A stretch of DNA of 60,297 nucleotides, from positions 1-60,297 of the forward strand of contig CAOQRA010000003.1 in assembly GCA_948512295.1 (NCBI GenBank). The letters are read 5' to 3'. The DNA is from an uncultured Eubacteriales bacterium. Lineage in GTDB: Bacteria; Bacillota; Clostridia; Christensenellales; UBA1242. The translations under genes were made by a program, and so were the position numbers. This document shows, piece by piece, positions 1-60,297 of this stretch. The notes below the pieces were generated by a model. That model was not told where the DNA came from. It searched no databases and saw only the letters and a program-made list of their open reading frames with translations. Each line of letters begins with the position of its first letter. Position 1 is the first letter of the stretch.

Positions 1-2
1 AT

Positions 3-185
3 GGAGTAAATGAGAATATTTTAGCAAAAGATCTAGATATTCCTTTAAATCATATTGAAAAGATTTTACAAGGAAAAGTTGAACCTAAAGCAAATTTATT
101 AATTAAGTTATCTATATATTTTTCATGCACAATAGATTATCTAGTTGGTTTTAGTGATAATGAAAATAAACATAGAGTTATTTAA
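3..185 (+). CDS. XRE-family HTH protein, C-terminal fragment (5' end outside window)
   Basis: Frame 3 is open from the window edge to TAA at 183-185. Translation ends ...KANLLIKLSIYFSCTIDYLVGFSDNENKHRVI, the same C-terminal ...DYL(V/L)G(F/L)xD signature as the complete XRE-type ORFs at 220, 554 and 40015. Confidence 0.55.
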   Translation, partial: GVNENILAKDLDIPLNHIEKILQGKVEPKANLLIKLSIYFSCTIDYLVGFSDNENKHRVI

Positions 186-219
186 TAATATCATAAATTA
201 GTTCTGCTCCTTAAACCTT

Positions 220-429
220 TTAAAAATCAACTAACCCTAACAAATAATCAACTGATGTTTTAAATTCAACCGCTATTTTCATAAGCATAGTTAAATTAGG
301 CTCTAACTGCCCTGTCTCCCATTTCGCGATTTTGGAATGATTAGTTCCTAAAAGTTCCGCAAATGCTCTTTGAGATAAACCATTTTCATTTCTCAAGTCT
401 TTAATTCTATCTTTAAACTTCAATTCCAT
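220..429 (-). CDS. XRE-family helix-turn-helix transcriptional regulator (69 aa)
   Basis: LSQRAFAELLGTNHSKIAKWETG is a classic Cro/C1-type HTH. Paralogous to the 554..763 product. Confidence 0.75.
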   Translation of the reverse strand: MELKFKDRIKDLRNENGLSQRAFAELLGTNHSKIAKWETGQLEPNLTMLMKIAVEFKTSVDYLLGLVDF

Positions 430-553
430 AATAAAAGTATATTTTTGAAATACGAAATTACAAATCTTGCTTCAATTTTTGAAACACAATTTGTAAAACA
501 ATTGACAATAAATGAAAAAATATGTAATAATTAAATATTCCTATATGGAATAA

Positions 554-763
554 TTAGTCAGTGAGCCCTACTAGATAATCCATAGAAGCTTGAAACTCAA
601 CAGCAATTTTCATCAATAACTTTACTGGTGGAATTAGGTCGCCATGCTCCCATTTTGCAATAGTCGATTGAGAAACGCCAAAAAGTTTAGCAGCCTCTTC
701 TTGTTTAAGCCCCATATCTTTTCTTGCTTCTTTAAATCTTTCAGGGAATTTAAAAATTTCCAT
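554..763 (-). CDS. XRE-family helix-turn-helix transcriptional regulator (69 aa)
   Basis: LKQEEAAKLFGVSQSTIAKWEHG HTH. Same length and C-terminal MKIAVEFxxSxDYLxGL as the 220..429 product. Divergent from 841..1128. Confidence 0.75.
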   Translation of the reverse strand: MEIFKFPERFKEARKDMGLKQEEAAKLFGVSQSTIAKWEHGDLIPPVKLLMKIAVEFQASMDYLVGLTD

Positions 764-840
764 ATTAAAATTATATTCTTTTTTGGAATTATTTACTCAA
801 TTATTCTTGTACGGAATATTACATTAAAAGGAGGTAAAAA

Positions 841-1128
841 ATGAAAGTCAAGATTGATAATGAGAAAATTTTTATTTATATGGCGCTCAACAATTTGACA
901 GAAATTGCCATTGCAAATAAATGCCAAATTGGATTAAGCCAAGTAAAATCATTGCTAAGGCAGCCAAGCCGCACCATAAGCGCGACTACCCTTATCAAGT
1001 TTTGCCAAGGGACAGGCTTAAAATTTTCAAACATATTCACTATTGAAGAGAGTAAAAGTTTTGAAAATATATATATTGATGTACTAAATGACTATTATGA
1101 TGACGATAACCGCATAAAAATAGCATAG
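841..1128 (+). CDS. small HTH-like protein (95 aa), Cro-like partner of the divergent XRE gene
   Basis: Strong RBS AAAGGAGGTAAAAA before the ATG. LTEIAIANKCQIGLSQVKSLL resembles an HTH. Divergent from 554..763. Confidence 0.5.
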   Translation: MKVKIDNEKIFIYMALNNLTEIAIANKCQIGLSQVKSLLRQPSRTISATTLIKFCQGTGLKFSNIFTIEESKSFENIYIDVLNDYYDDDNRIKIA

Positions 1129-1129
1129 T

Positions 1130-1205
1130 GAGATTTCTTCACTGCGCGCCCACATGTCACCTCAACCGTAATTGGAGAGGTCTTGAGCGCTTAGGTCGAA
1201 ATGAC
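1130..1205. repeat. GC-rich dispersed repeat element, copy A
   Basis: About 85 percent identical over ~75 nt to copy B (1310..1383). Read on the minus strand it starts GTCATTTCGACC and ends GAAGAAATCTC. Confidence 0.7.
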
Positions 1206-1309
1206 AAAAATGAGCCATTAAGTGGCTTATTATAAAATGACTTGAGATAAATTTGCGCTTCACGTATTTTTTTAGAATATACTTCTTTTTTTCAATCATC
1301 CATCAGCTT

Positions 1310-1383
1310 AGATTTCTCCACTGTGCGCCAGCATGTCACCTCAACCGTAGCGGAGAGGTCTTAGGCGCTTCGGTCGAAATGAC
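1310..1383. repeat. GC-rich dispersed repeat element, copy B
   Basis: Direct repeat of copy A. Shared core CATGTCACCTCAACCGTA...GGAGAGGTCTT.GCGCTT.GGTCGAAATGAC. Confidence 0.7.
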
Positions 1384-1561
1384 TAGGAAGCTAATATTTC
1401 TGCCTACTTTTTTAAAGTAGGTCGTTTCAAGGGGTTTGGGGGAAATCGAAATCCCCCAGCTTAGTATACTTTTCACGCTGAAAAGTATTTGCTTTTTCTT
1501 TTGTAAGGCTTTTCTTGCAAGCAATAACAAAGAAAAGTTTTTTTTATAAATAAAACAATAT

Positions 1562-1594
1562 AAAAAAAGATATGAAAACTCATATCTTTTTTTG
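1562..1594 (-). terminator. intrinsic terminator after tuf (bidirectional shape)
   Basis: AAAAAGATATGA-AAAC-TCATATCTTTTT hairpin flanked by A and T tracts, 19 nt beyond the tuf stop. Confidence 0.75.
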
Positions 1595-1612
1595 ATTTTC
1601 TATTCGAATCTT

Positions 1613-2815
1613 TTACTCAACGATTGCAGTAACAACGCCTGAACCAACTGTTCTGCCACCTTCACGGATAGCGAAACGAAGACCTTGTTCGATAGCAACT
1701 GGGTTGATAAGAGTTGCAGTCATATTTACGTGGTCACCAGGCATAACCATTTCAACGCCTTTCTCAAGTTCGATAACACCAGTGATATCGCAAGTACGGA
1801 AGAAGAATTGAGGTCTATAACCATTGAAGAATGGAGTATGACGGCCGCCCTCTTCTTTCTTAAGAACGTATACTTCAGCTACGAACTTAGTATGAGGTTT
1901 GATTGAACCAGGTTTGCAAAGAACTTGTCCCTTTTCGATTTCGTTTCTTTGAACGCCACGGAGAAGAAGACCAGCATTGTCGCCAGCGATTGCAGCGTCA
2001 AGAGATTTGTGGAACATTTCAACGCCTGTTACAACAGTTGTCTTAGAAGAGCCAAGACCAACAAGTTCTACAGTGTCGTTTACTTTAATTTGTCCACGTT
2101 CTACTCTACCAGTAGCAACAGTACCACGACCAGTGATTGTGAATACGTCTTCTACAGGCATCAAGAATGGTTTATCAGTTTCTCTTTGAGGTTCAGGGAT
2201 AAATGAATCAAGAGCGTCAAGAAGTTCTTGAATTGGTTTGCAAGCTGGGTCATCAGCTTTGCCAGCTTTAGCTGCTTCAAGAGCTTGAAGAGCAGAACCT
2301 TTGATGATTGGAGTTGTATCTCCTGGGAAGCCGTACTCAGAAAGAAGATCACGGATTTCCATTTCAACGAGTTCAAGAAGTTCTGGGTCGTCAACTTGAT
2401 CAGTTTTGTTCATAAATACAAGGATGTAAGGAACGCCAACTTGTCTTGCAAGAAGGATGTGCTCTCTAGTTTGAGGCATTGGTCCATCAGTTGCAGCAAC
2501 AACGAGGATAGCTCCGTCCATTTGTGCAGCACCTGTAATCATGTTTTTGATGTAGTCAGCGTGTCCTGGGCAGTCTACGTGTGCGTAGTGACGTGATGCT
2601 GTTTCATACTCAACATGCGCGGTGTTGATTGTGATACCACGAGCCTTTTCTTCTGGGGCTTTATCGATATCAGCGTAGTCCATTTTTTGTGCGTTTCCGA
2701 TGAGAGCGCTATACATAGTAATAGCTGCAGTCAAGGTTGTTTTACCATGGTCAACGTGTCCAATTGTACCAACGTTAACGTGTGGTTTACTTCTAACATA
2801 TGCTCCTATAGCCAT
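1613..2815 (-). CDS. tuf: elongation factor Tu
   Basis: 400 aa. [17 protein letters not shown] and NKTD GTPase motifs. Last gene of the rpsL-rpsG-fusA-tuf order. Confidence 0.98.
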
Positions 2816-2907
2816 AATTTTAAATCTCCTTTTTATTTTTTACTTAGTCATTTTAACATATATTTATTTTTTTTCAAAACGATTTTACAATGTTTTTAAG
2901 AAAATTT

Positions 2908-4983
2908 TTAATTCTTTTTAGCTCTAGCGCCGATAATACCTTCTGCAATAGAGCGTGGAACTTCTTGATATTTCTCAAATTCCATAGTATAAGTGCCTCT
3001 GCCTTGAGTTTGAGAGCGCAAATCAGTTGCATAACCGAACATATTTGCAAGTGGGACTTCCGCATTGATTACTTGTACGCCTGGCTTAGTTTCATTTCCA
3101 GTGAGAAGTCCGCGGCGAGATGTAAGATTGCCCATAACAGTGCCAAGATATTCATCTGGAACTTCAACTTGAACTTTCATGATAGGCTCGAGTAGAACTG
3201 GGTCTGCTTTCTTAGCTCCGTCTTGGAACGCCATAGAACCAGCAATTTTGAACGCCATTTCTGAAGAGTCCACTTCGTGATAAGAACCATCTACAACTGT
3301 AACTCTGAAGTCAACGCATTCATATCCAGCAACCACACCATTGTGGCTTGCTTCTTGAATACCATTGTTTACAGGTTGAATATACTCTTTAGGAATAGAA
3401 CCACCCACAGTTTTGTCAACAAATTCATAGCCACTGCCAGCTGGAAGAGGTTCCATTTCAATAACGCAGTGTCCATATTGACCTTTACCACCGCTCTGAC
3501 GAATAAATTTACCCTCTGCTTTAACAGCTTTTCTTATAGTTTCACGATAACTTACTTGTGGGTCACCTATATTTGCTTCCACTTTAAATTCACGAAGAAG
3601 ACGATCTACAATGATTTCAAGGTGAAGTTCGCCCATACCAGAGATAAGCGTTTGACCTGTTTCTTGACTTGTTGTTACACGGAAAGATGGGTCTTCACGC
3701 ATAAGTTTAGCAAGCGCGAGAGCCATTTTCTCTTGCATATCTTTAGTTTTTGGCTCGATAGCAAGTTGAATAACTGGGTCTGGGAATTCCATACTCTCAA
3801 GTTGGATAGGATGTTTTTCATCACAAAGAGTGTGTCCAGTGATTGTATCTTTAAGTCCTACAATGGCAGCAATATCACCTGCCCCAACTTCTGGAATTTC
3901 TTGACGAGTGTTAGAGTGCATACGAATTAGACGTCCAACGCGCTCCTGCTTGCCAGTGTTTGAGTTGTAAACATAGCTTCCCGCAGTAAGTTTACCCGAG
4001 TAAACACGGAAGAATGTAAGTCCGCCAACATATGGGTCAGTCATAATCTTAAATGCAAGACCTGCAAATGGAGCGTCCTCGCTTGGAGCGCGGGCTTCCT
4101 CTTCGCCAGAGTCTGGATTGATACCTTTAATATGTTCAATGTCAAGAGGCGATGGAAGATAATCTACCATTGCATCAAGAAGCATTTGAACACCTTTGTT
4201 TTTGTAAGAAGAGCCGCAAAGAATAGGTACAAGTGTTTTAGCGATTGTAGCTTTTCTGAGCGCAGTTTTAAGCTCTTCCAAACTGATTTCATCGCCTTCA
4301 AAGTATCTTTCAAGAAGAGCGTCATCAGTTTCTACGATTTTTTCCACCATTTCGTTGTGGAGTTTTTCTGCTTCAGCTTTAAGCTCAGCAGGAATGTCGG
4401 TAACTTCAATTTCTTTGCCCATGTCATCTTTATATATTTCAGCTTTCATGGTCATAAGGTCAATGATACCTTTAAAGTTGTCCTCAGCTCCAATATTGAG
4501 TTGAATTGGAAGAGGATTTGTTTTTAATCTTTGACGGATTGATTCAACGCAGCCCATAAAATCTGCGGCATCTCTATCCATCTTATTTACATATATGATT
4601 GCTGGTACTTTGTATCTTGTAGCTTGGCGCCATACAGTTTCAGTTTGAGGTTGAACTTTATCGCGTGCAGAAAGCACAAGCACAGCTCCGTCAAGCACCT
4701 TGAGTGAACGCTCAACTTCAATTGTGAAGTCAACGTGTCCTGGGGTGTCGATGATGTTAATTTTGTGACCTTTCCATTGACAAGTGGTGCAGGCAGATGT
4801 GATTGTGATACCACGTTCTTGCTCCTGTTCCATCCAGTCCATGGTTGCGGCACCGTCATGAACCTCGCCAATTTTGTGACTTTTACCAGTGTAGTACAAA
4901 ATACGCTCGGTAGTGGTCGTCTTACCAGCATCGATGTGAGCCATAATACCAACATTTCTAGTCATGCGTAAATCTTGAGCCAT
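2908..4983 (-). CDS. fusA: elongation factor G
   Basis: 691 aa. [17 protein letters not shown] and NKMD motifs. Lies between rpsG and tuf. Confidence 0.98.
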
Positions 4984-5079
4984 TTTTATAAATTCCTTTT
5001 CTTAAGATTTATAACCACTTTAAGGCAGGTTATAACCGCCTTTTATTAAGCTTTTTCAAAATTTTGAATTTTTGTGATG

Positions 5080-5300
5080 AGTCGCAAGGCTTCAAATCTC
5101 AACCTTGCGTCCCCTCAACGTCCATCTGCGCACGAGAGTTATTGAATTTTAGCGCTTAGAACAAGTTAGGCAAGGCTTAAATGCAAAGCCTATCTTCTTC
5201 CAACGCATTTCTTCGCACGAGAGTTGCCGCAAATCGCCAACAAAGTGCGATTTCGTTTGGCGGCAGAGTGCGGACTGCGGCGTCCTGACCATAGGAATTT
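5080..5300. repeat. GC-rich hairpin cluster with an internal ~25-nt direct repeat in the rpsG-fusA spacer
   Basis: CAACG.....TC..CGCACGAGAGTT occurs twice, with the exact 12-mer CGCACGAGAGTT at 5129-5140 and 5214-5225. At least five 6-8 bp GC-rich stems are present, for example CGCAAGG/CCTTGCG, AGGCTT/AAGCCT and GCGTCCT/AGGACGC. Confidence 0.5.
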
Positions 5301-5344
5301 ATGTTAGTAAATTCCGAGGTTGTAAAGCCGATAGGACGCTCTTT

Positions 5345-5818
5345 TTACCACTTGAAATGTGCAAATGCTTTATTAGCCTCAGCCATTCTATGCATCTCAT
5401 CGCGGCGTTTGATTGAAGCGCCGGTAGAATTGTAAGCATCGAGAATTTCGCCAGCGAGTTTAGCATCCATGCCACGCTCACCGCTTCTTTTTCTAGCAAA
5501 TGCCACAATCCAGCGAATAGCAAGAGTTTGACGTCTTTCTGGTCTAATTTCCATAGGAACTTGGTAAGTAGCACCACCTACACGTCTAGACTTGGTTTCA
5601 AGCACAGGTTTTACATTTTCAACTGCAGTGTTAAAAACTTCAAGAGCTTCGCTGCCAGTCTTTTCTTTAATAATATCGAATGCGCCATATACAATTCTTT
5701 GAGCAAGACCTTTCTTTCCGCTTTCCATAACTTGATTTACAAGTTTAGTCACAACCTTTGAGTTATAAATTGGATCAGGAAGGCAATCTTTTTTAACAGC
5801 GCTATTTCTTCTTGGCAT
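5345..5818 (-). CDS. rpsG: 30S ribosomal protein S7
   Basis: [11 protein letters not shown]... Start moved from the ORF-track start to ATG 5818, which is preceded by AAAGGAGGAAATT. Confidence 0.95.
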
Positions 5819-6000
5819 AATTTCCTCCTTTATAAATTTTTGATTAATACTTTTTTTCAGCGTCAACTAACTATTACAAGAAGTACGAACTTGCTTGCAA
5901 GGGTAAGTGCACCGTAGCCTAAAAACAATTTTGAAACACAAGCAAAATGCGAGTGAAATCAATTCATTGATTAGGTTGCTTTAGCAACTTTTCAAAATTG

Positions 6001-6381
6001 TTATTTTGTTTTCTTAGGACGCTTAGCGCCGTATTTTGAACGGCCTTGTTTTCTGTTGACCACGCCAGCAGTATCAAGTGTACCACGTACAATATGATAA
6101 CGTACACCAGGAAGGTCCTTAACTCTGCCACCACGAACGAGAACGACACTGTGCTCTTGCAAGTTGTGTCCTACGCCTGGGATGTAGCAAGTTCCCTCTT
6201 GACCATTTGAAAGCTTAACTCTGGCAATCTTACGGAGAGCTGAGTTAGGTTTTTTAGGAGTTGCAGTACGAACTGAAAGACAAACTCCTCTCTTTTGAGG
6301 GCACTCTTCAAGAAGAGGTGCTTTAGATTTTTTCTCAAAAGTTTTACGGCCTTTTTTAACAAGTTGATTTATTGTAGGCAT
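6001..6381 (-). CDS. rpsL: 30S ribosomal protein S12
   Basis: [12 protein letters not shown]...[27 protein letters not shown]. Confidence 0.97.
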
Positions 6382-6406
6382 TTTTTCCTCCTTTTAAAAA
6401 TTTGTC

Positions 6407-6436
6407 TAAAAAATTCACGACTTTGTTGTCGTGAAT
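6407..6436 (-). terminator. intrinsic terminator-like hairpin 25 nt upstream of the rpsL start codon
   Basis: Minus strand reads ATTCACGAC-AACAAA-GTCGTGAAT followed by TTTTT. The stem is a perfect 9 bp. Confidence 0.6.
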
Positions 6437-6540
6437 CTAAAACTCTAAATAATGCGTATCAAACATGAACAACACGATTGTCTAGTTTAGACAACTCCAC
6501 TAAAAAATAGTGAATCAGCATCATTTCCATATGGGAAACT

Positions 6541-6671
6541 TCAAAAACTTTATAGAAACCAGCAAGTCAAGGCTCGACGCCGTTTTCGAGTATAAGCTTA
6601 GTAAAACCTAAGTGCGTACGAGAAAACGGTGGCAGAAACGCAGAATTGCGAAGTTTATATGAAGTTTTTGA
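6541..6671 (-). repeat. long imperfect inverted repeat (~130-nt hairpin) inside the rpsL upstream region
   Basis: Outer arms TCAAAAACTT/AAGTTTTTGA, inner arms CCGTTTT/AAAACGG, apex CTTAG-GTTTTA-CTAAG. Confidence 0.5.
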
Positions 6672-6731
6672 CACTTGTTGTTTGTTTATACCTGTTTAGG
6701 GCAGCCTCCGACAACGAAGCATACGTAGGCT

Positions 6732-6760
6732 ATTATACTCCGGCACCGCCATGTTGTCAA
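6732..6760 (-). promoter_or_regulatory. consensus sigma-A promoter (TTGACA-N17-TATAAT)
   Basis: Minus strand reads TTGACA acatggcggtgccggag TATAAT. An exact consensus with a 17-nt spacer, ~345 nt upstream of rpsL and just downstream of the stop of the 193-aa ORF. Confidence 0.7.
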
Positions 6761-6789
6761 GTAAAATTTGCATACTTTTATAAATATTT

Positions 6790-7371
6790 TTAAACCTCTT
6801 GAGTTTGCTGCGACAAATGTGAAAATCGCATTCTTCCCGCAAGCTCTGGCGTAGGGAATGTAAGTGTGCAGCCGCTTGCCTCGAAATAATTATCTTCCTC
6901 ATAAAAAGGGTCTTCTACCAATCTAATATTATTTACCAAGCAAAAGTCATCAATGAAATTAGGACATTCGCATAACTTAAACCAAGACTTATCCACCAAC
7001 TTGCACTGTCTACGAAATTTTAAAGACTTGATTATTTCTGGCACGCCTGCACTAAGAGAGGCTAATGCAATTCCTACACACCCGCCGCCTATGATAGGAT
7101 TATTAAAACCTGTCAAAAAGTTAGCAAGTGCGCCACCTATTGCACCTAAAGCTAAAATGCCTGAAAATATACCCTTGCCTAGATTCAAGTCGTAAACCAT
7201 GGAGTTTTTAAGCAATGTATTTACTATATAATTAAAGACAAAATCAGATTTTTTCATTTCCTTTTCAAATTCCTCTCTGCTGCCGCAAAGAGAAGAATGT
7301 CCGTGCTTTTCGCTTAGCGCAATTTGCTCATCTATATAATTATTAATAACTTTTTTGTAATTCATACTCAC
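6790..7371 (-). CDS. hypothetical membrane protein with a central glycine-zipper segment (193 aa)
   Basis: GIFSGILALGAIGGALANFLTGFNNPIIGGGCVGIALASLSAGV is flanked by soluble N- and C-terminal parts. Overlaps the upstream ORF by 4 nt. Confidence 0.6.
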   Translation of the reverse strand: MSMNYKKVINNYIDEQIALSEKHGHSSLCGSREEFEKEMKKSDFVFNYIVNTLLKNSMVYDLNLGKGIFSGILALGAIGGALANFLTGFNNPIIGGGCVGIALASLSAGVPEIIKSLKFRRQCKLVDKSWFKLCECPNFIDDFCLVNNIRLVEDPFYEEDNYFEASGCTLTFPTPELAGRMRFSHLSQQTQEV

Positions 7372-7883
7372 CCCAAACTAGACTCATCAATCACTGGCTT
7401 AACTTCCCAATAGTCTATGCACGCGATTGCTTTGTCTGCATTATTGACAATTTTGATGTCATTTTCTTTTATAAATTTTTCTACATAAACTGGAAGATAT
7501 CTAAGTTGATCCCATTCATGTAATAGCCTTGAATCGCGTTTATTTAATTTATATACTTTCGCAACTTCGTTAAGTTCTAGCTTGTCAAAATCTGATAGTT
7601 TTTTATCCAAAACATCCTCGGTTAAAACCTCTTCGCCTCCTTCGCTTGTGAGTAAACACATAAGCGCATTTAAAAAATAACGTACAGGGAAATTTTTAAC
7701 AAAAATCTGCCTTTTTAAATATGGGCGCAAAACATCTCTTTCAATGCATTCTATATTTTTTATACAGGAGCGCGACCTTTCCATATGTTCGTCCCTATTA
7801 CTGATATAATATTCGCCATCCAATATAGCTTCTCGAACTTTATAGGCTCTTACAATTTCATAATAATTTTTCTGATTTTTCAT
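7368..7883 (-). CDS. hypothetical cytoplasmic protein (171 aa)
   Basis: RBS GAGGTAAAA. Starts 21 nt after the ligA stop. No motif recognised. Confidence 0.6.
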   Translation of the reverse strand: MKNQKNYYEIVRAYKVREAILDGEYYISNRDEHMERSRSCIKNIECIERDVLRPYLKRQIFVKNFPVRYFLNALMCLLTSEGGEEVLTEDVLDKKLSDFDKLELNEVAKVYKLNKRDSRLLHEWDQLRYLPVYVEKFIKENDIKIVNNADKAIACIDYWEVKPVIDESSLG

Positions 7884-7904
7884 TTTTACCTCAAAAAAAG
7901 TATA

Positions 7905-9884
7905 CTACTCGTATACTCTTTTGTCAATAGCTATTTTTAATTTAATAAGGTCCTCTTGCGTCAAAATTTGAATTCCAAGAGCTTTTGCTTTGGTGTATTT
8001 CGAGCCTGGATTTTCGCCTAACAAACAAAAATCTGTATTTTTTGAAACGCTAGAGCTTGTTCGACCTCCAAGACTTTCAATAAGTGCCTCAGCCTCATTT
8101 CGCGATAAATTTGGCAGCGTACCCGTCAGCACGATTGTTTTACCTTTAAGAGGTAGATTTCCCGTATTTTTAACAGGATATTTAATTTTTACACCATGCT
8201 CAAACAGCTTTTCAATCTCTTTTAAATTGTATTCCTCATCAAAAAACTCTCGAATTTTTAAAGCGATTACTTCTCCTACATCACGAATGGAAGCAAGTCT
8301 TTCTATACTTGCATTTTGTATGTCATTCAAACTATCAAATTCATTCGCTAAATCCTTAGCAGTTTTATCTCCAACCTCACTTATGCCTAGCGCAAACAAA
8401 AATCTATTAAAAGTAATATTTTTGCTTTTTTCTATTGAATTGATGATATTATCCGCTTTTTTTTGCTTAAAACTTGGTAATTTTAATAAGTCGTCAATTT
8501 TAATTTCAAATAGGTCAGATAATTTTCGCACGCCTAATTCATCATAAAATAGTTTTGCAGTCTTCTCAGAAAACCCCTCAATATTGAATGCATTTCTGCT
8601 TGCAAAATGCGAAATTCTGTCCACAACTTGCTCTCGACAACCAAAGTGATTTGTACAAAACAGTAAAGGCCCAACCCTGGTCAATTTTTCGCCACAACTT
8701 GGACAAGTTTCGGGATGAGTAATAGCTTTTGCATTTGGCAATTCTTCGGCTAAACCCATAACTTCTGGAATTACCTCATTACTTCGCCTTACAAATACTC
8801 GACTACCTATAGAAATGTTTTTGCGCTGAATATCTTCAATATTATTAAGCGTTGCACGTGATACAGTTGCCCCCGCAAGCTCGACAGGGTCAAGGCAGGC
8901 AATAGGCGTCACTCTTCCGCTTCTCCCCACCTGCCAAATTACATCTTGTAATAAAGTGGATAACTCTTGCGCTTCAAACTTAAATGCAATCGCCCATTTA
9001 GGAAACTTATTCGTCCATCCTATTTGCTCCCGAGGTTGCACCTTATTTATTTTAATAACCATTCCATCAATAAGCATGTCAAGTTTGCCTTTGATTTTAT
9101 CGACAGCGTCTATTTCTTTTACAATTTCATTAAAGTCATTAAAAACTTTAAAATATTCTCCCGTCTTAAAGCCGTTTTCAACCAAAAATTCATGCATTGC
9201 TTTTTGCGTTAAAAATTCATGGCCGTCACATTTTAAAATGGAATAGCAAAAATAGTCTAGTTTACGCTTGGCTGTTTCTTTGGGGTCAAGATTACGTATA
9301 GCACCAGCAACACCATTGCGTGCATTTTTAAGTTTTATCTCAGCAGTTTTATTATATTCGGCAAGACTGGATTGCAGCATCATTCCCTCACCCTGAACTA
9401 TAAGCTTGTTTTTAAATTTAATTTTCAAAGGTACGCTTTTAATAGTTCTAACTTGGGCTGTGACATCTTCGCCAACAATTCCATTACCGCGAGTGGTGGC
9501 GTTTTGAAAAATTCCGTTATCGTATTCAAGCACAAGTTGAAGTCCGTCAAACTTGTATTCGAGAGCAAAATCTGTGCCCCCGCTTTTTAAATTCATTTCC
9601 GCAAACCATGCCTTTAAATCATCAAGATCTCGAACCTTATTTAAACTGTAAAGCCTTACCTCGTGCTGTTTTTTTGTAAAGCCGTCAAGTACTGTGTCGC
9701 CCACTCTTAATGTTGGAGAGCCCTCAAGCGTAACCCCTGTCAACTTTTCAAGGTCAACTAAACTATAATATAATTTGTCATATTCAGCGTCAGAAATAGT
9801 AGGATTGTCATAGACATAATAATTGATATTATGTTTATTTATTTCTTCAATAAGCCTTTGCATTTTTTGAATATTATCCATCAT
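7905..9884 (-). CDS. ligA: NAD-dependent DNA ligase
   Basis: 659 aa. Adenylation motif EYKFDGL, Zn finger CPSCGEKL...CTNHFGC and a C-terminal BRCT-like GKTIVLTGTL. Overlaps the pcrA stop. Confidence 0.95.
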   Translation of the reverse strand: MMDNIQKMQRLIEEINKHNINYYVYDNPTISDAEYDKLYYSLVDLEKLTGVTLEGSPTLRVGDTVLDGFTKKQHEVRLYSLNKVRDLDDLKAWFAEMNLKSGGTDFALEYKFDGLQLVLEYDNGIFQNATTRGNGIVGEDVTAQVRTIKSVPLKIKFKNKLIVQGEGMMLQSSLAEYNKTAEIKLKNARNGVAGAIRNLDPKETAKRKLDYFCYSILKCDGHEFLTQKAMHEFLVENGFKTGEYFKVFNDFNEIVKEIDAVDKIKGKLDMLIDGMVIKINKVQPREQIGWTNKFPKWAIAFKFEAQELSTLLQDVIWQVGRSGRVTPIACLDPVELAGATVSRATLNNIEDIQRKNISIGSRVFVRRSNEVIPEVMGLAEELPNAKAITHPETCPSCGEKLTRVGPLLFCTNHFGCREQVVDRISHFASRNAFNIEGFSEKTAKLFYDELGVRKLSDLFEIKIDDLLKLPSFKQKKADNIINSIEKSKNITFNRFLFALGISEVGDKTAKDLANEFDSLNDIQNASIERLASIRDVGEVIALKIREFFDEEYNLKEIEKLFEHGVKIKYPVKNTGNLPLKGKTIVLTGTLPNLSRNEAEALIESLGGRTSSSVSKNTDFCLLGENPGSKYTKAKALGIQILTQEDLIKLKIAIDKRVYE

Positions 9885-12079
9885 TCCTCCAAAATTTCAA
9901 GTTTAGCAGAACCCAGCATTAAACTTTTTTTACCAAAATCATCGAAAATAATATCCCCAACTTCACCATCCTCAGAAATTTCAATAATAGTTCCCTCGCC
10001 ATAACGTGCATAATTAATTCTCATACCCACTTTGTATTTAGAAGTATCCATTCGCACGGCACTCTCTTTCACTTCTTTACGTAAAACCGATTTATGGTCA
10101 AAAAGAGGTTTTGAAGTAAAGTTTTCATAAAAATCGCCAGTATTTGATGAAAAAATTGCTTTTTTAGTTAAATTTTCCGATTTTTTGCTATCTAAAGTTA
10201 TAAGCCCTAGCTCACGTATAAACCTACTTGGCATTTGATATTGACTTTCTTTATATAAAAATCTTTTAGAAGTATGGGATAAATATAAAAGTTCCTCAGC
10301 GCGGGTGAGCGCCACATACATCAATCGTCGCTCCTCTTCAAGTTCGCTAGTTTTACCATTTCTAACAATTGGGAAAATACCATCCTCTAAACCTATTATA
10401 AATACAACTTTAAATTCCAGTCCTTTAACTGAATGCACTGTGGCTATTGTAACTGCTCCACCCTCACCAATCTCATCGGTGTCAGTTTTTAAGGTTACGC
10501 TTTCCAAAAAGTCTGATAGAGAGCCCTCTGGATTTTGTTTTTCGAAATCCTCCACTGAAGAAATAAAACTTTCTATATTTAAAATCCTGTTTAAATCTTC
10601 TTCCTCGTTTTGATTATAAGATTCTTGAATTTTGAACTGTTTTACAACGCTTCTAACAAACTCGGAAAGCGGCAGTTGGCATTTTTCAAGTTCAAGATAA
10701 CTTTCACGAAATTCTTGCAATTTTTTAAAGATTGCAGGTTCAGATAAAATATCTTCCGATATAATACTCTCCAGCATAGATTTGTCATCTGAGAGCGCTT
10801 TGATTTTAGCCACAGCCACATCGCCAATACTGCGTTTTGGAAAGTTTATAATTCGCTCCAATGAAACATCATCTTTTTTATTTACAAAAATGCGCAGATA
10901 AGCAATAACATTACGTATTTCCACACGTTCATAAAATTTAAATCCGCCATAAATTTTGTGCGGAATGTTAAAGCTTAATAAAGCCTCTTCCACACTTCTT
11001 GAAAGCGCATTCATGCGCATAAGTACAGCCATATCTTTATATTCATAGCCTTTTAGGTGCAAGGATTCTATATTTTTTGCGACAAAAAGCGCTTCATCAC
11101 GCTCATCATAGGCGTTATAAAGCATGGGCATCTGTCCTTTGTCCTTGTCCGTCCACATTTTTTTATCAAGTCTTGTGGTGTTGTTTTTTATAACATTGTT
11201 AGCAATCTCCAATATGCCAGCTGTAGAGCGATAGTTTCTTTCCAATTTAAACACTTTGACATCTTTAAAATCCTTTTTAAAGTCAAATATATTTTTAAAG
11301 TTAGCACCGCGCCAACTATAAATACATTGGTCTTCATCACCAACTACAAAAATATTGCCATGCACGCTTGCAAGCATTTTGACAAGAGCATACTGCACGC
11401 TGTTAGTATCTTGAAACTCATCTACAAGAATGTATTTAAATCTGTTAGCATAATAATCTAACACCTGTGGCACGCTTTCAAAAAGCTGATATGTTTTCCT
11501 AAGCAAATCATCAAAATCTAAAGCATTATTTTTTTTAAGTTTTTCCTCATATGCAGAAATAAGCATACAGATTTTATGCATATCCTGTTCGTCTTTATGA
11601 AGCAAAAAATAATCCTCTAGGCTAAGAGTTTCATTCTTATAGTTAGAAATATAATGAGAAAGTGATTTTTTTATTTTGTCATCTATAATGCCGCGTTCTT
11701 CTAAAACCTCTTTGATTACTTTGTCAGTATCGCTTTCCGAATATATAGTAAAGTCTTTTGAGTAATTACCAAGGCTTACAATATCTCTCCTTAAAATGCG
11801 AGCACACATAGAGTGAAACGTAGATATCCATATTTGCTCCGCACCCTCCACCATTTCAGCTATACGACTTTTCATCTCTCCTGCTGCTTTATTGGTAAAA
11901 GTGATTGCCAAAATATTAAAAGGCAACACACCTTTTTCCTTTAATAAATATGCAACGCGATGAGTAAGCAATCGTGTTTTTCCGCTACCAGCGCCAGCTG
12001 TGACAAGCACAGCCCCCTCTGTTTCTTTCAAAGGTGCAAGCTGTTCATCATTAAGTGAGTTTATATCAAATTTGTTCAT
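9881..12079 (-). CDS. pcrA: ATP-dependent DNA helicase PcrA (UvrD family)
   Basis: 732 aa. Walker A AGAGSGKT, DEFQDT and YRS...I motifs. pcrA-ligA order as in Bacillus. Confidence 0.93.
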   Translation of the reverse strand: MNKFDINSLNDEQLAPLKETEGAVLVTAGAGSGKTRLLTHRVAYLLKEKGVLPFNILAITFTNKAAGEMKSRIAEMVEGAEQIWISTFHSMCARILRRDIVSLGNYSKDFTIYSESDTDKVIKEVLEERGIIDDKIKKSLSHYISNYKNETLSLEDYFLLHKDEQDMHKICMLISAYEEKLKKNNALDFDDLLRKTYQLFESVPQVLDYYANRFKYILVDEFQDTNSVQYALVKMLASVHGNIFVVGDEDQCIYSWRGANFKNIFDFKKDFKDVKVFKLERNYRSTAGILEIANNVIKNNTTRLDKKMWTDKDKGQMPMLYNAYDERDEALFVAKNIESLHLKGYEYKDMAVLMRMNALSRSVEEALLSFNIPHKIYGGFKFYERVEIRNVIAYLRIFVNKKDDVSLERIINFPKRSIGDVAVAKIKALSDDKSMLESIISEDILSEPAIFKKLQEFRESYLELEKCQLPLSEFVRSVVKQFKIQESYNQNEEEDLNRILNIESFISSVEDFEKQNPEGSLSDFLESVTLKTDTDEIGEGGAVTIATVHSVKGLEFKVVFIIGLEDGIFPIVRNGKTSELEEERRLMYVALTRAEELLYLSHTSKRFLYKESQYQMPSRFIRELGLITLDSKKSENLTKKAIFSSNTGDFYENFTSKPLFDHKSVLRKEVKESAVRMDTSKYKVGMRINYARYGEGTIIEISEDGEVGDIIFDDFGKKSLMLGSAKLEILEE

Positions 12080-12132
12080 ATATTAAATATAGCTTAAACG
12101 CTCAAAAAAACAAAATAAAAAACGAAGAAAAA

Positions 12133-12453
12133 CTAACCTATGACTTGTTCGCTTTCTAATCTTTTTCGAAATCTATGATATTTTTCAATAGTATCCAGTA
12201 AATACTTTTCTCTTCCGCGTGCATCTAATCGCAACATTAGACTTTCATCCATTAAATACTTCATAGGATTTATAATGTCGGCATCACCCATAAGCAAATC
12301 TCGCACCTTGCTGTAGAATAAATCGTCATTATCGCTAATTACTTTTACATCAATATCGCTGTCAACAACATGCAAACCGTTGCCAGTTTCTTTCTTGTGT
12401 ATCATTCTGTTTTTAGCTTTAAGTGCAAGAGCTTTTAACACTTCCTTTTTCAT
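12133..12453 (-). CDS. hypothetical protein (106 aa)
   Basis: Intact ORF between holA and pcrA. No motif recognised. Confidence 0.5.
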   Translation of the reverse strand: MKKEVLKALALKAKNRMIHKKETGNGLHVVDSDIDVKVISDNDDLFYSKVRDLLMGDADIINPMKYLMDESLMLRLDARGREKYLLDTIEKYHRFRKRLESEQVIG

Positions 12454-12625
12454 ATTTACTCCTTTAAAATTTCCCCTTTTTTAGGGACTGCAAGGAAAGT
12501 ATAGCAAGAAGCGTTAATTTAGCAAAACGTATTTAACGTCGTTAAATCTAATATTATGTCGAATTTTATTAAAAAGGCGCATAATTTCAATCTTAAAAAA
12601 CACCGACAAAAATCTTACACGGAAG

Positions 12626-13582
12626 TTAAATATACAAGATAGAAAAAACAAGATAATATAATGCGGTCGTGGAAAGCATCTCTCCTGATTTAATTTTATA
12701 ATCTATATCCTCTAAAAGCGCATATATTTTTTTTAGTTGCATTTTAGAAAAATTGTTTACCTGCTCACGCTGCTTAGAAATTGCATACTCCCTTACTGAA
12801 AGAAGAGAGGCAAGCTCTGAATTGGTCATATCTGATATAGCAATAAAGAATAAGCGTCTAAAGTGATTGGTAATAAGTGCTAATGTACCTGGCTGCTTTT
12901 CCATCTGATTTAAAAGCACAATGGCTTTATCCAGATTTTTCTTACCTAAAGCTTCCGTAAGTTGAAAGACAGCGAACTCAATATTCTTATGGACAACGTT
13001 TTCTATTAATTTTTTGGTGACAAGGCTGTCGCTTGTGTCAAAGTAGATAAGTTTATCAAGTTCGTTCATAGCGAAAGTTAGATAGCCATTACAATAGTCA
13101 AGTAAAGTTTCCGCCGCCTCCGAGCTTATCTGTTTACCATTTTTAGCAAGCTCAGCGACGATAATATTTTTTGCGAGCGTTCTATCCATACGTTTTGCAT
13201 CCACAAATTCGCAAGACGTCTTGAAAGCCAAAAACTGATTATTATAATCTAAAATCATTAAAATGGTGGTTTTGCAAGGATTTTTTAAATACTCAGCCAG
13301 AATTTTGCCATCATTTTCATTTAGCTTAGCTATGTTTTTAATAATAACTAATCTTCTATCACTTCCCATAGGCATAAATTCGCAAGCGTTTACAATGGTC
13401 TGCATATTGAAGTTGTCATCATCAAAAACCGCCTTGTTAAAATCTGGCAAACATAAATTCATAGCCTTTTCAAGCATGGCTACCGCCTTGTCGTACAAAA
13501 ATAAATCCTCACCATTAACTAAATAGCATGGTGCAAGAGAAGATTTAATTCGCGACTTAAAAGTTTTCAATCCAGCCTCCAA
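12626..13582 (-). CDS. holA: DNA polymerase III delta subunit
   Basis: 318 aa. The size, the N-terminal ...YLVNGEDLFL pattern and the position immediately after comEC (conserved Firmicutes synteny) support the call. Confidence 0.75.
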   Translation of the reverse strand: MEAGLKTFKSRIKSSLAPCYLVNGEDLFLYDKAVAMLEKAMNLCLPDFNKAVFDDDNFNMQTIVNACEFMPMGSDRRLVIIKNIAKLNENDGKILAEYLKNPCKTTILMILDYNNQFLAFKTSCEFVDAKRMDRTLAKNIIVAELAKNGKQISSEAAETLLDYCNGYLTFAMNELDKLIYFDTSDSLVTKKLIENVVHKNIEFAVFQLTEALGKKNLDKAIVLLNQMEKQPGTLALITNHFRRLFFIAISDMTNSELASLLSVREYAISKQREQVNNFSKMQLKKIYALLEDIDYKIKSGEMLSTTALYYLVFSILYI

Positions 13583-15687
13583 TAATCGCTGCGGCCTGGC
13601 TCAAGTGAAAATTCAAGATTGCCAAGCTCAAAGCAGTTTATCTGATTATATCCTTGGTTATTATATAAAATTGAGCCATCGACATAAACAAGGTCGAAAA
13701 AGTTATTTTGCAGATAACTATTTATTTCATTATAACCGTTAAGAGAAAAACTAGCAAGAAAAATTGACACATCGTCAAAATTTATTTTAACCCCTAAGCC
13801 GCTTTGCTCATACTCAATATTAAACACGCCAGCATTTACCGGTTTTCCACTTTCAGCATTTAAAATAATGCTTGTACCACCCTCACATGGACATATGATC
13901 TTTTTAACATTGTAACCTGTCCATAAATCTATTTCCTCTTCAGTTGGCAAATCTTCTAAGACTACATAATCTACATTTTTAATACCTGCATTTTTTAAAT
14001 TGCGCATAATATAACTTTGCTTTAAATTTGTGTAAGTAACAATGCTGTTTCCGCTTTCACTGGTAGCGATCAAACATTCCATTTGCCCTGAGTTCAAAGT
14101 AGAAAAGCCTGTATTTGCCGCTTTAGGAATAAAGTTTACCGCAACTGACACAACAAGTAAAAGACTCATAACACTGCCAGAAATAAATTTAGCAGCCTTT
14201 TTCATAATGGTAAAATGACTTGTAAGAAATAGTATTAAGAATATAAAAATCGTCAAAGCAAGGTCAAATTGCAAAAGTGGCACTTGGAAGCTGGTGGAAG
14301 CGAAAAATTTGGCAATAATATTAGATAAATCAAAACCTCTGTCAAAAATCCATAACACTTTACCTATTGCAGGAATGATTAATATAAAAATAATAGAAAT
14401 CATCAAAAGTGGATACATAAAGGAAAACAATGGCACGATTAATAAATTGGCAAAAAATGATAGCAAATTAACTGAAGTTTGAAAGGTGGAAAGAAAAGGT
14501 AAAATGCCAATTTGAGCGGAAAACGTTAACGCTAAATATTCTGCCAGTTTATCTGGCATTACCCGTTTAAAGATGTTTGAAATCGGTCTATACAATAAGA
14601 ATATGGCGGCGACTGAAGAAAAACTCATTAAAAAGCCAATATCAAATGCATAGAGAGGTTTAATTAACAAAATGATAAAGCCTGCAAGCCCCAGCGCATT
14701 CAAGTTATCATACTGTCTGCCGCTAAGAGATGCCAGCATCATAATCACAGCCATAATGCTCGCTCGCATAACAGAGGGCGTGAAGCCGCAAACAATATTA
14801 AAAGCAAGAAGAATAATAGAAGTAATAATCGTCGTAGGCAAGCGTTTAAGTCTTAAAAGACGAAGCACGAAATATATGAGAGCAATCAAAAATCCCACAT
14901 GTAAGCCAGAAACAGTTAAAACATGAATAATCCCTGAATTTTGATAATAACCTTTGACTTCATAGTCAATGTCACTTTTATCACCAAACAGCACAGCATA
15001 ACAAATACTTGCATTGTTTTCAGACATATTAGAATATAAAACATCTTTAACTTTTAAACGCAAACTTTCATCAAAAGTCAAATATGAAGACACTACTAAG
15101 CATTGCGAATAATCGGTAGAAGCAAGGTAGCCTATATCATTTCTATAATAAAAAGAATTAAACTGTCCAAGATTAAAAAGCCTAGCAGTTTGAAGATTGG
15201 CTTTAAATGTCAGTTTATCCCCAGGCTCAAGCTTGTCTTCCTTGCCTGCACTAATATTCACATAAACATTTTTAGCATGCTCGCCATTGATAAGTACGTC
15301 TTCAAGGACGATGTAATAGCTTGCACTATCATAACTTGAATAATCTCTAAAGTTGTCCGTCACCCGCCCAACAACTACACATTCATTATCATAGCTAGGC
15401 GCTGTAGAAATATGCGACCCCAGAAAAAAGAACCCATTGCCCACCAAAAAGAAAGCCAGCACAAGTACAAATCCTTTCCACTTCCTATAGGCTATAATAA
15501 AAGCGATATAAACCGCAAAAAGTACACAAGTAAGCACAATAGGCAAAATATTCCCAGCAAAAAGCCCCTTTGCAATGGCTATTCCAAAAAGAAAAGCAAG
15601 AAAGGGATAGAAAATATATCTAAAATGCATCAACTTTTTGTCTTTCATAAAACATATTAATTGTAAATGAATTTCGTCGAAAAACAA
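13567..15687 (-). CDS. comEC: DNA internalisation competence protein ComEC/Rec2
   Basis: Polytopic membrane protein with the competence-domain signature IIHVLTVSGLHVGFL. True start uncertain (MKDKKLM... is possible). No HxHxDH metallo-beta-lactamase motif is visible in the C-terminal part. Confidence 0.85.
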   Translation of the reverse strand: MFFDEIHLQLICFMKDKKLMHFRYIFYPFLAFLFGIAIAKGLFAGNILPIVLTCVLFAVYIAFIIAYRKWKGFVLVLAFFLVGNGFFFLGSHISTAPSYDNECVVVGRVTDNFRDYSSYDSASYYIVLEDVLINGEHAKNVYVNISAGKEDKLEPGDKLTFKANLQTARLFNLGQFNSFYYRNDIGYLASTDYSQCLVVSSYLTFDESLRLKVKDVLYSNMSENNASICYAVLFGDKSDIDYEVKGYYQNSGIIHVLTVSGLHVGFLIALIYFVLRLLRLKRLPTTIITSIILLAFNIVCGFTPSVMRASIMAVIMMLASLSGRQYDNLNALGLAGFIILLIKPLYAFDIGFLMSFSSVAAIFLLYRPISNIFKRVMPDKLAEYLALTFSAQIGILPFLSTFQTSVNLLSFFANLLIVPLFSFMYPLLMISIIFILIIPAIGKVLWIFDRGFDLSNIIAKFFASTSFQVPLLQFDLALTIFIFLILFLTSHFTIMKKAAKFISGSVMSLLLVVSVAVNFIPKAANTGFSTLNSGQMECLIATSESGNSIVTYTNLKQSYIMRNLKNAGIKNVDYVVLEDLPTEEEIDLWTGYNVKKIICPCEGGTSIILNAESGKPVNAGVFNIEYEQSGLGVKINFDDVSIFLASFSLNGYNEINSYLQNNFFDLVYVDGSILYNNQGYNQINCFELGNLEFSLEPGRSDYWRLD

Positions 15688-15810
15688 AGAGTTTTGACGA
15701 AATAGTTAAAAATATTTATAATAAAATTCGTAACAACCATTAATTTTAAAGAATTTGCAAACGAAATATGTCGAAATTATAAAAAACAAGTGCTTTTCGA
15801 ATATATTTTA

Positions 15811-15838
15811 CAAAAAACGCGGGAAAGCCCGCGTTTTT
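15811..15838 (-). terminator. intrinsic terminator after the 460-aa lipoprotein gene
   Basis: AAAAAACGCGGG-AAAG-CCCGCGTTTTTT directly abutting the stop codon. Confidence 0.7.
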
Positions 15839-17220
15839 TATTCATTTTCTTGAGATATTGTCTTTTCAAATCCATTAAAGTTATATAGCGCTTTGTCAGT
15901 AAATTCATACTCAAATTCATCTATTTTTCTATAAGTGGTGTTTAATCTGCCATTAATAAGGTAGTCAGTAATAAAATCTTTAGTATTTCCGTCACTACGA
16001 ACATTAAAATCGAGATAATTTATGCCTTTGGAGTTTATTTTATAAACCTTCAAAGCTGTAGCCCCACATTCTAAGGAAGAATCTACAATTGTACCTCCTC
16101 TTGCCATATGAAGGAAATCGTTATCGTCTGAATATGTTAATAGTCCATCTTTTGATAATTTTTCAAATACTTGCTGTGTTTTTGGTAAATTATCTGTAGA
16201 GTATGAATCAATACTAAATACAATTAAACTTGTACTTTTTGTATTTGCAGGCTTAAAAGTGTTCTCATATAAATCTTTATAACTAATTTCATTAGTCAAT
16301 TGATATCTATATAATCCTAATGTGTGTCCAGTACTTCCATTTGTATAATTTAATCCTAGAATCAAATTATTTCCTTCAAAATCTATAGCAAAGATATTAT
16401 TTAGTGTTGCACCATTTAAACCAATACTTCTTTTTAAATTTTCTGCAAGAGTTATTTTAATATTTTCAACCATTTTTGGAGCATGTTCTGCTAGTTGCTC
16501 TGCGCTAAGGTTATCCCAATCAATTTCCTCTTTTTCTGGTGTAATTTCTGGAATTTCAAAACGTGTAGTGCCGACGTCTGTAATTGTGCCATTGGCATTA
16601 GAGTATTTATATTGCGCTGTACCATTGATTATTTTAATTTCAAGAGTATTTAACCCTTTACTTCCTACGAGATACTCTCCGTTGAGTTTTTCCCATGTAA
16701 TGTTATTAAATTTATCTAATGCATCATCAATGTCATGCGCATTTGCCTCTTCCCTTTCTCGCCAAGCTTCGCCGTCGTTATAGACTTTATAGGAGACATT
16801 GTCTTTTGTGTAATAATATGAAATATCGTCATTTTGAATGATTTTTGTTTCGCCGTTTGCGTATTCATAAGTCACGCCATTCTCTGTATTAGTGAAATTT
16901 TCAGCATTCATAGCGTTTGCAATAAACTCATTTGCTGTTTTAACAGCGGCGTTAAACTTTTTCTCCTCTTCATCTGGGATGTCTGGTTTTGGCGGATTTG
17001 GGTCTACTGGGTCAATAGGGTCTACCACTGGTGGATTAGGATTAACAGGGTCAACTGGAGTGTTTTGTTTATTACCACATGCGGCAAGTCCAAATATCAT
17101 GGACGCTGACATCGTAAAAGCGGCAATTGCAGCTGCCAATTTTTTTGGAAAACTAAAGCCCTTTTGTGTATTTTCAGACTTTAATTTAGCTTGTAATTTT
17201 TCTAATTCTTGATTTTTCAT
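15838..17220 (-). CDS. hypothetical lipoprotein with a Pro-rich linker (460 aa)
   Basis: Signal or anchor segment ending in the lipobox GLAAC. Followed by PVDPVNPNPPVVDPIDPVDPNPPKPDIP. Confidence 0.7.
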   Translation of the reverse strand: MKNQELEKLQAKLKSENTQKGFSFPKKLAAAIAAFTMSASMIFGLAACGNKQNTPVDPVNPNPPVVDPIDPVDPNPPKPDIPDEEEKKFNAAVKTANEFIANAMNAENFTNTENGVTYEYANGETKIIQNDDISYYYTKDNVSYKVYNDGEAWREREEANAHDIDDALDKFNNITWEKLNGEYLVGSKGLNTLEIKIINGTAQYKYSNANGTITDVGTTRFEIPEITPEKEEIDWDNLSAEQLAEHAPKMVENIKITLAENLKRSIGLNGATLNNIFAIDFEGNNLILGLNYTNGSTGHTLGLYRYQLTNEISYKDLYENTFKPANTKSTSLIVFSIDSYSTDNLPKTQQVFEKLSKDGLLTYSDDNDFLHMARGGTIVDSSLECGATALKVYKINSKGINYLDFNVRSDGNTKDFITDYLINGRLNTTYRKIDEFEYEFTDKALYNFNGFEKTISQENE

Positions 17221-17288
17221 AAATCACCTCACAAAATTTATTTTACAATTTGATTATATCATAAATTTAACATTTTTGCAATATATTT

Positions 17289-19244
17289 ATGAAAAAATTT
17301 GCTATTTATATATTTTTGAATTATAATAATGATATGAAAAGATTTGCAAGAGTCATGTGTGCCGTATTTGTCGCAATGTTTGTCCTGCTTGGTACGGGTT
17401 GTTCCAGTGGCAGTTCAAATTTCCACCAAAACCTTCTTGACCGCTTTCATAATGGCGAACTCACTTATGACCAGCTTCAAACTGAACTAGAGCGCGCTCA
17501 AACTGTGCCACTTTATGGCACAAAGGTTTTATATCGCCCAAACCACTACGACTATGATAATTCCGTGGGCGAAGGAAACGAAAGTTATTATGGACAATAC
17601 GCATGGAATATTCTATCTAACTTATCATACATATATGGATTTTCTGATTTTAATCGATTTAACCCAACGCCTCAAAAGCCTACAAATACAATACGCCCGC
17701 TTCTTATTGACAAAACACAAGAATACTACTACGACTCTATCCGCTATCAAGTCACAAACAAAACTACCACAAATAATTTAATAATTTACACACAAGATGA
17801 CAATGGAAGCGAAGAAATAGATGGAATATTATACTCAAAAAACGAATTTGAAGACATAATTAAAATGACCGCTAACACTTCTTTTTCATGGAATTGGACT
17901 TTTGGTAGCGAAGCGATTCCTTTAGGATTTATTCATGATATGACTTACAGTGTGTATTCAAAACCTAGCATCGCAAATAGCTTGATATCTAATGCCTACA
18001 TCGAAACTCCAATATCGAATTACTACTCAAACAACCAAACACCATACTCCACTGCTTATTTAGGGACGGCTGAGCAGACGGGAATTGACAGCTATTCTGA
18101 CTATGTCAAGGCGCTTGAATATGTCATTTACTGCATCACTATGGACTTGACACCATCAAACATCACGACAAGCCTTGCATCAGACGGCACGCCTATTATC
18201 AATGTTCAAGGTTTTGAAAATGTAGACGCGGCGCTTGAGTTTATCAAAGGCGTGTTTGACAAAATAGGCACTTATGTCGGGTTAAACTCATACAAAACTA
18301 ATCGACTTATAAGTTACATCTTAAACAATGTCATCGGACAAAATGCATTAAGTCATGACACGGTGCAATCCTATACCGCCAATACTTTAATAGAATATCG
18401 CGACGCTAATGGAAATGTCATTGATACGCAAGAGGAAGGCAAAACTCTTAATGAAACAATAACCGTTGGGCGCAATTATACTGCTGTAGTTTCCGCAATT
18501 ATAAATGACTCCTTTCAATACGTACACATAGGAAGCGACAGTGAAAATGACATCATCACCAACCGCTTCCCTGCCTCTGAAGTGATTGACTACTACGGTA
18601 ACAATTTCTTCATTGCAAGTGAAAAAGGCAAGGAATTTGAACATATTGGTGCCAATGAATATCAAAGCGCAGTGCTTATGCTTAGTGAAGAGCAAAAGCT
18701 GGACAACCTCATGGTTCATTTCAAATACGACGCTGGCGAGGACGGAGATGAAGTCTATGACAAAAACGCTTCAATCACAATCAATGTAAAAGTAAATTAC
18801 TATAAACACGGCGGCGAGTGGAAACAACTTAAAACACAGTCTATCACTGTTAAAGACGGTCCATTCAACTATGGAAAGGAAAGCAGCACGCTGTGCTTAT
18901 TCGGAATAGCCCCCGATAAAAAAGGATTTAAAATCGGCAAATTTAACCCTGAAGTCGGAGGCGGCATATTAAAATGCATGGTTGATTATGACGGAACAAC
19001 AGCAATCTCCGACCCCGTACGCCTTGTCGGCACCACCAAACTTAAAGACTGGTACAAACTTGTCGAGCCCGAGCCTACCGATGAACCTCAAAATGCATAT
19101 TACAGTTATGGAATACTCAATCATGAAAAATTCACTGGCTCAGACGGATGCGACTACTTTGAAATTGCCTTTGAGGTTGTAAAAACAACTGGCGACTATA
19201 ACACAAACTACAAATTCTACACTGGACTCGGTTTAGTAGCATAA
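17289..19244 (+). CDS. hypothetical secreted protein or lipoprotein (651 aa; alternative start 17334)
   Basis: From M16, MKRFARVMCAVFVAMFVLLGTGCSSG looks like a lipoprotein-type signal. Divergent from 15838..17220. Confidence 0.7.
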   Translation: MKKFAIYIFLNYNNDMKRFARVMCAVFVAMFVLLGTGCSSGSSNFHQNLLDRFHNGELTYDQLQTELERAQTVPLYGTKVLYRPNHYDYDNSVGEGNESYYGQYAWNILSNLSYIYGFSDFNRFNPTPQKPTNTIRPLLIDKTQEYYYDSIRYQVTNKTTTNNLIIYTQDDNGSEEIDGILYSKNEFEDIIKMTANTSFSWNWTFGSEAIPLGFIHDMTYSVYSKPSIANSLISNAYIETPISNYYSNNQTPYSTAYLGTAEQTGIDSYSDYVKALEYVIYCITMDLTPSNITTSLASDGTPIINVQGFENVDAALEFIKGVFDKIGTYVGLNSYKTNRLISYILNNVIGQNALSHDTVQSYTANTLIEYRDANGNVIDTQEEGKTLNETITVGRNYTAVVSAIINDSFQYVHIGSDSENDIITNRFPASEVIDYYGNNFFIASEKGKEFEHIGANEYQSAVLMLSEEQKLDNLMVHFKYDAGEDGDEVYDKNASITINVKVNYYKHGGEWKQLKTQSITVKDGPFNYGKESSTLCLFGIAPDKKGFKIGKFNPEVGGGILKCMVDYDGTTAISDPVRLVGTTKLKDWYKLVEPEPTDEPQNAYYSYGILNHEKFTGSDGCDYFEIAFEVVKTTGDYNTNYKFYTGLGLVA

Positions 19245-19261
19245 AGACAGTTTAATTTGAC

Positions 19262-19294
19262 AAAAAACGAAGAGGCGTTGCCTCTTCGTTTTTA
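19262..19294. terminator. bidirectional intrinsic terminator
   Basis: AAAAAACGAAGAGGC-GTT-GCCTCTTCGTTTTT lies between convergent genes (651-aa ORF and holin). Confidence 0.8.
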
Positions 19295-19582
19295 TTTTGT
19301 TTCTTTTTCTGCATTTTGACTTTCTTTCATGTGGTTTGTATCTTCTTGTTCTTGAGTCTGATTACTCTCCTCTGAAGTCTGATCTTGTTTATCACTACTT
19401 TCACCTTTTGGCATTGTTACAACCCCCAGTACAACCAGCAAACCCGCTACTGCCATTACAACGCCAGTAACAATTTCATTATCCACCGAAAATCCAAAAC
19501 ACTTGCCAAGAGCTTCCATTAATACAACCGCCGCCCCTGCAAGCGCAGTCCAAAAACTATATGACTTTATTCTGTTTTTCAT
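19292..19582 (-). CDS. phage holin, phi-LC3/Phage_holin_1-like (96 aa)
   Basis: SYSFWTALAGAAVVLMEALGKCFGF...VTGVVMAVAGLLVVLGVV gives two TM segments plus a charged acidic tail. RBS AAAGGAG. Family call is from recalled signature. Confidence 0.65.
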   Translation of the reverse strand: MKNRIKSYSFWTALAGAAVVLMEALGKCFGFSVDNEIVTGVVMAVAGLLVVLGVVTMPKGESSDKQDQTSEESNQTQEQEDTNHMKESQNAEKETK

Positions 19583-19799
19583 GTATTTGCTCCTTTAAAA
19601 TATGTTCTTTAAGTTCAGTGACTTCCTCTTTGACATCCTCAATTACTTGAAGCCTTTCTGTCAAGTTTTCAATGGTGTCTTGATATGCTTTTTCACGTTT
19701 TGAACTATCTTTAAGTTGGTAGAAAAATAGGAACACGAAAAGCGTAGCAAATATACCATTACTGATTACTACGCTGACAAGCTCATTCCAAAAATCCAT
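19557..19799 (-). CDS. BhlA/UviB-family holin-like protein (80 aa)
   Basis: One N-terminal TM (NGIFATLFVFLFFYQLKDSSKRE) followed by a coiled-coil tail, matching the recalled BhlA/UviB pattern. Confidence 0.65.
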   Translation of the reverse strand: MDFWNELVSVVISNGIFATLFVFLFFYQLKDSSKREKAYQDTIENLTERLQVIEDVKEEVTELKEHILKEQIHEKQNKVI

Positions 19800-19907
19800 T
19801 TCCCTTACCCCTCAATTCTTCGCTTATAAAAATATGTTTCATAGCTTTCTCCTCTTGATATAACTTTTTTCTAGCAAGGTATGAGATATGGTTTAAGTTG
19901 AAAATTA

Positions 19908-21386
19908 TCATTGTTCACTCATTGATAAATTAAAGTTGGATATGCTCCCATTTCCATTACTTTCTATAGTAACTTTAAACTTTTCCCCTGCAAGTCCACA
20001 ACGAAAAGTCTGCTGTTTTTGCTGAGGCTCAACTGCAAATACTCTTTGCTCTTTTTCAGTCGCTATAGTAATATTGAACTTTCCAGTTGCAAAACAAGAA
20101 AACTCTTCCAGTTTTTTAACACGATTACTCATTCCGAAATCACTCATGGGACTTTCCCACACGCTATATGGTTTTTCACCAAAAATATTACCATCAGTGA
20201 CAAGTTCCCCCATGCGCCCTATGTGCTGATTATTAAAGCACATTACCACTTTACATTTATAAGGATTATTAAGAGCAATGATTTTTTTTACGTCTACACC
20301 GCGTAAAAAATCCACACTGCCATTTTCTATGTTATATACCATAATTGCATTGTTTATATATCCATTTTCATAACTTTCACAGCCAATTTTCTGCTGGTCG
20401 CCAAAGTCAACCCGACAAGCAAGATAATATTTACTTTCGAAACATACTGCACTTAGATTACGGCCGTCTGAAATCACTTCACGACAATTTAATTTCAGTT
20501 TTTTGACATTGACTCCATCAAAACGATAGAAGCCATCTGTAGTCAAAAAGTAAACATTCTCTCCATCGGAAGCGATGGAGCCTGGATAAATATAACTGCT
20601 GGATTGAAACATATGATTGATATTAAATTCCCCAGAAGACGCATAAGTTGATATTCGTGTAATACCAAAATCTCGAAAAACATACAAGTAGTCATTAAAA
20701 GACATTACGACCGACGGATTTCCTCGATCATCGGTAAATTCTATATGCTGAGTGGTGTTATTCTTCCACTCTAAAAGATTTTTATTGTCAGAATATACAA
20801 GCTTAGGACGCGCAGTGGCAGTAAGTGCATAAAGCATGTCATCATGACTGCAGCAAGACATGAGTTTTGGCGCATCAGAAAGATAAGTATTATAGCCTGC
20901 TCCAAAAACAAAAACATCGCCATCTGCTGCTGAAAAAAGCATGTAGTCAGAACCATTTATACGATAGCTCATTCCAATTGGTGTGGAGGTGTATTCTGTT
21001 TTTCTGACAAGTCTTATTGGTCTTGTCCAAAACATATTTTCATATCCCAATGTGGCTTCATCATTGAAATAAAATAGATAGTACTCAATCACATTGCCTG
21101 TTTCATTGAACCATGCAAAATTCCATATATTTAATATTTCACTGCCTGCATACTCTACTACTACTTCATTGTCTAAATCAGTAGTGCTGGTAGGCATTTG
21201 TAAGTCGCGCACGCCATAACCACAGGAAAGCATGTTACCTTTGTTTCGAAAATTGTAACAACGAACACAATCGTGATATTCAAGTTCTTCCTCATTTTTA
21301 CTGCGAACTTGACATTTTTCAAATAGGTCAAATTTAAAAAGCTTTTTATTTCTCTTAAAAGAGTTTAACTTTTTAGGATAAAACAT
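19908..21386 (-). CDS. phage structural protein, tail-hub/nozzle-like by position (492 aa)
   Basis: Start set to ATG 21386 (AGGAGG plus 8 nt), which shares one nucleotide with the upstream stop (TAATG). Beta-rich with recurring aromatic-Gly strands (YFLTTDGFYRFDG, YMLFSAADGDVFVFG). The call rests on synteny and size only. Confidence 0.45.
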   Translation of the reverse strand: MFYPKKLNSFKRNKKLFKFDLFEKCQVRSKNEEELEYHDCVRCYNFRNKGNMLSCGYGVRDLQMPTSTTDLDNEVVVEYAGSEILNIWNFAWFNETGNVIEYYLFYFNDEATLGYENMFWTRPIRLVRKTEYTSTPIGMSYRINGSDYMLFSAADGDVFVFGAGYNTYLSDAPKLMSCCSHDDMLYALTATARPKLVYSDNKNLLEWKNNTTQHIEFTDDRGNPSVVMSFNDYLYVFRDFGITRISTYASSGEFNINHMFQSSSYIYPGSIASDGENVYFLTTDGFYRFDGVNVKKLKLNCREVISDGRNLSAVCFESKYYLACRVDFGDQQKIGCESYENGYINNAIMVYNIENGSVDFLRGVDVKKIIALNNPYKCKVVMCFNNQHIGRMGELVTDGNIFGEKPYSVWESPMSDFGMSNRVKKLEEFSCFATGKFNITIATEKEQRVFAVEPQQKQQTFRCGLAGEKFKVTIESNGNGSISNFNLSMSEQ

Positions 21387-21940
21387 TATAACCACCTCCT
21401 CCTAGGCAGGCGCACGGCAGTCTTTTTGCTTATAAACAGCTTTAAGCTTTCTTTAAATCGGTTTTCATAAATGTCCGCATCTGCCCCCTGTCCCTGAAGC
21501 AGAAAATACTCTCTTGCAACTCCATAAGCTATAACTCTTGCAGGTATCATTAAGTCAATATCACTAACTAAAGTGGCAGCTTCGGGCGAATAAGAATATA
21601 TTATCTTGGCTTTGTCAGCAAACACCAAAATGTATTTATCAAAGATTTTATATCTTATCTTGCGTCCTTTAGTATTCTTTACAGAAAAGATATTTAACGG
21701 TTTTTTAGAAAATTGATCGAATGTAAGTTTCAAATTATTTACCTCTAAAATTTCCTCCGTGGTTACAGGCGAATATTGTTCGCATATTTCGCCGATAACA
21801 AGATTTAGACAATTTAAATAACTATCAGCGACCTTGCTTTCTGCCGTTGTAAGACTGGATATGTCCGTGCTGTTTAGCTTTTCACGGAGAGGATTTTGTG
21901 TAAAGTCACAAGCAAGTCTTAAAATTTCATAGCTTTTCAT
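21386..21940 (-). CDS. phage head-tail adaptor-like protein by position (184 aa)
   Basis: Translationally coupled on both sides. Basic C-terminus RLPRRRWL. No motif recognised. Confidence 0.4.
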   Translation of the reverse strand: MKSYEILRLACDFTQNPLREKLNSTDISSLTTAESKVADSYLNCLNLVIGEICEQYSPVTTEEILEVNNLKLTFDQFSKKPLNIFSVKNTKGRKIRYKIFDKYILVFADKAKIIYSYSPEAATLVSDIDLMIPARVIAYGVAREYFLLQGQGADADIYENRFKESLKLFISKKTAVRLPRRRWL

Positions 21941-22251
21941 AATATTTCCTCCACAACTTTTTCTACTGCAGAATGCAGTTGTTTTTTTTGCAACTTATCA
22001 TTTTCTGCATCCATTTGTTTTATAATTTCATCCATTTTCTCTTTGCGAGTTTTAAGCGCGTAAAAGATGGCACGCTCGTCTAAAACGTCATCTTTTACGC
22101 TGAAACAAAATGACCCACCAAACTGCTGCGTTGAATGCACTTCATAACGTTTTTCTTTTAAATTAAAAAGTATAAAATAACTTTTGTCCACTTCTTTCAA
22201 TCTTTGAGCAATAAAAAGTGGATCATTTTCTATTAAACAATAATTCTTCAC
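21937..22251 (-). CDS. phage hypothetical protein (104 aa, GTG start)
   Basis: GTG preceded by AAAGGAG plus 7 nt. Lies directly after the capsid gene. Confidence 0.5.
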   Translation of the reverse strand: MKNYCLIENDPLFIAQRLKEVDKSYFILFNLKEKRYEVHSTQQFGGSFCFSVKDDVLDERAIFYALKTRKEKMDEIIKQMDAENDKLQKKQLHSAVEKVVEEIL

Positions 22252-22271
22252 ACTTAAAACTCCTTTTGAAA

Positions 22272-23480
22272 CTATGCACCAGTTGTAGTAGGAATATATG
22301 TTTTATATGGATCTTCTACTGTAAACTTAACATTAGAAATTTTTCCTTGACCAAATGGTTTGTCGCAAATAAGTTCAGCATATTTAACAAGTGTTGCGCT
22401 ATAAGTAGGATAACCTGCATTTTGTCTTAACACTCTGCCGCCCTCATCTTCAATCCACTTCCAATCGCAAAGTTCATATAGTGTAAAGTCATCAGTATTG
22501 AGAAGATACATGCTGCTAGGCTCTACAAATCTGTCAGCGTATACAGGTATTCCGTTATGACTAATGGTTTTAGCCCCATTTGCAAGTTCTACAATATCTA
22601 CATTCTTACGATAGATATTTAAATATTGCTGATAAGCACGACGAATTTGACGAGAGGTTGAAATAAAGTTGATAGAAGAATCAGCATTTTCCTCTAAAAA
22701 GTCGATGGCACTTTGAATACGTATATCAGAAATTTCACTTTCAGCATTGTCATGGAAAGAATTAAGCCAGTTGTAGTCTGCTTTATTTAAACCATACAAA
22801 GTAGTACCACTAAACAATGCTTCAATACCTGTAAGTTCATTGTCTTTTGAACCTTGAACATAAAGCTTAGCATTTGCAGTTATAGATGTGGTAAAATCAG
22901 AAGTATCATATTTAATTGTGTTATTGACTCTGTCAACTGAAACAACTTTCATAGGTCCTTTACCAAGTCTTGAACCAGTGATATATGGAGTAAGCATCAT
23001 GCCTTCCACAATGTTACGTACACTATCTACAGTAAGCGTTTTATCAGAAGCAACTGATTGTACAGTAGCAACAAGCCCCTCACCATCTCCATAAAGCATA
23101 CGGCTTAAATTGAAACTGCAAGCTTTTACAAGTGATTCCATTTCGTCTGCAAGAAGGTTGACAAAAGCTCCCACATTGCTTGCAGAAGCACGAACTGCCT
23201 TGTCAGAAATTTCAAATTTACCATATAGGTTTTTAAGGCTTGCACGCATTTGTGCATAATGACTATTACCAGCAACAGGAAGTGCATCCGTTTCGGTGCC
23301 AGCACCAAAGCCGCCATTTATTCCAAATGGAGCAGCTTTAACAATTTCTTTTCCGAAAATATCCTTACTAGAACGTTTAATTTTAGCTAAAAGTGGGCTT
23401 GCTGAAACGTTAATTTGATCAGCAACGACTCCTAAATAAACACTTTTAAGGGCATTTTCAGCGGTTTGTAATGTAACCAT
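22272..23480 (-). CDS. phage major capsid protein (HK97-fold type, 402 aa)
   Basis: The N-terminal AENALKSVYLGVVADQIN...SPLLAKIKR...NLYGKFEISDKAVRAS...LYGDGEG matches the recalled pattern of major capsid proteins of Firmicutes phages. Follows the portal and scaffold genes. Confidence 0.8.
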   Translation of the reverse strand: MVTLQTAENALKSVYLGVVADQINVSASPLLAKIKRSSKDIFGKEIVKAAPFGINGGFGAGTETDALPVAGNSHYAQMRASLKNLYGKFEISDKAVRASASNVGAFVNLLADEMESLVKACSFNLSRMLYGDGEGLVATVQSVASDKTLTVDSVRNIVEGMMLTPYITGSRLGKGPMKVVSVDRVNNTIKYDTSDFTTSITANAKLYVQGSKDNELTGIEALFSGTTLYGLNKADYNWLNSFHDNAESEISDIRIQSAIDFLEENADSSINFISTSRQIRRAYQQYLNIYRKNVDIVELANGAKTISHNGIPVYADRFVEPSSMYLLNTDDFTLYELCDWKWIEDEGGRVLRQNAGYPTYSATLVKYAELICDKPFGQGKISNVKFTVEDPYKTYIPTTTGA

Positions 23481-23494
23481 AATTTTCTCCTTTT

Positions 23495-24136
23495 TTAACT
23501 AAACATTTTTTCCACCAACGATTTCGCTTCTTTAAGGGAAGTTGGAGTGTCAGGCTTGCTGCTTGACACTCTTTCACCCTTTTGCGAAGAAATGATGATT
23601 GGTGATTTTTGCTCTTTGAGCGCATCAAGATAACTTTCAACTATCTTGTTTTTAATCTCCTCGCTAGAAACAAGGTATCGATTAATAATAGGATCATCCA
23701 CTTTTTTGGTGTGCATGTGCGATAGTACTAATTGCGCCCATGCTGCCTCATACGGATTATCCATTTTTTGCAGCTCATTATTGGAACTTACAATATTTTC
23801 AAGCTCCCCTTTAAACTGCATAGCTTCTTCATTTTTCAAAAGGAATTGATTAAGCTGCTCGCTGAAGTTGCGAGGAGCCACCTCAACTTTATCTTTTTCC
23901 AGTTGACTAAGCTTTTGACACTTTTTTGTAAACTCGGCTTCCAAATTGTTATAGGCGTCAATAAGCGCCTGTGCAGATTTGAATTTGCCAAACGTTTGCT
24001 CTTCGGGATTTTCATCTTGTCGAATTAAAGTATCGGGTAGAGAGCCATTCTCACTCACAGCACACTCATTCTTCGTTTCAATAGAAACATTTGCCGGTTC
24101 CTCTAATGGTTGTTCTCTAAATTCTTCTTCGTTCAT
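23495..24136 (-). CDS. phage scaffolding-like protein (213 aa)
   Basis: Acidic, helical and low-complexity; contains FKSAQALIDAYNNLEAEFTKK. Sits between portal and capsid, with an ATGA overlap to the portal stop. Confidence 0.65.
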   Translation of the reverse strand: MNEEEFREQPLEEPANVSIETKNECAVSENGSLPDTLIRQDENPEEQTFGKFKSAQALIDAYNNLEAEFTKKCQKLSQLEKDKVEVAPRNFSEQLNQFLLKNEEAMQFKGELENIVSSNNELQKMDNPYEAAWAQLVLSHMHTKKVDDPIINRYLVSSEEIKNKIVESYLDALKEQKSPIIISSQKGERVSSSKPDTPTSLKEAKSLVEKMFS

Positions 24137-25986
24137 ACTTTCACCTCACTCAAAGTTTTTTTATGTTGATTTATATGTTCCAAAAATACATCCTCTAATT
24201 TTACATTGTTTTTAAGAGCTTTCTCATACTCGCCACCAAGCATAAAGGAAATATGCTCCGCAATATGAAGTTCAGCGTCATCAATAGGGCTGACTTTAAC
24301 GACAACTCCATCCAGCATTTTAAGATTTTCATTGTCAGCACGTTTTATATGAAGCTCGGAAATATCTTGAGCATTTTCCCAATTTCCAAAGCCAAGCATT
24401 TCAAGCACTTTATTTTTCATACGCGAGGAAAGTTTCCCCTCTTCGTCATGAAGCACGCCCGCTTTAAGTAAACTAAAAACCATTTCTCGACGGCCTGTTA
24501 AGCTGTCAGACAGTTCTGATTGAACATCAATGACCACGTCGTCACTTGAAATATCGTTGGAGGAAAAGTAAAACATTTCAACTTGTCCATTGTCGCCAAT
24601 AAGTCTTGCTAGACGAGGGAAAAGTGCATATTGCTTATATAGCCTTAATATTCGCTTAGCAATGTTAATACAAGCACTGCGAATACTTTCTATTGTGGTG
24701 TTTAATCTGGCTTCATCTTGACCTATCATAAGTTCAAGCGCCGCACCACTCATGTTTGCGTTTACATAATCTGTACCAAGAGTTTCACTGACTCCGCTTA
24801 TTCTATTAAATTCATCAAGAAGTTTGCTCTCTTCATCGGCAAAACCAGATGGAATTGCTTCTCCTGACAAGAATTTAGGCTGCTGTGCACCTTGGCGATA
24901 GACAATGACTTTGCCAGGACATAAGCCCTCCTCTTCTAAATTTTCAAGGTCAACTGAGCCATCTTCTATGCTGAGTACTCCTAAGGTTAAACGATTGATA
25001 AATTCATGTTTGCGATTTTTAACAGCATTGTAGGCACGCTGTACTGGCACTAATCTTTCAATCACACTGCTTCCCCAAAAACAGCCCGCTTGCTCCAAAC
25101 TAACTTGTCTAATAAACGGGAAATCGCGCTTTTTATCATCGCCACATAAATAAGGCAGTTCATCATCGTAAACAAGTACATCGCCTACTACAATAATCAA
25201 CCTACCTTTTGGAAAGGAAGCACAAGGCCGAACATATTTTTCTAGCACAAGCGCACTATTTGTCTTAGTGCCCTCTACAAATTTAGTAGTGGTAGCATTA
25301 TAGCCAAGCCCTCCTAGGCCATTTAAAACATTGTCAAGACTGTAACAATTAATATCCTGACCTTTTAAATCAAGGCCGTACATGGTTCTAACTTCTTCTA
25401 TAGAATATGCCCTAGCATGAATAATGCTTTGGCAATCGTTTAAGCTTTCTCTTGTTGGCGAATCAGGATATATTTCAAAAGGGCTAATCGCTTCGACCTC
25501 AACTTCACCACTGCGGATAGAATTGCCCTCCTCACTGTTTGCAATTACTTGACCAAGCTTCCCATTCCAAGTTACTTTATAAAAGCTTGTCCCAGTAACT
25601 TCACTCCATTTTATTGCTTGATTGATTTTCTCGTCGATACAAAGCTTATAATGTACAGATTCCAAAATCTTTTTGGATACTTTGGCAGTTTGCTTATCAC
25701 TTTCATCATTAGTCGCAGGCACGACAGTAAACTTTGGCTTTGACCCCGTCAGTTTGGCCGTTCGCACATCATAAAGCGGAGCGATATGATTAAACACTTC
25801 CCTCTCCTGCCAAAAGAACTGTTTGTCCGCCTCCTCGACAAGCCCGCCATAGCCCACATTGCAATATTGGTTTCCCATTAAAAAGTTCATATTGATTTGC
25901 CAATTAGTTTCAAAGGGCTTGCGCTCAAGTTGTCGTCTTTTAAAATCTTCAATTACTTCATTTACTACTGTTTTATTGTTTTTCAT
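24133..25986 (-). CDS. phage portal protein (617 aa)
   Basis: Size, the N-terminal ...PFETNWQINMNFLMGNQY pattern and the position ahead of scaffold and capsid. Confidence 0.75.
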   Translation of the reverse strand: MKNNKTVVNEVIEDFKRRQLERKPFETNWQINMNFLMGNQYCNVGYGGLVEEADKQFFWQEREVFNHIAPLYDVRTAKLTGSKPKFTVVPATNDESDKQTAKVSKKILESVHYKLCIDEKINQAIKWSEVTGTSFYKVTWNGKLGQVIANSEEGNSIRSGEVEVEAISPFEIYPDSPTRESLNDCQSIIHARAYSIEEVRTMYGLDLKGQDINCYSLDNVLNGLGGLGYNATTTKFVEGTKTNSALVLEKYVRPCASFPKGRLIIVVGDVLVYDDELPYLCGDDKKRDFPFIRQVSLEQAGCFWGSSVIERLVPVQRAYNAVKNRKHEFINRLTLGVLSIEDGSVDLENLEEEGLCPGKVIVYRQGAQQPKFLSGEAIPSGFADEESKLLDEFNRISGVSETLGTDYVNANMSGAALELMIGQDEARLNTTIESIRSACINIAKRILRLYKQYALFPRLARLIGDNGQVEMFYFSSNDISSDDVVIDVQSELSDSLTGRREMVFSLLKAGVLHDEEGKLSSRMKNKVLEMLGFGNWENAQDISELHIKRADNENLKMLDGVVVKVSPIDDAELHIAEHISFMLGGEYEKALKNNVKLEDVFLEHINQHKKTLSEVKV

Positions 25987-26197
25987 CTTTTTTCAACCTC
26001 TTATTTAGTTTAAACGGGCTTGCTACCGCCTTTGGCACTTTAATTTTCTTCGCCGCATCATAAAGTTCGTTTACGCACTCTTCACAAAGACATATGTCGC
26101 GCCTAAGAAGCCCTTTCTTTACAAAAGTGAACCTTGCGACATTTCGACAACCTGCAAAGTCGCACTTAACTTTGTGAGAACACTCATATACTTCCAT
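25973..26197 (-). CDS. small zinc-ribbon protein (74 aa)
   Basis: CSHKVKC...C...CLCEEC cysteine pairs and a basic tail. Overlaps both neighbours by 14 nt. Occupies the slot where a large terminase would normally be. Confidence 0.6.
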   Translation of the reverse strand: MEVYECSHKVKCDFAGCRNVARFTFVKKGLLRRDICLCEECVNELYDAAKKIKVPKAVASPFKLNKRLKKDEKQ

Positions 26198-26480
26198 CCT
26201 CTTCCTCCTTTAAAATATTTAATAGTCGTGCTCGCTCAGCTTGAAGTTCTTCGTCAGACATGTTACGAATTTGTTCTGCTAAATCACCTCCCGAAAACTT
26301 TTCAAAAAGCACTCGCATCGCCGTGATGTCTGGGCTAACATGTTTTTTGGTCACTTTCTTTTTGGTAAGCTTCGCCTGACCATTCTCATCAAGAGCATAC
26401 TCCATCACCACTTCTTGAGTGTCATAACCAAGAGCTTTTTTCATGAGTGCCTTTTTAAGCTTTTCTTCTTCATCTAGCAT
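26184..26480 (-). CDS. terminase small-subunit-like fragment (98 aa, no N-terminal HTH)
   Basis: KKALGYDTQEVVMEY..DENG....KKKVTKKHVSPDITAMRVL resembles the central segment of Terminase_2-type TerS proteins (recalled pattern). First gene of the operon, RBS GGGAGGAAGG. Confidence 0.4.
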   Translation of the reverse strand: MLDEEEKLKKALMKKALGYDTQEVVMEYALDENGQAKLTKKKVTKKHVSPDITAMRVLFEKFSGGDLAEQIRNMSDEELQAERARLLNILKEEEDGSI

Positions 26481-26505
26481 TGCCTTCCTCCCACGCTTTG
26501 CCTAG

Positions 26506-26534
26506 ATTATATTTGCGTAAGTTTCCACTTTCAA
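26506..26534 (-). promoter_or_regulatory. near-consensus sigma-A promoter of the capsid operon (TTGAAA-N17-TATAAT)
   Basis: Minus strand reads TTGAAA gtggaaacttacgcaaa TATAAT. The -10 ends 26 nt before the ATG at 26480. It is the only intergenic space upstream of the operon. Confidence 0.6.
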
Positions 26535-26559
26535 GTTTTACTGCCAAAAATTTTTAAAA

Positions 26560-26590
26560 TAAAAAACCACCAGAATACTGGTGGGTTTTA
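26560..26590 (-). terminator. intrinsic terminator after the Cys-rich gene
   Basis: Minus strand reads AAAACCCACCAG-TATT-CTGGTGGTTTTTT. Confidence 0.75.
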
Positions 26591-26593
26591 AAT

Positions 26594-26956
26594 TTAGCAG
26601 CATTTACGGCCAAACATACTTCCTGCAAGAAAGAATATTGCAGAGCTCGGAATACTAAAATTCATGCAGCCACAATTATTTGGTCGCTTGTTACAATCAC
26701 ATGGAGTGTGACAAGCTCTGTTGCATGGACGATGACACGGTCTGTCACATACGTTATGACAAGGACGTTCACATGGTCTAGCGTTATGACAAGGGCATGG
26801 ATTTTTGCAATCCCACTTATAATCACATGGATTTATTTGTGGTCTACAATTACAAGGACGTTCAGGTCTGAATCCGAAATCCCAGTCTTCTGGCCAATTA
26901 TTTTGACAGTTGTGCATATCAAAATAGTCGCCTGTTTTATAATTACAATTGTACAT
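26594..26956 (-). CDS. cysteine/histidine/proline-rich protein with a hydrophobic C-terminus (120 aa)
   Basis: 20 Cys in 120 aa. Iterated RPC(H/N/E) units (RPCERPCHNVCDRPCHRPCNRACHTPC), then SAIFFLAGSMFGRKCC. RBS AGGAGAAAAT. Confidence 0.7.
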   Translation of the reverse strand: MYNCNYKTGDYFDMHNCQNNWPEDWDFGFRPERPCNCRPQINPCDYKWDCKNPCPCHNARPCERPCHNVCDRPCHRPCNRACHTPCDCNKRPNNCGCMNFSIPSSAIFFLAGSMFGRKCC

Positions 26957-27006
26957 ATTTTCTCCTAATAATGAATTATATAACTCTATTTCTAATAGAA
27001 TATACT

Positions 27007-27999
27007 ATGAAAAAGTCCTTATACACCTTTTTAATCTTAGTGGGCACCGTAATAGGATCTGGCTTTTTAAGCGGAAAGGAAATTGTGGTTTTCTTTTCGC
27101 GTTTTGGTCTTTTATCCTATCCTTGCATAGTATTAGCCACCATACTATTCGCTGCACTTTTCTTTTTTTTGCTTTCCGCTGGCGAAAAGGCAGTAAAAAG
27201 ATTACAAAAATCAAAATATTCTAATTTGATTAACATAGTTATTTGCACAATACTTTCCTCTGCCATGTTTGCTGGCTGCTTTAATGTCTTAAACAAACTT
27301 GGTAGTTTTATCGCTTACCCCTTTTTGCTTATAATTGGATTTGCATGTTTTATAATTAATAGAAAAGGCTTAGGCTACCTTGAAAAAGCCAATTTAATCA
27401 TAGTGCCAATTATGGTTTTCATGCTGATAGCAAACGTGGCATCACAAGCAAAACTTGGCACTGAAACACATGTTTATTCCTACCTAGGCATTTATTACGC
27501 AGTCATGTATGTGATATTAAATACAGCAAGTTCAAGCGTGCTTCTTGCAAACTTAGGCGAAAGCTTATCGAAGAAACAAAAAGCACAAGTGAGCATATTA
27601 AGCGCACTCGTGCTTGGGGCAATTTTGCTGCTTGCAAATTTTGTGTTACTTCAAAATCCTTCAAACTTTAATGAGGAAATGCCGCTCATTTCGCTTTTCA
27701 GCGGATTACAAGGCGCGCTTATGCAATTAGTAATCTTATTTGGCTGCCTAACGACACTTTTTTCTGCCGTGTTCACACTTGGGCAATCTTTGAGAGGGCT
27801 GATTGGTGTCAAAAGTGCAAATGTGGCAAGTATACTCGCTCCGCTTATATTAAGCTTCTTAGGTTTTGGAAACATAGTTTCCATGCTATATCCGCTATCT
27901 AGCGTTTTGGGTATATTTTTGTTATTCGATTTATTTTTGGTGCCGTTTTTCAAGCAGACTTACAAGACCATACATTCCGCCCGCAATAACACAAAGTAA
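27007..27999 (+). CDS. YkvI-like polytopic membrane protein (transporter-like)
   Basis: MKKSLYTFLILVGTVIGSGFLSGKEIVVFF matches the recalled YkvI N-terminal G.GF.SG.EI signature. About 10 TM segments. The ORF-track start at 26971 is less likely. Confidence 0.6.
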   Translation: MKKSLYTFLILVGTVIGSGFLSGKEIVVFFSRFGLLSYPCIVLATILFAALFFFLLSAGEKAVKRLQKSKYSNLINIVICTILSSAMFAGCFNVLNKLGSFIAYPFLLIIGFACFIINRKGLGYLEKANLIIVPIMVFMLIANVASQAKLGTETHVYSYLGIYYAVMYVILNTASSSVLLANLGESLSKKQKAQVSILSALVLGAILLLANFVLLQNPSNFNEEMPLISLFSGLQGALMQLVILFGCLTTLFSAVFTLGQSLRGLIGVKSANVASILAPLILSFLGFGNIVSMLYPLSSVLGIFLLFDLFLVPFFKQTYKTIHSARNNTK

Positions 28000-28776
28000 T
28001 ACAATGCTAGTCATTACAATGTCAAGTTTGAGCATTTGACTGCCATAGTTTATGAGGTAACCAAGGCCTGCCCTGCTTGAAAGATATTCGCCCATAACGG
28101 TGCCGACCCAGCTCATACCAACATTAATTTTAAGCACTGAAACAAATTCTGGCATTGCGTTAGGAATAACAAGCTTATAAAGAATTTGAAACTTATTAGC
28201 CCGCATAGATTTCATAAGCAGCACTTTATCCTTATCACAAGAAATAAAAGCATTCAGCATAGAAATTATGGTAATGACAATGCATATAAGCACACTCATT
28301 ACAATCGTTGCACCTGTACCTGAGCCCACCCAGAAGATAATCATAGGTCCAAGCGCAATTTTAGGTAGACTATTAAGGATAATAAGATAAGGTTCCATAA
28401 TTTTCCGAAGCTTCTCACTCCACCAAAGCGCAATAGCAATAAGCATACCAAGGACAATCGCAATAATAAACCCTAATATAGTTTCATAAAGTGAAGTCCA
28501 GATATGCAATATAAGATTGCCACTGGCAAAAAGGTCGACAAGCGTAACCGCTATACGAGATGGACTGGAAAAGAAGAACGGATCAAGCACCCCCACGCTT
28601 GCAAACAGTTCCCATAGCCCGAGAAGAATTGCAAAAAGTGCAATTCGCCAGAAAATGACAATAATTTTATCTTTTCTCAGCTTTTTTAGGTATTTTTCAT
28701 GGGCTTTTGATAATTTGTTCACTTGTAAGGTTTCTCCATATATTTTCAAAATGCTTACCAAAGTCACTTGCTTCAC
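27931..28776 (-). CDS. ABC transporter permease, NitT/TauT (SsuC-like) family
   Basis: Six TM segments with an EAA-like loop. Directly downstream of the matching ATPase. The start may be the internal GTG at 28722. Confidence 0.8.
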   Translation of the reverse strand: MKQVTLVSILKIYGETLQVNKLSKAHEKYLKKLRKDKIIVIFWRIALFAILLGLWELFASVGVLDPFFFSSPSRIAVTLVDLFASGNLILHIWTSLYETILGFIIAIVLGMLIAIALWWSEKLRKIMEPYLIILNSLPKIALGPMIIFWVGSGTGATIVMSVLICIVITIISMLNAFISCDKDKVLLMKSMRANKFQILYKLVIPNAMPEFVSVLKINVGMSWVGTVMGEYLSSRAGLGYLINYGSQMLKLDIVMTSIVLLCVIAGGMYGLVSLLEKRHQK

Positions 28777-29476
28777 GCTTTTTTAGAGGAGTGTCACCTT
28801 CAAGGTCTAAATCCAAACATTCTTTTAAAGAAGCTGGTCGTCCTGAAAGTATTATCACCCTATCCGACATGGAAATTGCTTCCGATATATCATGCGTGAC
28901 AAGCAGCGCAGTTTTCTGTTCACCTTTTATCATGTCATAAACATCATCACACACTTTAAGACGTGTTTGAAAATCTAATGCCGAAAAAGGCTCGTCTAAA
29001 AGTAACAGGCTAGGTTCTAAAACTAACGTTCGTATAAGCGCAACTCTTTGGCGCATTCCGCCACTAAGCTGGGTAGGCTTTTTGTCTTTAAAATTGTAGA
29101 GGTCATATTTTTTTAATAAATCCTCTGCTAAAGCAAGCTTTTGTGCGTCTTTATTTTTCTTTTGTAATTCAAGCCCCAGCGTAATGTTTTGCCAAATAGT
29201 TCTCCAGTCGAATAAATGATCACGTTGAAACATATACCCTATTCGAGAATCATTTTTAGCTATGGGCTTTCCGTCAAGCAGAATTTGCCCCTCGCTAGGC
29301 TCAAGCAGCCCCGCCGTAAGCGATAAAATAGTCGTTTTACCGCAGCCAGAAGGGCCTACAATAGACGCAAAAGCTTTTTCATTTACACTAAAACAAAGTT
29401 TGTTAAGTGCATGAATTTCGCTTTCTTTAGTTTGGTAAAAGTAAGTTACATCTTTAAATTGTAAAAACTCTTGCAT
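28697..29476 (-). CDS. ABC transporter ATP-binding protein, NitT/TauT family
   Basis: Walker A GPSGCGKTT, signature LSGGMRQR, Walker B LLLDEPFSALD. Confidence 0.9.
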   Translation of the reverse strand: MQEFLQFKDVTYFYQTKESEIHALNKLCFSVNEKAFASIVGPSGCGKTTILSLTAGLLEPSEGQILLDGKPIAKNDSRIGYMFQRDHLFDWRTIWQNITLGLELQKKNKDAQKLALAEDLLKKYDLYNFKDKKPTQLSGGMRQRVALIRTLVLEPSLLLLDEPFSALDFQTRLKVCDDVYDMIKGEQKTALLVTHDISEAISMSDRVIILSGRPASLKECLDLDLEGDTPLKKREASDFGKHFENIWRNLTSEQIIKSP

Positions 29477-29574
29477 TTAATTTCACCTCTACAATACCAT
29501 TGTAGTTTAAAAGTGCAAATGTGTGCATATTTGCATAAAAATTAGAGAGAAGAAAACGAAAAAGCAAAAAAATG

Positions 29575-29684
29575 GTGTGCCTTACGCTCCGCCAGCAAAC
29601 CGCTCTTTTGCAAAGAAATTAAGTTGTAGGCACGTGCTTGTCTGACGGAGCGAAGCGACGCCACTTGTATAATATCAAGCACAC
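29575..29684 (-). repeat. GC-rich long inverted repeat followed by a U-tract (minus strand) in the ABC operon leader
   Basis: Outer stem GTGTGC/GCACAC, inner stem CGCTCCGTCAG/CTGGCGGAGCG, then CATTTTTTTGCTTTTT on the minus strand. Confidence 0.5.
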
Positions 29685-29712
29685 TCCTAAATGCCAAGTT
29701 ATAAAATTTATA

Positions 29713-29741
29713 TTGACAAACAGATTTAATTAAGATATAAT
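29713..29741 (+). promoter_or_regulatory. consensus sigma-A promoter (TTGACA-N17-TATAAT)
   Basis: TTGACA aacagatttaattaaga TATAAT, 20 nt upstream of the ATG at 29762, with AAGGAAG as RBS. Confidence 0.7.
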
Positions 29742-29761
29742 AATTTTAAGGAAGAATTTAA

Positions 29762-30499
29762 ATGGATTATTATGAATCTGCTGAACAAAGATTAAAAGAA
29801 ATACAAAAATTCAGAGCCAATGGTGTTAATAAATCTTATGATGTTGAAGAAACTGATTTGATAAAAAGTTTAAAAAAAATAGATGGATTTGACGATGATT
29901 ATCCATGGTGGGATTTTATATACAATATTAGTTTAAATGAGGCAAAAGTTGAACAATTAAACAATCTCGCAAGAAAAATTAAACCAATACAGAGAAAATT
30001 CGTGTGCGATCCCGAATATAGTTGCGGCATGTTTTGTGATGAATATGCTATTATGCATGGGGGTGAGGCATTTTATATTGATTTCGCCAACAGCGACAAA
30101 GGTATTTTTACCATGATGAATGATCATACATCCCCAACCCATTATATCCATAAAATACCAAAATTAGAAAAAATTGCACGAATTTATGTTAGAGGTTCTA
30201 TAAATGATCACGGATGTCTTGATATTTCTATTGCACAGATTCTATTAGGCATTCCCAAAGAATATTTGAAAGATGCGAATTGTTATGAATTTGCAGGTAC
30301 TGGCGTAAAGCAAAAATCGTACCATATCGCATGGGTTGATTTGTTTAAATTGGCGCCTGGCGAAAAAGAACCAGAGATTGTGACAGAATATTATCAAAAA
30401 AAATATTTCCCAACAAAAATTAATTTGGAACATTGTGAAGAGAGTGAATTAAGTGAATTGTTACTACCTTACGCAGAAGAGCTTTTTGAGGAGTGTTAA
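29762..30499 (+). CDS. hypothetical protein (245 aa)
   Basis: Monocistronic, with its own consensus promoter and terminator. No motif recognised. Confidence 0.6.
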   Translation: MDYYESAEQRLKEIQKFRANGVNKSYDVEETDLIKSLKKIDGFDDDYPWWDFIYNISLNEAKVEQLNNLARKIKPIQRKFVCDPEYSCGMFCDEYAIMHGGEAFYIDFANSDKGIFTMMNDHTSPTHYIHKIPKLEKIARIYVRGSINDHGCLDISIAQILLGIPKEYLKDANCYEFAGTGVKQKSYHIAWVDLFKLAPGEKEPEIVTEYYQKKYFPTKINLEHCEESELSELLLPYAEELFEEC

Positions 30500-30528
30500 A
30501 AATCATGTCAAGTATGACATGATTTTTT
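30498..30528 (+). terminator. intrinsic terminator
   Basis: AAAATCATGTCA-AGTA-TGACATGATTTTTT directly after the stop codon. Confidence 0.75.
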
Positions 30529-30614
30529 CACTAGTTTCAAAGTTTTTAGCCCTTAAGTTCCGCTATTTATTTGTAATAATAATCTATATTAAATATTTTA
30601 TTAGTAATTAACTA

Positions 30615-32372
30615 TTATAATTGTTCATACTCAGCTACAAAAGCTTTGATTAAAGCAAAGGCGTTGTCGTATGTTTTTTCATCTTCAAGGTCACAGCCCG
30701 TTTCTTTTAATATAGTCAAGTTGTCCTTGCTGCTGCCAGAAGAAAGAAATTTCATATAGTCTTCAAGAGCCCCCTTTTCCCCTGCCAAAATTCGGCTTGA
30801 ATAGTTAAGAGCACAAATCATACCCGTGGCATATTTGTAAACATAGAAATTATAGAAGAAGTGTGGTATGCGCGCCCACTCATATTTAAGCTCTGCTGGC
30901 AAAGTTAAAGCAGGCATATATTTTTTACAAAGGTCAAAATATTTTCCGTTTAATTTATCTTTATCCAATGGGATATCTTTCTCCACCTGCTCAATAGCAT
31001 ACTTTTCAAATTCCGAAAACATTGTTTGACGGAAGATGGTAGATTGCACTCCGACAAGGAAATCATCCAAAATGTACAATCTTTCCTTTGGCAAAGTTTT
31101 TAACAAATACTGTGACAAAAGCGCCTCATTTGTAGTGCTGGCAATTTCAGCAAGAAAAATCGGCGTTCCGCTTTTTTGTCTTGGTTGGGCATTGCAAGCA
31201 AGATATGAGTGCATAGCGTGTCCAAGTTCGTGAGCAAGCGTTGACACTGAATTAAGGGTTTCATCAAAATTCATCAGTACGATTGGCGGATAGCCGTAAG
31301 TGGCGGTTTCATAGGCGCCACTACGTTTGTTTTCGTTTGGCATTACATCAATGCGGCGTGAAGTCATAGCATTGTTAAGCTCTTCGACATACTCCTCGCC
31401 AAGCACACTCATCGCGTTTTTAACAAGCTCGCACGCTTCACTATAGCTAAACTTCTTAGCGCTTTTAGCAACTGGGACATAAAGGTCGTAACTATGAAGT
31501 TTGCTCATGCCAAGCTTTTTCTTACGTGCATTGAAAAAACGGTTGATAAGTGGAATATTTTCATGTACCTTTTTAATCAAAAGCTCATAAACTTTATAAC
31601 TTGCATTAAGTCCGTCAAAAATGCTGTCAAAGTAGCATTTGTACTTGTGAAGTTTGTTAAAATAAACTGTAGCCTTGATATTGTTTTTATAGTTTTCTGT
31701 CAAAAACTCGATAAATTGCCCGTAGCCCTTAAATATGTTTAGATATGCAGATTTGCGCAAAGCTTCATCTTTGCTTTCAAGAAGTTTCATGCGAGTGCCT
31801 TCGTTAAGTTCATACTTTTTGCCCTTGCTATCAACCGCATCCTCAAATTTGAGCCCCGCATCACTAAACTGTGAGAAAGTATTATGAAAGTCTAAAAAGT
31901 CCATACCTGAAACCGCTTTTGATAATTCATGCGACAATGCGTGTTTTTTGTTGCGTTTGATAGCTTTAAACATATTGTCATAATCTTTAAATGTGGGGTC
32001 AACAATAAGTTCATCAAGATATGCGTTTGAAAAATGCGCCATTTCTGGACCTTGATAAGCGGTTTTTATATCATAATTTCGAAGCAAAATATTACAACGC
32101 TCCTCATAATTTTGCATTTTGGTGTCTTTCAAATCAACGTCTGTCATGTGAGAAGCAAAATACAAAATTGGATAAAATTCTTTGCAAAACTCCTCTTCTT
32201 CATCAAGCCTTTCTTTTAAAACTTTTTTATCCTTTAGCTTTCCCTTAAATCTGTCTGACTTCTCAACTATTTTTGAAGCAGCTGAAAACCGCTTTTCAAA
32301 CTCCGCATCATCTTTACATAAAAAAGATAAGTCCCATTTGTATTTTTCTTCAATTTCGCTACGTTTTTTCAT
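30615..32372 (-). CDS. pepF: oligoendopeptidase F (M3B)
   Basis: 585 aa with the HELGHAMH zinc motif. The length and N-terminal KYKWDLS pattern are typical of PepF. Confidence 0.88.
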   Translation of the reverse strand: MKKRSEIEEKYKWDLSFLCKDDAEFEKRFSAASKIVEKSDRFKGKLKDKKVLKERLDEEEEFCKEFYPILYFASHMTDVDLKDTKMQNYEERCNILLRNYDIKTAYQGPEMAHFSNAYLDELIVDPTFKDYDNMFKAIKRNKKHALSHELSKAVSGMDFLDFHNTFSQFSDAGLKFEDAVDSKGKKYELNEGTRMKLLESKDEALRKSAYLNIFKGYGQFIEFLTENYKNNIKATVYFNKLHKYKCYFDSIFDGLNASYKVYELLIKKVHENIPLINRFFNARKKKLGMSKLHSYDLYVPVAKSAKKFSYSEACELVKNAMSVLGEEYVEELNNAMTSRRIDVMPNENKRSGAYETATYGYPPIVLMNFDETLNSVSTLAHELGHAMHSYLACNAQPRQKSGTPIFLAEIASTTNEALLSQYLLKTLPKERLYILDDFLVGVQSTIFRQTMFSEFEKYAIEQVEKDIPLDKDKLNGKYFDLCKKYMPALTLPAELKYEWARIPHFFYNFYVYKYATGMICALNYSSRILAGEKGALEDYMKFLSSGSSKDNLTILKETGCDLEDEKTYDNAFALIKAFVAEYEQL

Positions 32373-32374
32373 GA

Positions 32375-33073
32375 CTACCTCACAAAATATTTTTCCATAT
32401 AAAATTTATTCCAAGGAGCTTTGCTTAAATCTGGCGGACACGAGAATACCATTTTAGTCTTGTTCACTGGGTGAGTAAACTCAAGTTTTCCTGCCCATAA
32501 GCCAAGATTTTTGCTTGCCCGAACTTTCTCTTTGCCATATTTATTGTCGCCATAAAGCGGGCAACCTATTCCAGCCATTTGAACGCGAATTTGATGGCTG
32601 CGCCCTGTGACAATTTTGACCTCCAAAAGACTGAGTTCTTCCGTAAAGGCAAGCACTTTATAACTAAGCTCTGCGCGCTTTACCCCAGCCTCACTCTGCG
32701 GAACGATTTTAACAATATTCTCTTTTTCATCTTTTTTAAGAAAGTTTATAAGAGTGCCACTCTTCTCTTTTGGCACACCTTGACACACCGCATAATACGT
32801 CTTTTTCATGCTGTCATTTTGAAGCTGCGCCGAAAGCCTTGCTGCCGACTTTGAGTTTCTAGCAAACACCATAAGCCCGCCAGTCGGCCTATCAAGTCTA
32901 TGCACAAGCCCAATAAACGCCTCACCAGGCTTTTGATACTTATCTTTTATATATTCTTTAACTTGAGTTAATAAATCAAGGTCGCCACTTTCATCTGCTT
33001 GTGACGGCACATTTTGCGGTTTAATCACCACCACAACTTGATTATCTTCATATAGTACATTTAAGTTTTGCAT
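32375..33073 (-). CDS. RluA-family pseudouridine synthase
   Basis: Catalytic-Asp motif HRLDRPTGGLMVFARN. 232 aa. Confidence 0.85.
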   Translation of the reverse strand: MQNLNVLYEDNQVVVVIKPQNVPSQADESGDLDLLTQVKEYIKDKYQKPGEAFIGLVHRLDRPTGGLMVFARNSKSAARLSAQLQNDSMKKTYYAVCQGVPKEKSGTLINFLKKDEKENIVKIVPQSEAGVKRAELSYKVLAFTEELSLLEVKIVTGRSHQIRVQMAGIGCPLYGDNKYGKEKVRASKNLGLWAGKLEFTHPVNKTKMVFSCPPDLSKAPWNKFYMEKYFVR

Positions 33074-33079
33074 TTTACC

Positions 33080-33721
33080 TCACTTTTTTGTTGCCAAAAT
33101 AAACATTAAGCCATAGGCATAAATAGTAGCATTTTCATTATTAGTAACTGTCTCACATTTGTCTATTTCAAAACCAGCTTCTTTTAAAAGACTTGTTACT
33201 TTTTCTGGTTTCATATAGTTGTAATAAACTTTCAAATTCTCATCAAACTCTTCAGCTAAAATTTGTTCACCCTCTTGTTTTGGAATCTCCATAAGAATGC
33301 AAATTTTTCCATCTATTTCAAGCCAGTCGTTGAGTTTTATAAACAGCTTTTTAATATCATTTTCTGGCACATGAAATAGCACATTTTTAATAAAAATTCC
33401 GTCATACTTCTTCGTCGTATCAAAATCGCAAAAATCATAATGTATAAAATTTATATACGGATAGTTTCTCTTAGCGTATTCAAGCAAATTACTTGAAAAG
33501 TCAATCCCCTCTGAAAAGTATCCATTTTCATGAAAATAGTTTGCAAACACGCCTTGCCCACATCCCAAATCTAAAATGCTTTTGCGTTTCAAATTTTTCA
33601 TAAACTCGTTTACATAAGGAAGATAAAAATCCAGTTCTGAGCAGTTTTTGATATAAACATCCGAAATCGCATCATAATCTTTCCGCACCATTTCACGCTT
33701 TTGCTTGTTTGTTAGTTTCAT
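33080..33721 (-). CDS. class I SAM-dependent methyltransferase
   Basis: Motif I ILDLGCGQG. 213 aa. Confidence 0.75.
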   Translation of the reverse strand: MKLTNKQKREMVRKDYDAISDVYIKNCSELDFYLPYVNEFMKNLKRKSILDLGCGQGVFANYFHENGYFSEGIDFSSNLLEYAKRNYPYINFIHYDFCDFDTTKKYDGIFIKNVLFHVPENDIKKLFIKLNDWLEIDGKICILMEIPKQEGEQILAEEFDENLKVYYNYMKPEKVTSLLKEAGFEIDKCETVTNNENATIYAYGLMFILATKK

Positions 33722-33737
33722 ATCTTCTCCAGTCTTT

Positions 33738-34580
33738 TTAAAACACTTTCAGTCCACGTGCACCACACGGAAGCACAATTTTTTCACGCGTTGGCAAGCC
33801 GACCTCGTCGGCATCTATTCCGCCCTCGCCAAAGGCAAGAGTTAGAATATTTTTTAGCACGCTCGCCTGCAAACCCGTTGTATAGGAATTAATCAGCACG
33901 AACAGCGGGTTATCAGACAGTATTTTCTTCGTCTGCAAAACAAAGTCATACAGCTTGTCCTCAAGTTTCCACATTTCACCATTTGGACCTCTGCCATAAC
34001 TCGGCGGATCCATGATAATTGCGTCATACTTATTCCCACGGCGAATTTCACGTTCAATAAACTTTTCGCAGTCGTCCACAATAAATCGGATATTGTTTAT
34101 GCCGTTAAGTCGACCATTTTCTTTAGCGCGCTCTACCATACCTTTGCTTGCATCAATATGAGTGACGCTAGCGCCCACACTTGCGCATGCGACGCTCGCC
34201 CCGCCAGTGTAAGCAAAAAGGTTCAAGATTTTTATTTCGCGTTTTGCATTTTTAATAAGCCTCATCATCTCCTCCCAGTTTGCTGCCTGCTCTGGGAAAA
34301 GCCCCGTGTGCTTAAATCCCATAGGTTTGATGATAAACTTTAAACTTTTCCAACTTATTGTCCATGCCTCTGGCACTTTGCCAAGGTTCTGCCAGTGCCC
34401 GCCACCGTTTTCACGGATATAATGAGCGTTTAAGCCTTTAAATTTTGCAAGGGGCGACTTCGCATGCCAAATAACCTGTGGGTCTGGACGAAGTAGTGTC
34501 ACATCACCCCAACGCTCTAATTTTTCACCATCGCCAGTGGCAAGCACTTCGTAATCTTTCCATGAATTTGCAAGTTTCAT
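33738..34580 (-). CDS. SAM-dependent methyltransferase (RlmI/PF10672-like fold)
   Basis: NLFAYTGGASVA and IIMDPPSYGRG motifs, typical of this RNA methyltransferase group. Confidence 0.7.
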   Translation of the reverse strand: MKLANSWKDYEVLATGDGEKLERWGDVTLLRPDPQVIWHAKSPLAKFKGLNAHYIRENGGGHWQNLGKVPEAWTISWKSLKFIIKPMGFKHTGLFPEQAANWEEMMRLIKNAKREIKILNLFAYTGGASVACASVGASVTHIDASKGMVERAKENGRLNGINNIRFIVDDCEKFIEREIRRGNKYDAIIMDPPSYGRGPNGEMWKLEDKLYDFVLQTKKILSDNPLFVLINSYTTGLQASVLKNILTLAFGEGGIDADEVGLPTREKIVLPCGARGLKVF

Positions 34581-34636
34581 AATTACTCCTGACTAAATTT
34601 TATCAAATATTGTACAATTAAGCAACAAAAAACAAA

Positions 34637-34661
34637 TAAAAACAGCATAATGCTGTTTTTA
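34637..34661 (-). terminator. weak intrinsic terminator
   Basis: AAAAACAGCA-TAA-TGCTGTTTTT just beyond the stop at 34676. Confidence 0.5.
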
Positions 34662-34675
34662 TTGTCGTTCTGCCA

Positions 34676-35017
34676 TTAATTGCTTGCTTCTCCATTATCT
34701 TCTTTTGGCATAATTTCATATATCCCTCCTACTTTAAGGACTCTATCCATAGCCTCAGAAACTTCTTCGATTGTAATTCTAATTCCACACTGACGAGCTT
34801 TTTTATATCTGCCCAACAAAAAGCCAAAAATGTCTTCTGATGGCAAAGCATCTACAAGATTAAAGGAAACTTTATTTAACTCGTTAAATAAAAGTTTTTC
34901 ATCAATTTCGTTTCTTATTGCTGGCAAGTTTTCAGCAGTCCCGATATCTCCTAATACTTTTACCGACAAAGTTTTTTCATTCTCATTAAGTTGCATTGTA
35001 ACGCTAAAATTTTCCAT
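34676..35017 (-). CDS. hypothetical small protein, possibly STAS-like (113 aa from ATG 35017)
   Basis: Start moved to MENFSV..., preceded by GGGAGAGGG. The fold assignment is a guess from its alpha/beta pattern. Confidence 0.4.
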   Translation of the reverse strand: MENFSVTMQLNENEKTLSVKVLGDIGTAENLPAIRNEIDEKLLFNELNKVSFNLVDALPSEDIFGFLLGRYKKARQCGIRITIEEVSEAMDRVLKVGGIYEIMPKEDNGEASN

Positions 35018-35115
35018 ACCCTCTCCCTGTATTTTATATTTTACCAAAAAACTAACAATTTATCAACACTTATACAAAAAAGTCATCTAAGTTGCACTTT
35101 TTTATAATAAAATCG

Positions 35116-38100
35116 CTAAATCTTAGAAATATATATTTTTATTTCTTTTCCATCAAGATTGAGTGAGGTGTTAAAGTCGCCAATTTCTCCTGCTTTAAAC
35201 TCATCGGCGAGGATATCTCCAACAAACTGAGATTTGTTTGTCAAAAGTAGCTGTTGCAAGCTGTTGTCACCACTCACCTCAACGTGGATATGATTTACCA
35301 CTTCAAGTCCACTATCTTTGCGCAAATTTTGAACTTTGCTGACAAACTCATTGATATAACCTTTTTCAACAAGCTTAGGTGTAAGCGAAGTGTCAAGCAC
35401 GACAGTTGTTTCGCCATTAGTTTGAGAAGAGAACCCTTCTTTATTTTTAAGGCTTATGATTAAATCTTCTTCCTTTAGCGTAAGGTCCTGTCCATTAACA
35501 TTAAAGCAAACTTCGCCATGTTCTTTGACTTTTTTCACCAAACTAGTGCCATCACATGAGGCAAGAAAAGCACGAATATCATTTAGAAATCTGCCATACT
35601 TAGGTCCCAGTGTTTTGAGTTGCGGTTTAACTTCATAAAGTACATAACCATCCGCATCATTTAGAACTTCAAAATTTTCAACATTAAGTTCGTCTTGTAT
35701 AAGTGCGATGAGCTGACTGTCTAAATCCAGTTTCTTAGTTGACGCCACCATTACTTTACTAAGCGGTTGACGATTTTTAACGCCGCTTGCACTGCGGCAT
35801 GCACGCCCCAAATTGACAATCTCAAGGACCTTATTCATGCCGTCATTGAGTTTCGTATCTATATATTTTTCATCAGCCTCAGGATAGCGACAGAAATGCA
35901 CACTTTCAGGAACGCTAAAGTCGAGACTTCTGACAAGATTTTGATAAAGCTGCTCTGACATAAATGGCACAAAAGGAGCAATAAGTTTTGTAAGCCCAAC
36001 TAGCACCTCATACAATGTTTTATAAGCAGCAATTTTGTCCTCAGTCATCTCACTGCCCCAATATCTGTCACGTGAACGTCGAACATACCAGTTGGAAAGT
36101 TTGTCCACAAAATCGGTGATTGCACGAGAAGATGATAGCATATCAAAAGCTTCAAGTTTCTCATTAACAAATTTTACAAGGCTATTGTATTCACTTAGGA
36201 GCCATTTGTCAAGGTAAGAAAGCTTGCAATTCTCAAGAGAATATTTTAAAGGATTCATTTGGTCTATTTCCGCATAAAGTACATAGAACGCATAAACATT
36301 CCAAAGTGTGCCCATAAACTTACGTTGAAGTTCAACTAATGTGTCCTCATTAAAAGCAAGGCCTTGCGCCGGCAAGCAGTTTGAGAAGAAATACCATCTC
36401 ACGCCATCAGCGCCATATTTATTTAACACTTGCCATGGGTCTATTCCATTGCCAAGACTCTTTGACATTTTAAGCCCGTTGCGGTCAAGTACAAGTCCAA
36501 GCACATTGCATGCTTTGTATGGACTTTTGCCAAACAGTGCAGTGTTAACCGCTTGCAACGTATAAAACCAGCCACGAGTTTGATCTATCGCCTCACTAAT
36601 ATAATCAGCTTGAAATGTCTTTTCAAACAATTCTTTATTTTCAAAAGGATAATGAAGCTGAGCAAATGGCATCGCCCCACTATCAAACCAGCAGTCCATA
36701 ACCTCAGGAGTTCTTGTCATGGTCTTGCCACAATGAGGGCAAGGGAAAGTAATTTTATCGAGTGTAGGCTTATGCAAATCAAGGTGCCCTGTCACGCCAG
36801 AGAGTTTTTTAAGCTCTTCCACGCTGCCCACAACATGCATATGCCCATTTTCACAAAGCCAGAAAGGCAGTGGAGTTCCCCAGAAGCGATTGCGTGAAAT
36901 ACCCCAATCAATGTTATTCTCAAGGAAATTACCCATTCTGCCATTCTTAATAAAGTCTGGACGCCAATCTATTTTTTTGTTATTTGCCACCATCTTGTCT
37001 TTATACTCAGTAGTTTTAATAAACCAGTTACTTTTTGCATAATACAAAAGTGGGCTTTTGCAACGCCAGCAATGCGCACAAGAATGCTCAATTGGTTGCA
37101 CTTTAAACATTTTGCCACGTTCGGTCAGTGTTTTAATAATAAGTTTGTCAGCATCTTTAACAAACATTCCAGCAAACTCAGTATCGCTTGTCAGCTTGCC
37201 CGCCTCATCAACAAGTTGAATAAAATCTAGCCCGTATTTCTTGCCAACATTGTAATCCTCTTCACCAAAGGATGGTGCTATATGTACTATACCACTGCCG
37301 TCCTCGGTGGTGACATAGTCATCAACTACAACAAAGTATCCCTTCTTTACATCCTTGACTACATAATCAAAGATTGGTTCATAACGCTGAAACTCAAAAG
37401 CTTTCCCTTTTTTTGTGTAAAGCTTTGTATAACTGCCCTCTTCAAAAAGAGTGTCAATTAGACTGTCAAGCAAAATATAGTTTTTACCATTTGTGGAAAT
37501 TTTAGAATATAGCTCATGCGGATTCATACATAGTGCGATATTGCTTGGCAGTGTCCACGGAGTAGTCGTCCAAACAAGAAAATAAGTATTTTCTTCTTCC
37601 AAACTTTTAAACTCAACAAAAATAGAGTTTTCCTTAAGCACTTTGTAGTTATCACCATTTTCAAGCTCTGCTTTAGACAAACTTGTACCACAACGCGGAC
37701 AATATTGCACCACCTTGTGGCCTTGGTAGATAAGTCCTTTTTTGTCCATCTCTTTTAATGCCCAAAATATACTTTCAATATAGTTATTGTCATATGTGAT
37801 GTAAGGATTTTCCATATCCACCCAGTAGGCAGTTTTGTCAGTCAAATCCTCCCACATGCTTTTATATTCCCAAACAGAAGCTTTGCACTTTTCAATAAAC
37901 TTATCAATGCCGTACTCTTCAATATCTTTCTTACCCTTAAAGCCAAGACGTTTTTCCACCTCCACTTCAACAGGCAAACCATGAGTATCCCACCCGGCCT
38001 TGCGATATACAAAAAATCCTTTCATCGCCTTAAAGCGAGGAAGCACATCCTTCATAGCACGAGTAAGTACATGACCAATGTGAGGTTTCCCATTTGCAGT

Positions 38101-38247
38101 TGGAGGTCCGTCATGAAGCACAAAAAACTTATCGCTACCTTTGTTAAGTTCCAACCCTTTTTTGATAATGTTAGCACTTTTCCAAAACTCCAAAACCTCG
38201 TTTTCATTTTTTACAAAGTCAAGTTTAGTGTCTACCTTTTTATACAT
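35116..38247 (-). CDS. ileS: isoleucine--tRNA ligase (long, type 2-like form)
   Basis: 1043 aa. HIGH motif (PHIGHVL), KMSKS, editing domain and Zn-binding Cys pairs. Confidence 0.97.
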   Translation of the reverse strand: MYKKVDTKLDFVKNENEVLEFWKSANIIKKGLELNKGSDKFFVLHDGPPTANGKPHIGHVLTRAMKDVLPRFKAMKGFFVYRKAGWDTHGLPVEVEVEKRLGFKGKKDIEEYGIDKFIEKCKASVWEYKSMWEDLTDKTAYWVDMENPYITYDNNYIESIFWALKEMDKKGLIYQGHKVVQYCPRCGTSLSKAELENGDNYKVLKENSIFVEFKSLEEENTYFLVWTTTPWTLPSNIALCMNPHELYSKISTNGKNYILLDSLIDTLFEEGSYTKLYTKKGKAFEFQRYEPIFDYVVKDVKKGYFVVVDDYVTTEDGSGIVHIAPSFGEEDYNVGKKYGLDFIQLVDEAGKLTSDTEFAGMFVKDADKLIIKTLTERGKMFKVQPIEHSCAHCWRCKSPLLYYAKSNWFIKTTEYKDKMVANNKKIDWRPDFIKNGRMGNFLENNIDWGISRNRFWGTPLPFWLCENGHMHVVGSVEELKKLSGVTGHLDLHKPTLDKITFPCPHCGKTMTRTPEVMDCWFDSGAMPFAQLHYPFENKELFEKTFQADYISEAIDQTRGWFYTLQAVNTALFGKSPYKACNVLGLVLDRNGLKMSKSLGNGIDPWQVLNKYGADGVRWYFFSNCLPAQGLAFNEDTLVELQRKFMGTLWNVYAFYVLYAEIDQMNPLKYSLENCKLSYLDKWLLSEYNSLVKFVNEKLEAFDMLSSSRAITDFVDKLSNWYVRRSRDRYWGSEMTEDKIAAYKTLYEVLVGLTKLIAPFVPFMSEQLYQNLVRSLDFSVPESVHFCRYPEADEKYIDTKLNDGMNKVLEIVNLGRACRSASGVKNRQPLSKVMVASTKKLDLDSQLIALIQDELNVENFEVLNDADGYVLYEVKPQLKTLGPKYGRFLNDIRAFLASCDGTSLVKKVKEHGEVCFNVNGQDLTLKEEDLIISLKNKEGFSSQTNGETTVVLDTSLTPKLVEKGYINEFVSKVQNLRKDSGLEVVNHIHVEVSGDNSLQQLLLTNKSQFVGDILADEFKAGEIGDFNTSLNLDGKEIKIYISKI

Positions 38248-38264
38248 ATCTTTCCCCTTTTAAA

Positions 38265-38500
38265 CAAAAAAGCACGGCAGACTACAAGAACCCCGTGCTT
38301 TGAGATTATTTCAACCACTTGTATATCTTTTCAGCAAGCAAACACTTGCCTCTTCTGTAACGGGAAGTCCCGGCACACCTTACTAAAGTTTCAGGTTGCA
38401 ACTCCGAAAGTGATAATTTGAAAACTTTACCAGTGCTTTCCACCCAAGCAGCACCTCTCTATAGGTTCCATAATCAAATCTTGTCTTTCATCAACGCTTT
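38265..38500 (-). promoter_or_regulatory. T-box leader (Ile specifier) with terminator
   Basis: Minus strand: stem I base GCGTTGATGAAAG...CTTTCGGAGTTGC with a GA/K-turn-like bulge, AGAGAGGTGC...GGGTGGAAAGC distal elements, specifier ATC followed by A (ATC at 38412-38414), F-box-like CCGTTA, GTGGT T-box core, and terminator AAGCACGG...CCGTGCTTTTTT (38265-38301). Confidence 0.75.
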
Positions 38501-38513
38501 TTAAGTTTAAATG

Positions 38514-38543
38514 ATTTTAACATGTTTAAATTGCAATTGTCAA
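38514..38543 (-). promoter_or_regulatory. candidate promoter of the ileS leader (TTGACA-N18-TAAAAT)
   Basis: Minus strand TTGACA overlaps the stop of the CBS gene. TAAAAT lies 18 nt downstream and ~15 nt before the start of the T-box. Confidence 0.45.
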
Positions 38544-39262
38544 GAAAAATTATCAAGTATTTTGTTCATTTCCATGACATCAGAGCCCGTGATAATGCCC
38601 ATGGGCATCTCAGTGCTTTTGCCATTTTTAGTGATAAGAATTGCAAGCAATTTTGAATTTGAGTGAAATTGTGTTAGTGCATCTTCCACCGTCACGTCCT
38701 TGCTTGCAACAGCATAGTAGTTGCTGTTTTCAATTCGAGAAAGCATATCCTCAATTTTAACATTGTTTAAAAATACTTCCGACTTGCCCCCTGCAAGCAA
38801 AAATTTACCAAAAGAGTCCAATATTTTCTGTCCGTTTGCAACCCCAATAAGTTCATCTTGATTGTAAACTGGAATATTGGAATACTCACTACTTGACATT
38901 AAAGTGATGACTTCATACATCGTTTTATTAGCTTCCACTGTTAAAACATCACGTCGTACAAAATCTAATGCACGAGGTGGCAAAGATAATAGTTTATCAA
39001 GCTTTTCAATGTTCTTTACCACTTCATCATGAGGCTCAGCAATAACATAGTCTTCATTATTGTGAACAATAGCATTACGTAGTCTGCCATAGTCAATCAA
39101 AGTATCTTCATGTTTACGAACAATATAATTTAGACTTACACACCTACGAATTAAATCAGAAAATCCCATGCTTTTTGAAAAATCATAGCGTTTTTTAAGT
39201 GTGTAATCTATATTGTTGTACGCATTTAAAAACCTTTGAGCATTTGTTTTTACTTCTTCCAT
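38540..39262 (-). CDS. CBS-domain protein
   Basis: C-terminal CBS pair (..VLTVEANKTMYEVITLM...IPVYNQDELIGV.., ..AILITKNGKSTEMPMGIITGSDV). Start moved to ATG 39262, behind AAAGGAAAGGAA. Confidence 0.7.
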   Translation of the reverse strand: MEEVKTNAQRFLNAYNNIDYTLKKRYDFSKSMGFSDLIRRCVSLNYIVRKHEDTLIDYGRLRNAIVHNNEDYVIAEPHDEVVKNIEKLDKLLSLPPRALDFVRRDVLTVEANKTMYEVITLMSSSEYSNIPVYNQDELIGVANGQKILDSFGKFLLAGGKSEVFLNNVKIEDMLSRIENSNYYAVASKDVTVEDALTQFHSNSKLLAILITKNGKSTEMPMGIITGSDVMEMNKILDNFS

Positions 39263-39331
39263 TTCCTTTCCTTTTAAACATTTTACTATAAAATCATGAA
39301 AAAACAAAGTAAATTGGCTATAAATCAAAAA

Positions 39332-39361
39332 TAAAAAGCAAAGAGCAAATTAACTCTTCGC
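39332..39361 (-). terminator. intrinsic terminator after the SRP RNA
   Basis: Minus strand reads GCGAAGAG-TTAATTTG-CTCTTTGC followed by TTTTT. Confidence 0.65.
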
Positions 39362-39373
39362 TTGAATTTTCTT

Positions 39374-39640
39374 ACTGGGCAATCTGCTTTGACAAACAAA
39401 AACCAACTGCCATAATGACTTTTTGCTCCACCAAAGTTTCCTCATGGCACATCAGATTACTTCCTTAAGGATGCTGCCGTCAAGCTCTGACCTGGTTCGG
39501 AAGGTCTAATTGCATAAGACCTTAATTTCATCACAAAAACTCATTACACATATTTGACAATCGAAAGCCGAGGCAGATATTCGTCCCTACTAAAGCGGGT
39601 TGTAGGTACAGAGCACCGCTAACTCTCCAACTAGCCCAGT
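39374..39640 (-). ncRNA. ffs: signal recognition particle RNA, long Bacillus-type (scRNA with Alu domain)
   Basis: Minus strand GGAGAGTTAGCGGTGCTCTGTACCTACAACCCGCTTTAGTAGGGACGAAT parallels the B. subtilis scRNA Alu region (GGAGGTAGCGGTGCCCTGTACCTGCAATCCGCTCTAGCAGGGCCGAAT). The domain IV region CCAGGTCAG...GGCAGCATCCTTAAGGAAGTAATCTGATGTGCC parallels CAGGTCCGGAAGGAAGCAGCATTAAGTGAAACCTCTCATGTGCC. 5' ACTGGGC pairs with 3' GCCCAGT. Length ~267 nt. Confidence 0.85.
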
Positions 39641-39646
39641 GACGTT

Positions 39647-39675
39647 ATTATAGCATAAACCCTTAAAAAGAGCAA
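39647..39675 (-). promoter_or_regulatory. promoter of the SRP RNA (TTGCTC-N17-TATAAT)
   Basis: The -10 TATAAT ends 6-7 nt before the predicted 5' end of the RNA. Confidence 0.65.
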
Positions 39676-39689
39676 GGAAATTATGCAAA

Positions 39690-39881
39690 TTAAGCTTTTT
39701 TTATTGCTTTTTGTGCTTTATCAGTAGCTTTTTTAGTTTTTTCCATAGCCTTGTCGATTTCTTGTACAACAGTTTTTTCAGCTTTATCAACAGTCTTTTG
39801 AGTAGATTGGCTATATTTATAAAGAAGTACACCTGTCACAAGTCCCATACCAAATCCTAAAAGCATGTAAATGTCTTTCAT
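39690..39881 (-). CDS. YtxH-like small membrane-anchored protein (63 aa)
   Basis: Start moved to ATG 39881 behind AAGGAGGGGATT. One TM (MLLGFGMGLVTGVLLY) plus a Lys/Ala/Glu-rich helix. Confidence 0.5.
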   Translation of the reverse strand: MKDIYMLLGFGMGLVTGVLLYKYSQSTQKTVDKAEKTVVQEIDKAMEKTKKATDKAQKAIKKA

Positions 39882-39941
39882 AATCCCCTCCTTAGGCTTA
39901 GTATGTGAAAAAGAAGTGATAATATACATTATGAAAATTAA

Positions 39942-39959
39942 TTCTTACTTTAGTAAGAA
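39942..39959. promoter_or_regulatory. perfect 8-bp-arm palindrome upstream of the XRE gene (candidate operator)
   Basis: TTCTTACT-TT-AGTAAGAA, 55 nt upstream of the ATG at 40015. Confidence 0.3.
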
Positions 39960-40014
39960 ATAAAAAATATTTATTCATAATGTTTTATTCTTTAACAAAA
40001 ACAAAGGAGGAAAT

Positions 40015-40251
40015 ATGAAAATTAATTTAAAAATAAAACAATTAAGAAAAGAATTGAAAATTACACAAACTCAACTTGCAAAGGAGCTTGGCGTGACTCA
40101 AGTGCAAATTTGCCGCTGGGAAAATCAAACATTTGAACCAAGTTATGAACAACTTATGCAACTCGCAATCTTTTTTAACGTGTCGGCTGATTACTTACTT
40201 GGGCTAGTTGATGAAAGAAACAACTTAAATTTTTCAAAAGGTAATAAATAG
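40015..40251 (+). CDS. XRE-family helix-turn-helix transcriptional regulator (78 aa)
   Basis: ITQTQLAKELGVTQVQICRWENQ HTH with the C-terminal FFNVSADYLLGLVD seen in the other XRE ORFs. RBS AAAGGAGGAAAT. Confidence 0.75.
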   Translation: MKINLKIKQLRKELKITQTQLAKELGVTQVQICRWENQTFEPSYEQLMQLAIFFNVSADYLLGLVDERNNLNFSKGNK

Positions 40252-40382
40252 TTTAACTTTGTAGTCTCTCTTGCAATAATAATTGTAAAAATTTTGTCAC
40301 CTTGGCTGTATTTTTCAAATGCTCAATGGAATATTTAGTTGGATTAGAGGATTAAGACATTTTTAAAGAGTCCCCCTCTTAT

Positions 40383-40518
40383 TGTCATTCTGAGTGCTCG
40401 GGGCTCATCAATGCATTAAGCATTGATGGTGTGTGCAAGCGAAGAATCTTTTTAAAAATCTGTACCAAACAAATCAAAAAAGATTTTTCGACTCCATTTC
40501 ATTTCGCTCAGAATGACA
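40383..40518. repeat. 136-bp palindromic element built from two inverted copies of the GTCATTCTGAG...GAAGAATCTT repeat
   Basis: Perfect 12-bp terminal inverted repeat TGTCATTCTGAG / CTCAGAATGACA. The left arm carries an inserted perfect hairpin CATCAATGC-ATTAA-GCATTGATG. Both arms end in (C)GAA(G/A)AATCTTTTT facing each other. Confidence 0.7.
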
Positions 40519-40711
40519 TTTATATTATGTCTATTAAAAATATAATCAAGTTATACACTCCATATGTAAAACAAATTGAGTCGATTTTTATCAAAAAGTT
40601 TCACATAACAAGAAACTATACTTTACGAAAACAATAAATTTAATTGGGCTTATAGATTAAAAGTTCATTTTTCATTTGACTAAATTTGTCAAAAAAGGTA
40701 TTATTATTGTT

Positions 40712-41296
40712 ATGAGATACTTTACCGCTGATTTACATTTTTGTGATGACTACACGATCATTTATAGTCGCCGCCCTTTTAAAAATGCAAAACAATATGA
40801 CAAATTTATGATTAAAAGGTTAAACAAAACTGCAAAAAAAGATGACATCATTTATGTTTGCGGCGATTTTTTCGATTGTGATGGAAAAGAATATGACCTT
40901 TACTTAAAAGCTGCAAGTTATGTCAAAAAAATTAAAGCAAAGCTGTTTTTAATTATTGGAAACAATGAAGAGCGCATAATTAAATACTTTTTTGACAATA
41001 ATTATGAGAAATTTAGAAGTTATTGTCTTGAACTTGGCTTTATAGATGTACAAAAATCAATAATACTCAACTTTGGCGCTCGCACTTTCTATTTAGTACA
41101 TGAGCCATTGGCTACAAATTCGAAATATATAAATCTGTTTGGACATATCCATAGTGGCGGAAGTTACAGAAGCTACGGAATAAATGTTTGCGTAGATGCA
41201 AATTACTTCCGACTTTGGTCAGAAAGCGACATCTTAGACTACCTTGACTGGAAAACAAAGTGGATGGACCATGACGCAAACATCAATATAATTTAA
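40712..41296 (+). CDS. metallophosphoesterase family protein
   Basis: MRYFTADLHF(C)DD, VCGDFFD, GNNEE and GHIHSG motifs (calcineurin-like phosphoesterase). Start moved to ATG 40712. Confidence 0.7.
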   Translation: MRYFTADLHFCDDYTIIYSRRPFKNAKQYDKFMIKRLNKTAKKDDIIYVCGDFFDCDGKEYDLYLKAASYVKKIKAKLFLIIGNNEERIIKYFFDNNYEKFRSYCLELGFIDVQKSIILNFGARTFYLVHEPLATNSKYINLFGHIHSGGSYRSYGINVCVDANYFRLWSESDILDYLDWKTKWMDHDANINII

Positions 41297-41321
41297 AAAA
41301 GACCTTTAAAAGGTCTTTTTT
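41294..41321. terminator. bidirectional intrinsic terminator
   Basis: AAAAAAGACCTTT-AA-AAGGTCTTTTTT between convergent genes. Confidence 0.75.
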
Positions 41322-41724
41322 ATTTATCTTGTTTAGCGGCTTTTTTGCTTTCTTTTTCTTTCTTTTTGTAATAATCTTCAACTGCGGCATGGATTGCCTC
41401 TTCCGCGAGGACTGAGCAATGAATTTTATGTGCTGGCATTTCTCCTAAAATGTCATACACTTGTTTGTTGGTCACCTTTAAAGCTTCTTCCACAGTTTTT
41501 CCTTTTACTAAGTCACATGCAACATCAGTTGACGCGATTGCTGCGCAACAACCAAAAGTCTTAAAGCGTGCATCTTTAACAATCTCATTTTCATCAATGC
41601 GCAAATATACTTTCATAATGTCGCCACAAGATGCATTGCCCACTTTGCCTACGCCGTTTGCGCCTTTAAGTCCGCCAGCATTTCTAGGATTTTTAAATCT
41701 TTCAATAATTTCCTTAGAATACAT
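41320..41724 (-). CDS. iscU: Fe-S cluster scaffold protein IscU/NifU-like
   Basis: NASCGD...FKTFGC.AAIAS...C motifs (three conserved Cys). Follows the cysteine desulfurase gene. Confidence 0.9.
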   Translation of the reverse strand: MYSKEIIERFKNPRNAGGLKGANGVGKVGNASCGDIMKVYLRIDENEIVKDARFKTFGCCAAIASTDVACDLVKGKTVEEALKVTNKQVYDILGEMPAHKIHCSVLAEEAIHAAVEDYYKKKEKESKKAAKQDK

Positions 41725-41726
41725 GA

Positions 41727-42896
41727 TTATTTCCTCCCCGCTTTAGTTATTGGTGAAATTGATCGTAATTGCTCAACTGACTTTTGTAACACTTCAACAA
41801 CATAATCAATATCACTTCTCGTTATGTTTTTGCCAAATGAAAATCTTATTGCACCTTGAGCTATTTCATCTGGAACGTTCATAGCACGAAGCACATGACT
41901 AGGCTCAAGCGCGTTTGAAGTGCAAGCTGATGCAGTTGAAACAGCCACGCCAGACAAATCAAGTAACATTAAAATACTTTCCCCTTCAATCATCTCAAAA
42001 GAGATATTGACAATTCCGTTGATTTTCTGATGCGGATGACCATTGATTTGAATATATGGAATTTTCTCTGTAACTTGATCTAAGAAATAAGTGCGAATAG
42101 CCTTAAGCTTTTGCTGATTCATTCCAAGGTCGCGCACTGCAATTTCTACAGCCTTGCCAAACCCTGCAACTGCTGGCACGTTGACTGTACCGCCACGCTT
42201 GGCGCGCTCTTGTGCACCGCCAGCGATTAACGGCTCAATTCTTATTCCGTTTTTAAGATATAGGCAGCCCACACCCTTAGGCCCATAAATCTTGTGAGAA
42301 CTCATGCTCATTGCATCAATTTCCATGTCTTTAACATTGATATGCACTGCACCAATTGCTTGAACTGCATCAGTATGGAAAATTACTCCATATTCGTGAG
42401 CCGTTTTTGCAATAGCTTTTAAATTTTGAATAGTTCCAACTTCATTGTTGACAGCCATGATTGAAACCAGTGTTGTAGTTTTTTTAATTGCATGAATAAG
42501 GTCGGCAAGGTTAACAAGTCCATATTTGTCAACAGGCAAGTATGTTACCTCATAGCCTTCCTTTTCAAGTTGTTTGCAAGAGTCAAGCACTGCATGATGC
42601 TCAATCGCACTTGTGATGATATGCTTGCCTTTATTTGCATAGGCATGAGCAATTCCTTTAATCGCCCAGTTGTCAGCCTCTGTTCCGCCAGATGTGAAAT
42701 AGATTTCATTTGATTTTGCGTTGATTGCATTTGCAATGCGGTCGCGTGCACGGTCAACGATGTTTGATGCCTCGCGTCCAAACTCATGAAGGCTGTTTGC
42801 ATTGCCATAAATAGTGTTAAAGCATGGCAGCATTTCCGCAAGAGCTTCGCTAGAAACATAAGTTGTTGCGGCATTATCAAGATAAACTTTTCTCAT
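41727..42896 (-). CDS. nifS: cysteine desulfurase (NifS/IscS type)
   Basis: 389 aa. PLP-Lys motif SMSSHKIYGPKG and active-site loop STASACTS. Confidence 0.92.
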   Translation of the reverse strand: MRKVYLDNAATTYVSSEALAEMLPCFNTIYGNANSLHEFGREASNIVDRARDRIANAINAKSNEIYFTSGGTEADNWAIKGIAHAYANKGKHIITSAIEHHAVLDSCKQLEKEGYEVTYLPVDKYGLVNLADLIHAIKKTTTLVSIMAVNNEVGTIQNLKAIAKTAHEYGVIFHTDAVQAIGAVHINVKDMEIDAMSMSSHKIYGPKGVGCLYLKNGIRIEPLIAGGAQERAKRGGTVNVPAVAGFGKAVEIAVRDLGMNQQKLKAIRTYFLDQVTEKIPYIQINGHPHQKINGIVNISFEMIEGESILMLLDLSGVAVSTASACTSNALEPSHVLRAMNVPDEIAQGAIRFSFGKNITRSDIDYVVEVLQKSVEQLRSISPITKAGRK

Positions 42897-43071
42897 ATTT
42901 TCTCCTTATGCTATAATTTTATCACTAAAACCTTTTTATGTCAATACTTCTATAAATAAAAGAATTAATAATTTTTCACGTTGTTTTATGAAATATGGCG
43001 TTATTATTGTTGTTTTAGTGCTAAATTTTAAATAAAAGGGCGCATAATGCGCTCAATTTTTGGCAAAGATA

Positions 43072-43100
43072 TTGATTTTTAGACATTTCCATGATAAAAT
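43072..43100 (+). promoter_or_regulatory. candidate promoter (TTGATT-N17-TAAAAT)
   Basis: 22 nt upstream of the ATG at 43123. RBS TTAGGAGGAAC. Confidence 0.5.
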
Positions 43101-43122
43101 ATCCTCAAATTAGGAGGAACAA

Positions 43123-43482
43123 ATGGATAAATTTAGACGTATTAAAACCTTGGAGCAGGCTGAGAATATATGCAAATTTGCGTTTGGTAAAAAGGTTAAT
43201 TTACTCACACAATCGGTGGAAGACATGAAAGCAGATGGCATACGAGTACGGGTTCATAAAAATAACGGCTATTATTGCTTTACCATCTTAAACGAATTCG
43301 AAACTGACCGAGATAAAGAAACAACTGAAGATTGGAGATTTGCCATGGGAGTTATTTATGGCAATAGATATTTTGAAGACTTAAAATCATTTATGAACGA
43401 CGAGTATATTGCTAAGCCATTCAATAAAGTAGTAAGCAGAGTAGCCTTTTATCGTGCAAAACGCTCTGACGAAGCAGAATAA
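43123..43482 (+). CDS. hypothetical protein (119 aa)
   Basis: Good RBS and its own promoter and terminator. No motif recognised. Confidence 0.55.
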   Translation: MDKFRRIKTLEQAENICKFAFGKKVNLLTQSVEDMKADGIRVRVHKNNGYYCFTILNEFETDRDKETTEDWRFAMGVIYGNRYFEDLKSFMNDEYIAKPFNKVVSRVAFYRAKRSDEAE

Positions 43483-43507
43483 AAAACGCGACAATGTCGC
43501 TTTTTTA
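43481..43507. terminator. short bidirectional terminator
   Basis: AAAAAACGCGAC-AAT-GTCGCTTTTTT between convergent genes. Confidence 0.55.
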
Positions 43508-43512
43508 TTTTA

Positions 43513-44385
43513 TTAAGTTGATTCTAGTTGCATCTCAGAGGTTAAATCCACCTCAGTTTTTATGCAATGCTTGTAATTTTGGCTAGCCTGGCAAATACGG
43601 TTATACTCGCTTAAACTTACCACCATTTTGCCTCGTTTTTGAATAACCATTTCTGGACTACGATAACCATTAATGTCAAACTCAAAGCCGTCAAAACCAA
43701 GAAACGTAGACATAAAAGTTTCGTCACAGATGATTAAGTCTGCAAAATCTTGCTTACCACAACGTTTGGCATACTCCTGATCTATGCCTTTAATATTTGG
43801 CACATCACTTTGTTTATCATTTATAAAATCTCTGAACATTTGACATTTTTTAATTATATTTTCATCTTGAATAGTTTCATAATGTCCAAGTCTTAAAGCC
43901 CTATAATAATCTAAATTTACACCTTTATCATTTATGCGATCTAGAATTTTACCAACATATTTAAATTTTATTACATGGTCCGTGCCTTTATTAAGAGTAA
44001 AGCCCTCTGCCCACTCACTTTTTGTAGTGCAAAAGATACCAATCCCATTGTGCCAATAGCCTTGATAGTAATCTTCATTACTTAATAACTCGGCATGATA
44101 ATCCATGTTCTCAATTCCACGAAAAAACTCTCGCGCCTGCAATTTTTTATAATCTTGATCCTTAACAACTTGCGGCAACTCTGTGTAACCATATAGTTTA
44201 AACATGCTATTTGCTAAAGCATTGTTTGCATAATTTACAGCGTGACGAGACGTATCAAATTTCATTGATATAAACTTATGATTAATTAATAAAAATTGCT
44301 CATATAAAATCTGTAATTTTTCGCGTTCCGTAAAGTTATTGAAATCGTTTATTTTATCACTCATAGTTAAATAATAATAAATCAA
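43513..44385 (-). CDS. hypothetical protein (290 aa; start possibly 44364)
   Basis: Intact ORF after trxA on the same strand. Weak R / (S/C)TT / QxE spacing is discussed in the findings. Confidence 0.55.
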   Translation of the reverse strand: MIYYYLTMSDKINDFNNFTEREKLQILYEQFLLINHKFISMKFDTSRHAVNYANNALANSMFKLYGYTELPQVVKDQDYKKLQAREFFRGIENMDYHAELLSNEDYYQGYWHNGIGIFCTTKSEWAEGFTLNKGTDHVIKFKYVGKILDRINDKGVNLDYYRALRLGHYETIQDENIIKKCQMFRDFINDKQSDVPNIKGIDQEYAKRCGKQDFADLIICDETFMSTFLGFDGFEFDINGYRSPEMVIQKRGKMVVSLSEYNRICQASQNYKHCIKTEVDLTSEMQLEST

Positions 44386-44426
44386 TTTATAAAAGTCAAT
44401 AGTTTAAATCAAATCACTTCTTTAAA

Positions 44427-44735
44427 TTATAGATAAGACTTTATTGTGTCAAGAGCATCCTCATGCTGCCAAAGACCTATATGTTTATCTCGCTCCTCCC
44501 CATTTTCAAAAATGATGATTGTAGGAATGCTCATTACTCCAAATTTCCTTGCAAGGTCTTCGCTTTCATCTACATCAACCTTGTAGATTTTAACTTTACC
44601 ATCAAGTTCTTCTTCAATTTCCTCTAAAATTGGAGCCATCATTTTACATGGTCCGCACCAGTTTGCAAAAAAGTCGACAACGACAACTCCCTTTTTTGTC
44701 ACTTCATTAAACTCTTTTTCATTTATTACTTTCAT
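44427..44735 (-). CDS. trxA: thioredoxin
   Basis: WCGPCK active site. 102 aa. Confidence 0.9.
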   Translation of the reverse strand: MKVINEKEFNEVTKKGVVVVDFFANWCGPCKMMAPILEEIEEELDGKVKIYKVDVDESEDLARKFGVMSIPTIIIFENGEERDKHIGLWQHEDALDTIKSYL

Positions 44736-45415
44736 TTTCCCTCTCCTTTTAAAAATTTATTTATCACCACAGCCGCAAGTGTGATACCACACATGGCTGG
44801 ATAATAACTGATACTGCCGACTGTGCCGCTGCCCACAGACAAGGCTTTACTTCCCGCACAAACGACTTCTAAGTTTTCAACACCCTCTTGACGTAGTTTT
44901 TTTCGCATTACTTTTGCAAGTCCGTCGTCATGTGTTTTAAATATATCCATAACCTCAAAGTGAGGAATATCGTAGCGGTTGCCCGCCCCCATAGCGCTGA
45001 TGATAGGGATATCATTTTGCTTACAATGTTTGATAAGTGAAACTTTGTCATTTACACTGTCGATTGCATCTATGCACATGTCACAAGAAGTAATTAATTT
45101 TGCCACATTCGTTTCAGTCAGTTGCTCGTTAAAAATTCTAATGTTAAGTTGCGGATTGATTTCAAGCAGTATTTGCTTTAACACCTCAACTTTAATTTTG
45201 CCAATCGTCTTTACATTTGCAACAATTTGACGATTGATATTGGACGAGCTGACTATGTCAAAGTCGACAAGCGTAAGTTTACAGATGCCCGCACGAGCCA
45301 GCATATAAGCCACCCAACCGCCAACTCCGCCCACACCGACAACTATGACATGCTTTTGTTCTAACAATTTAATATTTTCTTTACCTATCAAAATTTGCGT
45401 TCTTGAATTATCCAT
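44732..45415 (-). CDS. tcdA: ThiF/HesA-family adenylyltransferase, TcdA (tRNA t6A dehydratase)-like
   Basis: VVGVGGVGGWVAYMLARAG...VDFD.V..SN.NRQ Rossmann/E1 motif. 227 aa. Confidence 0.8.
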   Translation of the reverse strand: MDNSRTQILIGKENIKLLEQKHVIVVGVGGVGGWVAYMLARAGICKLTLVDFDIVSSSNINRQIVANVKTIGKIKVEVLKQILLEINPQLNIRIFNEQLTETNVAKLITSCDMCIDAIDSVNDKVSLIKHCKQNDIPIISAMGAGNRYDIPHFEVMDIFKTHDDGLAKVMRKKLRQEGVENLEVVCAGSKALSVGSGTVGSISYYPAMCGITLAAVVINKFLKGEGK

Positions 45416-45423
45416 ATTCCCTC

Positions 45424-46719
45424 TTACAGAATAAACTTTTTAAGGTCATATTTTATCTTCATTGTATTAAACGCATTTTGAACATAGCCTCTGTCAATTA
45501 CTACTGGCAGCATAGGATGTTCGCCTGTAGCATTAAAGGAGACATCTTCAAGTAGCGCCTCAAGTATTGTATGCAGTCTACGTGCACCAATATTTTCACT
45601 TGTTTCATTTTCTGTAACCGCAAGTTCTGCAATTTCATCTATGGCGTCATCTGTAAATTTAAGGTCTATATTGTCCACTTCCAATAGACTTTTATATTGC
45701 CAAATTACAGAGTTTTTCGTCTCGCTTAATATACGTCGAAAATCTTCTTTGTTAAGATTGTCAAGTTCTACTCGGATTGGGAATCTACCTTGAAGCTCGG
45801 GAATCATGTCCTCTATGTTAGACACATGAAAAGCCCCCGAAGCGATAAAGAGGATAAAATCCGTTTTCACATTACCATATTTGGTTGCAACCGTGCTGCC
45901 CTCAACAATTGGCAAAATGTCACGTTGAACGCCCTCTCGTGAAACATCTTGATTTTTGCTGCCACCACTGCCGCCTATAATTTTGTCAATTTCATCAATG
46001 AAAATGATACCCTCTTCTTCCGCGCGACGGATTGCCTCTGCATTTACATTTTCATTGTCAATAATTTTATCGCACTCCTCACTAGTCAAAATTTCACGTG
46101 CACGTGCAACAGAAAGTTTGCGTTTCTTGCGCTTTTGTGACATAAACCCATCGAACATGCTGCCTAAGCTTATCTCAGGTCCTCCGACAGCAATCATAGG
46201 CTTAGGAGCATCTAGCACAGAAACTTCAATATTTTCGTTTTCAATTTTGCCTGATTTAAGTTCTTCCGCCACTTGAGCGCGCTCGGCAACTATATCTTTT
46301 GCCCTACGACTATCGCAAATGGCGTCCACAAGTTTTGTTTCAACGATAGGTGCAACTTTCTTTTCTACCTCATGTGTTTTTTCATCCTTGACCATACGCA
46401 CAGAAACTTCCACAAGGTCACGCACCATGCTTTCAACATCACGTCCTACATATCCGACTTCGGTATACTTAGTGGCTTCAATTTTGATAAACGGAGCTTT
46501 TACAAGCTTAGCAAGACGTCTTGCTATTTCCGTTTTACCAACACCAGTAGGACCACGCATAATGATGTTTTTAGGTGTAATTTCCTCACGTTGATCCTTT
46601 GCAAGACGGCTACGTCTATAGCGATTACGAAGAGCAACTGCTACCGCACGCTTTGCTTTAGATTGCCCAATGATATATTTATCAAGTTCATCAACTATTT
46701 GTTTTGGTGTCCAGTTCAT
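45424..46719 (-). CDS. hslU: ATP-dependent protease ATPase subunit HslU
   Basis: TPKQIV..LDKYIIGQ..AKRAVA and Walker A GPTGVGKTEIARRLA. Follows hslV. Confidence 0.93.
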   Translation of the reverse strand: MNWTPKQIVDELDKYIIGQSKAKRAVAVALRNRYRRSRLAKDQREEITPKNIIMRGPTGVGKTEIARRLAKLVKAPFIKIEATKYTEVGYVGRDVESMVRDLVEVSVRMVKDEKTHEVEKKVAPIVETKLVDAICDSRRAKDIVAERAQVAEELKSGKIENENIEVSVLDAPKPMIAVGGPEISLGSMFDGFMSQKRKKRKLSVARAREILTSEECDKIIDNENVNAEAIRRAEEEGIIFIDEIDKIIGGSGGSKNQDVSREGVQRDILPIVEGSTVATKYGNVKTDFILFIASGAFHVSNIEDMIPELQGRFPIRVELDNLNKEDFRRILSETKNSVIWQYKSLLEVDNIDLKFTDDAIDEIAELAVTENETSENIGARRLHTILEALLEDVSFNATGEHPMLPVVIDRGYVQNAFNTMKIKYDLKKFIL

Positions 46720-46721
46720 AT

Positions 46722-47261
46722 TTACACCTCCTCTACTACAATGTTATTATTGGTAAAAATACATATATCGCTGGCAATTTTAAGTGCTTTAAACGCAATA
46801 TCCTTTGCAGAAAGCTTACTATTTTCCATAAGCGCTTTAGCTGCTGCAAGTGCAAAATTACCACCCGAGCCAATCGCACAAACATCGTCGTCAGGCTCTA
46901 ACACTTCGCCGTTGCCACTGACAAGCAGCAATTGATTTTTGTCCGCCACAATCATCATCGCCTCTAACCGTCTTGCCACTTTATCTTCCCGCCAAGTTTT
47001 AGCAAGTTCAACCGCGCTTCTCATTAAATTACCAGAAAATTTATTAAGCATGGCTTCAAAGCGTTCGCTAAGCGAAAAAGCATCTGCAACGCCGCCCGCA
47101 AAACCGATTACAACGCTATCGTTATATATTCTTCGCACTTTTCTAGCACTGCCTTTAAAAACAACGCTTTCACCCATGGTAACTTGTCCATCACCCGCAA
47201 TTGCAATTTTGCCATTTCTTTTCACTCCACATATAGTGGTAGCTTTAAACATCTGTTCCAT
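46722..47261 (-). CDS. hslV: ATP-dependent protease subunit HslV
   Basis: N-terminal TTI and GDGQVT motifs. 179 aa. Confidence 0.93.
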
Positions 47262-48397
47262 TAAAGTCCCTCCCTTGATTTAAGTATATCATAATTTGCC
47301 ATAATAGGCTTAAAATTTATCGCACTTTGTGCAAATAATTTGTCAATTAATTGTCCATATACGCTTTCTTTATTTGGCGGTGTCATCACCTTTCCATTTA
47401 TATATGCAAGTACATTTTTTGCAACATTAAGTCCACTTGCCATACCTTCCACATGACCGACAAGCCCCGCAATATTTCCTGCAAAAAACAAATTTTCAAT
47501 TTTTTGCGCTTGCCCAAATTCATTAATGACTATTGGTGAATTTAAATAGCTGTTTACAATGGGTTTGCCAGCATTAAGCAAGATGACATTTTCAAGTCCT
47601 TTAATGCTGCGAATAATACGCTCCTGAGCTTGTACACATAAACCGCTGCAAAAATCGCAAATTTCAAAACCGTCTTCAAGTTTATTTAAATGAAGCACGG
47701 CATATGGTCGTTCGCAAGGCAAAAAGACCTCTTTCATGCATTGATTTTTAAGCGCATCTTTGCCTTTAATAACGATATTTTCAATTAAATCGTTAATATT
47801 TTCAGTTATTTGTGCATTATTTCGTTCTTTTATTATACAATTACAAAGTTTAATATACTCTTCATAGCTAAGTGGAAGAAAATATTTATCTTCTAAACAA
47901 TAAAGTTTTTCTTCCAGATTATCACTAGTTATGCAAGGAAACACTTTATAAAAATTAAAGACTTTCATACTGCCAAACATATCTTGAAAATATTGCATAA
48001 GTTGTGGCAACGTATTGTGCCCAGTGGCAACGACATTCACTTCTTTTAAGTTTAATTCATGTATTGCAAGTTCAAAATAATCAATATTTTTGTTTTGTTT
48101 AATAAGCTTAATGCCATACTCTATAACTTTGTCAGCATTGCATTTTTTACTTTGCAAATGGTTTAGTCTTTCTTCTTCATCAATAAGAACGCTTCCAAGT
48201 GCCCGCGTTTCCTTTCTTAATTTTTCTTGAAGTATACAAGTTTGTTTGCTTTGACCGAAAATTTCATAGCCATCGCAAGAGCACGCTTGCATTGGCACAT
48301 TAAACACATGCACTCGCAATCCTCTTTTTGCAAGAGCGAGTGCACATTCAATGCCTGCAAAACCTGCACCAATTACATTGACATGCTGCAAGTTCAC
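47261..48397 (-). CDS. trmFO: TrmFO-like FAD-dependent tRNA methyltransferase (short, divergent)
   Basis: [14 protein letters not shown] dinucleotide fold, [13 protein letters not shown] and [19 protein letters not shown] parallel TrmFO. In the canonical topA-trmFO-hslVU position. 378 aa versus ~435 in Bacillus. Confidence 0.65.
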
Positions 48398-50457
48398 GCA
48401 TTTTCCTCCTTATAATCGCAATCATGATTGCTGCAAATTGTCTTTTGCCCTTTTTTGACAATCGGACTATTACATTTTGGACACTTTTTACCAGTAGTCA
48501 AATCCCAACTCATAAATTTACATTCGGGATAATTTTCACAAGAAAAATATGTCTTTCCATGCTTACTTTTTCGCGCCGTCATTCCGCCGCCGCATTCGGG
48601 ACAGATGCCGCTTGTAAGTTTCTTTTCTTCCACAGGCATTATGTTTCTACATTTAGGAAAGTTTGCACAGCCTAAAAACTTTCCATATTTCCCTTCTCGT
48701 AACAGCATTTTGCCGCCGCATTTATCGCAAACAATGTCAGTTTCTTTAGGCGGCTCTTTCATTGTAACACTGCTTTCATCTGCTTTTTCAAGAAGCCCCT
48801 TAAAGCCATCCCAAAAATTATTTACAACATTATGCCAGTTTTCACCTGTTTCCACAATGTCATCAAGGCGTTTTTCCATATGAGCTGTAAACTTAACATT
48901 TATAACCGAACTAAAAAACTGGTCAAGATATTCAGTTATGTTTCGACCAAGTTTAGTAGGCACAAAATAGCGTCCGTCTTTTTCCGTATAATTACGCGAG
49001 GTTAAAACTTTAATAGTTGGTGCATAAGTAGCAGGTCTACCAATTCCTTTTTCTTCCATTGCCTTAACTAGACTTGATTCTGTATAACGTGTAGGAGGCT
49101 TAGTAAATCTCTGCTCTGGAGTAAGGCTTTTACATTCAAGTATATCTCCTTTCTCCATAGGAGGGAGTTTTCCACTTTCTTCTTTGTTTTCCCCCTCTAC
49201 AAATTCTTTATACACCGAGGTAAAGCCAGGAAAACTCATCGTTCTGCCAGACACGCGAAAGCCATAGTCGCCATTTGAAATACCCACTGAAACATTATAA
49301 TATTCAGCTTCTGCCATTTGGCTTGCAAGGAAACGTTCATAAATAAGTTTATAAAGCTTATAGTGGTCAGGCTCCAGCGTTTCTTTAACGCGCTCTGGCG
49401 TCATCTCCATAGAAATAGGACGTATCGCCTCGTGTGCATCTTGTGCACTTTCTTTTGTGTGATAAATATTAGGTTTAGTTGGTACAAATTTATCGCCATA
49501 TTTTGCTTTTATAAAATCAAGGCAAGCATTTTGAGCGTCTGAAGAAACGCGAACAGAATCCGTTCTGATGTAAGTAACAAGTGCAATTCTGCCCTCTCCC
49601 TTTACTTCAACCCCCTCATATAAAGCTTGAGCAGATGAAGTAATGCGCGCCAAACTCATACCAAGTTTATTTCCAGCATCTTGCTGCATGGTTGAAGTGG
49701 TAAAAGGTGCTGGTGCGTGCTGTTTAGTGGGTCCTTTTTTAACTTCGGTTACCTCATATTTGCCTTCATTAAGTTCATTGACAACGCCCTCGACTTCTTC
49801 CTTATTTTTTGGAACATATTTTTTCTTATTTTTAGTAGTAAGTGCACACTTAACAATAGTTTTATCCTTTTCAAGCCCAGCAGTAATCGTCCAAAATTCC
49901 TCAGGAACAAAGCTTTCAATCTCCTTTTCGCGTTCAACAACAAGCTTAAGAGCCACGGATTGTACACGTCCAGCACTAATTTTAGGAGCAATCTTTTTAC
50001 AAATAATAGGTGAAAGTTTATAACCCACCACACGGTCAAGCACTCTACGAGCCTGCTGTGCATCTACAAGTTTCTTTTCTATAATACGAGGGCTTTCAAG
50101 TGCCTTTGTGACAGCCTTTTTGGAAATTTCATTAAATTCTATTCTGCATTTTTTATTCTGGTCAAACCCTAAAACATGTGCCACATGCCAGCCAATCGCC
50201 TCGCCTTCTCGGTCAGGGTCGGTTGCAATAAATACTTCTTCAGCCTTTGCTGCTTTATTTTTGAGTTCAGATATTAGTTCTTTTTTATCAGCTACTATTT
50301 CATATTTGGGTTCAAAATTATTTTTAACGTCAAGCCCAAAGCTTTTAGGTGGTAAGTCTCTAATATGTCCTTTAGTTGCAAACACTTGATAACCATTGCC
50401 CAAATATTTAGACAATGCCACACTTTTAGATGGACTTTCAATAATCACTAATTTCAA
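48394..50457 (-). CDS. topA: DNA topoisomerase I
   Basis: Toprim MKLVIIESPSK..DPDREGE, active-site region YIRTDS and C-terminal CxxC Zn ribbons. Confidence 0.95.
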   Translation of the reverse strand: MKLVIIESPSKSVALSKYLGNGYQVFATKGHIRDLPPKSFGLDVKNNFEPKYEIVADKKELISELKNKAAKAEEVFIATDPDREGEAIGWHVAHVLGFDQNKKCRIEFNEISKKAVTKALESPRIIEKKLVDAQQARRVLDRVVGYKLSPIICKKIAPKISAGRVQSVALKLVVEREKEIESFVPEEFWTITAGLEKDKTIVKCALTTKNKKKYVPKNKEEVEGVVNELNEGKYEVTEVKKGPTKQHAPAPFTTSTMQQDAGNKLGMSLARITSSAQALYEGVEVKGEGRIALVTYIRTDSVRVSSDAQNACLDFIKAKYGDKFVPTKPNIYHTKESAQDAHEAIRPISMEMTPERVKETLEPDHYKLYKLIYERFLASQMAEAEYYNVSVGISNGDYGFRVSGRTMSFPGFTSVYKEFVEGENKEESGKLPPMEKGDILECKSLTPEQRFTKPPTRYTESSLVKAMEEKGIGRPATYAPTIKVLTSRNYTEKDGRYFVPTKLGRNITEYLDQFFSSVINVKFTAHMEKRLDDIVETGENWHNVVNNFWDGFKGLLEKADESSVTMKEPPKETDIVCDKCGGKMLLREGKYGKFLGCANFPKCRNIMPVEEKKLTSGICPECGGGMTARKSKHGKTYFSCENYPECKFMSWDLTTGKKCPKCNSPIVKKGQKTICSNHDCDYKEENA

Positions 50458-50469
50458 ATTAAGCCTCCA

Positions 50470-51537
50470 TTATGTCAAGCAATATAATCCGCCCGGCATT
50501 CTTCTTATTATCCCATTAATTTCCATCATTGTCAAATAACTATTTAAAGAATTTACATTTAAATTAGAATTTTCTGACAAATAATCGATATCTTTTTCGC
50601 CATTTTTTAGTAAATTGGCTATTTTTTGCTCAATAACATCAAGTTGAACAACTTTTTTTACTTTTTTATTTTCATTTAACCCCATGCTTAACAAAATGTC
50701 ATTTGCTGAAGTGACAGGTTGACCTTGACCCGCTTTAATAATATCATTGGTAAGTTCGCTTTTTTCACTTGTCACATTACCTGGCAAGGCATATACATCA
50801 CGACCATATTCTAAAGCAAAGTCACGAGTATGCGTAGTACCGCTATTCATAGCGGCTTCTGTAATTAATACTCCCTCACTCAAGCCTGCTATAATGCGGT
50901 TACGCTGAGGGAAGTTATATCGAGTAGGCGGTACAGATGGGCAAAACTCACTTACAAGCAACCCTTTTTCACTGATTTCACGTGCAAGATCCGTATGCTG
51001 TGCTGGATAAATTCTATTAAAGCCACAACCAAGCACCGCTATAGTATTGCCACCAACCTCTAGTGCTTTTCGGTGTGAAATACTGTCTACTCCAACCGCA
51101 AGCCCGCTTACAACCGTTACGCCCGCACTTGCCAGCCCCTCAGTCAGCCTATCTGTCATAATTTTACCATAGTTAGTAGGATTACGCGTTCCAACTACTG
51201 CAATACAATGAGTTTCAAATAGTGATAAATTACCTTTGCAAAAAAGATAGTAAGGTGAATCATCTAAACCTTTAAGTCTTGACGGATATTCCCGCGAAAA
51301 CTTAGTAACTATTTTTATATTTTTTTCTTTCAAGTTTGCTAAATATTGGTTAAAAAGCCTCTCGTTTGCTTGTTCTTGCATATGCGCATAAGTTTCTTGA
51401 GAAAACAAGTTACTAAAATTATGCTTCAAAAATGCATCTAAGGAAACTTCGTCCATTTGTTCTAATAAGGTGCCTATCTTTTTAACAGTCAAATTAAACT
51501 GTGAAAGATAAACTAAAAATCTTTCGTTCTCTTCCAT
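50470..51537 (-). CDS. dprA: DNA-processing protein DprA
   Basis: Rossmann-like core AVVGTRNPT.YG....GLAVGVDS.SH. 355 aa, upstream of topA as in Bacillus. Confidence 0.9.
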   Translation of the reverse strand: MEENERFLVYLSQFNLTVKKIGTLLEQMDEVSLDAFLKHNFSNLFSQETYAHMQEQANERLFNQYLANLKEKNIKIVTKFSREYPSRLKGLDDSPYYLFCKGNLSLFETHCIAVVGTRNPTNYGKIMTDRLTEGLASAGVTVVSGLAVGVDSISHRKALEVGGNTIAVLGCGFNRIYPAQHTDLAREISEKGLLVSEFCPSVPPTRYNFPQRNRIIAGLSEGVLITEAAMNSGTTHTRDFALEYGRDVYALPGNVTSEKSELTNDIIKAGQGQPVTSANDILLSMGLNENKKVKKVVQLDVIEQKIANLLKNGEKDIDYLSENSNLNVNSLNSYLTMMEINGIIRRMPGGLYCLT

Positions 51538-51538
51538 T

Positions 51539-53071
51539 TTACCCCCAGTATTTCCTGTCTAATGTACGATAGCTTATCGCCTCTGCAATATGATAAGCTT
51601 GAATATTCTCTTCCCCCTCAAGGTCGGCAATGGTGCGCGCCACCTTTAAAATTCGGTCATGTGCACGTGCGGAAAGCTTAAGTTTATCAAAAGCGTTGCG
51701 TAAAATTTTATCACCTGCTTCGTCAACTTTACAATATTTTTTTGACTGTGTAACAGACATCTTTGCATTTGAAAAGCAATTCGAGCCTTTAAAACGATTA
51801 AGTTGAATTGCTCTTGCCTTATCAACGCGCGCTTTGATATTCGCAGAGTATTCCTCGTCAACTTCGTTTTTAAGGTCGTCATAAGTTACATTATCAACTT
51901 CAATATGGATGTCAATTCTATCCATAATAGGGCCAGAAAGCTTTGCAAGATATTTATGTATTTGTGTAGGCATGCAAGTACATTCTTTAGTTTTGCTGCC
52001 ATAATTTCCGCAAGGACAAGGATTCATAGATGCAATGAGTGTAAAGTTTGCAGGATAAGTAATAGTAGCGTTAGACCTAGCCACAGTTATTACGCCATCT
52101 TCAAGCGGTTGGCGCAGTGTTTCAATTGTATGACGGGTATACTCTGGCATTTCATCTAGAAATAGCACGCCATTATGAGCAAGACTTATTTCGCCCGGTT
52201 TAGATTTACTTCCGCCACCAGTAAGACTTACAGTAGAAGCTGTATGATGAGGACTTCTAAACGGTCTGTTAGATATTATCCCCTTTTTTAAATCTAATTC
52301 GCCAGATACCGAATGAATTTTAGTCACTTCCAAAGCCTCTTCAAAACTAAGATCTGGCAAAATTGATGGGAAACATTTTGCAAGCATGCTTTTGCCGCTG
52401 CCGGGAGGTCCAATCATGATAACATTATGTCCACCCGCTGCTGCAATCTCAAGTGCACGCTTTGCGCGCTGTTGCCCTTTAACATGGCAAAAATCGAGAG
52501 CGTTCACCGTTGACTTTATAACATTTTCATAACTACAAACTCCAACTGGTGAAATTTCCAATTCCCACTTTAAGAAATCAATACATTCTTTTAAACTGCC
52601 CACCGGAAACACTTGAATTCCTTGAATAAAACTTGCCTCTACAGCATTGTCTTTTGGAACTATAAATTTTTTATAACCATAATCTCTTGCTGAGATTAAA
52701 AGCGGTAAAACGCCCTTTACTTGTCGCACTTGCCCGTCAAAAGAAAGCTCTCCAATATAGCAATAATCTTTGTACGTTTTTAAGTTTGTATCCTTATCAA
52801 GTGCAATTATGGAAACCGCCATAGCAAGGTCATAAATTGAGCCCTCTTTTTTGACATCAGCTGGGGCAAGATTGATTGTAATTCTTTTTATAGGATATTC
52901 ATATCCACTGTTGCGCACTGCGGAACGGACGCGCTCTTTAGCTTCTTTGATTGCAGTATCAGCTAAGCCCACCACATCAAAACGAGGCAAGCCGTTAGTT
53001 ATATCAGTTTCAACCTCGACAGGATACCCATCTATTCCAGACAATCCAAAACTTTTAACTTTTGTTAACAT
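51539..53071 (-). CDS. comM: YifB/ComM-family Mg-chelatase-like AAA+ ATPase
   Basis: Lon-like N-terminal domain, Walker A GPPGSGKS, GVLFLDE. 510 aa. Confidence 0.9.
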   Translation of the reverse strand: MLTKVKSFGLSGIDGYPVEVETDITNGLPRFDVVGLADTAIKEAKERVRSAVRNSGYEYPIKRITINLAPADVKKEGSIYDLAMAVSIIALDKDTNLKTYKDYCYIGELSFDGQVRQVKGVLPLLISARDYGYKKFIVPKDNAVEASFIQGIQVFPVGSLKECIDFLKWELEISPVGVCSYENVIKSTVNALDFCHVKGQQRAKRALEIAAAGGHNVIMIGPPGSGKSMLAKCFPSILPDLSFEEALEVTKIHSVSGELDLKKGIISNRPFRSPHHTASTVSLTGGGSKSKPGEISLAHNGVLFLDEMPEYTRHTIETLRQPLEDGVITVARSNATITYPANFTLIASMNPCPCGNYGSKTKECTCMPTQIHKYLAKLSGPIMDRIDIHIEVDNVTYDDLKNEVDEEYSANIKARVDKARAIQLNRFKGSNCFSNAKMSVTQSKKYCKVDEAGDKILRNAFDKLKLSARAHDRILKVARTIADLEGEENIQAYHIAEAISYRTLDRKYWG

Positions 53072-53728
53072 TTATTTTATCCTCAACTTTTTTAGTTCTT
53101 CTTTTTGCAAACTGCTAATTCTATATGAATCACACATTTTTGAAATTGCTTTATTTCTCAAAAATTTGTTGTCAATGCTGGGCAGCAGTTTATAGACATA
53201 ATCGTAGTCATAAACCCCTGCATTTGCGATTGCCCACGCCTGCGCCATTTGGATGTAGTAGTCTTTGTCTTTCACACTCAAAATTTTTGTAAGCGAACTC
53301 GCCACGTCATTTTTAAGTAAGTGGCTCATAATAAAAATAATACCCGAGCGTTTGACAAAAACACCCTCTCGCGTCAAAAGGCTTTCAAAATATTCGCTCT
53401 CACTTTCCATCCTTTTAAGCCTACTGACAATCATATCACAATGTGCCCAATTATCAAAATATTCTACCAAATTATCAAAATATTTTATTTTCTCACTTGG
53501 CGCTATTTTCATTTTTGCAATAACCATGCCTGCAAGAAGTATCTCTTCAAAACTGTCGCGCGCAATCGTGTCGGGATTGACACCCTCGGCTGCCATTACA
53601 TTTGCAAACTGCTGCAAAATACGAGTTTTAACTCCATACACATAATAATTCGTAACTAACAGCCCCTTTTGAAACTCCGCATTAGCCTTGTCTTCATGCT
53701 CACATAAAAACTTTTTAATTTTGTCCAT
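53072..53728 (-). CDS. DNA alkylation repair (AlkC/AlkD-like HEAT-repeat) protein
   Basis: NWAHCDMI and FVKRSGIIF correspond to the recalled W.xCD and f.rR motifs of PF08713. Start moved to ATG 53728 behind AAGGA. Confidence 0.65.
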   Translation of the reverse strand: MDKIKKFLCEHEDKANAEFQKGLLVTNYYVYGVKTRILQQFANVMAAEGVNPDTIARDSFEEILLAGMVIAKMKIAPSEKIKYFDNLVEYFDNWAHCDMIVSRLKRMESESEYFESLLTREGVFVKRSGIIFIMSHLLKNDVASSLTKILSVKDKDYYIQMAQAWAIANAGVYDYDYVYKLLPSIDNKFLRNKAISKMCDSYRISSLQKEELKKLRIK

Positions 53729-53919
53729 TTGTAATTCCTTATATCTCGATTTTAGCACAAAACATAAAATTTAACAAAAATTCCTGTGCATTTTATCCAA
53801 AATTAACCAAAGGCTCTTTAAATATGCTAAAACGACCTCTTCTATAAAAAAATTATAACATACTAAAACAGCCGCCAAATTTGGCGACTATTTTAACATT
53901 TTTTAACGATATACTTTTC

Positions 53920-53949
53920 AAAAAAAGCAGGAGTTATCCTGCACTTTTT
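53920..53949 (-). terminator. intrinsic terminator after rplS
   Basis: Minus strand reads AAAAAAAGTGCAGGA-TAAC-TCCTGCTTTTTTT. Confidence 0.7.
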
Positions 53950-54297
53950 TTAGTTTTCTTTTGACTTAATCTTAGCTGCTTTGCCAGTAAGCTCTCTTAC
54001 ATAGTAAAGTTTTGCGCGTCTTGGGCTACCTTTTCTTACAACTTCAACGCCTGCAACGAGTGGGCTGTGAAGAGGAAAAGTACGCTCAACGCCAACGCCG
54101 TTTGAGTTTTTTCTAACTGTGAAAGTTTCTCTAATTCCGCCGTTCTTTCTAGCGATTACAACGCCCTCATAAGCTTGGATACGCTCTTTATCGCCTTCTT
54201 TAATTTTAACATTGACTTTAACAGTGTCACCAATGTTGAACGTAGGGAGAGTTTCTTTCATGTTTTCTTTTTCAATTTGGTCAATTATATTACTCAT
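53950..54297 (-). CDS. rplS: 50S ribosomal protein L19
   Basis: 115 aa. ...[37 protein letters not shown]... Confidence 0.95.
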
Positions 54298-54329
54298 GAT
54301 TTTTCTCCTTTTATTAAATTTTTTTAATT

Positions 54330-54524
54330 TTAGCCTCTTTTTCTTGCTCTTTTTCTTGCTGCCTCGCGTTTTTTCTTTTTAGCAACGCTAGGCTTGTCAT
54401 AAGCTTCTTTCTTGCGAATATCGCCGATAATGCCGTCTTTTTGGCATTTTCTCTTAAAGCGTTTGAGTGCGCTTTCCAAACTTTCGTTTTCGCCAACCTT
54501 AACTGTAGTCAATCTTCTCACCAC
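54330..54524 (-). CDS. rpsU: 30S ribosomal protein S21
   Basis: [25 protein letters not shown]... The true start may be TTG at 54512, behind AAGGTGGTG. Confidence 0.9.
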
Positions 54525-54621
54525 CTTCTATTTTTAAAGTTCCGTATAAGTATAACTGCTTAAAGATAAAAAGTCAAGGAATTTGACAAAACTTTTCAAG
54601 AAAAAAGTATAAACAATTTGT

Positions 54622-54882
54622 TTATACTTCCCCTTCATTTTCGTTTACTTGGCTTAGAACACGCTTTCCCTCTTCCGACGCTTCCTTAATGATTTGCGTA
54701 TTAGCTTCTAAAATATCCAACTCTCTAGTTAAAATCGCTCTAGTTTCTTCATCATCAATTTGCAATCTTTCTATCACTGATTTAATGATTGATGTAGTAA
54801 GTTCCAAACAAGTTGCACTAGTAGAAGCCTTAACAAGTTGTTTTTTTACTTTTGATAAATCTTTTTCTTCAACCTTTTGCAT
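54622..54882 (-). CDS. hypothetical small acidic helical protein (86 aa), paralogue of 54997..55266
   Basis: C-terminal IIKEASEEGKRVLSQVNENEGEV aligns with IIKSATEAREFFEQMKNEGEAE of the neighbour. Confidence 0.55.
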   Translation of the reverse strand: MQKVEEKDLSKVKKQLVKASTSATCLELTTSIIKSVIERLQIDDEETRAILTRELDILEANTQIIKEASEEGKRVLSQVNENEGEV

Positions 54883-54996
54883 TACAATCTCCTTATAACT
54901 AATATTTTAACCTTGATAATTAATAAGGTCAACAAAATTTACAAAACTTTTATATAAAAAAGAATAAAAGCATATGAATTTATTCTGATTTCTCAT

Positions 54997-55266
54997 CTAT
55001 TCTGCTTCACCTTCGTTTTTCATTTGTTCAAAAAACTCTCTAGCTTCCGTGGCAGACTTTATTATAACATCCGCATTTAAATCCATTAAATCAATCTGTG
55101 CAAAAAGCTGCTCCGTTTTTTTTGCATCCACAGGCTTTTCACAAGCCATATTGAAAATTTTTCGTCTTAAATCTTCAAGCTGTTTTTTAAGCAAAGTGCC
55201 CGCACATTCACAAGTCAAGAGAGATTCATCGAATGTTCTCATCTTTTTGTTATTGAGTTTTGCCAT
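54997..55266 (-). CDS. hypothetical small acidic helical protein (89 aa), paralogue of 54622..54882
   Basis: See the paralogue entry at 54622..54882. Has its own ~60-110 nt upstream spacer. Confidence 0.55.
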   Translation of the reverse strand: MAKLNNKKMRTFDESLLTCECAGTLLKKQLEDLRRKIFNMACEKPVDAKKTEQLFAQIDLMDLNADVIIKSATEAREFFEQMKNEGEAE

Positions 55267-55325
55267 AATCCACCCCCTCTAATATGTAAATAGTATAACA
55301 CATTTTCGCAATAAATCAATCCCTT

Positions 55326-56573
55326 TCACAAAACTTTTTTGGCTTTGGCAAGCACCCCGTCCTTAAATGGCTTTTTGAGCTTAACTTCCACAATTTCGTT
55401 GACAATAAAATCTTTAGATGGAATGTAACACTTTATGTAATTTTCACTGTAGCCAACATATAGTCCGTCTTCTTCCTCTTCGACAAGTACTTTTGCGTAT
55501 TTATTCATCTTAATAAACTCAGCTTCAAGTTCGCCTTTGAGCGCGTTAAGGAATTCAAAGCGTGCTTGTTTCACTTCTGGCGGCAAATCTTTTACGCGCG
55601 ACGCAACAGTCCCTTCGCGGCGAGAGTACTGAAAGATATGCAGGCTTGAAAATTTAACTTTTTTAATAAACTCCACAGTCTCTTGAAATTCTAAATCAGT
55701 TTCGCCAGGAAAGCCGACTATGACGTCGGTAGTTATACCTGCAAGCGGAAAGGCCGCACGTATACGCTCCACTGAGTTCAAAAACTCGTCAGGAGTATAT
55801 TTCCTATTCATGCGCTTTAACACACTTTCGCTGCCACTTTGAAGTGACAAGTGGAAATGCGGACAAAAATTATTCAATCCTTTAAGTCCATTGACAAACT
55901 CTTCATCTACAAGACTTTCCTCCATACTCGAAAGTCGAAGCCTCACTCCAAACTTATCAAGCTCAGTAAGAAGCGTCAAAAGTGCTGGCTGCCCCTCTTG
56001 CTTATAGTCGGTGACATTTATTCCTGTTAGTACGATTTCGCGTATGTCACGAGGCAGTGCCCCTACTTCTTGAATTATACTAAACATACTCCTAGATCTG
56101 CTGCGCCCGCGAAGATAAGGTATAAGGCAGTAGGAACAAAAGTTATTACATCCATCTTGAATTTTGACAAACGCACGAGTGCGCGACTGTTGTGCATGCA
56201 TATCATCTTCGTAAACAAGTGGCGGCTCGCATACATAATTTCCACTTAGCCCCAGCATGCTGACAAGTTTCATCTTGCCGCTTGTACCTATGACCACCTG
56301 TGCACCTTTGTCCAAAAATTGCTGTGCGTTATTTTGACTTGCACAACCACAGATGAAAATCTTGGCTTTGTCATTGTACTTTTTGCAGCGTGCAATCATT
56401 TGCCGCGACTTCTTTTCAGCCTCTGATGTCACAGCACAAGTATTAATAATATAAATGTCGGCAGCCTCAAACTCTTCACTGACTTCATGACCAAGAAGTT
56501 TTAAATTATACATAAGCGCGTCGCTTTCATATTTATTAACTTTGCAACCAAGCGTCATAATTACTATTTTCAT
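55326..56573 (-). CDS. mtaB: radical-SAM methylthiotransferase MtaB (tRNA ms2t6A)
   Basis: N-terminal TLGCKVN...C..C UPF0004 cysteines and radical-SAM CNNFCSYC. Follows rsmE as yqeV does in Bacillus. Confidence 0.85.
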   Translation of the reverse strand: MKIVIMTLGCKVNKYESDALMYNLKLLGHEVSEEFEAADIYIINTCAVTSEAEKKSRQMIARCKKYNDKAKIFICGCASQNNAQQFLDKGAQVVIGTSGKMKLVSMLGLSGNYVCEPPLVYEDDMHAQQSRTRAFVKIQDGCNNFCSYCLIPYLRGRSRSRSMFSIIQEVGALPRDIREIVLTGINVTDYKQEGQPALLTLLTELDKFGVRLRLSSMEESLVDEEFVNGLKGLNNFCPHFHLSLQSGSESVLKRMNRKYTPDEFLNSVERIRAAFPLAGITTDVIVGFPGETDLEFQETVEFIKKVKFSSLHIFQYSRREGTVASRVKDLPPEVKQARFEFLNALKGELEAEFIKMNKYAKVLVEEEEDGLYVGYSENYIKCYIPSKDFIVNEIVEVKLKKPFKDGVLAKAKKVL

Positions 56574-56583
56574 ATTTCTTCCT

Positions 56584-57297
56584 TTAGTTTTTTGAAATCA
56601 AATTTACAAGCGTAAGCGTGGCAACTGCGGCAGTGTCACAGCGCAAAATTCGAGCGCCAAGACTTATTCCCACCGCACCTGCCGTAGTGATTTTTTGCGC
56701 TTCTATCTCGCTAAATCCACCCTCGCAGCCGACAATTACAGCTATTTTACGCTTTTTTTCAAATTTTTTAATAAGTTCGTCTAAATTATTATCCTTGTTA
56801 TTAATATGCTCATTTGCAAATATAACCATATCAAAACTTTTCAGCATTTCCAGCATTTCGTCAAACTTACAAATATTTTTCACTGGCACAAGATGGCTGC
56901 GCTCACACTGCTTGCAAGCGGAAAGTACAATTTGTTCCACTCTCTCACTTTTAAAGGCATGATTGACGGAAAATGCGCTTTCAAAAGGTTGAATTTCGCT
57001 CACGCCCAGTTCCACCGACTTTGTCACAATAGTTTCAAAATAGTCTCGCTTTGGCATAGAAATAAAAAGTGTAATTTCTTTTTTAGGCAGTGCTGCACAC
57101 TTTTGTATTTTATCAATTTTTGCTATACATCGCCTTTTGCCAACTTCCACTAGCGTGCAAAAATAGTCATTGTCATCATTGAGGCTAGCGATAACCTGCT
57201 CACCCTCATGCATACGCAAAACCTGAGCGATGTGCCCAGCTTCACTTTCCTCAAAAAAAATATTATCGCCCTCGCGCCTACCAAAAAATCTTTTCAT
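56584..57297 (-). CDS. rsmE: 16S rRNA (uracil1498-N3)-methyltransferase RsmE
   Basis: 237 aa. MKRFF start, C-terminal GCEGGFS..E and LG.RILR..TA SPOUT-knot motifs. Confidence 0.85.
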   Translation of the reverse strand: MKRFFGRREGDNIFFEESEAGHIAQVLRMHEGEQVIASLNDDNDYFCTLVEVGKRRCIAKIDKIQKCAALPKKEITLFISMPKRDYFETIVTKSVELGVSEIQPFESAFSVNHAFKSERVEQIVLSACKQCERSHLVPVKNICKFDEMLEMLKSFDMVIFANEHINNKDNNLDELIKKFEKKRKIAVIVGCEGGFSEIEAQKITTAGAVGISLGARILRCDTAAVATLTLVNLISKN

Positions 57298-57346
57298 AAT
57301 TTGATTATATCTAAAACGCCGCCCGAAAGCAAGTCAATAAGAGAAA

Positions 57347-57928
57347 TTAGTTTATAAAGTTTTTAATAAAACTCTCTCTATGAATTTCGCACTTGCCATA
57401 TTTTTTAAGTGCTTCAATATGCGCTTTTGTGCCATAGCCCTTGTGTTTGGCAAAATTATACTCTGGATACTTTTTGTCAAGCTCCACCATGTGCCTATCA
57501 CGATGAACTTTTGCAAGGATTGACGCGGCTGCAATATTGTAGGAGAGCGCGTCGCCATGTATGATACTATCTTGTGGCAAATCGGTGTCAATTTTGACGG
57601 CGTCAATAAGCACAATATCAGGCTTTATTTTCAAACCTTCAAGCGCTTTTTTCATTCCAAGCCTAGTCGCCTGCAAAATGTTTATTTCATCAATTGTTTT
57701 TTCATCAACCTCGATAATAGAATAGTCAATGGCAAATTCAATAATTTTTTCATACAACTCTTCTCGCTTTTTCGGCGACAACTTTTTGCTGTCGTTAATG
57801 CCCTCAATCCGCTGCCCAAGTGGCATAACTACGCACGCACAAACTACTGGCCCCGCGAGAGGTCCTCTCCCTGCCTCATCAATGCCAGCAATGATTTTAC
57901 CTTCATATTTTTTCTCATAGTTTAACAT
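57347..57928 (-). CDS. rnhB: ribonuclease HII
   Basis: GIDEAGRGPLAGPVV, DSKKLS and the DAxxI..ASI.AK pattern. Confidence 0.92.
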   Translation of the reverse strand: MLNYEKKYEGKIIAGIDEAGRGPLAGPVVCACVVMPLGQRIEGINDSKKLSPKKREELYEKIIEFAIDYSIIEVDEKTIDEINILQATRLGMKKALEGLKIKPDIVLIDAVKIDTDLPQDSIIHGDALSYNIAAASILAKVHRDRHMVELDKKYPEYNFAKHKGYGTKAHIEALKKYGKCEIHRESFIKNFIN

Positions 57929-58020
57929 ATGAACATTTTAGCATATTTCAATAAATTATCAAAAAATATTGCCTAAATTTTGATAATATGCTAAAATTTA
58001 AATACAAAAGGAGCTAAAAC

Positions 58021-58713
58021 ATGCAAAAAGAATGTAGACGGGCAATTTTTACTTATGAGCAGTCTGACGATAGCCTAATTGACGAACTTGCAGCCTATCT
58101 CGATGACGACAAAAATATACTTCCAATCTATGACTTTTTTGAGGTGGAGCAGCCGACCGAAAAAATCGAAATTGAAATCGTGCCAACAAAAAAAGAGTAC
58201 GATGAAAAGTATAACATCTTAGACAATCGCCCTGCTAAACAAAAAGTGGAAAAATGGAATATTGGCTGTTTTAATCGACGTGAAAACAAAATTCTTTACC
58301 TATCCCTCAACGATTACAAAAACACCGCACATGCCTTTGCCCCTGAAAAATATGCTGAAATGCTGTCACATTACAAAAAAACAATTGTCCACGAATATAC
58401 TCACTTTGTCACGCAACTATTTGCAAACAAACATAATAGTGGCTGGCGACCAAAATGGCTGTCCGAAGGAATTGCAATTTATCTAAGCCACCAAAAAGAC
58501 CATTTAAAACTGGATTTCAATTACACTCTTGACGAAATATCAAATGGTACTGTGCATTATAATGCCTACTATTTGCTAACTAAATATCAGATTGAAAACT
58601 ATGACAAAGAGTTTGTATTCAAACTGCTTGAAAGTAACCGAGAGGCAAACGAATTTTTACAAAACGAACTTTACGACAAAGTGAAAGCCTATTACAACAA
58701 CGAAAACACTTAA
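58021..58713 (+). CDS. peptidase MA-like (gluzincin-type HExxH...E) protein
   Basis: HEYTH followed 20 residues later by WLSEGIAIY, as in the recalled Peptidase_MA_2 pattern. RBS AAAGGAG. Confidence 0.6.
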   Translation: MQKECRRAIFTYEQSDDSLIDELAAYLDDDKNILPIYDFFEVEQPTEKIEIEIVPTKKEYDEKYNILDNRPAKQKVEKWNIGCFNRRENKILYLSLNDYKNTAHAFAPEKYAEMLSHYKKTIVHEYTHFVTQLFANKHNSGWRPKWLSEGIAIYLSHQKDHLKLDFNYTLDEISNGTVHYNAYYLLTKYQIENYDKEFVFKLLESNREANEFLQNELYDKVKAYYNNENT

Positions 58714-58729
58714 AAAACACAATTAAGCA

Positions 58730-58757
58730 TTGACATTTTGAAAAAAAAGTTTATAAT
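58730..58757 (+). promoter_or_regulatory. consensus sigma-A promoter (TTGACA-N16-TATAAT)
   Basis: TTGACA ttttgaaaaaaaagtt TATAAT, 22 nt upstream of the ATG at 58780. RBS AAGGAGGAG. Confidence 0.7.
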
Positions 58758-58779
58758 TAACGCATAAGGAGGAGAAAAG

Positions 58780-59130
58780 ATGAAAATCGCTGGGAAGAAA
58801 AGAGAAATGGAGCTTAAAAGATTACAAGCTGTGCAGGAAGAAATAGAACGTGAACGATACTCAATAAAAAGAGTTTTTGAGGCAGAGGATGAAGTTCGAA
58901 AAACATTAATGCTGTTAAATTCGCAATTAGTTAAGCTTAATGAGCTCAATGCAATTCATAATAGAGGTGCAGTTGACATTGAAGATTTATGTTATCACCA
59001 TCTTTATTCTCAAGAAAAGTTTGATGAAGATTACAAGGTCGGCAGAGCAAAGGAAAGAGAGCGCTTTTTGAAGCAACACCCTGAGTTTGCAAAGCAAGAC
59101 GAACAACCAAATGATGAACAAGAAGACTAG
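58780..59130 (+). CDS. hypothetical coiled-coil protein (116 aa)
   Basis: Charged and heptad-like. Has its own consensus promoter. No motif recognised. Confidence 0.55.
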   Translation: MKIAGKKREMELKRLQAVQEEIERERYSIKRVFEAEDEVRKTLMLLNSQLVKLNELNAIHNRGAVDIEDLCYHHLYSQEKFDEDYKVGRAKERERFLKQHPEFAKQDEQPNDEQED

Positions 59131-59180
59131 GTTTAAAAAACTAATAAATTAAAAAATAACGGCTTTTTCCGTTATTTTTT

Positions 59181-60297
59181 TTATCCACAGTACATAAACC
59201 CCGCAAATGTCACATCATCCCAAAGTTCTTTCAAAAGTTTGCCATTTATATTTGCTTTATTTTCAAAATCTTCTCTATTTTTGTATTCTTGTTGAAATTC
59301 TTTACAACAGAAAATAATTTGCTGCTCTTTTCCAAAAAAAACTTCATAAGTCACATCATTGTATTTAAATAACATCTCACTATAAAAATAAAGTCCATTA
59401 ACAAATTCTTGAAAAGTCGCTTTAAACGGTAGACCCTTTTTATATTGCAGCCTTGCAGTTGTTGGAGTAACGAGCATTGGATAACTTATGCCCAAATTTT
59501 TTTCATACAAAGCCTCATCTTTACTAAATTTCCAGCCACAATTTTTACACTCTCCATTGCCATACTGGTCTTGCAGCGCAGGCAAACCACATATTGAACA
59601 TTTGACAATTTTGTCTTTAACATAGGGGTCATCATAATCAAAAAACTTGAAGTCTTTAGGATTTAATCCAGATACGTTGCGATTATGTTTTTCCCACTTA
59701 AATTGCAACTTGTCTTTCCAGCTTAAATCTTTGGTCCATTCATATGTTGTAGGTAAAAATTCTTTGATATTACCTTTCATAGCAGGAAATGGCTCATCAT
59801 AACACAAAACCATACTCGGTTTAATTCGTTTAAGCATTTCATTATAGCCAAGCATAAATTCCTCTTCACAATTTTCACGATAATATGTGCAGACTGCTAC
59901 GATAGAACCTTCTTCTACCCCATCAAAACAAAAATCAAAACTTCTTTCATCCCCCCAAGAAACCGTAGGTATAACTTTTAAGCCTTTGCTTTGCCAAAAA
60001 GCACCACACCAACGATTTTTGAATACACTTTCTATTTGTAGTGCTAAAGGCATATTTGTAAAAAGCGAAAAATCTGGAGATAAAACGGCAAAATATTGAC
60101 TTAATTTTTGCAATTCTTCCTCTGCATTTTCATAGACTTTTTCAAATTTCCAATCATAAGTAAAAAAATGAATTGTCTTATCTAAATTTTCTTGAGCATC
60201 TTTCTTCGCATCCAAATAACTTAAAAATTTAATTTGAGCAATATCAATATCTTGCTTTTTTATAGTAGGAAACTCATATTTTCCGCTTGCCTGCCCC
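59181..60297 (-). CDS. DUF4417-like protein fused to a CPCC-type Cys-rich module (5' end probably outside window)
   Basis: The reading frame stays open from the ORF-track TTG at 60215 to the window edge (...GQASGKYEFPTIKKQDIDIAQIKFLSYLDAKKD...). FTYDWKFEKV...LSPDFSLF...RWCGAFWQSKGLKVIPTVSW matches the recalled DUF4417 pattern. CSICGL...CKNCGW resembles the CPCC motif. Confidence 0.55.
   Translation of the reverse strand, partial: GQASGKYEFPTIKKQDIDIAQIKFLSYLDAKKDAQENLDKTIHFFTYDWKFEKVYENAEEELQKLSQYFAVLSPDFSLFTNMPLALQIESVFKNRWCGAFWQSKGLKVIPTVSWGDERSFDFCFDGVEEGSIVAVCTYYRENCEEEFMLGYNEMLKRIKPSMVLCYDEPFPAMKGNIKEFLPTTYEWTKDLSWKDKLQFKWEKHNRNVSGLNPKDFKFFDYDDPYVKDKIVKCSICGLPALQDQYGNGECKNCGWKFSKDEALYEKNLGISYPMLVTPTTARLQYKKGLPFKATFQEFVNGLYFYSEMLFKYNDVTYEVFFGKEQQIIFCCKEFQQEYKNREDFENKANINGKLLKELWDDVTFAGFMYCG

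Follow-up and report, generated by a model that had tools for sequence, protein, structure and literature searches.

Why should the chromosome of an uncultured gut bacterium carry an intact set of podovirus head genes with no packaging enzyme, fibre or lysin gene beside it? The reading that best accounts for this block, with a probability of roughly 0.68, is that the operon supplies the structural and lysis genes of a domesticated podovirus, inherited vertically as a GTA-like viriform. Its carriers, relatives of Christensenella, make up a large clade of uncultured gut Clostridia. Under this reading, the head block is one of two halves of a system that makes phage-derived particles, and related genomes encode the packaging enzyme elsewhere.

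The window (the whole stretch of DNA that was analysed, 60,297 nucleotides) contains the head block as a tightly coupled minus-strand operon that runs from 26480 to 19292 and is set in core chromosome. The GC content of the operon is that of its flanks, and the rest of the window harbors tuf, fusA, rpsG, ligA, pcrA, holA, comEC, and pepF, as well as ileS, hslUV, topA, dprA, and comM. No large terminase (TerL), tail fibre, endolysin, integrase, or replication gene was found within these 60 kb. The operon comprises 11 genes, including a 42-aa ORF. From the promoter end, the features are as follows.

26567..26584, minus strand: intrinsic terminator of the upstream Cys/Pro-rich gene (7-bp stem with 5 GC pairs, then a T run)
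26506..26545, minus strand: promoter (GGCAG box, TTGAAA, 17-nt spacer, TATAAT)
26483..26492, minus strand: ribosome-binding site, GGGAGGAAGG, read from the sequence
26184..26480, minus strand: TerS-like protein, 98 aa (phrog_309, 5e-5)
25973..26197, minus strand: Zn-ribbon protein, 74 aa (Cys motifs in the sequence)
24133..25986, minus strand: portal of the P22/SU10 type, 617 aa (PF16510, 3.5e-16; phrog_156, 1.6e-30)
23495..24136, minus strand: scaffold-like protein, 213 aa (from position and composition only)
22272..23480, minus strand: major capsid protein (MCP) of podovirus type, 402 aa (NF033394; phrog_14242, 7e-45)
21937..22251, minus strand: p104, which sits where P22 has orf69
21386..21940, minus strand: p184, presumed head-to-tail adaptor (position and size)
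19908..21395, minus strand: p495, 495 aa, predicted tail nozzle/hub of the P22 gp10/T7 gp12 class (AF2 and Foldseek)
19783..19911, minus strand: small ORF, 42 aa (conserved across loci)
19557..19799, minus strand: BhlA/UviB-type holin, 80 aa (PF10960, 6.6e-18)
19292..19582, minus strand: Phage_holin_1-type holin, 96 aa (PF04531, 1.2e-5; phrog_297, 1.3e-12)
19263..19293, no single strand: bidirectional intrinsic terminator (14-bp stem)

The genes are joined by 4-nt ATGA overlaps at 24133-24136 and 21937-21940 and by TAATG at 21386; the other junctions, calculated from the coordinates, are overlaps of 14-26 nt or gaps of 14-20 nt. The upstream terminator insulates the head operon, while the downstream one is common to the operon and a convergent lipoprotein gene. 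The 42-aa ORF overlaps the p495 stop codon by ATGA and also overlaps the start of the BhlA gene, such that it is predicted to be translationally coupled on both sides. It is 49-58% identical in the closest loci, and a 46-aa gene occupies the same place in locus L010.

Most of what a sequence-only reading had described here holds: ten minus-strand ORFs with these coordinates, overlaps, and gaps; the promoter, the ribosome-binding site, and the two bracketing terminators, all evident in the sequence; host-like base composition and flanks of host or core type; and the identities of the portal, of an HK97-class podovirus MCP, and of BhlA-like and phi-LC3-type holins, each borne out by the profile matches listed above. 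Three of its statements require correction. A supposed 108-nt gap ahead of the BhlA gene (19800-19907) is filled by the 42-aa ORF. Its list of absences stands for TerL, fibre, endolysin, integrase, and replication genes in the window, whereas the claim that no tail gene is present fails, since a nozzle is a tail protein. The third concerns the first gene of the operon, which had been called a TerS "fragment". Small terminases (TerS) match this 98-aa ORF in their C-terminal part only, and no DNA-binding domain is recognisable in it; however, it is kept in about 170 loci at lengths of 92-143 aa with a dN/dS of 0.02-0.04, and is thus a conserved short protein under strong constraint.

The remaining head genes are also under purifying selection. 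The Zn-ribbon protein is present in nearly all loci (dN/dS 0.05-0.07). The portal evolves at a dN/dS of 0.03-0.04, and its profile search against PDB sequences returned nothing useful. The scaffold-like protein has no family match in profile searches; its position is kept across loci and fits the P22 gene order, with a dN/dS of 0.17-0.35. The MCP scores 236 bits against NCBIfam NF033394 (cut-off 80), and NF033394 is its only assignment, there being no N4-gp56 match at E ≤ 0.01; its dN/dS is 0.03-0.2.

p104 is retained in distant phage relatives (dN/dS 0.07-0.12) and has no profile or structural match, including in a profile search against PDB sequences. p184 (dN/dS 0.04-0.10) is presumed to be the head-to-tail adaptor on the basis of its position and size. 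Its single-sequence model is weak (pLDDT 63) and has no significant fold match; chain A of the Pa223 and SU10 tails aligns with part of it, below significance. Comparison of p184 with P22 gp4 and T7 gp11 by hhalign gave no match, PHROG scans of individual members of its alignment gave no consistent family, and a profile search against PDB sequences gave nothing useful; a word-index homologue search recovered only p184 itself, the index being too coarse at ~40% identity.

p495, the likely start of which is the ATG at 21386, is confidently predicted to be a podovirus tail nozzle/hub. Its AF2 model (pLDDT 87.4, pTM 0.87) matches the Pa223 tail (9nwi_Y, E 1.9e-18, TM 0.73/0.70) and VP1 (8zkk_O, TM 0.74/0.70) in Foldseek, with further matches to GP4, T7 gp12, the SU10 nozzle, and the Sf6 hub. 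By profile, only a marginal SU10 match was obtained against PDB, later backed by the fold search, and hhalign against P22 gp10 found no match. Sequence comparison is uninformative at the P22/T7 distance even where folds agree. With p495 as the nozzle/hub, the block amounts to a head, a neck, and a tail core.

The virion module of P22/T7-type phages is thereby recognisable, with a P22-type portal, an HK97-class podovirus MCP, and a beta-propeller nozzle/hub. The cluster shares with P22, T7, SU10, and Pa223 the portal family (PF16510/PF23899), the p495 nozzle/hub fold, and the order portal, scaffold, coat, small ORF, adaptor, hub. The parallel with the P22/T7 order drawn from sequence alone stands for the order itself and for the hub, the fold of which Foldseek bears out; it is weaker for the adaptor, where the p184 model is poor and its matches fall short of significance. 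Unlike these podoviruses, the cluster lacks a needle or plug, ejection proteins, fibres or spikes, and a lysin; it has no replication or lysogeny genes, and it is chromosomal and vertically inherited.

TerL is found in relatives of the cluster. In more distant ones, the same genes directly follow TerL (Terminase_6N plus 6C), which adjoins a phage-type late activator. Relatives of this TerL occur in at least 560-594 species genomes, and 56 of 79 TerL loci carry a portal within 10 kb. A locus survey splits group A, without TerL in the cluster, from group B. In the wider clade of the window the cluster is split, and at least 12 group-A MAGs with the same reduced block carry TerL and the activator on another contig. 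This group-A TerL is intact (pN 0.08-0.23, with pS saturated). The second locus is syntenic, consisting of a 175-aa gene, a 267-aa gene on the opposite strand, and TerL; the 175-aa protein matches phage transcriptional activators (phrog_248, 1.8e-11).

The two loci are also connected by their promoters. An extended promoter box is common to the head operon and to the activator gene beside TerL in other genomes: it has 102 matches compared with 12 in shuffled sequence, of which ~39 precede the activator gene and ~32 the head operon. In the window, TTGAAA-17-TATAAT at 26534-26506 matches 11 of 12 positions, and the GGCAG box, the −35, and the −10 are kept across group-A loci. A sigma-54 reading of the TGGCA-N6-TTG box was rejected, the spacing being one base off the −24/−12 consensus in the best cases. 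The conserved −10 TATAAT at 17 nt is instead compatible with a sigma-A-type promoter with an activator box.

Neither the window nor either locus of the relatives yielded an endolysin, a fibre, spike or receptor-binding protein, a needle or plug, or an ejection protein. The GLUG-repeat proteins of 757 and 833 aa and the neighbouring lipoproteins were considered as tail fibres and set aside; they have signal or lipoprotein leaders and no phage matches. The large proteins adjoining TerL likewise carry signal peptides and resemble cell-surface proteins rather than fibres.

If the block is the structural half of a GTA-like viriform, the activator would switch on the head operon in a subpopulation of cells. 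Scaffold, capsid protein, and portal would then assemble into small procapsids, into which the unlinked TerL and the TerS-like protein lacking a DNA-binding domain would package DNA in a headful manner, without sequence specificity. The portal would be closed by p184 as adaptor and p495 as nozzle. Release may be accomplished by the two holins together with an unlinked lysin or a host autolysin, and recipient cells would take up the packaged DNA. The earlier suggestion of a GTA-like particle with an unlinked packaging enzyme is partly supported, being favored by synteny, co-divergence, selection, and the constrained unlinked TerL of at least 12 MAGs. For the window's own genome and its six closest MAGs, no TerL is among the matches listed, an absence that is in itself uninformative, although TerL may have been lost in that sub-clade.

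Taken at face value, that absence in the six closest MAGs speaks for a domesticated particle with a purpose other than gene transfer (programmed lysis with eDNA release, a PBSX-like killer, or, if TerL has been lost, an empty or protein-loaded capsid), as do the two holins unaccompanied by a lysin and the lack of an identified fibre or receptor-binding protein, needle, or ejection proteins. Such a particle is unlikely. Portal, TerS-like protein, and nozzle are constrained within the window's own sub-clade (dN/dS 0.02-0.10), which would be difficult to account for if no DNA were packaged and retained; at least 12 genomes with an identical block keep TerL under constraint, and GTA-type packaging has been reported for Christensenellaceae. 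It is more doubtful still that the window's sub-clade (the window and the six MAGs, at 68-77% portal identity) has lost TerL altogether and loads or uses its particles independently of a terminase. If so, the particles could hold protein or RNA cargo, serve as a release device, or rely on a borrowed or unrelated packaging motor, and the loss of TerL would be a step of exaptation beyond a GTA.

The remaining alternatives are addressed by the distribution of the block. It occupies the same chromosomal site in about 55 species-level MAGs; the same 10-11 genes and flanks are present in six species at 70-78% MCP identity, and further genomes carry the block at 62-66%. By its portal pattern, the cluster is found in 101 species genomes. 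The block diverges in step with neighbouring housekeeping genes: identity to the window is 63-76% for the portal, 58-71% for holA, and 71-82% for the ABC ATPase, with the same rank order of genomes. All genomes in the analysis are MAGs, and single pairs could be affected by errors of binning or assembly. Purifying selection acts on every ORF, with dN/dS values of 0.02-0.35 over the block (0.06-0.15 for the Phage_holin_1-type holin). Thus, the block combines a fixed site, co-divergence, and purifying selection. In the window and its relatives, the phage-derived structural genes are chromosomal and are accompanied by no genes for autonomous replication, integration, or lysogeny. The protein family is rare in viral contigs, with 15 matches, all at ≤56% identity.

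A capsid-forming satellite (cf-PICI-like) or other helper-dependent element would mobilise itself, with terminase, tails, and lysin borrowed from a phage resident in the same cell. The block does have its own capsid, portal, and TerS-like protein yet no local TerL or fibres, and some copies are flagged viral in IMG/VR. This explanation is nevertheless very improbable: the 60-kb window and the 10 kb to each side of every locus contain no integrase, replication, primase, or excision gene, the block co-diverges vertically at one site rather than being scattered over attachment sites, and related genomes have a TerL and an activator of their own that are chromosomal, dedicated to the system, and conserved together. 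The satellite and compartment alternatives raised by the sequence-only reading accordingly find no support, with no integrase or replication genes, a fixed site, and portal, TerS-like protein, and TerL all retained. Its null hypothesis, a decaying prophage remnant whose leftover podovirus late genes drift towards loss, accords with a window devoid of TerL, fibres, lysin, integrase, and replication genes and is scarcely credible, being rejected by the dN/dS values and by the locus survey, in which about 55 species keep the full set of 11 ORFs intact at the same site. Divergence moreover matches that of host genes, the promoter is conserved, and no deletion scars or pseudogenes occur. Two of the checks that had been proposed, synteny in related genomes and selection on portal and capsid, both favor retention.

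To our knowledge, GTAs have been genetically characterised in few lineages, mostly Alphaproteobacteria. The RcGTA-type GTAs of Rhodobacter, Caulobacter, and Bartonella have phage-derived structural genes that are inherited vertically under purifying selection. They are distributed over several loci, with a TerS lacking a DNA-binding domain, a dedicated activator, and no replication or integration genes. The present cluster resembles them in its vertical inheritance under purifying selection, its TerS, and its lack of replication and integration genes, and, in related genomes, in its split loci and activator. In contrast, the alphaproteobacterial GTAs are siphovirus-like with long tails, belong to another capsid and terminase lineage and another phylum, and have a demonstrated function, whereas that of the present cluster is predicted. 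The PBSX and other defective-prophage particles of Bacillota are likewise chromosomal, non-propagating, and phage-derived, in Gram-positive hosts. However, PBSX is an unrelated, myovirus-like lineage encoded in a single ~28 kb locus with its own terminase, tail, and lysis genes.

In the human gut microbiota, Christensenellaceae are a prominent family, associated with health and highly heritable, and a conserved device for DNA exchange would matter for the evolution of their largely uncultured genomes. The activator gene and the shared promoter box provide a testable regulatory handle, and the split and contiguous variants form a natural series in which to study the way domestication takes apart and rewires a phage late operon.

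The first GTA of gut Clostridia, FpGTA of Faecalibacterium prausnitzii, was published in 2026 (Borodovich et al., Nat Commun 2026, PMC12946183). Like the present cluster, it is a podovirus-like domesticated element with functions spread over two chromosomal loci and an operon of about ten ORFs that includes a TerS without a DNA-binding domain, a portal, a scaffold, and an MCP. FpGTA particles have a tailless appearance, and the DNA packaged in them does not reach the length of the locus (PMC12946183). The FpGTA MCP carries an N4-gp56 family annotation (supplementary file 4, PMC12946183) and the present one that of NF033394 capsid_maj_Podo, such that the two capsid lineages differ as far as annotation sets them apart. 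In FpGTA, moreover, TerL belongs to the head operon, and portal and MCP are separated by a Prp-like protein. The second FpGTA locus combines holin and lysin with baseplate and fibre genes. In the present cluster the head operon itself includes the holins, and the second locus of group-A relatives carries TerL and an activator. FpGTA and the present cluster probably arose by independent domestications.

In human faecal VLPs, the same study observed DNA of Christensenellaceae MAGs packaged in a GTA-like manner as fragments of 4.1 kb and 6.3 kb, naming no locus, and it reports packaging for genomes HGM11616 and QANA01 (PMC12946183). The present cluster, which is order-wide and vertically inherited, is a concrete candidate locus for this activity. 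The reported peaks, at 4.1 kb and 6.3 kb, compare with a head block of 7.2 kb plus the TerL locus.

The phage-derived minus-strand series at 26480-19292 is probably a gene transfer agent (GTA)-like system (probability about 0.68). The ten-ORF chain described in the sequence-only reading is present exactly as stated, with joins of 4-26 nt overlap or 14-20 nt gap, and profile searches name four of its members: the portal, the major capsid protein (MCP), a BhlA holin and a Phage_holin_1 holin. The exception is the 108-nt gap reported ahead of the BhlA gene, which is filled by a 42-aa ORF that overlaps both the stop of the 495-aa gene (ATGA) and the BhlA start and has homologues of 45-46 aa in related loci; the operon therefore contains eleven genes. 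The promoter (TTGAAA-17-TATAAT, 11/12 matches), the ribosome-binding site and the two terminators were all found in the sequence.

Genes of the head operon (26480-19292, minus strand, in order), with profile matches and dN/dS (Nei-Gojobori)
98 aa, minus: TerS-like, phrog_309 5e-5 to the C-terminal part of small terminases only; dN/dS 0.02-0.04
74 aa, minus: Zn-ribbon ORF; dN/dS 0.05-0.07
617 aa, minus: P22-type portal, PF16510 3.5e-16, phrog_156 1.6e-30; dN/dS 0.03-0.04
213 aa, minus: scaffold-like; dN/dS 0.17-0.35
402 aa, minus: podovirus MCP, phrog_14242 7e-45, NCBIfam NF033394 236 bits (cut-off 80); dN/dS 0.03-0.07 (unsaturated pairs), 0.08-0.22 (saturated pairs)
104 aa, minus: p104; dN/dS 0.07-0.12
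184 aa, minus: p184, putative adaptor; dN/dS 0.04-0.10
495 aa, minus: p495, predicted tail nozzle; dN/dS 0.05-0.10
42 aa, 19783-19911: small ORF
80 aa, minus: BhlA holin, PF10960 6.6e-18
96 aa, minus: Phage_holin_1 holin (second holin), profile match; dN/dS 0.06-0.15

The AlphaFold2 model of p495 is confident (64-sequence MSA, pLDDT 87.4, pTM 0.87) and yields full-length matches to podovirus tail nozzle/hub proteins, led by the Pa223 tail (9nwi_Y, E 1.9e-18, TM 0.73/0.70), VP1 (8zkk_O, TM 0.74/0.70) and GP4 (8jov_A), with T7 gp12, the SU10 nozzle (architecture in PMC9509320) and the Sf6 tail hub lower. Portal, MCP, nozzle and holins are identified, the nozzle by its predicted fold. In P22, the gene order is portal, scaffold, coat, orf69, gp4 adaptor, gp10 hub, needle, and ejection proteins; the block runs in parallel (portal, scaffold, MCP, p104, p184, p495) and ends after the hub. 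The position and size of p184 suggest a head-to-tail adaptor; its single-sequence model is weak (pLDDT 63) with no significant fold matches, and hhalign detects no match to gp4 or gp11. p104 is kept in distant phage-like relatives. No endolysin, fibre/receptor-binding protein, plug, or ejection protein was identified for the system.

The block is domesticated, as its fixed site, vertical descent and selection show. An MCP scan (one genome per species) returned six MAGs at 70-78% identity, labelled Christensenella sp., Christensenellaceae or Clostridia, each with the same gene series. In four of the six the flanks agree as well, with pepF and an ABC transporter bordering one end and lipoproteins, comEC and holA the other end. 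Capsid relatives number more than 4,400 in the protein database. Identity does not fall below 61% among the best 120, many of which lie on 100-370 kb contigs; in two at 64-65% identity the block is identical and again sits between the ABC transporter and comEC/holA. Scanning with a portal profile yielded 101 species genomes, every one from uncultured gut Clostridia. A tblastn survey of all fetched loci places exactly this block at the same site in ~55 species, which form group A (portal identity to the window no lower than 57%). Module proteins keep pace with the neighbouring housekeeping genes in divergence and rank the genomes alike: compared with the window, the portal is 63-76% identical, holA 58-71% and the ABC ATPase 71-82%. 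The low dN/dS throughout indicates that every ORF, including the unannotated ones, is a selected gene.

A domesticated particle could also have some use other than that of a GTA, a reading that is unlikely but carries some weight. A helper-dependent satellite is improbable, since integrase and replication genes are not in the 60-kb window; nor were TerL (large terminase), fibre or lysin genes found there. The prophage remnant, which the sequence-only reading took as its null, is rejected as barely credible, because every ORF is selected and the block holds one site in ~55 species and diverges in step with host housekeeping genes. Base composition and flanks are host-like as that reading had it: the GC content of the block is not distinguishable from that of its flanks, and the remainder of the window is core chromosome.

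The segment at 26594-29476 of the window (genes for a Cys/Pro-rich 120-aa protein, a 342-aa membrane protein, and an ABC permease and ATPase) is inverted relative to all other group-A loci, where the head operon and the ATPase gene point away from each other; in L007, a related locus, the Cys/Pro gene is found on the far side of the membrane protein gene. The inversion left the head promoter and its box intact. Among loci L004, L005 and L006, the L005-L006 pair has a saturated dS for the portal but values of 0.24 for the MCP and 0.05 for the scaffold; L004 and L006 have almost the same second holin (dS 0.04), with that of L005 at a dS of ~0.9 from them, and the small ORF and BhlA region is almost nucleotide-identical across all three. 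This mosaic suggests between-lineage recombination within the cluster or chimeric MAG assembly.

The GTA-like reading draws on the terminase of relatives. In group B (portal 48-56% identical), the same gene series has an extra DUF7934 gene ahead of the holins, and many loci encode a 471-497 aa TerL (Terminase_6N + 6C) just upstream. TerL-profile relatives occur in at least 594 species genomes. A portal lies at most 10 kb downstream of TerL in 56 of the 79 TerL loci listed, and contiguous clusters run from TerL to TerS-like, portal, MCP, nozzle, DUF7934, and holin genes without interruption. The TerL site is syntenic (175-aa gene, 267-aa gene on the opposite strand, TerL); group-A genomes keep TerL at this site, with genes for a secreted GLUG-repeat protein and an ABC substrate-binding protein after it, and have the head block elsewhere. 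The two-locus split thus exists in relatives: TerL and head block are on different contigs, some >100 kb, in at least 12 group-A MAGs (CALVNW01, CAZVYB01, JAGASX01, CALVPQ01, CANQKH01, CALVNR01, CAJFOL01, CASFYE01, CAMSQA01, CATKXS01, CASDQU01, CAMLUY01). The unlinked TerL genes are all intact, with saturated synonymous sites and a pN of only 0.08-0.23, so that dN/dS is below ~0.1 wherever estimable. TerL as partner of the head block is observed in related group-A MAGs and is presumed for the window's own sub-clade; the TerL matches listed include ~16 of ~53 group-A MAGs and none of the window's six closest, an absence that carries no weight at such coverage.

The DUF7934 (PF25588) gene lies between the nozzle gene and holins (L063:16316-17206, L087:16796-17767, and ~30 other group-B loci), also in contiguous clusters, and no group-A locus has it; in L087 and L090 this interval contains three further co-directional genes (372, 288, and 313 aa). 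Large GLUG-repeat proteins with signal peptides regularly follow TerL (L143:11520-13793, L143:13833-19877, and L063:5893-8394; 757, 2014, and 833 aa). They have no phage-family matches, and the 757-aa protein is a homologue of the 833-aa one (26% identity, E 1e-14).

The 175-aa gene adjoining TerL encodes a phage-type transcriptional activator (phrog_248 1.8e-11; phrog_36 9e-10). In group-A head-operon promoters, the similarity extends beyond the sigma-A hexamers: an A/T tract with a GGCAG(T)AAA box immediately precedes the -35, and a second box, GGCAAAG or TGCCAAA, follows the -10. Across 4.2 Mb of loci, the pattern GGCA[GCT]-N5-7-TTGANN-N16-18-TANNNT occurs 102 times (12 in shuffled sequence), with 94 of the 102 on the cluster strand; ~39 precede the activator gene, ~32 the TerS-like gene, and none directly TerL. 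The head operon and activator gene have this box in common, and the common promoter type ties the head-operon locus to the TerL/activator locus. The activator presumably binds the shared box. In many loci (e.g., L143:8450-8520, L121, L140, and L164), the promoter box of the activator gene is closely preceded by repeated inverted-repeat half-sites, TTGTAAAA / TTTTACAA, which look like a candidate repressor operator.

It is proposed that the activator would drive head-operon expression, TerL would package DNA non-specifically by a headful mechanism, assisted by a TerS-like protein without a DNA-binding domain, and p184 and p495 would close the portal. Release would depend on the holins, and the DNA would be delivered to kin.

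The feature is real, non-random and biologically meaningful, and probably belongs to a known GTA/viriform kind rather than a categorically new one. The GTA of Faecalibacterium prausnitzii (FpGTA) employs a ten-ORF operon encoding a TerS without DNA-binding domain, TerL, portal, scaffold and MCP, and places fibre and lysis genes at a second locus; the capsids measure ~40 nm across, appear tailless, and hold ~8.5 kb of DNA (Borodovich et al., PMC12946183). The same study also describes GTA-like packaging for Christensenellaceae MAGs, where read lengths peak at 4.1 kb (HGM11616) and 6.3 kb (QANA01), and names no locus. The cluster offers a candidate locus, together with a regulatory handle, for this activity, which has been seen in a prominent gut lineage but not assigned to genes. 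By annotation rather than sequence comparison, the FpGTA capsid is of the N4-gp56 family and a Prp-like gene separates its portal and MCP, whereas the window capsid (NF033394) has no N4-gp56 match, TerL precedes the TerS-like gene in contiguous clusters of relatives, and the holins lie within the head operon. With capsid family and gene arrangement both different, the two systems are analogous and most likely independent domestications. Among 2.9 million IMG/VR contigs only 15 portal relatives occur, with identities of at most 56%. Most of them represent the same chromosomal cluster; a few, on contigs of 33-60 kb, resemble true phages of the ancestral lineage. Among cultured phages the nearest are Arthrobacter Jasminevirus and Microbacterium Shocker, at only 23-27% identity. 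A literature search turned up no description of the cluster.

In group A, the head operon adjoins comEC-holA, with only lipoprotein genes between. Recipients of RcGTA, an alphaproteobacterial GTA, require competence-type DNA import genes, and the window encodes comEC (13567-15687), dprA (50470-51537), and comM (51539-53071); the adjacency may be coincidence. Two lipoprotein genes without family matches lie at the operon 3′ end, 17289-19244 (+) and 15838-17220 (-). The 651-aa lipoprotein next to the second holin is kept in most group-A loci (30-51% identity, either orientation) and could be a system part, e.g., a receptor, immunity or release factor. The 120-aa protein (26594-26956, minus) has an extremely high content of Cys, Pro, Asn and Arg, with repeated CxxPC and RPC motifs, a hydrophobic C-terminal segment, no family match, and a 40%-identical homologue in L007. 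SpoIVA is encoded near the cluster in some carrier genomes (L008:19972-21224), suggesting that part of the clade may form spores.

Follow-up and report, generated by a model that had tools for sequence, protein, structure and literature searches.

The 60,297-nucleotide stretch of DNA analysed here (the window), from an uncultured Eubacteriales bacterium, probably carries a vertically inherited, phage-derived packaging operon that resembles a gene transfer agent (GTA), whose large terminase (TerL) has been relocated and in which two small genes, p98 and p74, are involved in packaging. These two are the first genes of a ~7-kb operon of phage-derived genes for the head, packaging and lysis, which also includes portal, scaffold and capsid genes, three further proteins and two holins. 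The features of the operon, from its upstream end, are:

26567-26584, minus strand: intrinsic terminator of the upstream Cys-rich gene (7-bp stem with 5 GC pairs, then a T run)
26506-26534, minus strand: candidate sigma-70-type promoter (TTGAAA-17-TATAAT, 11/12 matches; a consensus match only)
26184-26480, minus strand: p98, 98 aa, putative homologue of the small terminase (TerS) oligomerisation core, without the N-terminal HTH domain
25973-26197, minus strand: p74, 74 aa, predicted four-Cys zinc-ribbon protein that also has a helix and a basic tail, of an uncharacterised family
24133-25986, minus strand: P22-like portal protein (PF16510, 3.5e-16; phrog_156, 1.6e-30)
23495-24136, minus strand: scaffold-like protein, assigned by its position between the portal and capsid genes; conserved in relatives, no family match
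22272-23480, minus strand: major capsid protein of podovirus type (NF033394, 6.4e-70, with no other NCBIfam match at E <= 0.01; phrog_14242, 7e-45)
21937-22251, minus strand: 104-aa conserved protein, found in at least 69 loci; putative head completion
21386-21940, minus strand: 184-aa conserved protein, no family match in Pfam or PHROG; putative head-tail adaptor by position, on comparison with the size and order of P22 gp4
19908-21395, minus strand: 495-aa conserved structural protein (weak phrog_3287 'virion structural protein' match, 4.3e-4); putative tail hub or nozzle
19557-19799, minus strand: BhlA-family holin (PF10960, 6.6e-18)
19292-19582, minus strand: second holin (PF04531, 1.2e-5; phrog_297, 1.3e-12)
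19263-19293, no strand given: hairpin terminator closing the operon (14-bp stem)

The terminator at 26567-26584 is the upstream boundary of the operon, and the promoter-like sequence that follows it may serve the operon in its split arrangement. Such a consensus site before p98 would not be expected of a tightly repressed lytic module. Two genes that follow the 495-aa gene in relatives, one encoding a protein of ~380 aa and the other a DUF7934 protein, are absent from this clade and no endolysin was identified; the particle may therefore be incomplete in this clade.

Analysis of the region directly before portal bore out the first-pass annotation in its description of the locus. The p98 and p74 open reading frames are located on the minus strand at the coordinates listed above, contain the sequence motifs that had been quoted for them, and overlap by 14 nt with one another and, in the case of p74, by 14 nt with portal (by coordinates). 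Ribosome-binding sites of the form GGAGG or AAGAGG occur upstream of all three start codons. The same small pair precedes homologous portal genes, with p98 upstream of portal in 77 of 80 relatives' loci and p74 found in 68 of the 80 by single-sequence search; a profile search recovered p74 in five of nine loci that were then re-examined, and with this search included p74 was not found in 4/80 loci. The p98/p74 overlap is kept in every one of 68 loci and the p74/portal overlap in 60 of 67. Junctions this compact and conserved indicate that there was no ragged deletion, as the annotation had surmised, and the conserved overlaps together with conserved position and low dN/dS (medians of 0.30 for p98 and 0.20 for p74) argue that both are real genes. 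Among cultured phages the nearest by portal similarity share ~23% identity. One of these, Arthrobacter phage Casserole, also has two small open reading frames (gp11 and gp12) between terminase and portal, which are not homologous to p98 and p74.

The same annotation had concluded that TerL is lost and that the small pair takes its place, and neither claim survived a search of the whole genome and of its relatives. This genome encodes an intact TerL of 476 aa on a different contig (G000:C7:36936-38366), where it is surrounded by host genes, matches Terminase_6N (3.7e-12) and retains the Walker A, Walker B and nuclease Asp motifs. The C7 locus also includes a gene for a sigma-like protein of 171 aa. 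This TerL occurs in 98 of 101 family genomes, with 45-70% identity for matches covering nearly the whole protein. Relatives that are more than 55% identical over most of the protein are found in about half of 42 families sampled from the order, and 74 of 151 genomes sampled from the order match it at E <= 1e-20. TerL at homologous loci had been named as evidence that would contradict the annotation, and in many genera the gene order is indeed TerL-p98-p74-portal with TerL directly upstream of p98, so the place of the pair is between TerL and portal. Comparison of these loci indicates that TerL was split off from the rest of the operon by a rearrangement in this clade; here contig C7 carries TerL and contig C3 the portal operon, and a distance of 3-54 kb lies between them in relatives. 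By eye, no shared regulatory motif was seen upstream of TerL and p98. The genes adjoining TerL encode secreted proteins of 257 and 787 aa, both with signal peptides and with only a weak SH3_3 signal, and neither has a demonstrable membership of the element.

No TerL is located within 10 kb upstream of p98, either in the window or in the ~50 nearest loci, and no TerL remnant was found by tblastn within the window (best E 0.07, at another place in it). The lack of a nearby TerL, along with the presence of two prophage-type TerL genes elsewhere in the genome, would suit a motor-less capsid cassette that lost TerL, has the small pair in the terminase slot, and makes empty capsids or uses the terminase of a helper phage in the manner of a capsid-forming island. 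We consider this extremely improbable, as the cognate TerL on C7 is intact, has been kept across the family and directly adjoins p98 in many genera. Unlike a PICI or other capsid-forming island, the element has no integrase or replication genes, of PICI type or otherwise, among the scanned neighbours of either the portal operon or the TerL locus, and its chromosomal position is fixed across genera.

Sequence comparison places p98 among the small terminases. It matches the small-terminase family PHROG 309 (5.2e-5; p98 residues 6-55 against profile positions 196-238 of 319), as do 38 of 42 p98 homologues (best 1.4e-8), with phrog_23444 matched in 8 of the 42. With hhalign, the profile of p98 matched the C-terminal region of a protein of 182 aa (E 1.9e-8, beginning at its residue 84); the gene for this p98 relative is directly upstream of a TerL gene, which is the canonical TerS position, and the HTH signal in the relative is weak and sub-threshold. 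The AF2 model of p98 (pLDDT 88.7) starts with one helix, followed by the core beta-hairpin. When p98 was compared with 48,161 PDB chains, the two best matches were both the TerS core of SF6 (SF6/SPP1-like G1P; 3zqm and 3zqp), with Z scores of 4.5 and 4.0 that are weak in absolute terms and an identity of ~20%. Residues 1-61 of p98 align to the oligomerisation core of 3zqm (chain residues 66-120) and residues 1-77 align to chain residues 66-131 of 3zqp. Because p98 begins where the SF6 TerS core begins, it is without the N-terminal HTH domain present in the SF6/SPP1-like protein. A structure search of BFVD gave TerS matches up to 2e-5 with high rmsd, and Foldseek with the p98 model gave no match in the PDB. 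Pfam and NCBIfam searches returned nothing for p98, with neither a TerS nor an HTH family matched in Pfam. Longer p98 homologues have Lys/Ala-rich tails, and no obvious HTH was seen by eye in ten of the longer ones that were inspected. Fused forms of p98 (>=210 aa) were not found, which is weak evidence, and designed repeat proteins appeared in a PDB sequence-profile search as chance matches only. The suggestion that p98 is TerS-like but without an HTH is thus upheld, and we interpret p98 as a putative ring-forming small-terminase core without the usual HTH DNA-recognition domain.

The p74 protein has six Cys residues, of which C12, C17, C38 and C41 are invariant, together with N19, in 36 homologues. 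Its AF2 model (pLDDT 80) contains three strands and a helix, and p74 is accordingly predicted to be a four-Cys zinc ribbon, as had been proposed, with two invariant Cys pairs on a small beta-sheet. No assignment was obtained for p74 from Pfam, NCBIfam, PHROG or the PDB, where a sequence-profile match to uS14 (E 0.012) was rejected as a chance match. Structure searches gave nothing convincing in BFVD (best 4.5e-3, to uncharacterised proteins) and no convincing fold match in a wide search of the PDB (Z <= 3.8), with ESM Atlas matching only its own unnamed family. Fused forms (>=145 aa) were not found, again weak evidence. In other Clostridia orders p74 adjoins TerL or portal genes and is also present without p98, which indicates that p98 and p74 need not act together.

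It could be argued that particles are made but that neither p98 nor p74 is part of the terminase. For instance, p98 might be a structural protein of the virion or one associated with portal, and p74 might have a regulatory role or serve as an assembly chaperone, with TerL working without a small subunit or with a different one. Where the loci are contiguous the p98 gene follows TerL, which is atypical for TerS, and in this genome the two are unlinked; p98 has BFVD matches of similar strength to ~100-aa Lactococcus phage proteins, one of which is named 'structural protein'; and p74 is without an assignable fold. Additionally, in another order TerL is followed by a 132-aa protein that is weakly P22 gp3-like, and no p98 was found there. 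These points are outweighed in our view by the PHROG 309 matches across most p98 homologues, by the TerS core being both top PDB matches, and by the alignment to a protein in the canonical TerS position, making this alternative rather unlikely.

The element looks to be vertically inherited in this group of small-genome gut Clostridia and to be under purifying selection. It is present in nearly every sampled genome of the family, whose members are gut bacteria with ~1-Mb genomes; portal occurs in 98 of 101 family genomes and in all 58 genera (58/58), mostly as one locus per genome. Portal identity to this genome follows LigA identity (Spearman rho 0.74, n = 73; means of 49.7% and 51.9%), host genes beside the element are common to four genera, and both the C3 operon and the C7 TerL are flanked by host genes. 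Median dN/dS ranges from 0.15 to 0.51 across all ten operon genes. In IMG/VR, p98 occurs on only four contigs, each of them with this same element. A cryptic prophage remnant in decay, without current function, would account for the lack of genes for replication, integration, endolysin and obvious tail fibres and for the fragmented portal matches in a few genera. However, all of the genes are intact and kept across 58 genera, with host flanks common to several genera, dN/dS well below 1 and conserved gene overlaps, which leaves such decay very improbable.

GTAs have long been known mostly from Alphaproteobacteria. The first from a gut commensal, FpGTA of Faecalibacterium prausnitzii, was described in 2026 (PMC12946183, Nat Commun 2026); its proteins include RCH50849, RCH50851, RCH50852 and a TerS named CDS15. 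Like FpGTA, the element described here is a compact phage-derived operon of gut Clostridia. Both have TerL, portal, scaffold, capsid and podovirus-like proteins, with genes over two loci and near ubiquity in the host clade, and the lack of an HTH domain in p98 parallels an FpGTA TerS without a DNA-binding domain. Holin-mediated release would also be a shared trait, given the two holin genes here. The two differ in that the FpGTA capsid is annotated as 'N4-gp56 family' while the capsid here matches NF033394, a comparison made by annotation. Furthermore, the TerS gene of FpGTA precedes TerL, and the accession numbers of its TerL and portal are consecutive, whereas here the TerS-like and zinc-ribbon genes are between TerL and portal, with TerL unlinked in this clade. 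The GTA of Rhodobacter capsulatus, RcGTA, is reportedly a domesticated, vertically inherited element encoded at more than one locus, with a short TerS (g1; reference 18 of PMC12946183) that is not known to have a specific DNA-binding domain, and the present element would resemble it in each of these respects. RcGTA is siphovirus-like and alphaproteobacterial, with g1 preceding TerL, and is not known to have a zinc-ribbon partner.

Several features expected of a GTA are present, namely head and packaging genes of phage origin, with no gene for replication or integration among the neighbours scanned, clade-wide vertical inheritance with purifying selection (from the identity comparison and dN/dS), and genes at more than one locus (TerL on C7 and the operon on C3). 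We propose that p98 would still assemble and activate TerL on DNA, though not in a sequence-specific way, in line with reports on the small terminases of GTAs, and that p74 would act with terminase or portal when packaging starts, probably by supplying a non-specific DNA contact or by bridging TerS-TerL to portal. The particles made by the system would then be small and short-tailed, would package host DNA and would leave the cell via the two holins, which together would make it a GTA-like element. A gene-transfer-agent-like particle is most likely what the operon makes. The particle could instead package DNA but have a role in killing, lysis or some other non-transfer process, as with PBSX. 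Two holins in the operon and the lack of a recognisable receptor-binding protein in this clade are consistent with such a role. On the other side, there is no contractile-tail or tailocin-type gene, and ComEC, DprA and ComM, which Rhodobacter GTA recipients need, are retained in the genome. A non-transfer role, a caveat that has also been raised for FpGTA (PMC12946183), therefore seems quite unlikely here.

The two small genes are relevant to the loss of sequence specificity by a phage packaging machine, as p98 would be a TerS reduced to its ring core and p74 an unstudied zinc ribbon that stays beside TerL or portal across orders. A more specific and still tentative possibility is that p98 and p74 constitute a two-piece HTH-less small terminase downstream of TerL, with p98 as the ring core and the basic tail of p74 making sequence-independent DNA contact, that converted an ancestral podovirus machine into a packager of random DNA; this would be the genetic basis of the GTA-like packaging seen in gut Christensenellaceae. 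As p98 and p74 are small and easily expressed, the idea of how specificity was lost is directly testable. GTA-like packaging of DNA from Christensenellaceae MAGs has been reported with the responsible loci not identified (PMC12946183), and the element described here is a strong candidate for the genes behind it.

The particle-gene block in the window begins with p98 and p74, ORFs of 98 and 74 aa placed just before the portal gene, and has host genes at both flanks: ComEC, holA, PcrA and LigA to one side, an ABC transporter and PepF to the other. The block and its bounding signals are as follows.

26534-26506, upstream edge: promoter match TTGAAA-17-TATAAT (consensus match); the terminator of the upstream Cys-rich gene also lies at this edge
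26184-26480, minus strand: p98
25973-26197, minus strand: p74
24133-25986, minus strand: portal, 617 aa (PF16510, 3.5e-16; phrog_156, 1.6e-30)
directly after portal, minus strand: scaffold-sized gene, 213 aa
after the 213-aa gene, minus strand: podovirus-type major capsid gene (MCP; phrog_14242, 7e-45; NF033394, 6.4e-70)
after MCP, minus strand: 104-, 184- and 495-aa genes, in that order
after the 495-aa gene, minus strand: BhlA holin (PF10960, 6.6e-18)
last gene of the block, minus strand: second holin (phrog_297, 1.3e-12)
19263-19293, closing edge: hairpin

The coordinates confirm the small ORF pair upstream of portal described in the first-pass annotation, with a 14-nt overlap at both the p98/p74 and p74/portal junctions; GGAGG or AAGAGG ribosome-binding sites precede the start codons of p98, p74 and portal. 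Roles for the 104-, 184- and 495-aa proteins would be assigned from size and gene order only. Directly upstream of the operon (26594-26956, minus strand) is a 120-aa protein with approximately 20 Cys that matches nothing in Pfam or PHROG and has homologues in three of 80 related loci (L040, L044, L063). A divergent gene pair at 15838-19244 encodes 460- and 651-aa proteins with no family matches; in 32 related loci the 651-aa gene remains beside the operon's holin end, though its orientation varies.

The first-pass annotation held that the large terminase (TerL) had been lost and that the small pair fills its empty slot. Neither claim stands. Tblastn detects no TerL remnant in the window, and the same genome (1.08 Mb in 52 contigs, approximately 98% complete) encodes an intact 476-aa Terminase_6N protein on another contig (C7:36936-38366) with conserved Walker A (GGNRSGKT), Walker B (DFVWFDEE) and nuclease aspartates. 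It sits among host genes, which include those for ValRS, for a carboxypeptidase of PBP5 type and for a BclA-like collagen-repeat protein (C7:40013-40810, equivalent to L020:16014-16811; BclA_C, 1.8e-14), the last of which hints at an exosporium and hence at a spore-forming lifestyle. Within the family, 98 of the 101 genomes sampled encode this TerL, with near-full-length matches 45-70% identical; portal too is present in 98 of 101, covering 58/58 genera. Order-wide, TerL is matched at E <= 1e-20 in 74 of the 151 genomes sampled, and roughly half of the 42 sampled families contain close relatives (>55% identity over most of the protein). Two further TerL-type genes of the same genome lie within ordinary TerS-TerL-portal arrays (C9:18521-23163, Terminase_3 at 3.6e-47; C2:59972-65190, TerL_ATPase at 5e-23); these are probably two prophages, and form long co-directional gene runs in a 1.08-Mb genome.

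Comparison of 80 loci explains the position of the pair. Many genera have a contiguous, tightly packed order of TerL, p98, p74, portal, scaffold, MCP and three further genes, followed by a ~380-aa gene, a DUF7934 gene, BhlA and holin; upstream of TerL are a sigma-70-region-4-like 171-aa gene and an opposite-strand 257-aa secreted-protein gene. At ~50 of the 80 loci, those of this genus and its closest kin, TerL and its two upstream neighbors are located elsewhere, 3-54 kb from the operon or on another contig. Thus, p98-p74 is a conserved pair intervening between TerL and portal that came to stand at the operon head after TerL separated. Almost every locus has the pair ahead of portal, with p74 as the member next to portal; four of the 80 lack p74 and have only an AT-rich spacer or no gap. 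The p98/p74 overlap is kept in 68/68 loci, most often at 14 nt, and the p74/portal overlap in 60/67, which bears out the earlier suggestion that these junctions are selected.

This clade lacks the ~380-aa and DUF7934 genes of its relatives. In those with the contiguous order, BhlA is separated from the 495-aa gene by one gene of ~380-520 aa and one of the DUF7934 family (PF25588, 1.4e-44; L033:6076-8216, L034:12857-15063, L035:13308-15909); absence of the 374-aa gene from the window's genome is based on a single-sequence search only. The missing genes may be a lost tail fiber or receptor-binding pair. Since neither an endolysin nor a receptor-binding protein was identified for the element in this clade and two genes of its relatives are absent, the particle may differ or use unlinked genes. 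In some relatives two major-capsid paralogues stand in tandem (L092, L093, L097, L099, L101-L103). Additionally, nine family genomes (G005, G062, G050, G092, G016, G022, G044, G002, G059) have portal matches that are partial or in 2-3 short pieces and no LigA match at E <= 1e-30; TerL is more divergent in seven of them (45-50% identity; 58% in G022 and 65% in G044). They may represent a divergent subclade or carry a decaying element.

The proposal that p98 is TerS-like without an N-terminal HTH is upheld. Pfam gives no match, but 38 of 42 homologues match small-terminase PHROG 309 (best 1.4e-8) and eight match a second TerS PHROG. The AlphaFold model (pLDDT 88.7) opens with a helix, followed by a long beta-hairpin and a further three helices. 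Proteins annotated as small terminases head its BFVD matches (2e-5 and 2.9e-5), and TerS makes up roughly half of the 18 best. In an exhaustive comparison with 48,161 PDB chains, the oligomerization core of the small terminase of SF6, an SPP1-like phage, ranks first and second (3zqm, Z 4.5; 3zqp, Z 4.0; third-ranked chain 2.9), with residues 1-61 aligned to SF6 residues 66-120; these Z scores are low in absolute terms, making the fold evidence supportive rather than decisive. A 182-aa protein encoded directly upstream of a TerL gene in another Clostridia order has a weak HTH signal at residues 38-70, and its residues 84-173 align with the p98 profile (hhalign probability 95%, E 1.9e-8). This alignment indicates, at the sequence level, that p98 is the counterpart of a canonical TerS core, beginning where the DNA-binding domain ends. 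The family has 1,216 representatives (50% identity) at E <= 1e-3; ten longer members inspected by eye have no obvious HTH and carry Lys/Ala-rich basic extensions in its place.

The description of p74 as a four-Cys zinc ribbon with a Lys-rich tail also agrees with 36 homologues, in which C12, C17, N19, C38 and C41 are invariant; the homologues also share a helix that follows the second Cys pair, a conserved Pro-Lys and a basic tail. Its model (pLDDT 80) combines a zinc ribbon of three strands with a helix. No match in Pfam, PHROG, PDB or by fold assigns a function, and fused forms of p98 or p74 were not found; the main clue is gene neighborhood. Other orders of the class include genomes where p98 is undetected but a p74-like gene stands either immediately before a TerL that shares 54% identity with the C7 protein or between TerL and portal, which makes p74 a packaging-module gene in its own right. 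For example, L131:11500-14259 (G448), and likewise L132, has, in this order, p74-like, TerL (the 54% match), 90-aa, 132-aa and sigma-like genes, with portal on another contig. The 132-aa product weakly matches P22 gp3 (GP3_package, 6e-4). TerL and portal seem to have been split independently in this case, with another TerS candidate following TerL. From the basic tail, zinc ribbon and linkage we infer that p74 may supply DNA contact for the HTH-less TerS.

Portal identity follows LigA identity to the window's genome across 73 genomes (Spearman rho 0.74; means 49.7% and 51.9%), a correlation that is descriptive only as these genomes are kin. Host genes adjoining the element are common to four genera, and the ten genes all have a median pairwise dN/dS within 0.15-0.51 (p98 0.30; p74 0.20). 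When 2.9 million IMG/VR contigs were scanned by pattern, p98 turned up on only four, each showing the same element. Taken together, the LigA tracking, shared flanks, dN/dS, kept overlaps and IMG/VR scarcity point to a domesticated podovirus-like particle system and not to a prophage. Despite its very small size, the genome keeps ComEC (13567-15687), DprA (50470-51537; PF02481, 1.3e-77) and ComM (51539-53071; PF13541, 7.4e-48); recipients of the Rhodobacter gene transfer agent (GTA) need all three.

Among published systems, the nearest is FpGTA from Faecalibacterium prausnitzii, a 10.5-kb operon of TerS without a DNA-binding domain, TerL, portal, scaffold and MCP with a second locus of receptor-binding and lysis genes, whose ~40-nm particles package 8.4-8.9 kb of host DNA (PMC12946183). 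The same study reports GTA-like packaging of Christensenellaceae MAG DNA, loci not identified (PMC12946183). The comparison is with the published description and annotation of FpGTA: the MCP family names differ, and FpGTA TerL and portal have consecutive accession numbers, whereas here p98-p74 intervene or TerL is unlinked. Judged from its genes, the element would be GTA-like, with an HTH-less TerS, an uncharacterized zinc-ribbon partner and an atypical gene order.
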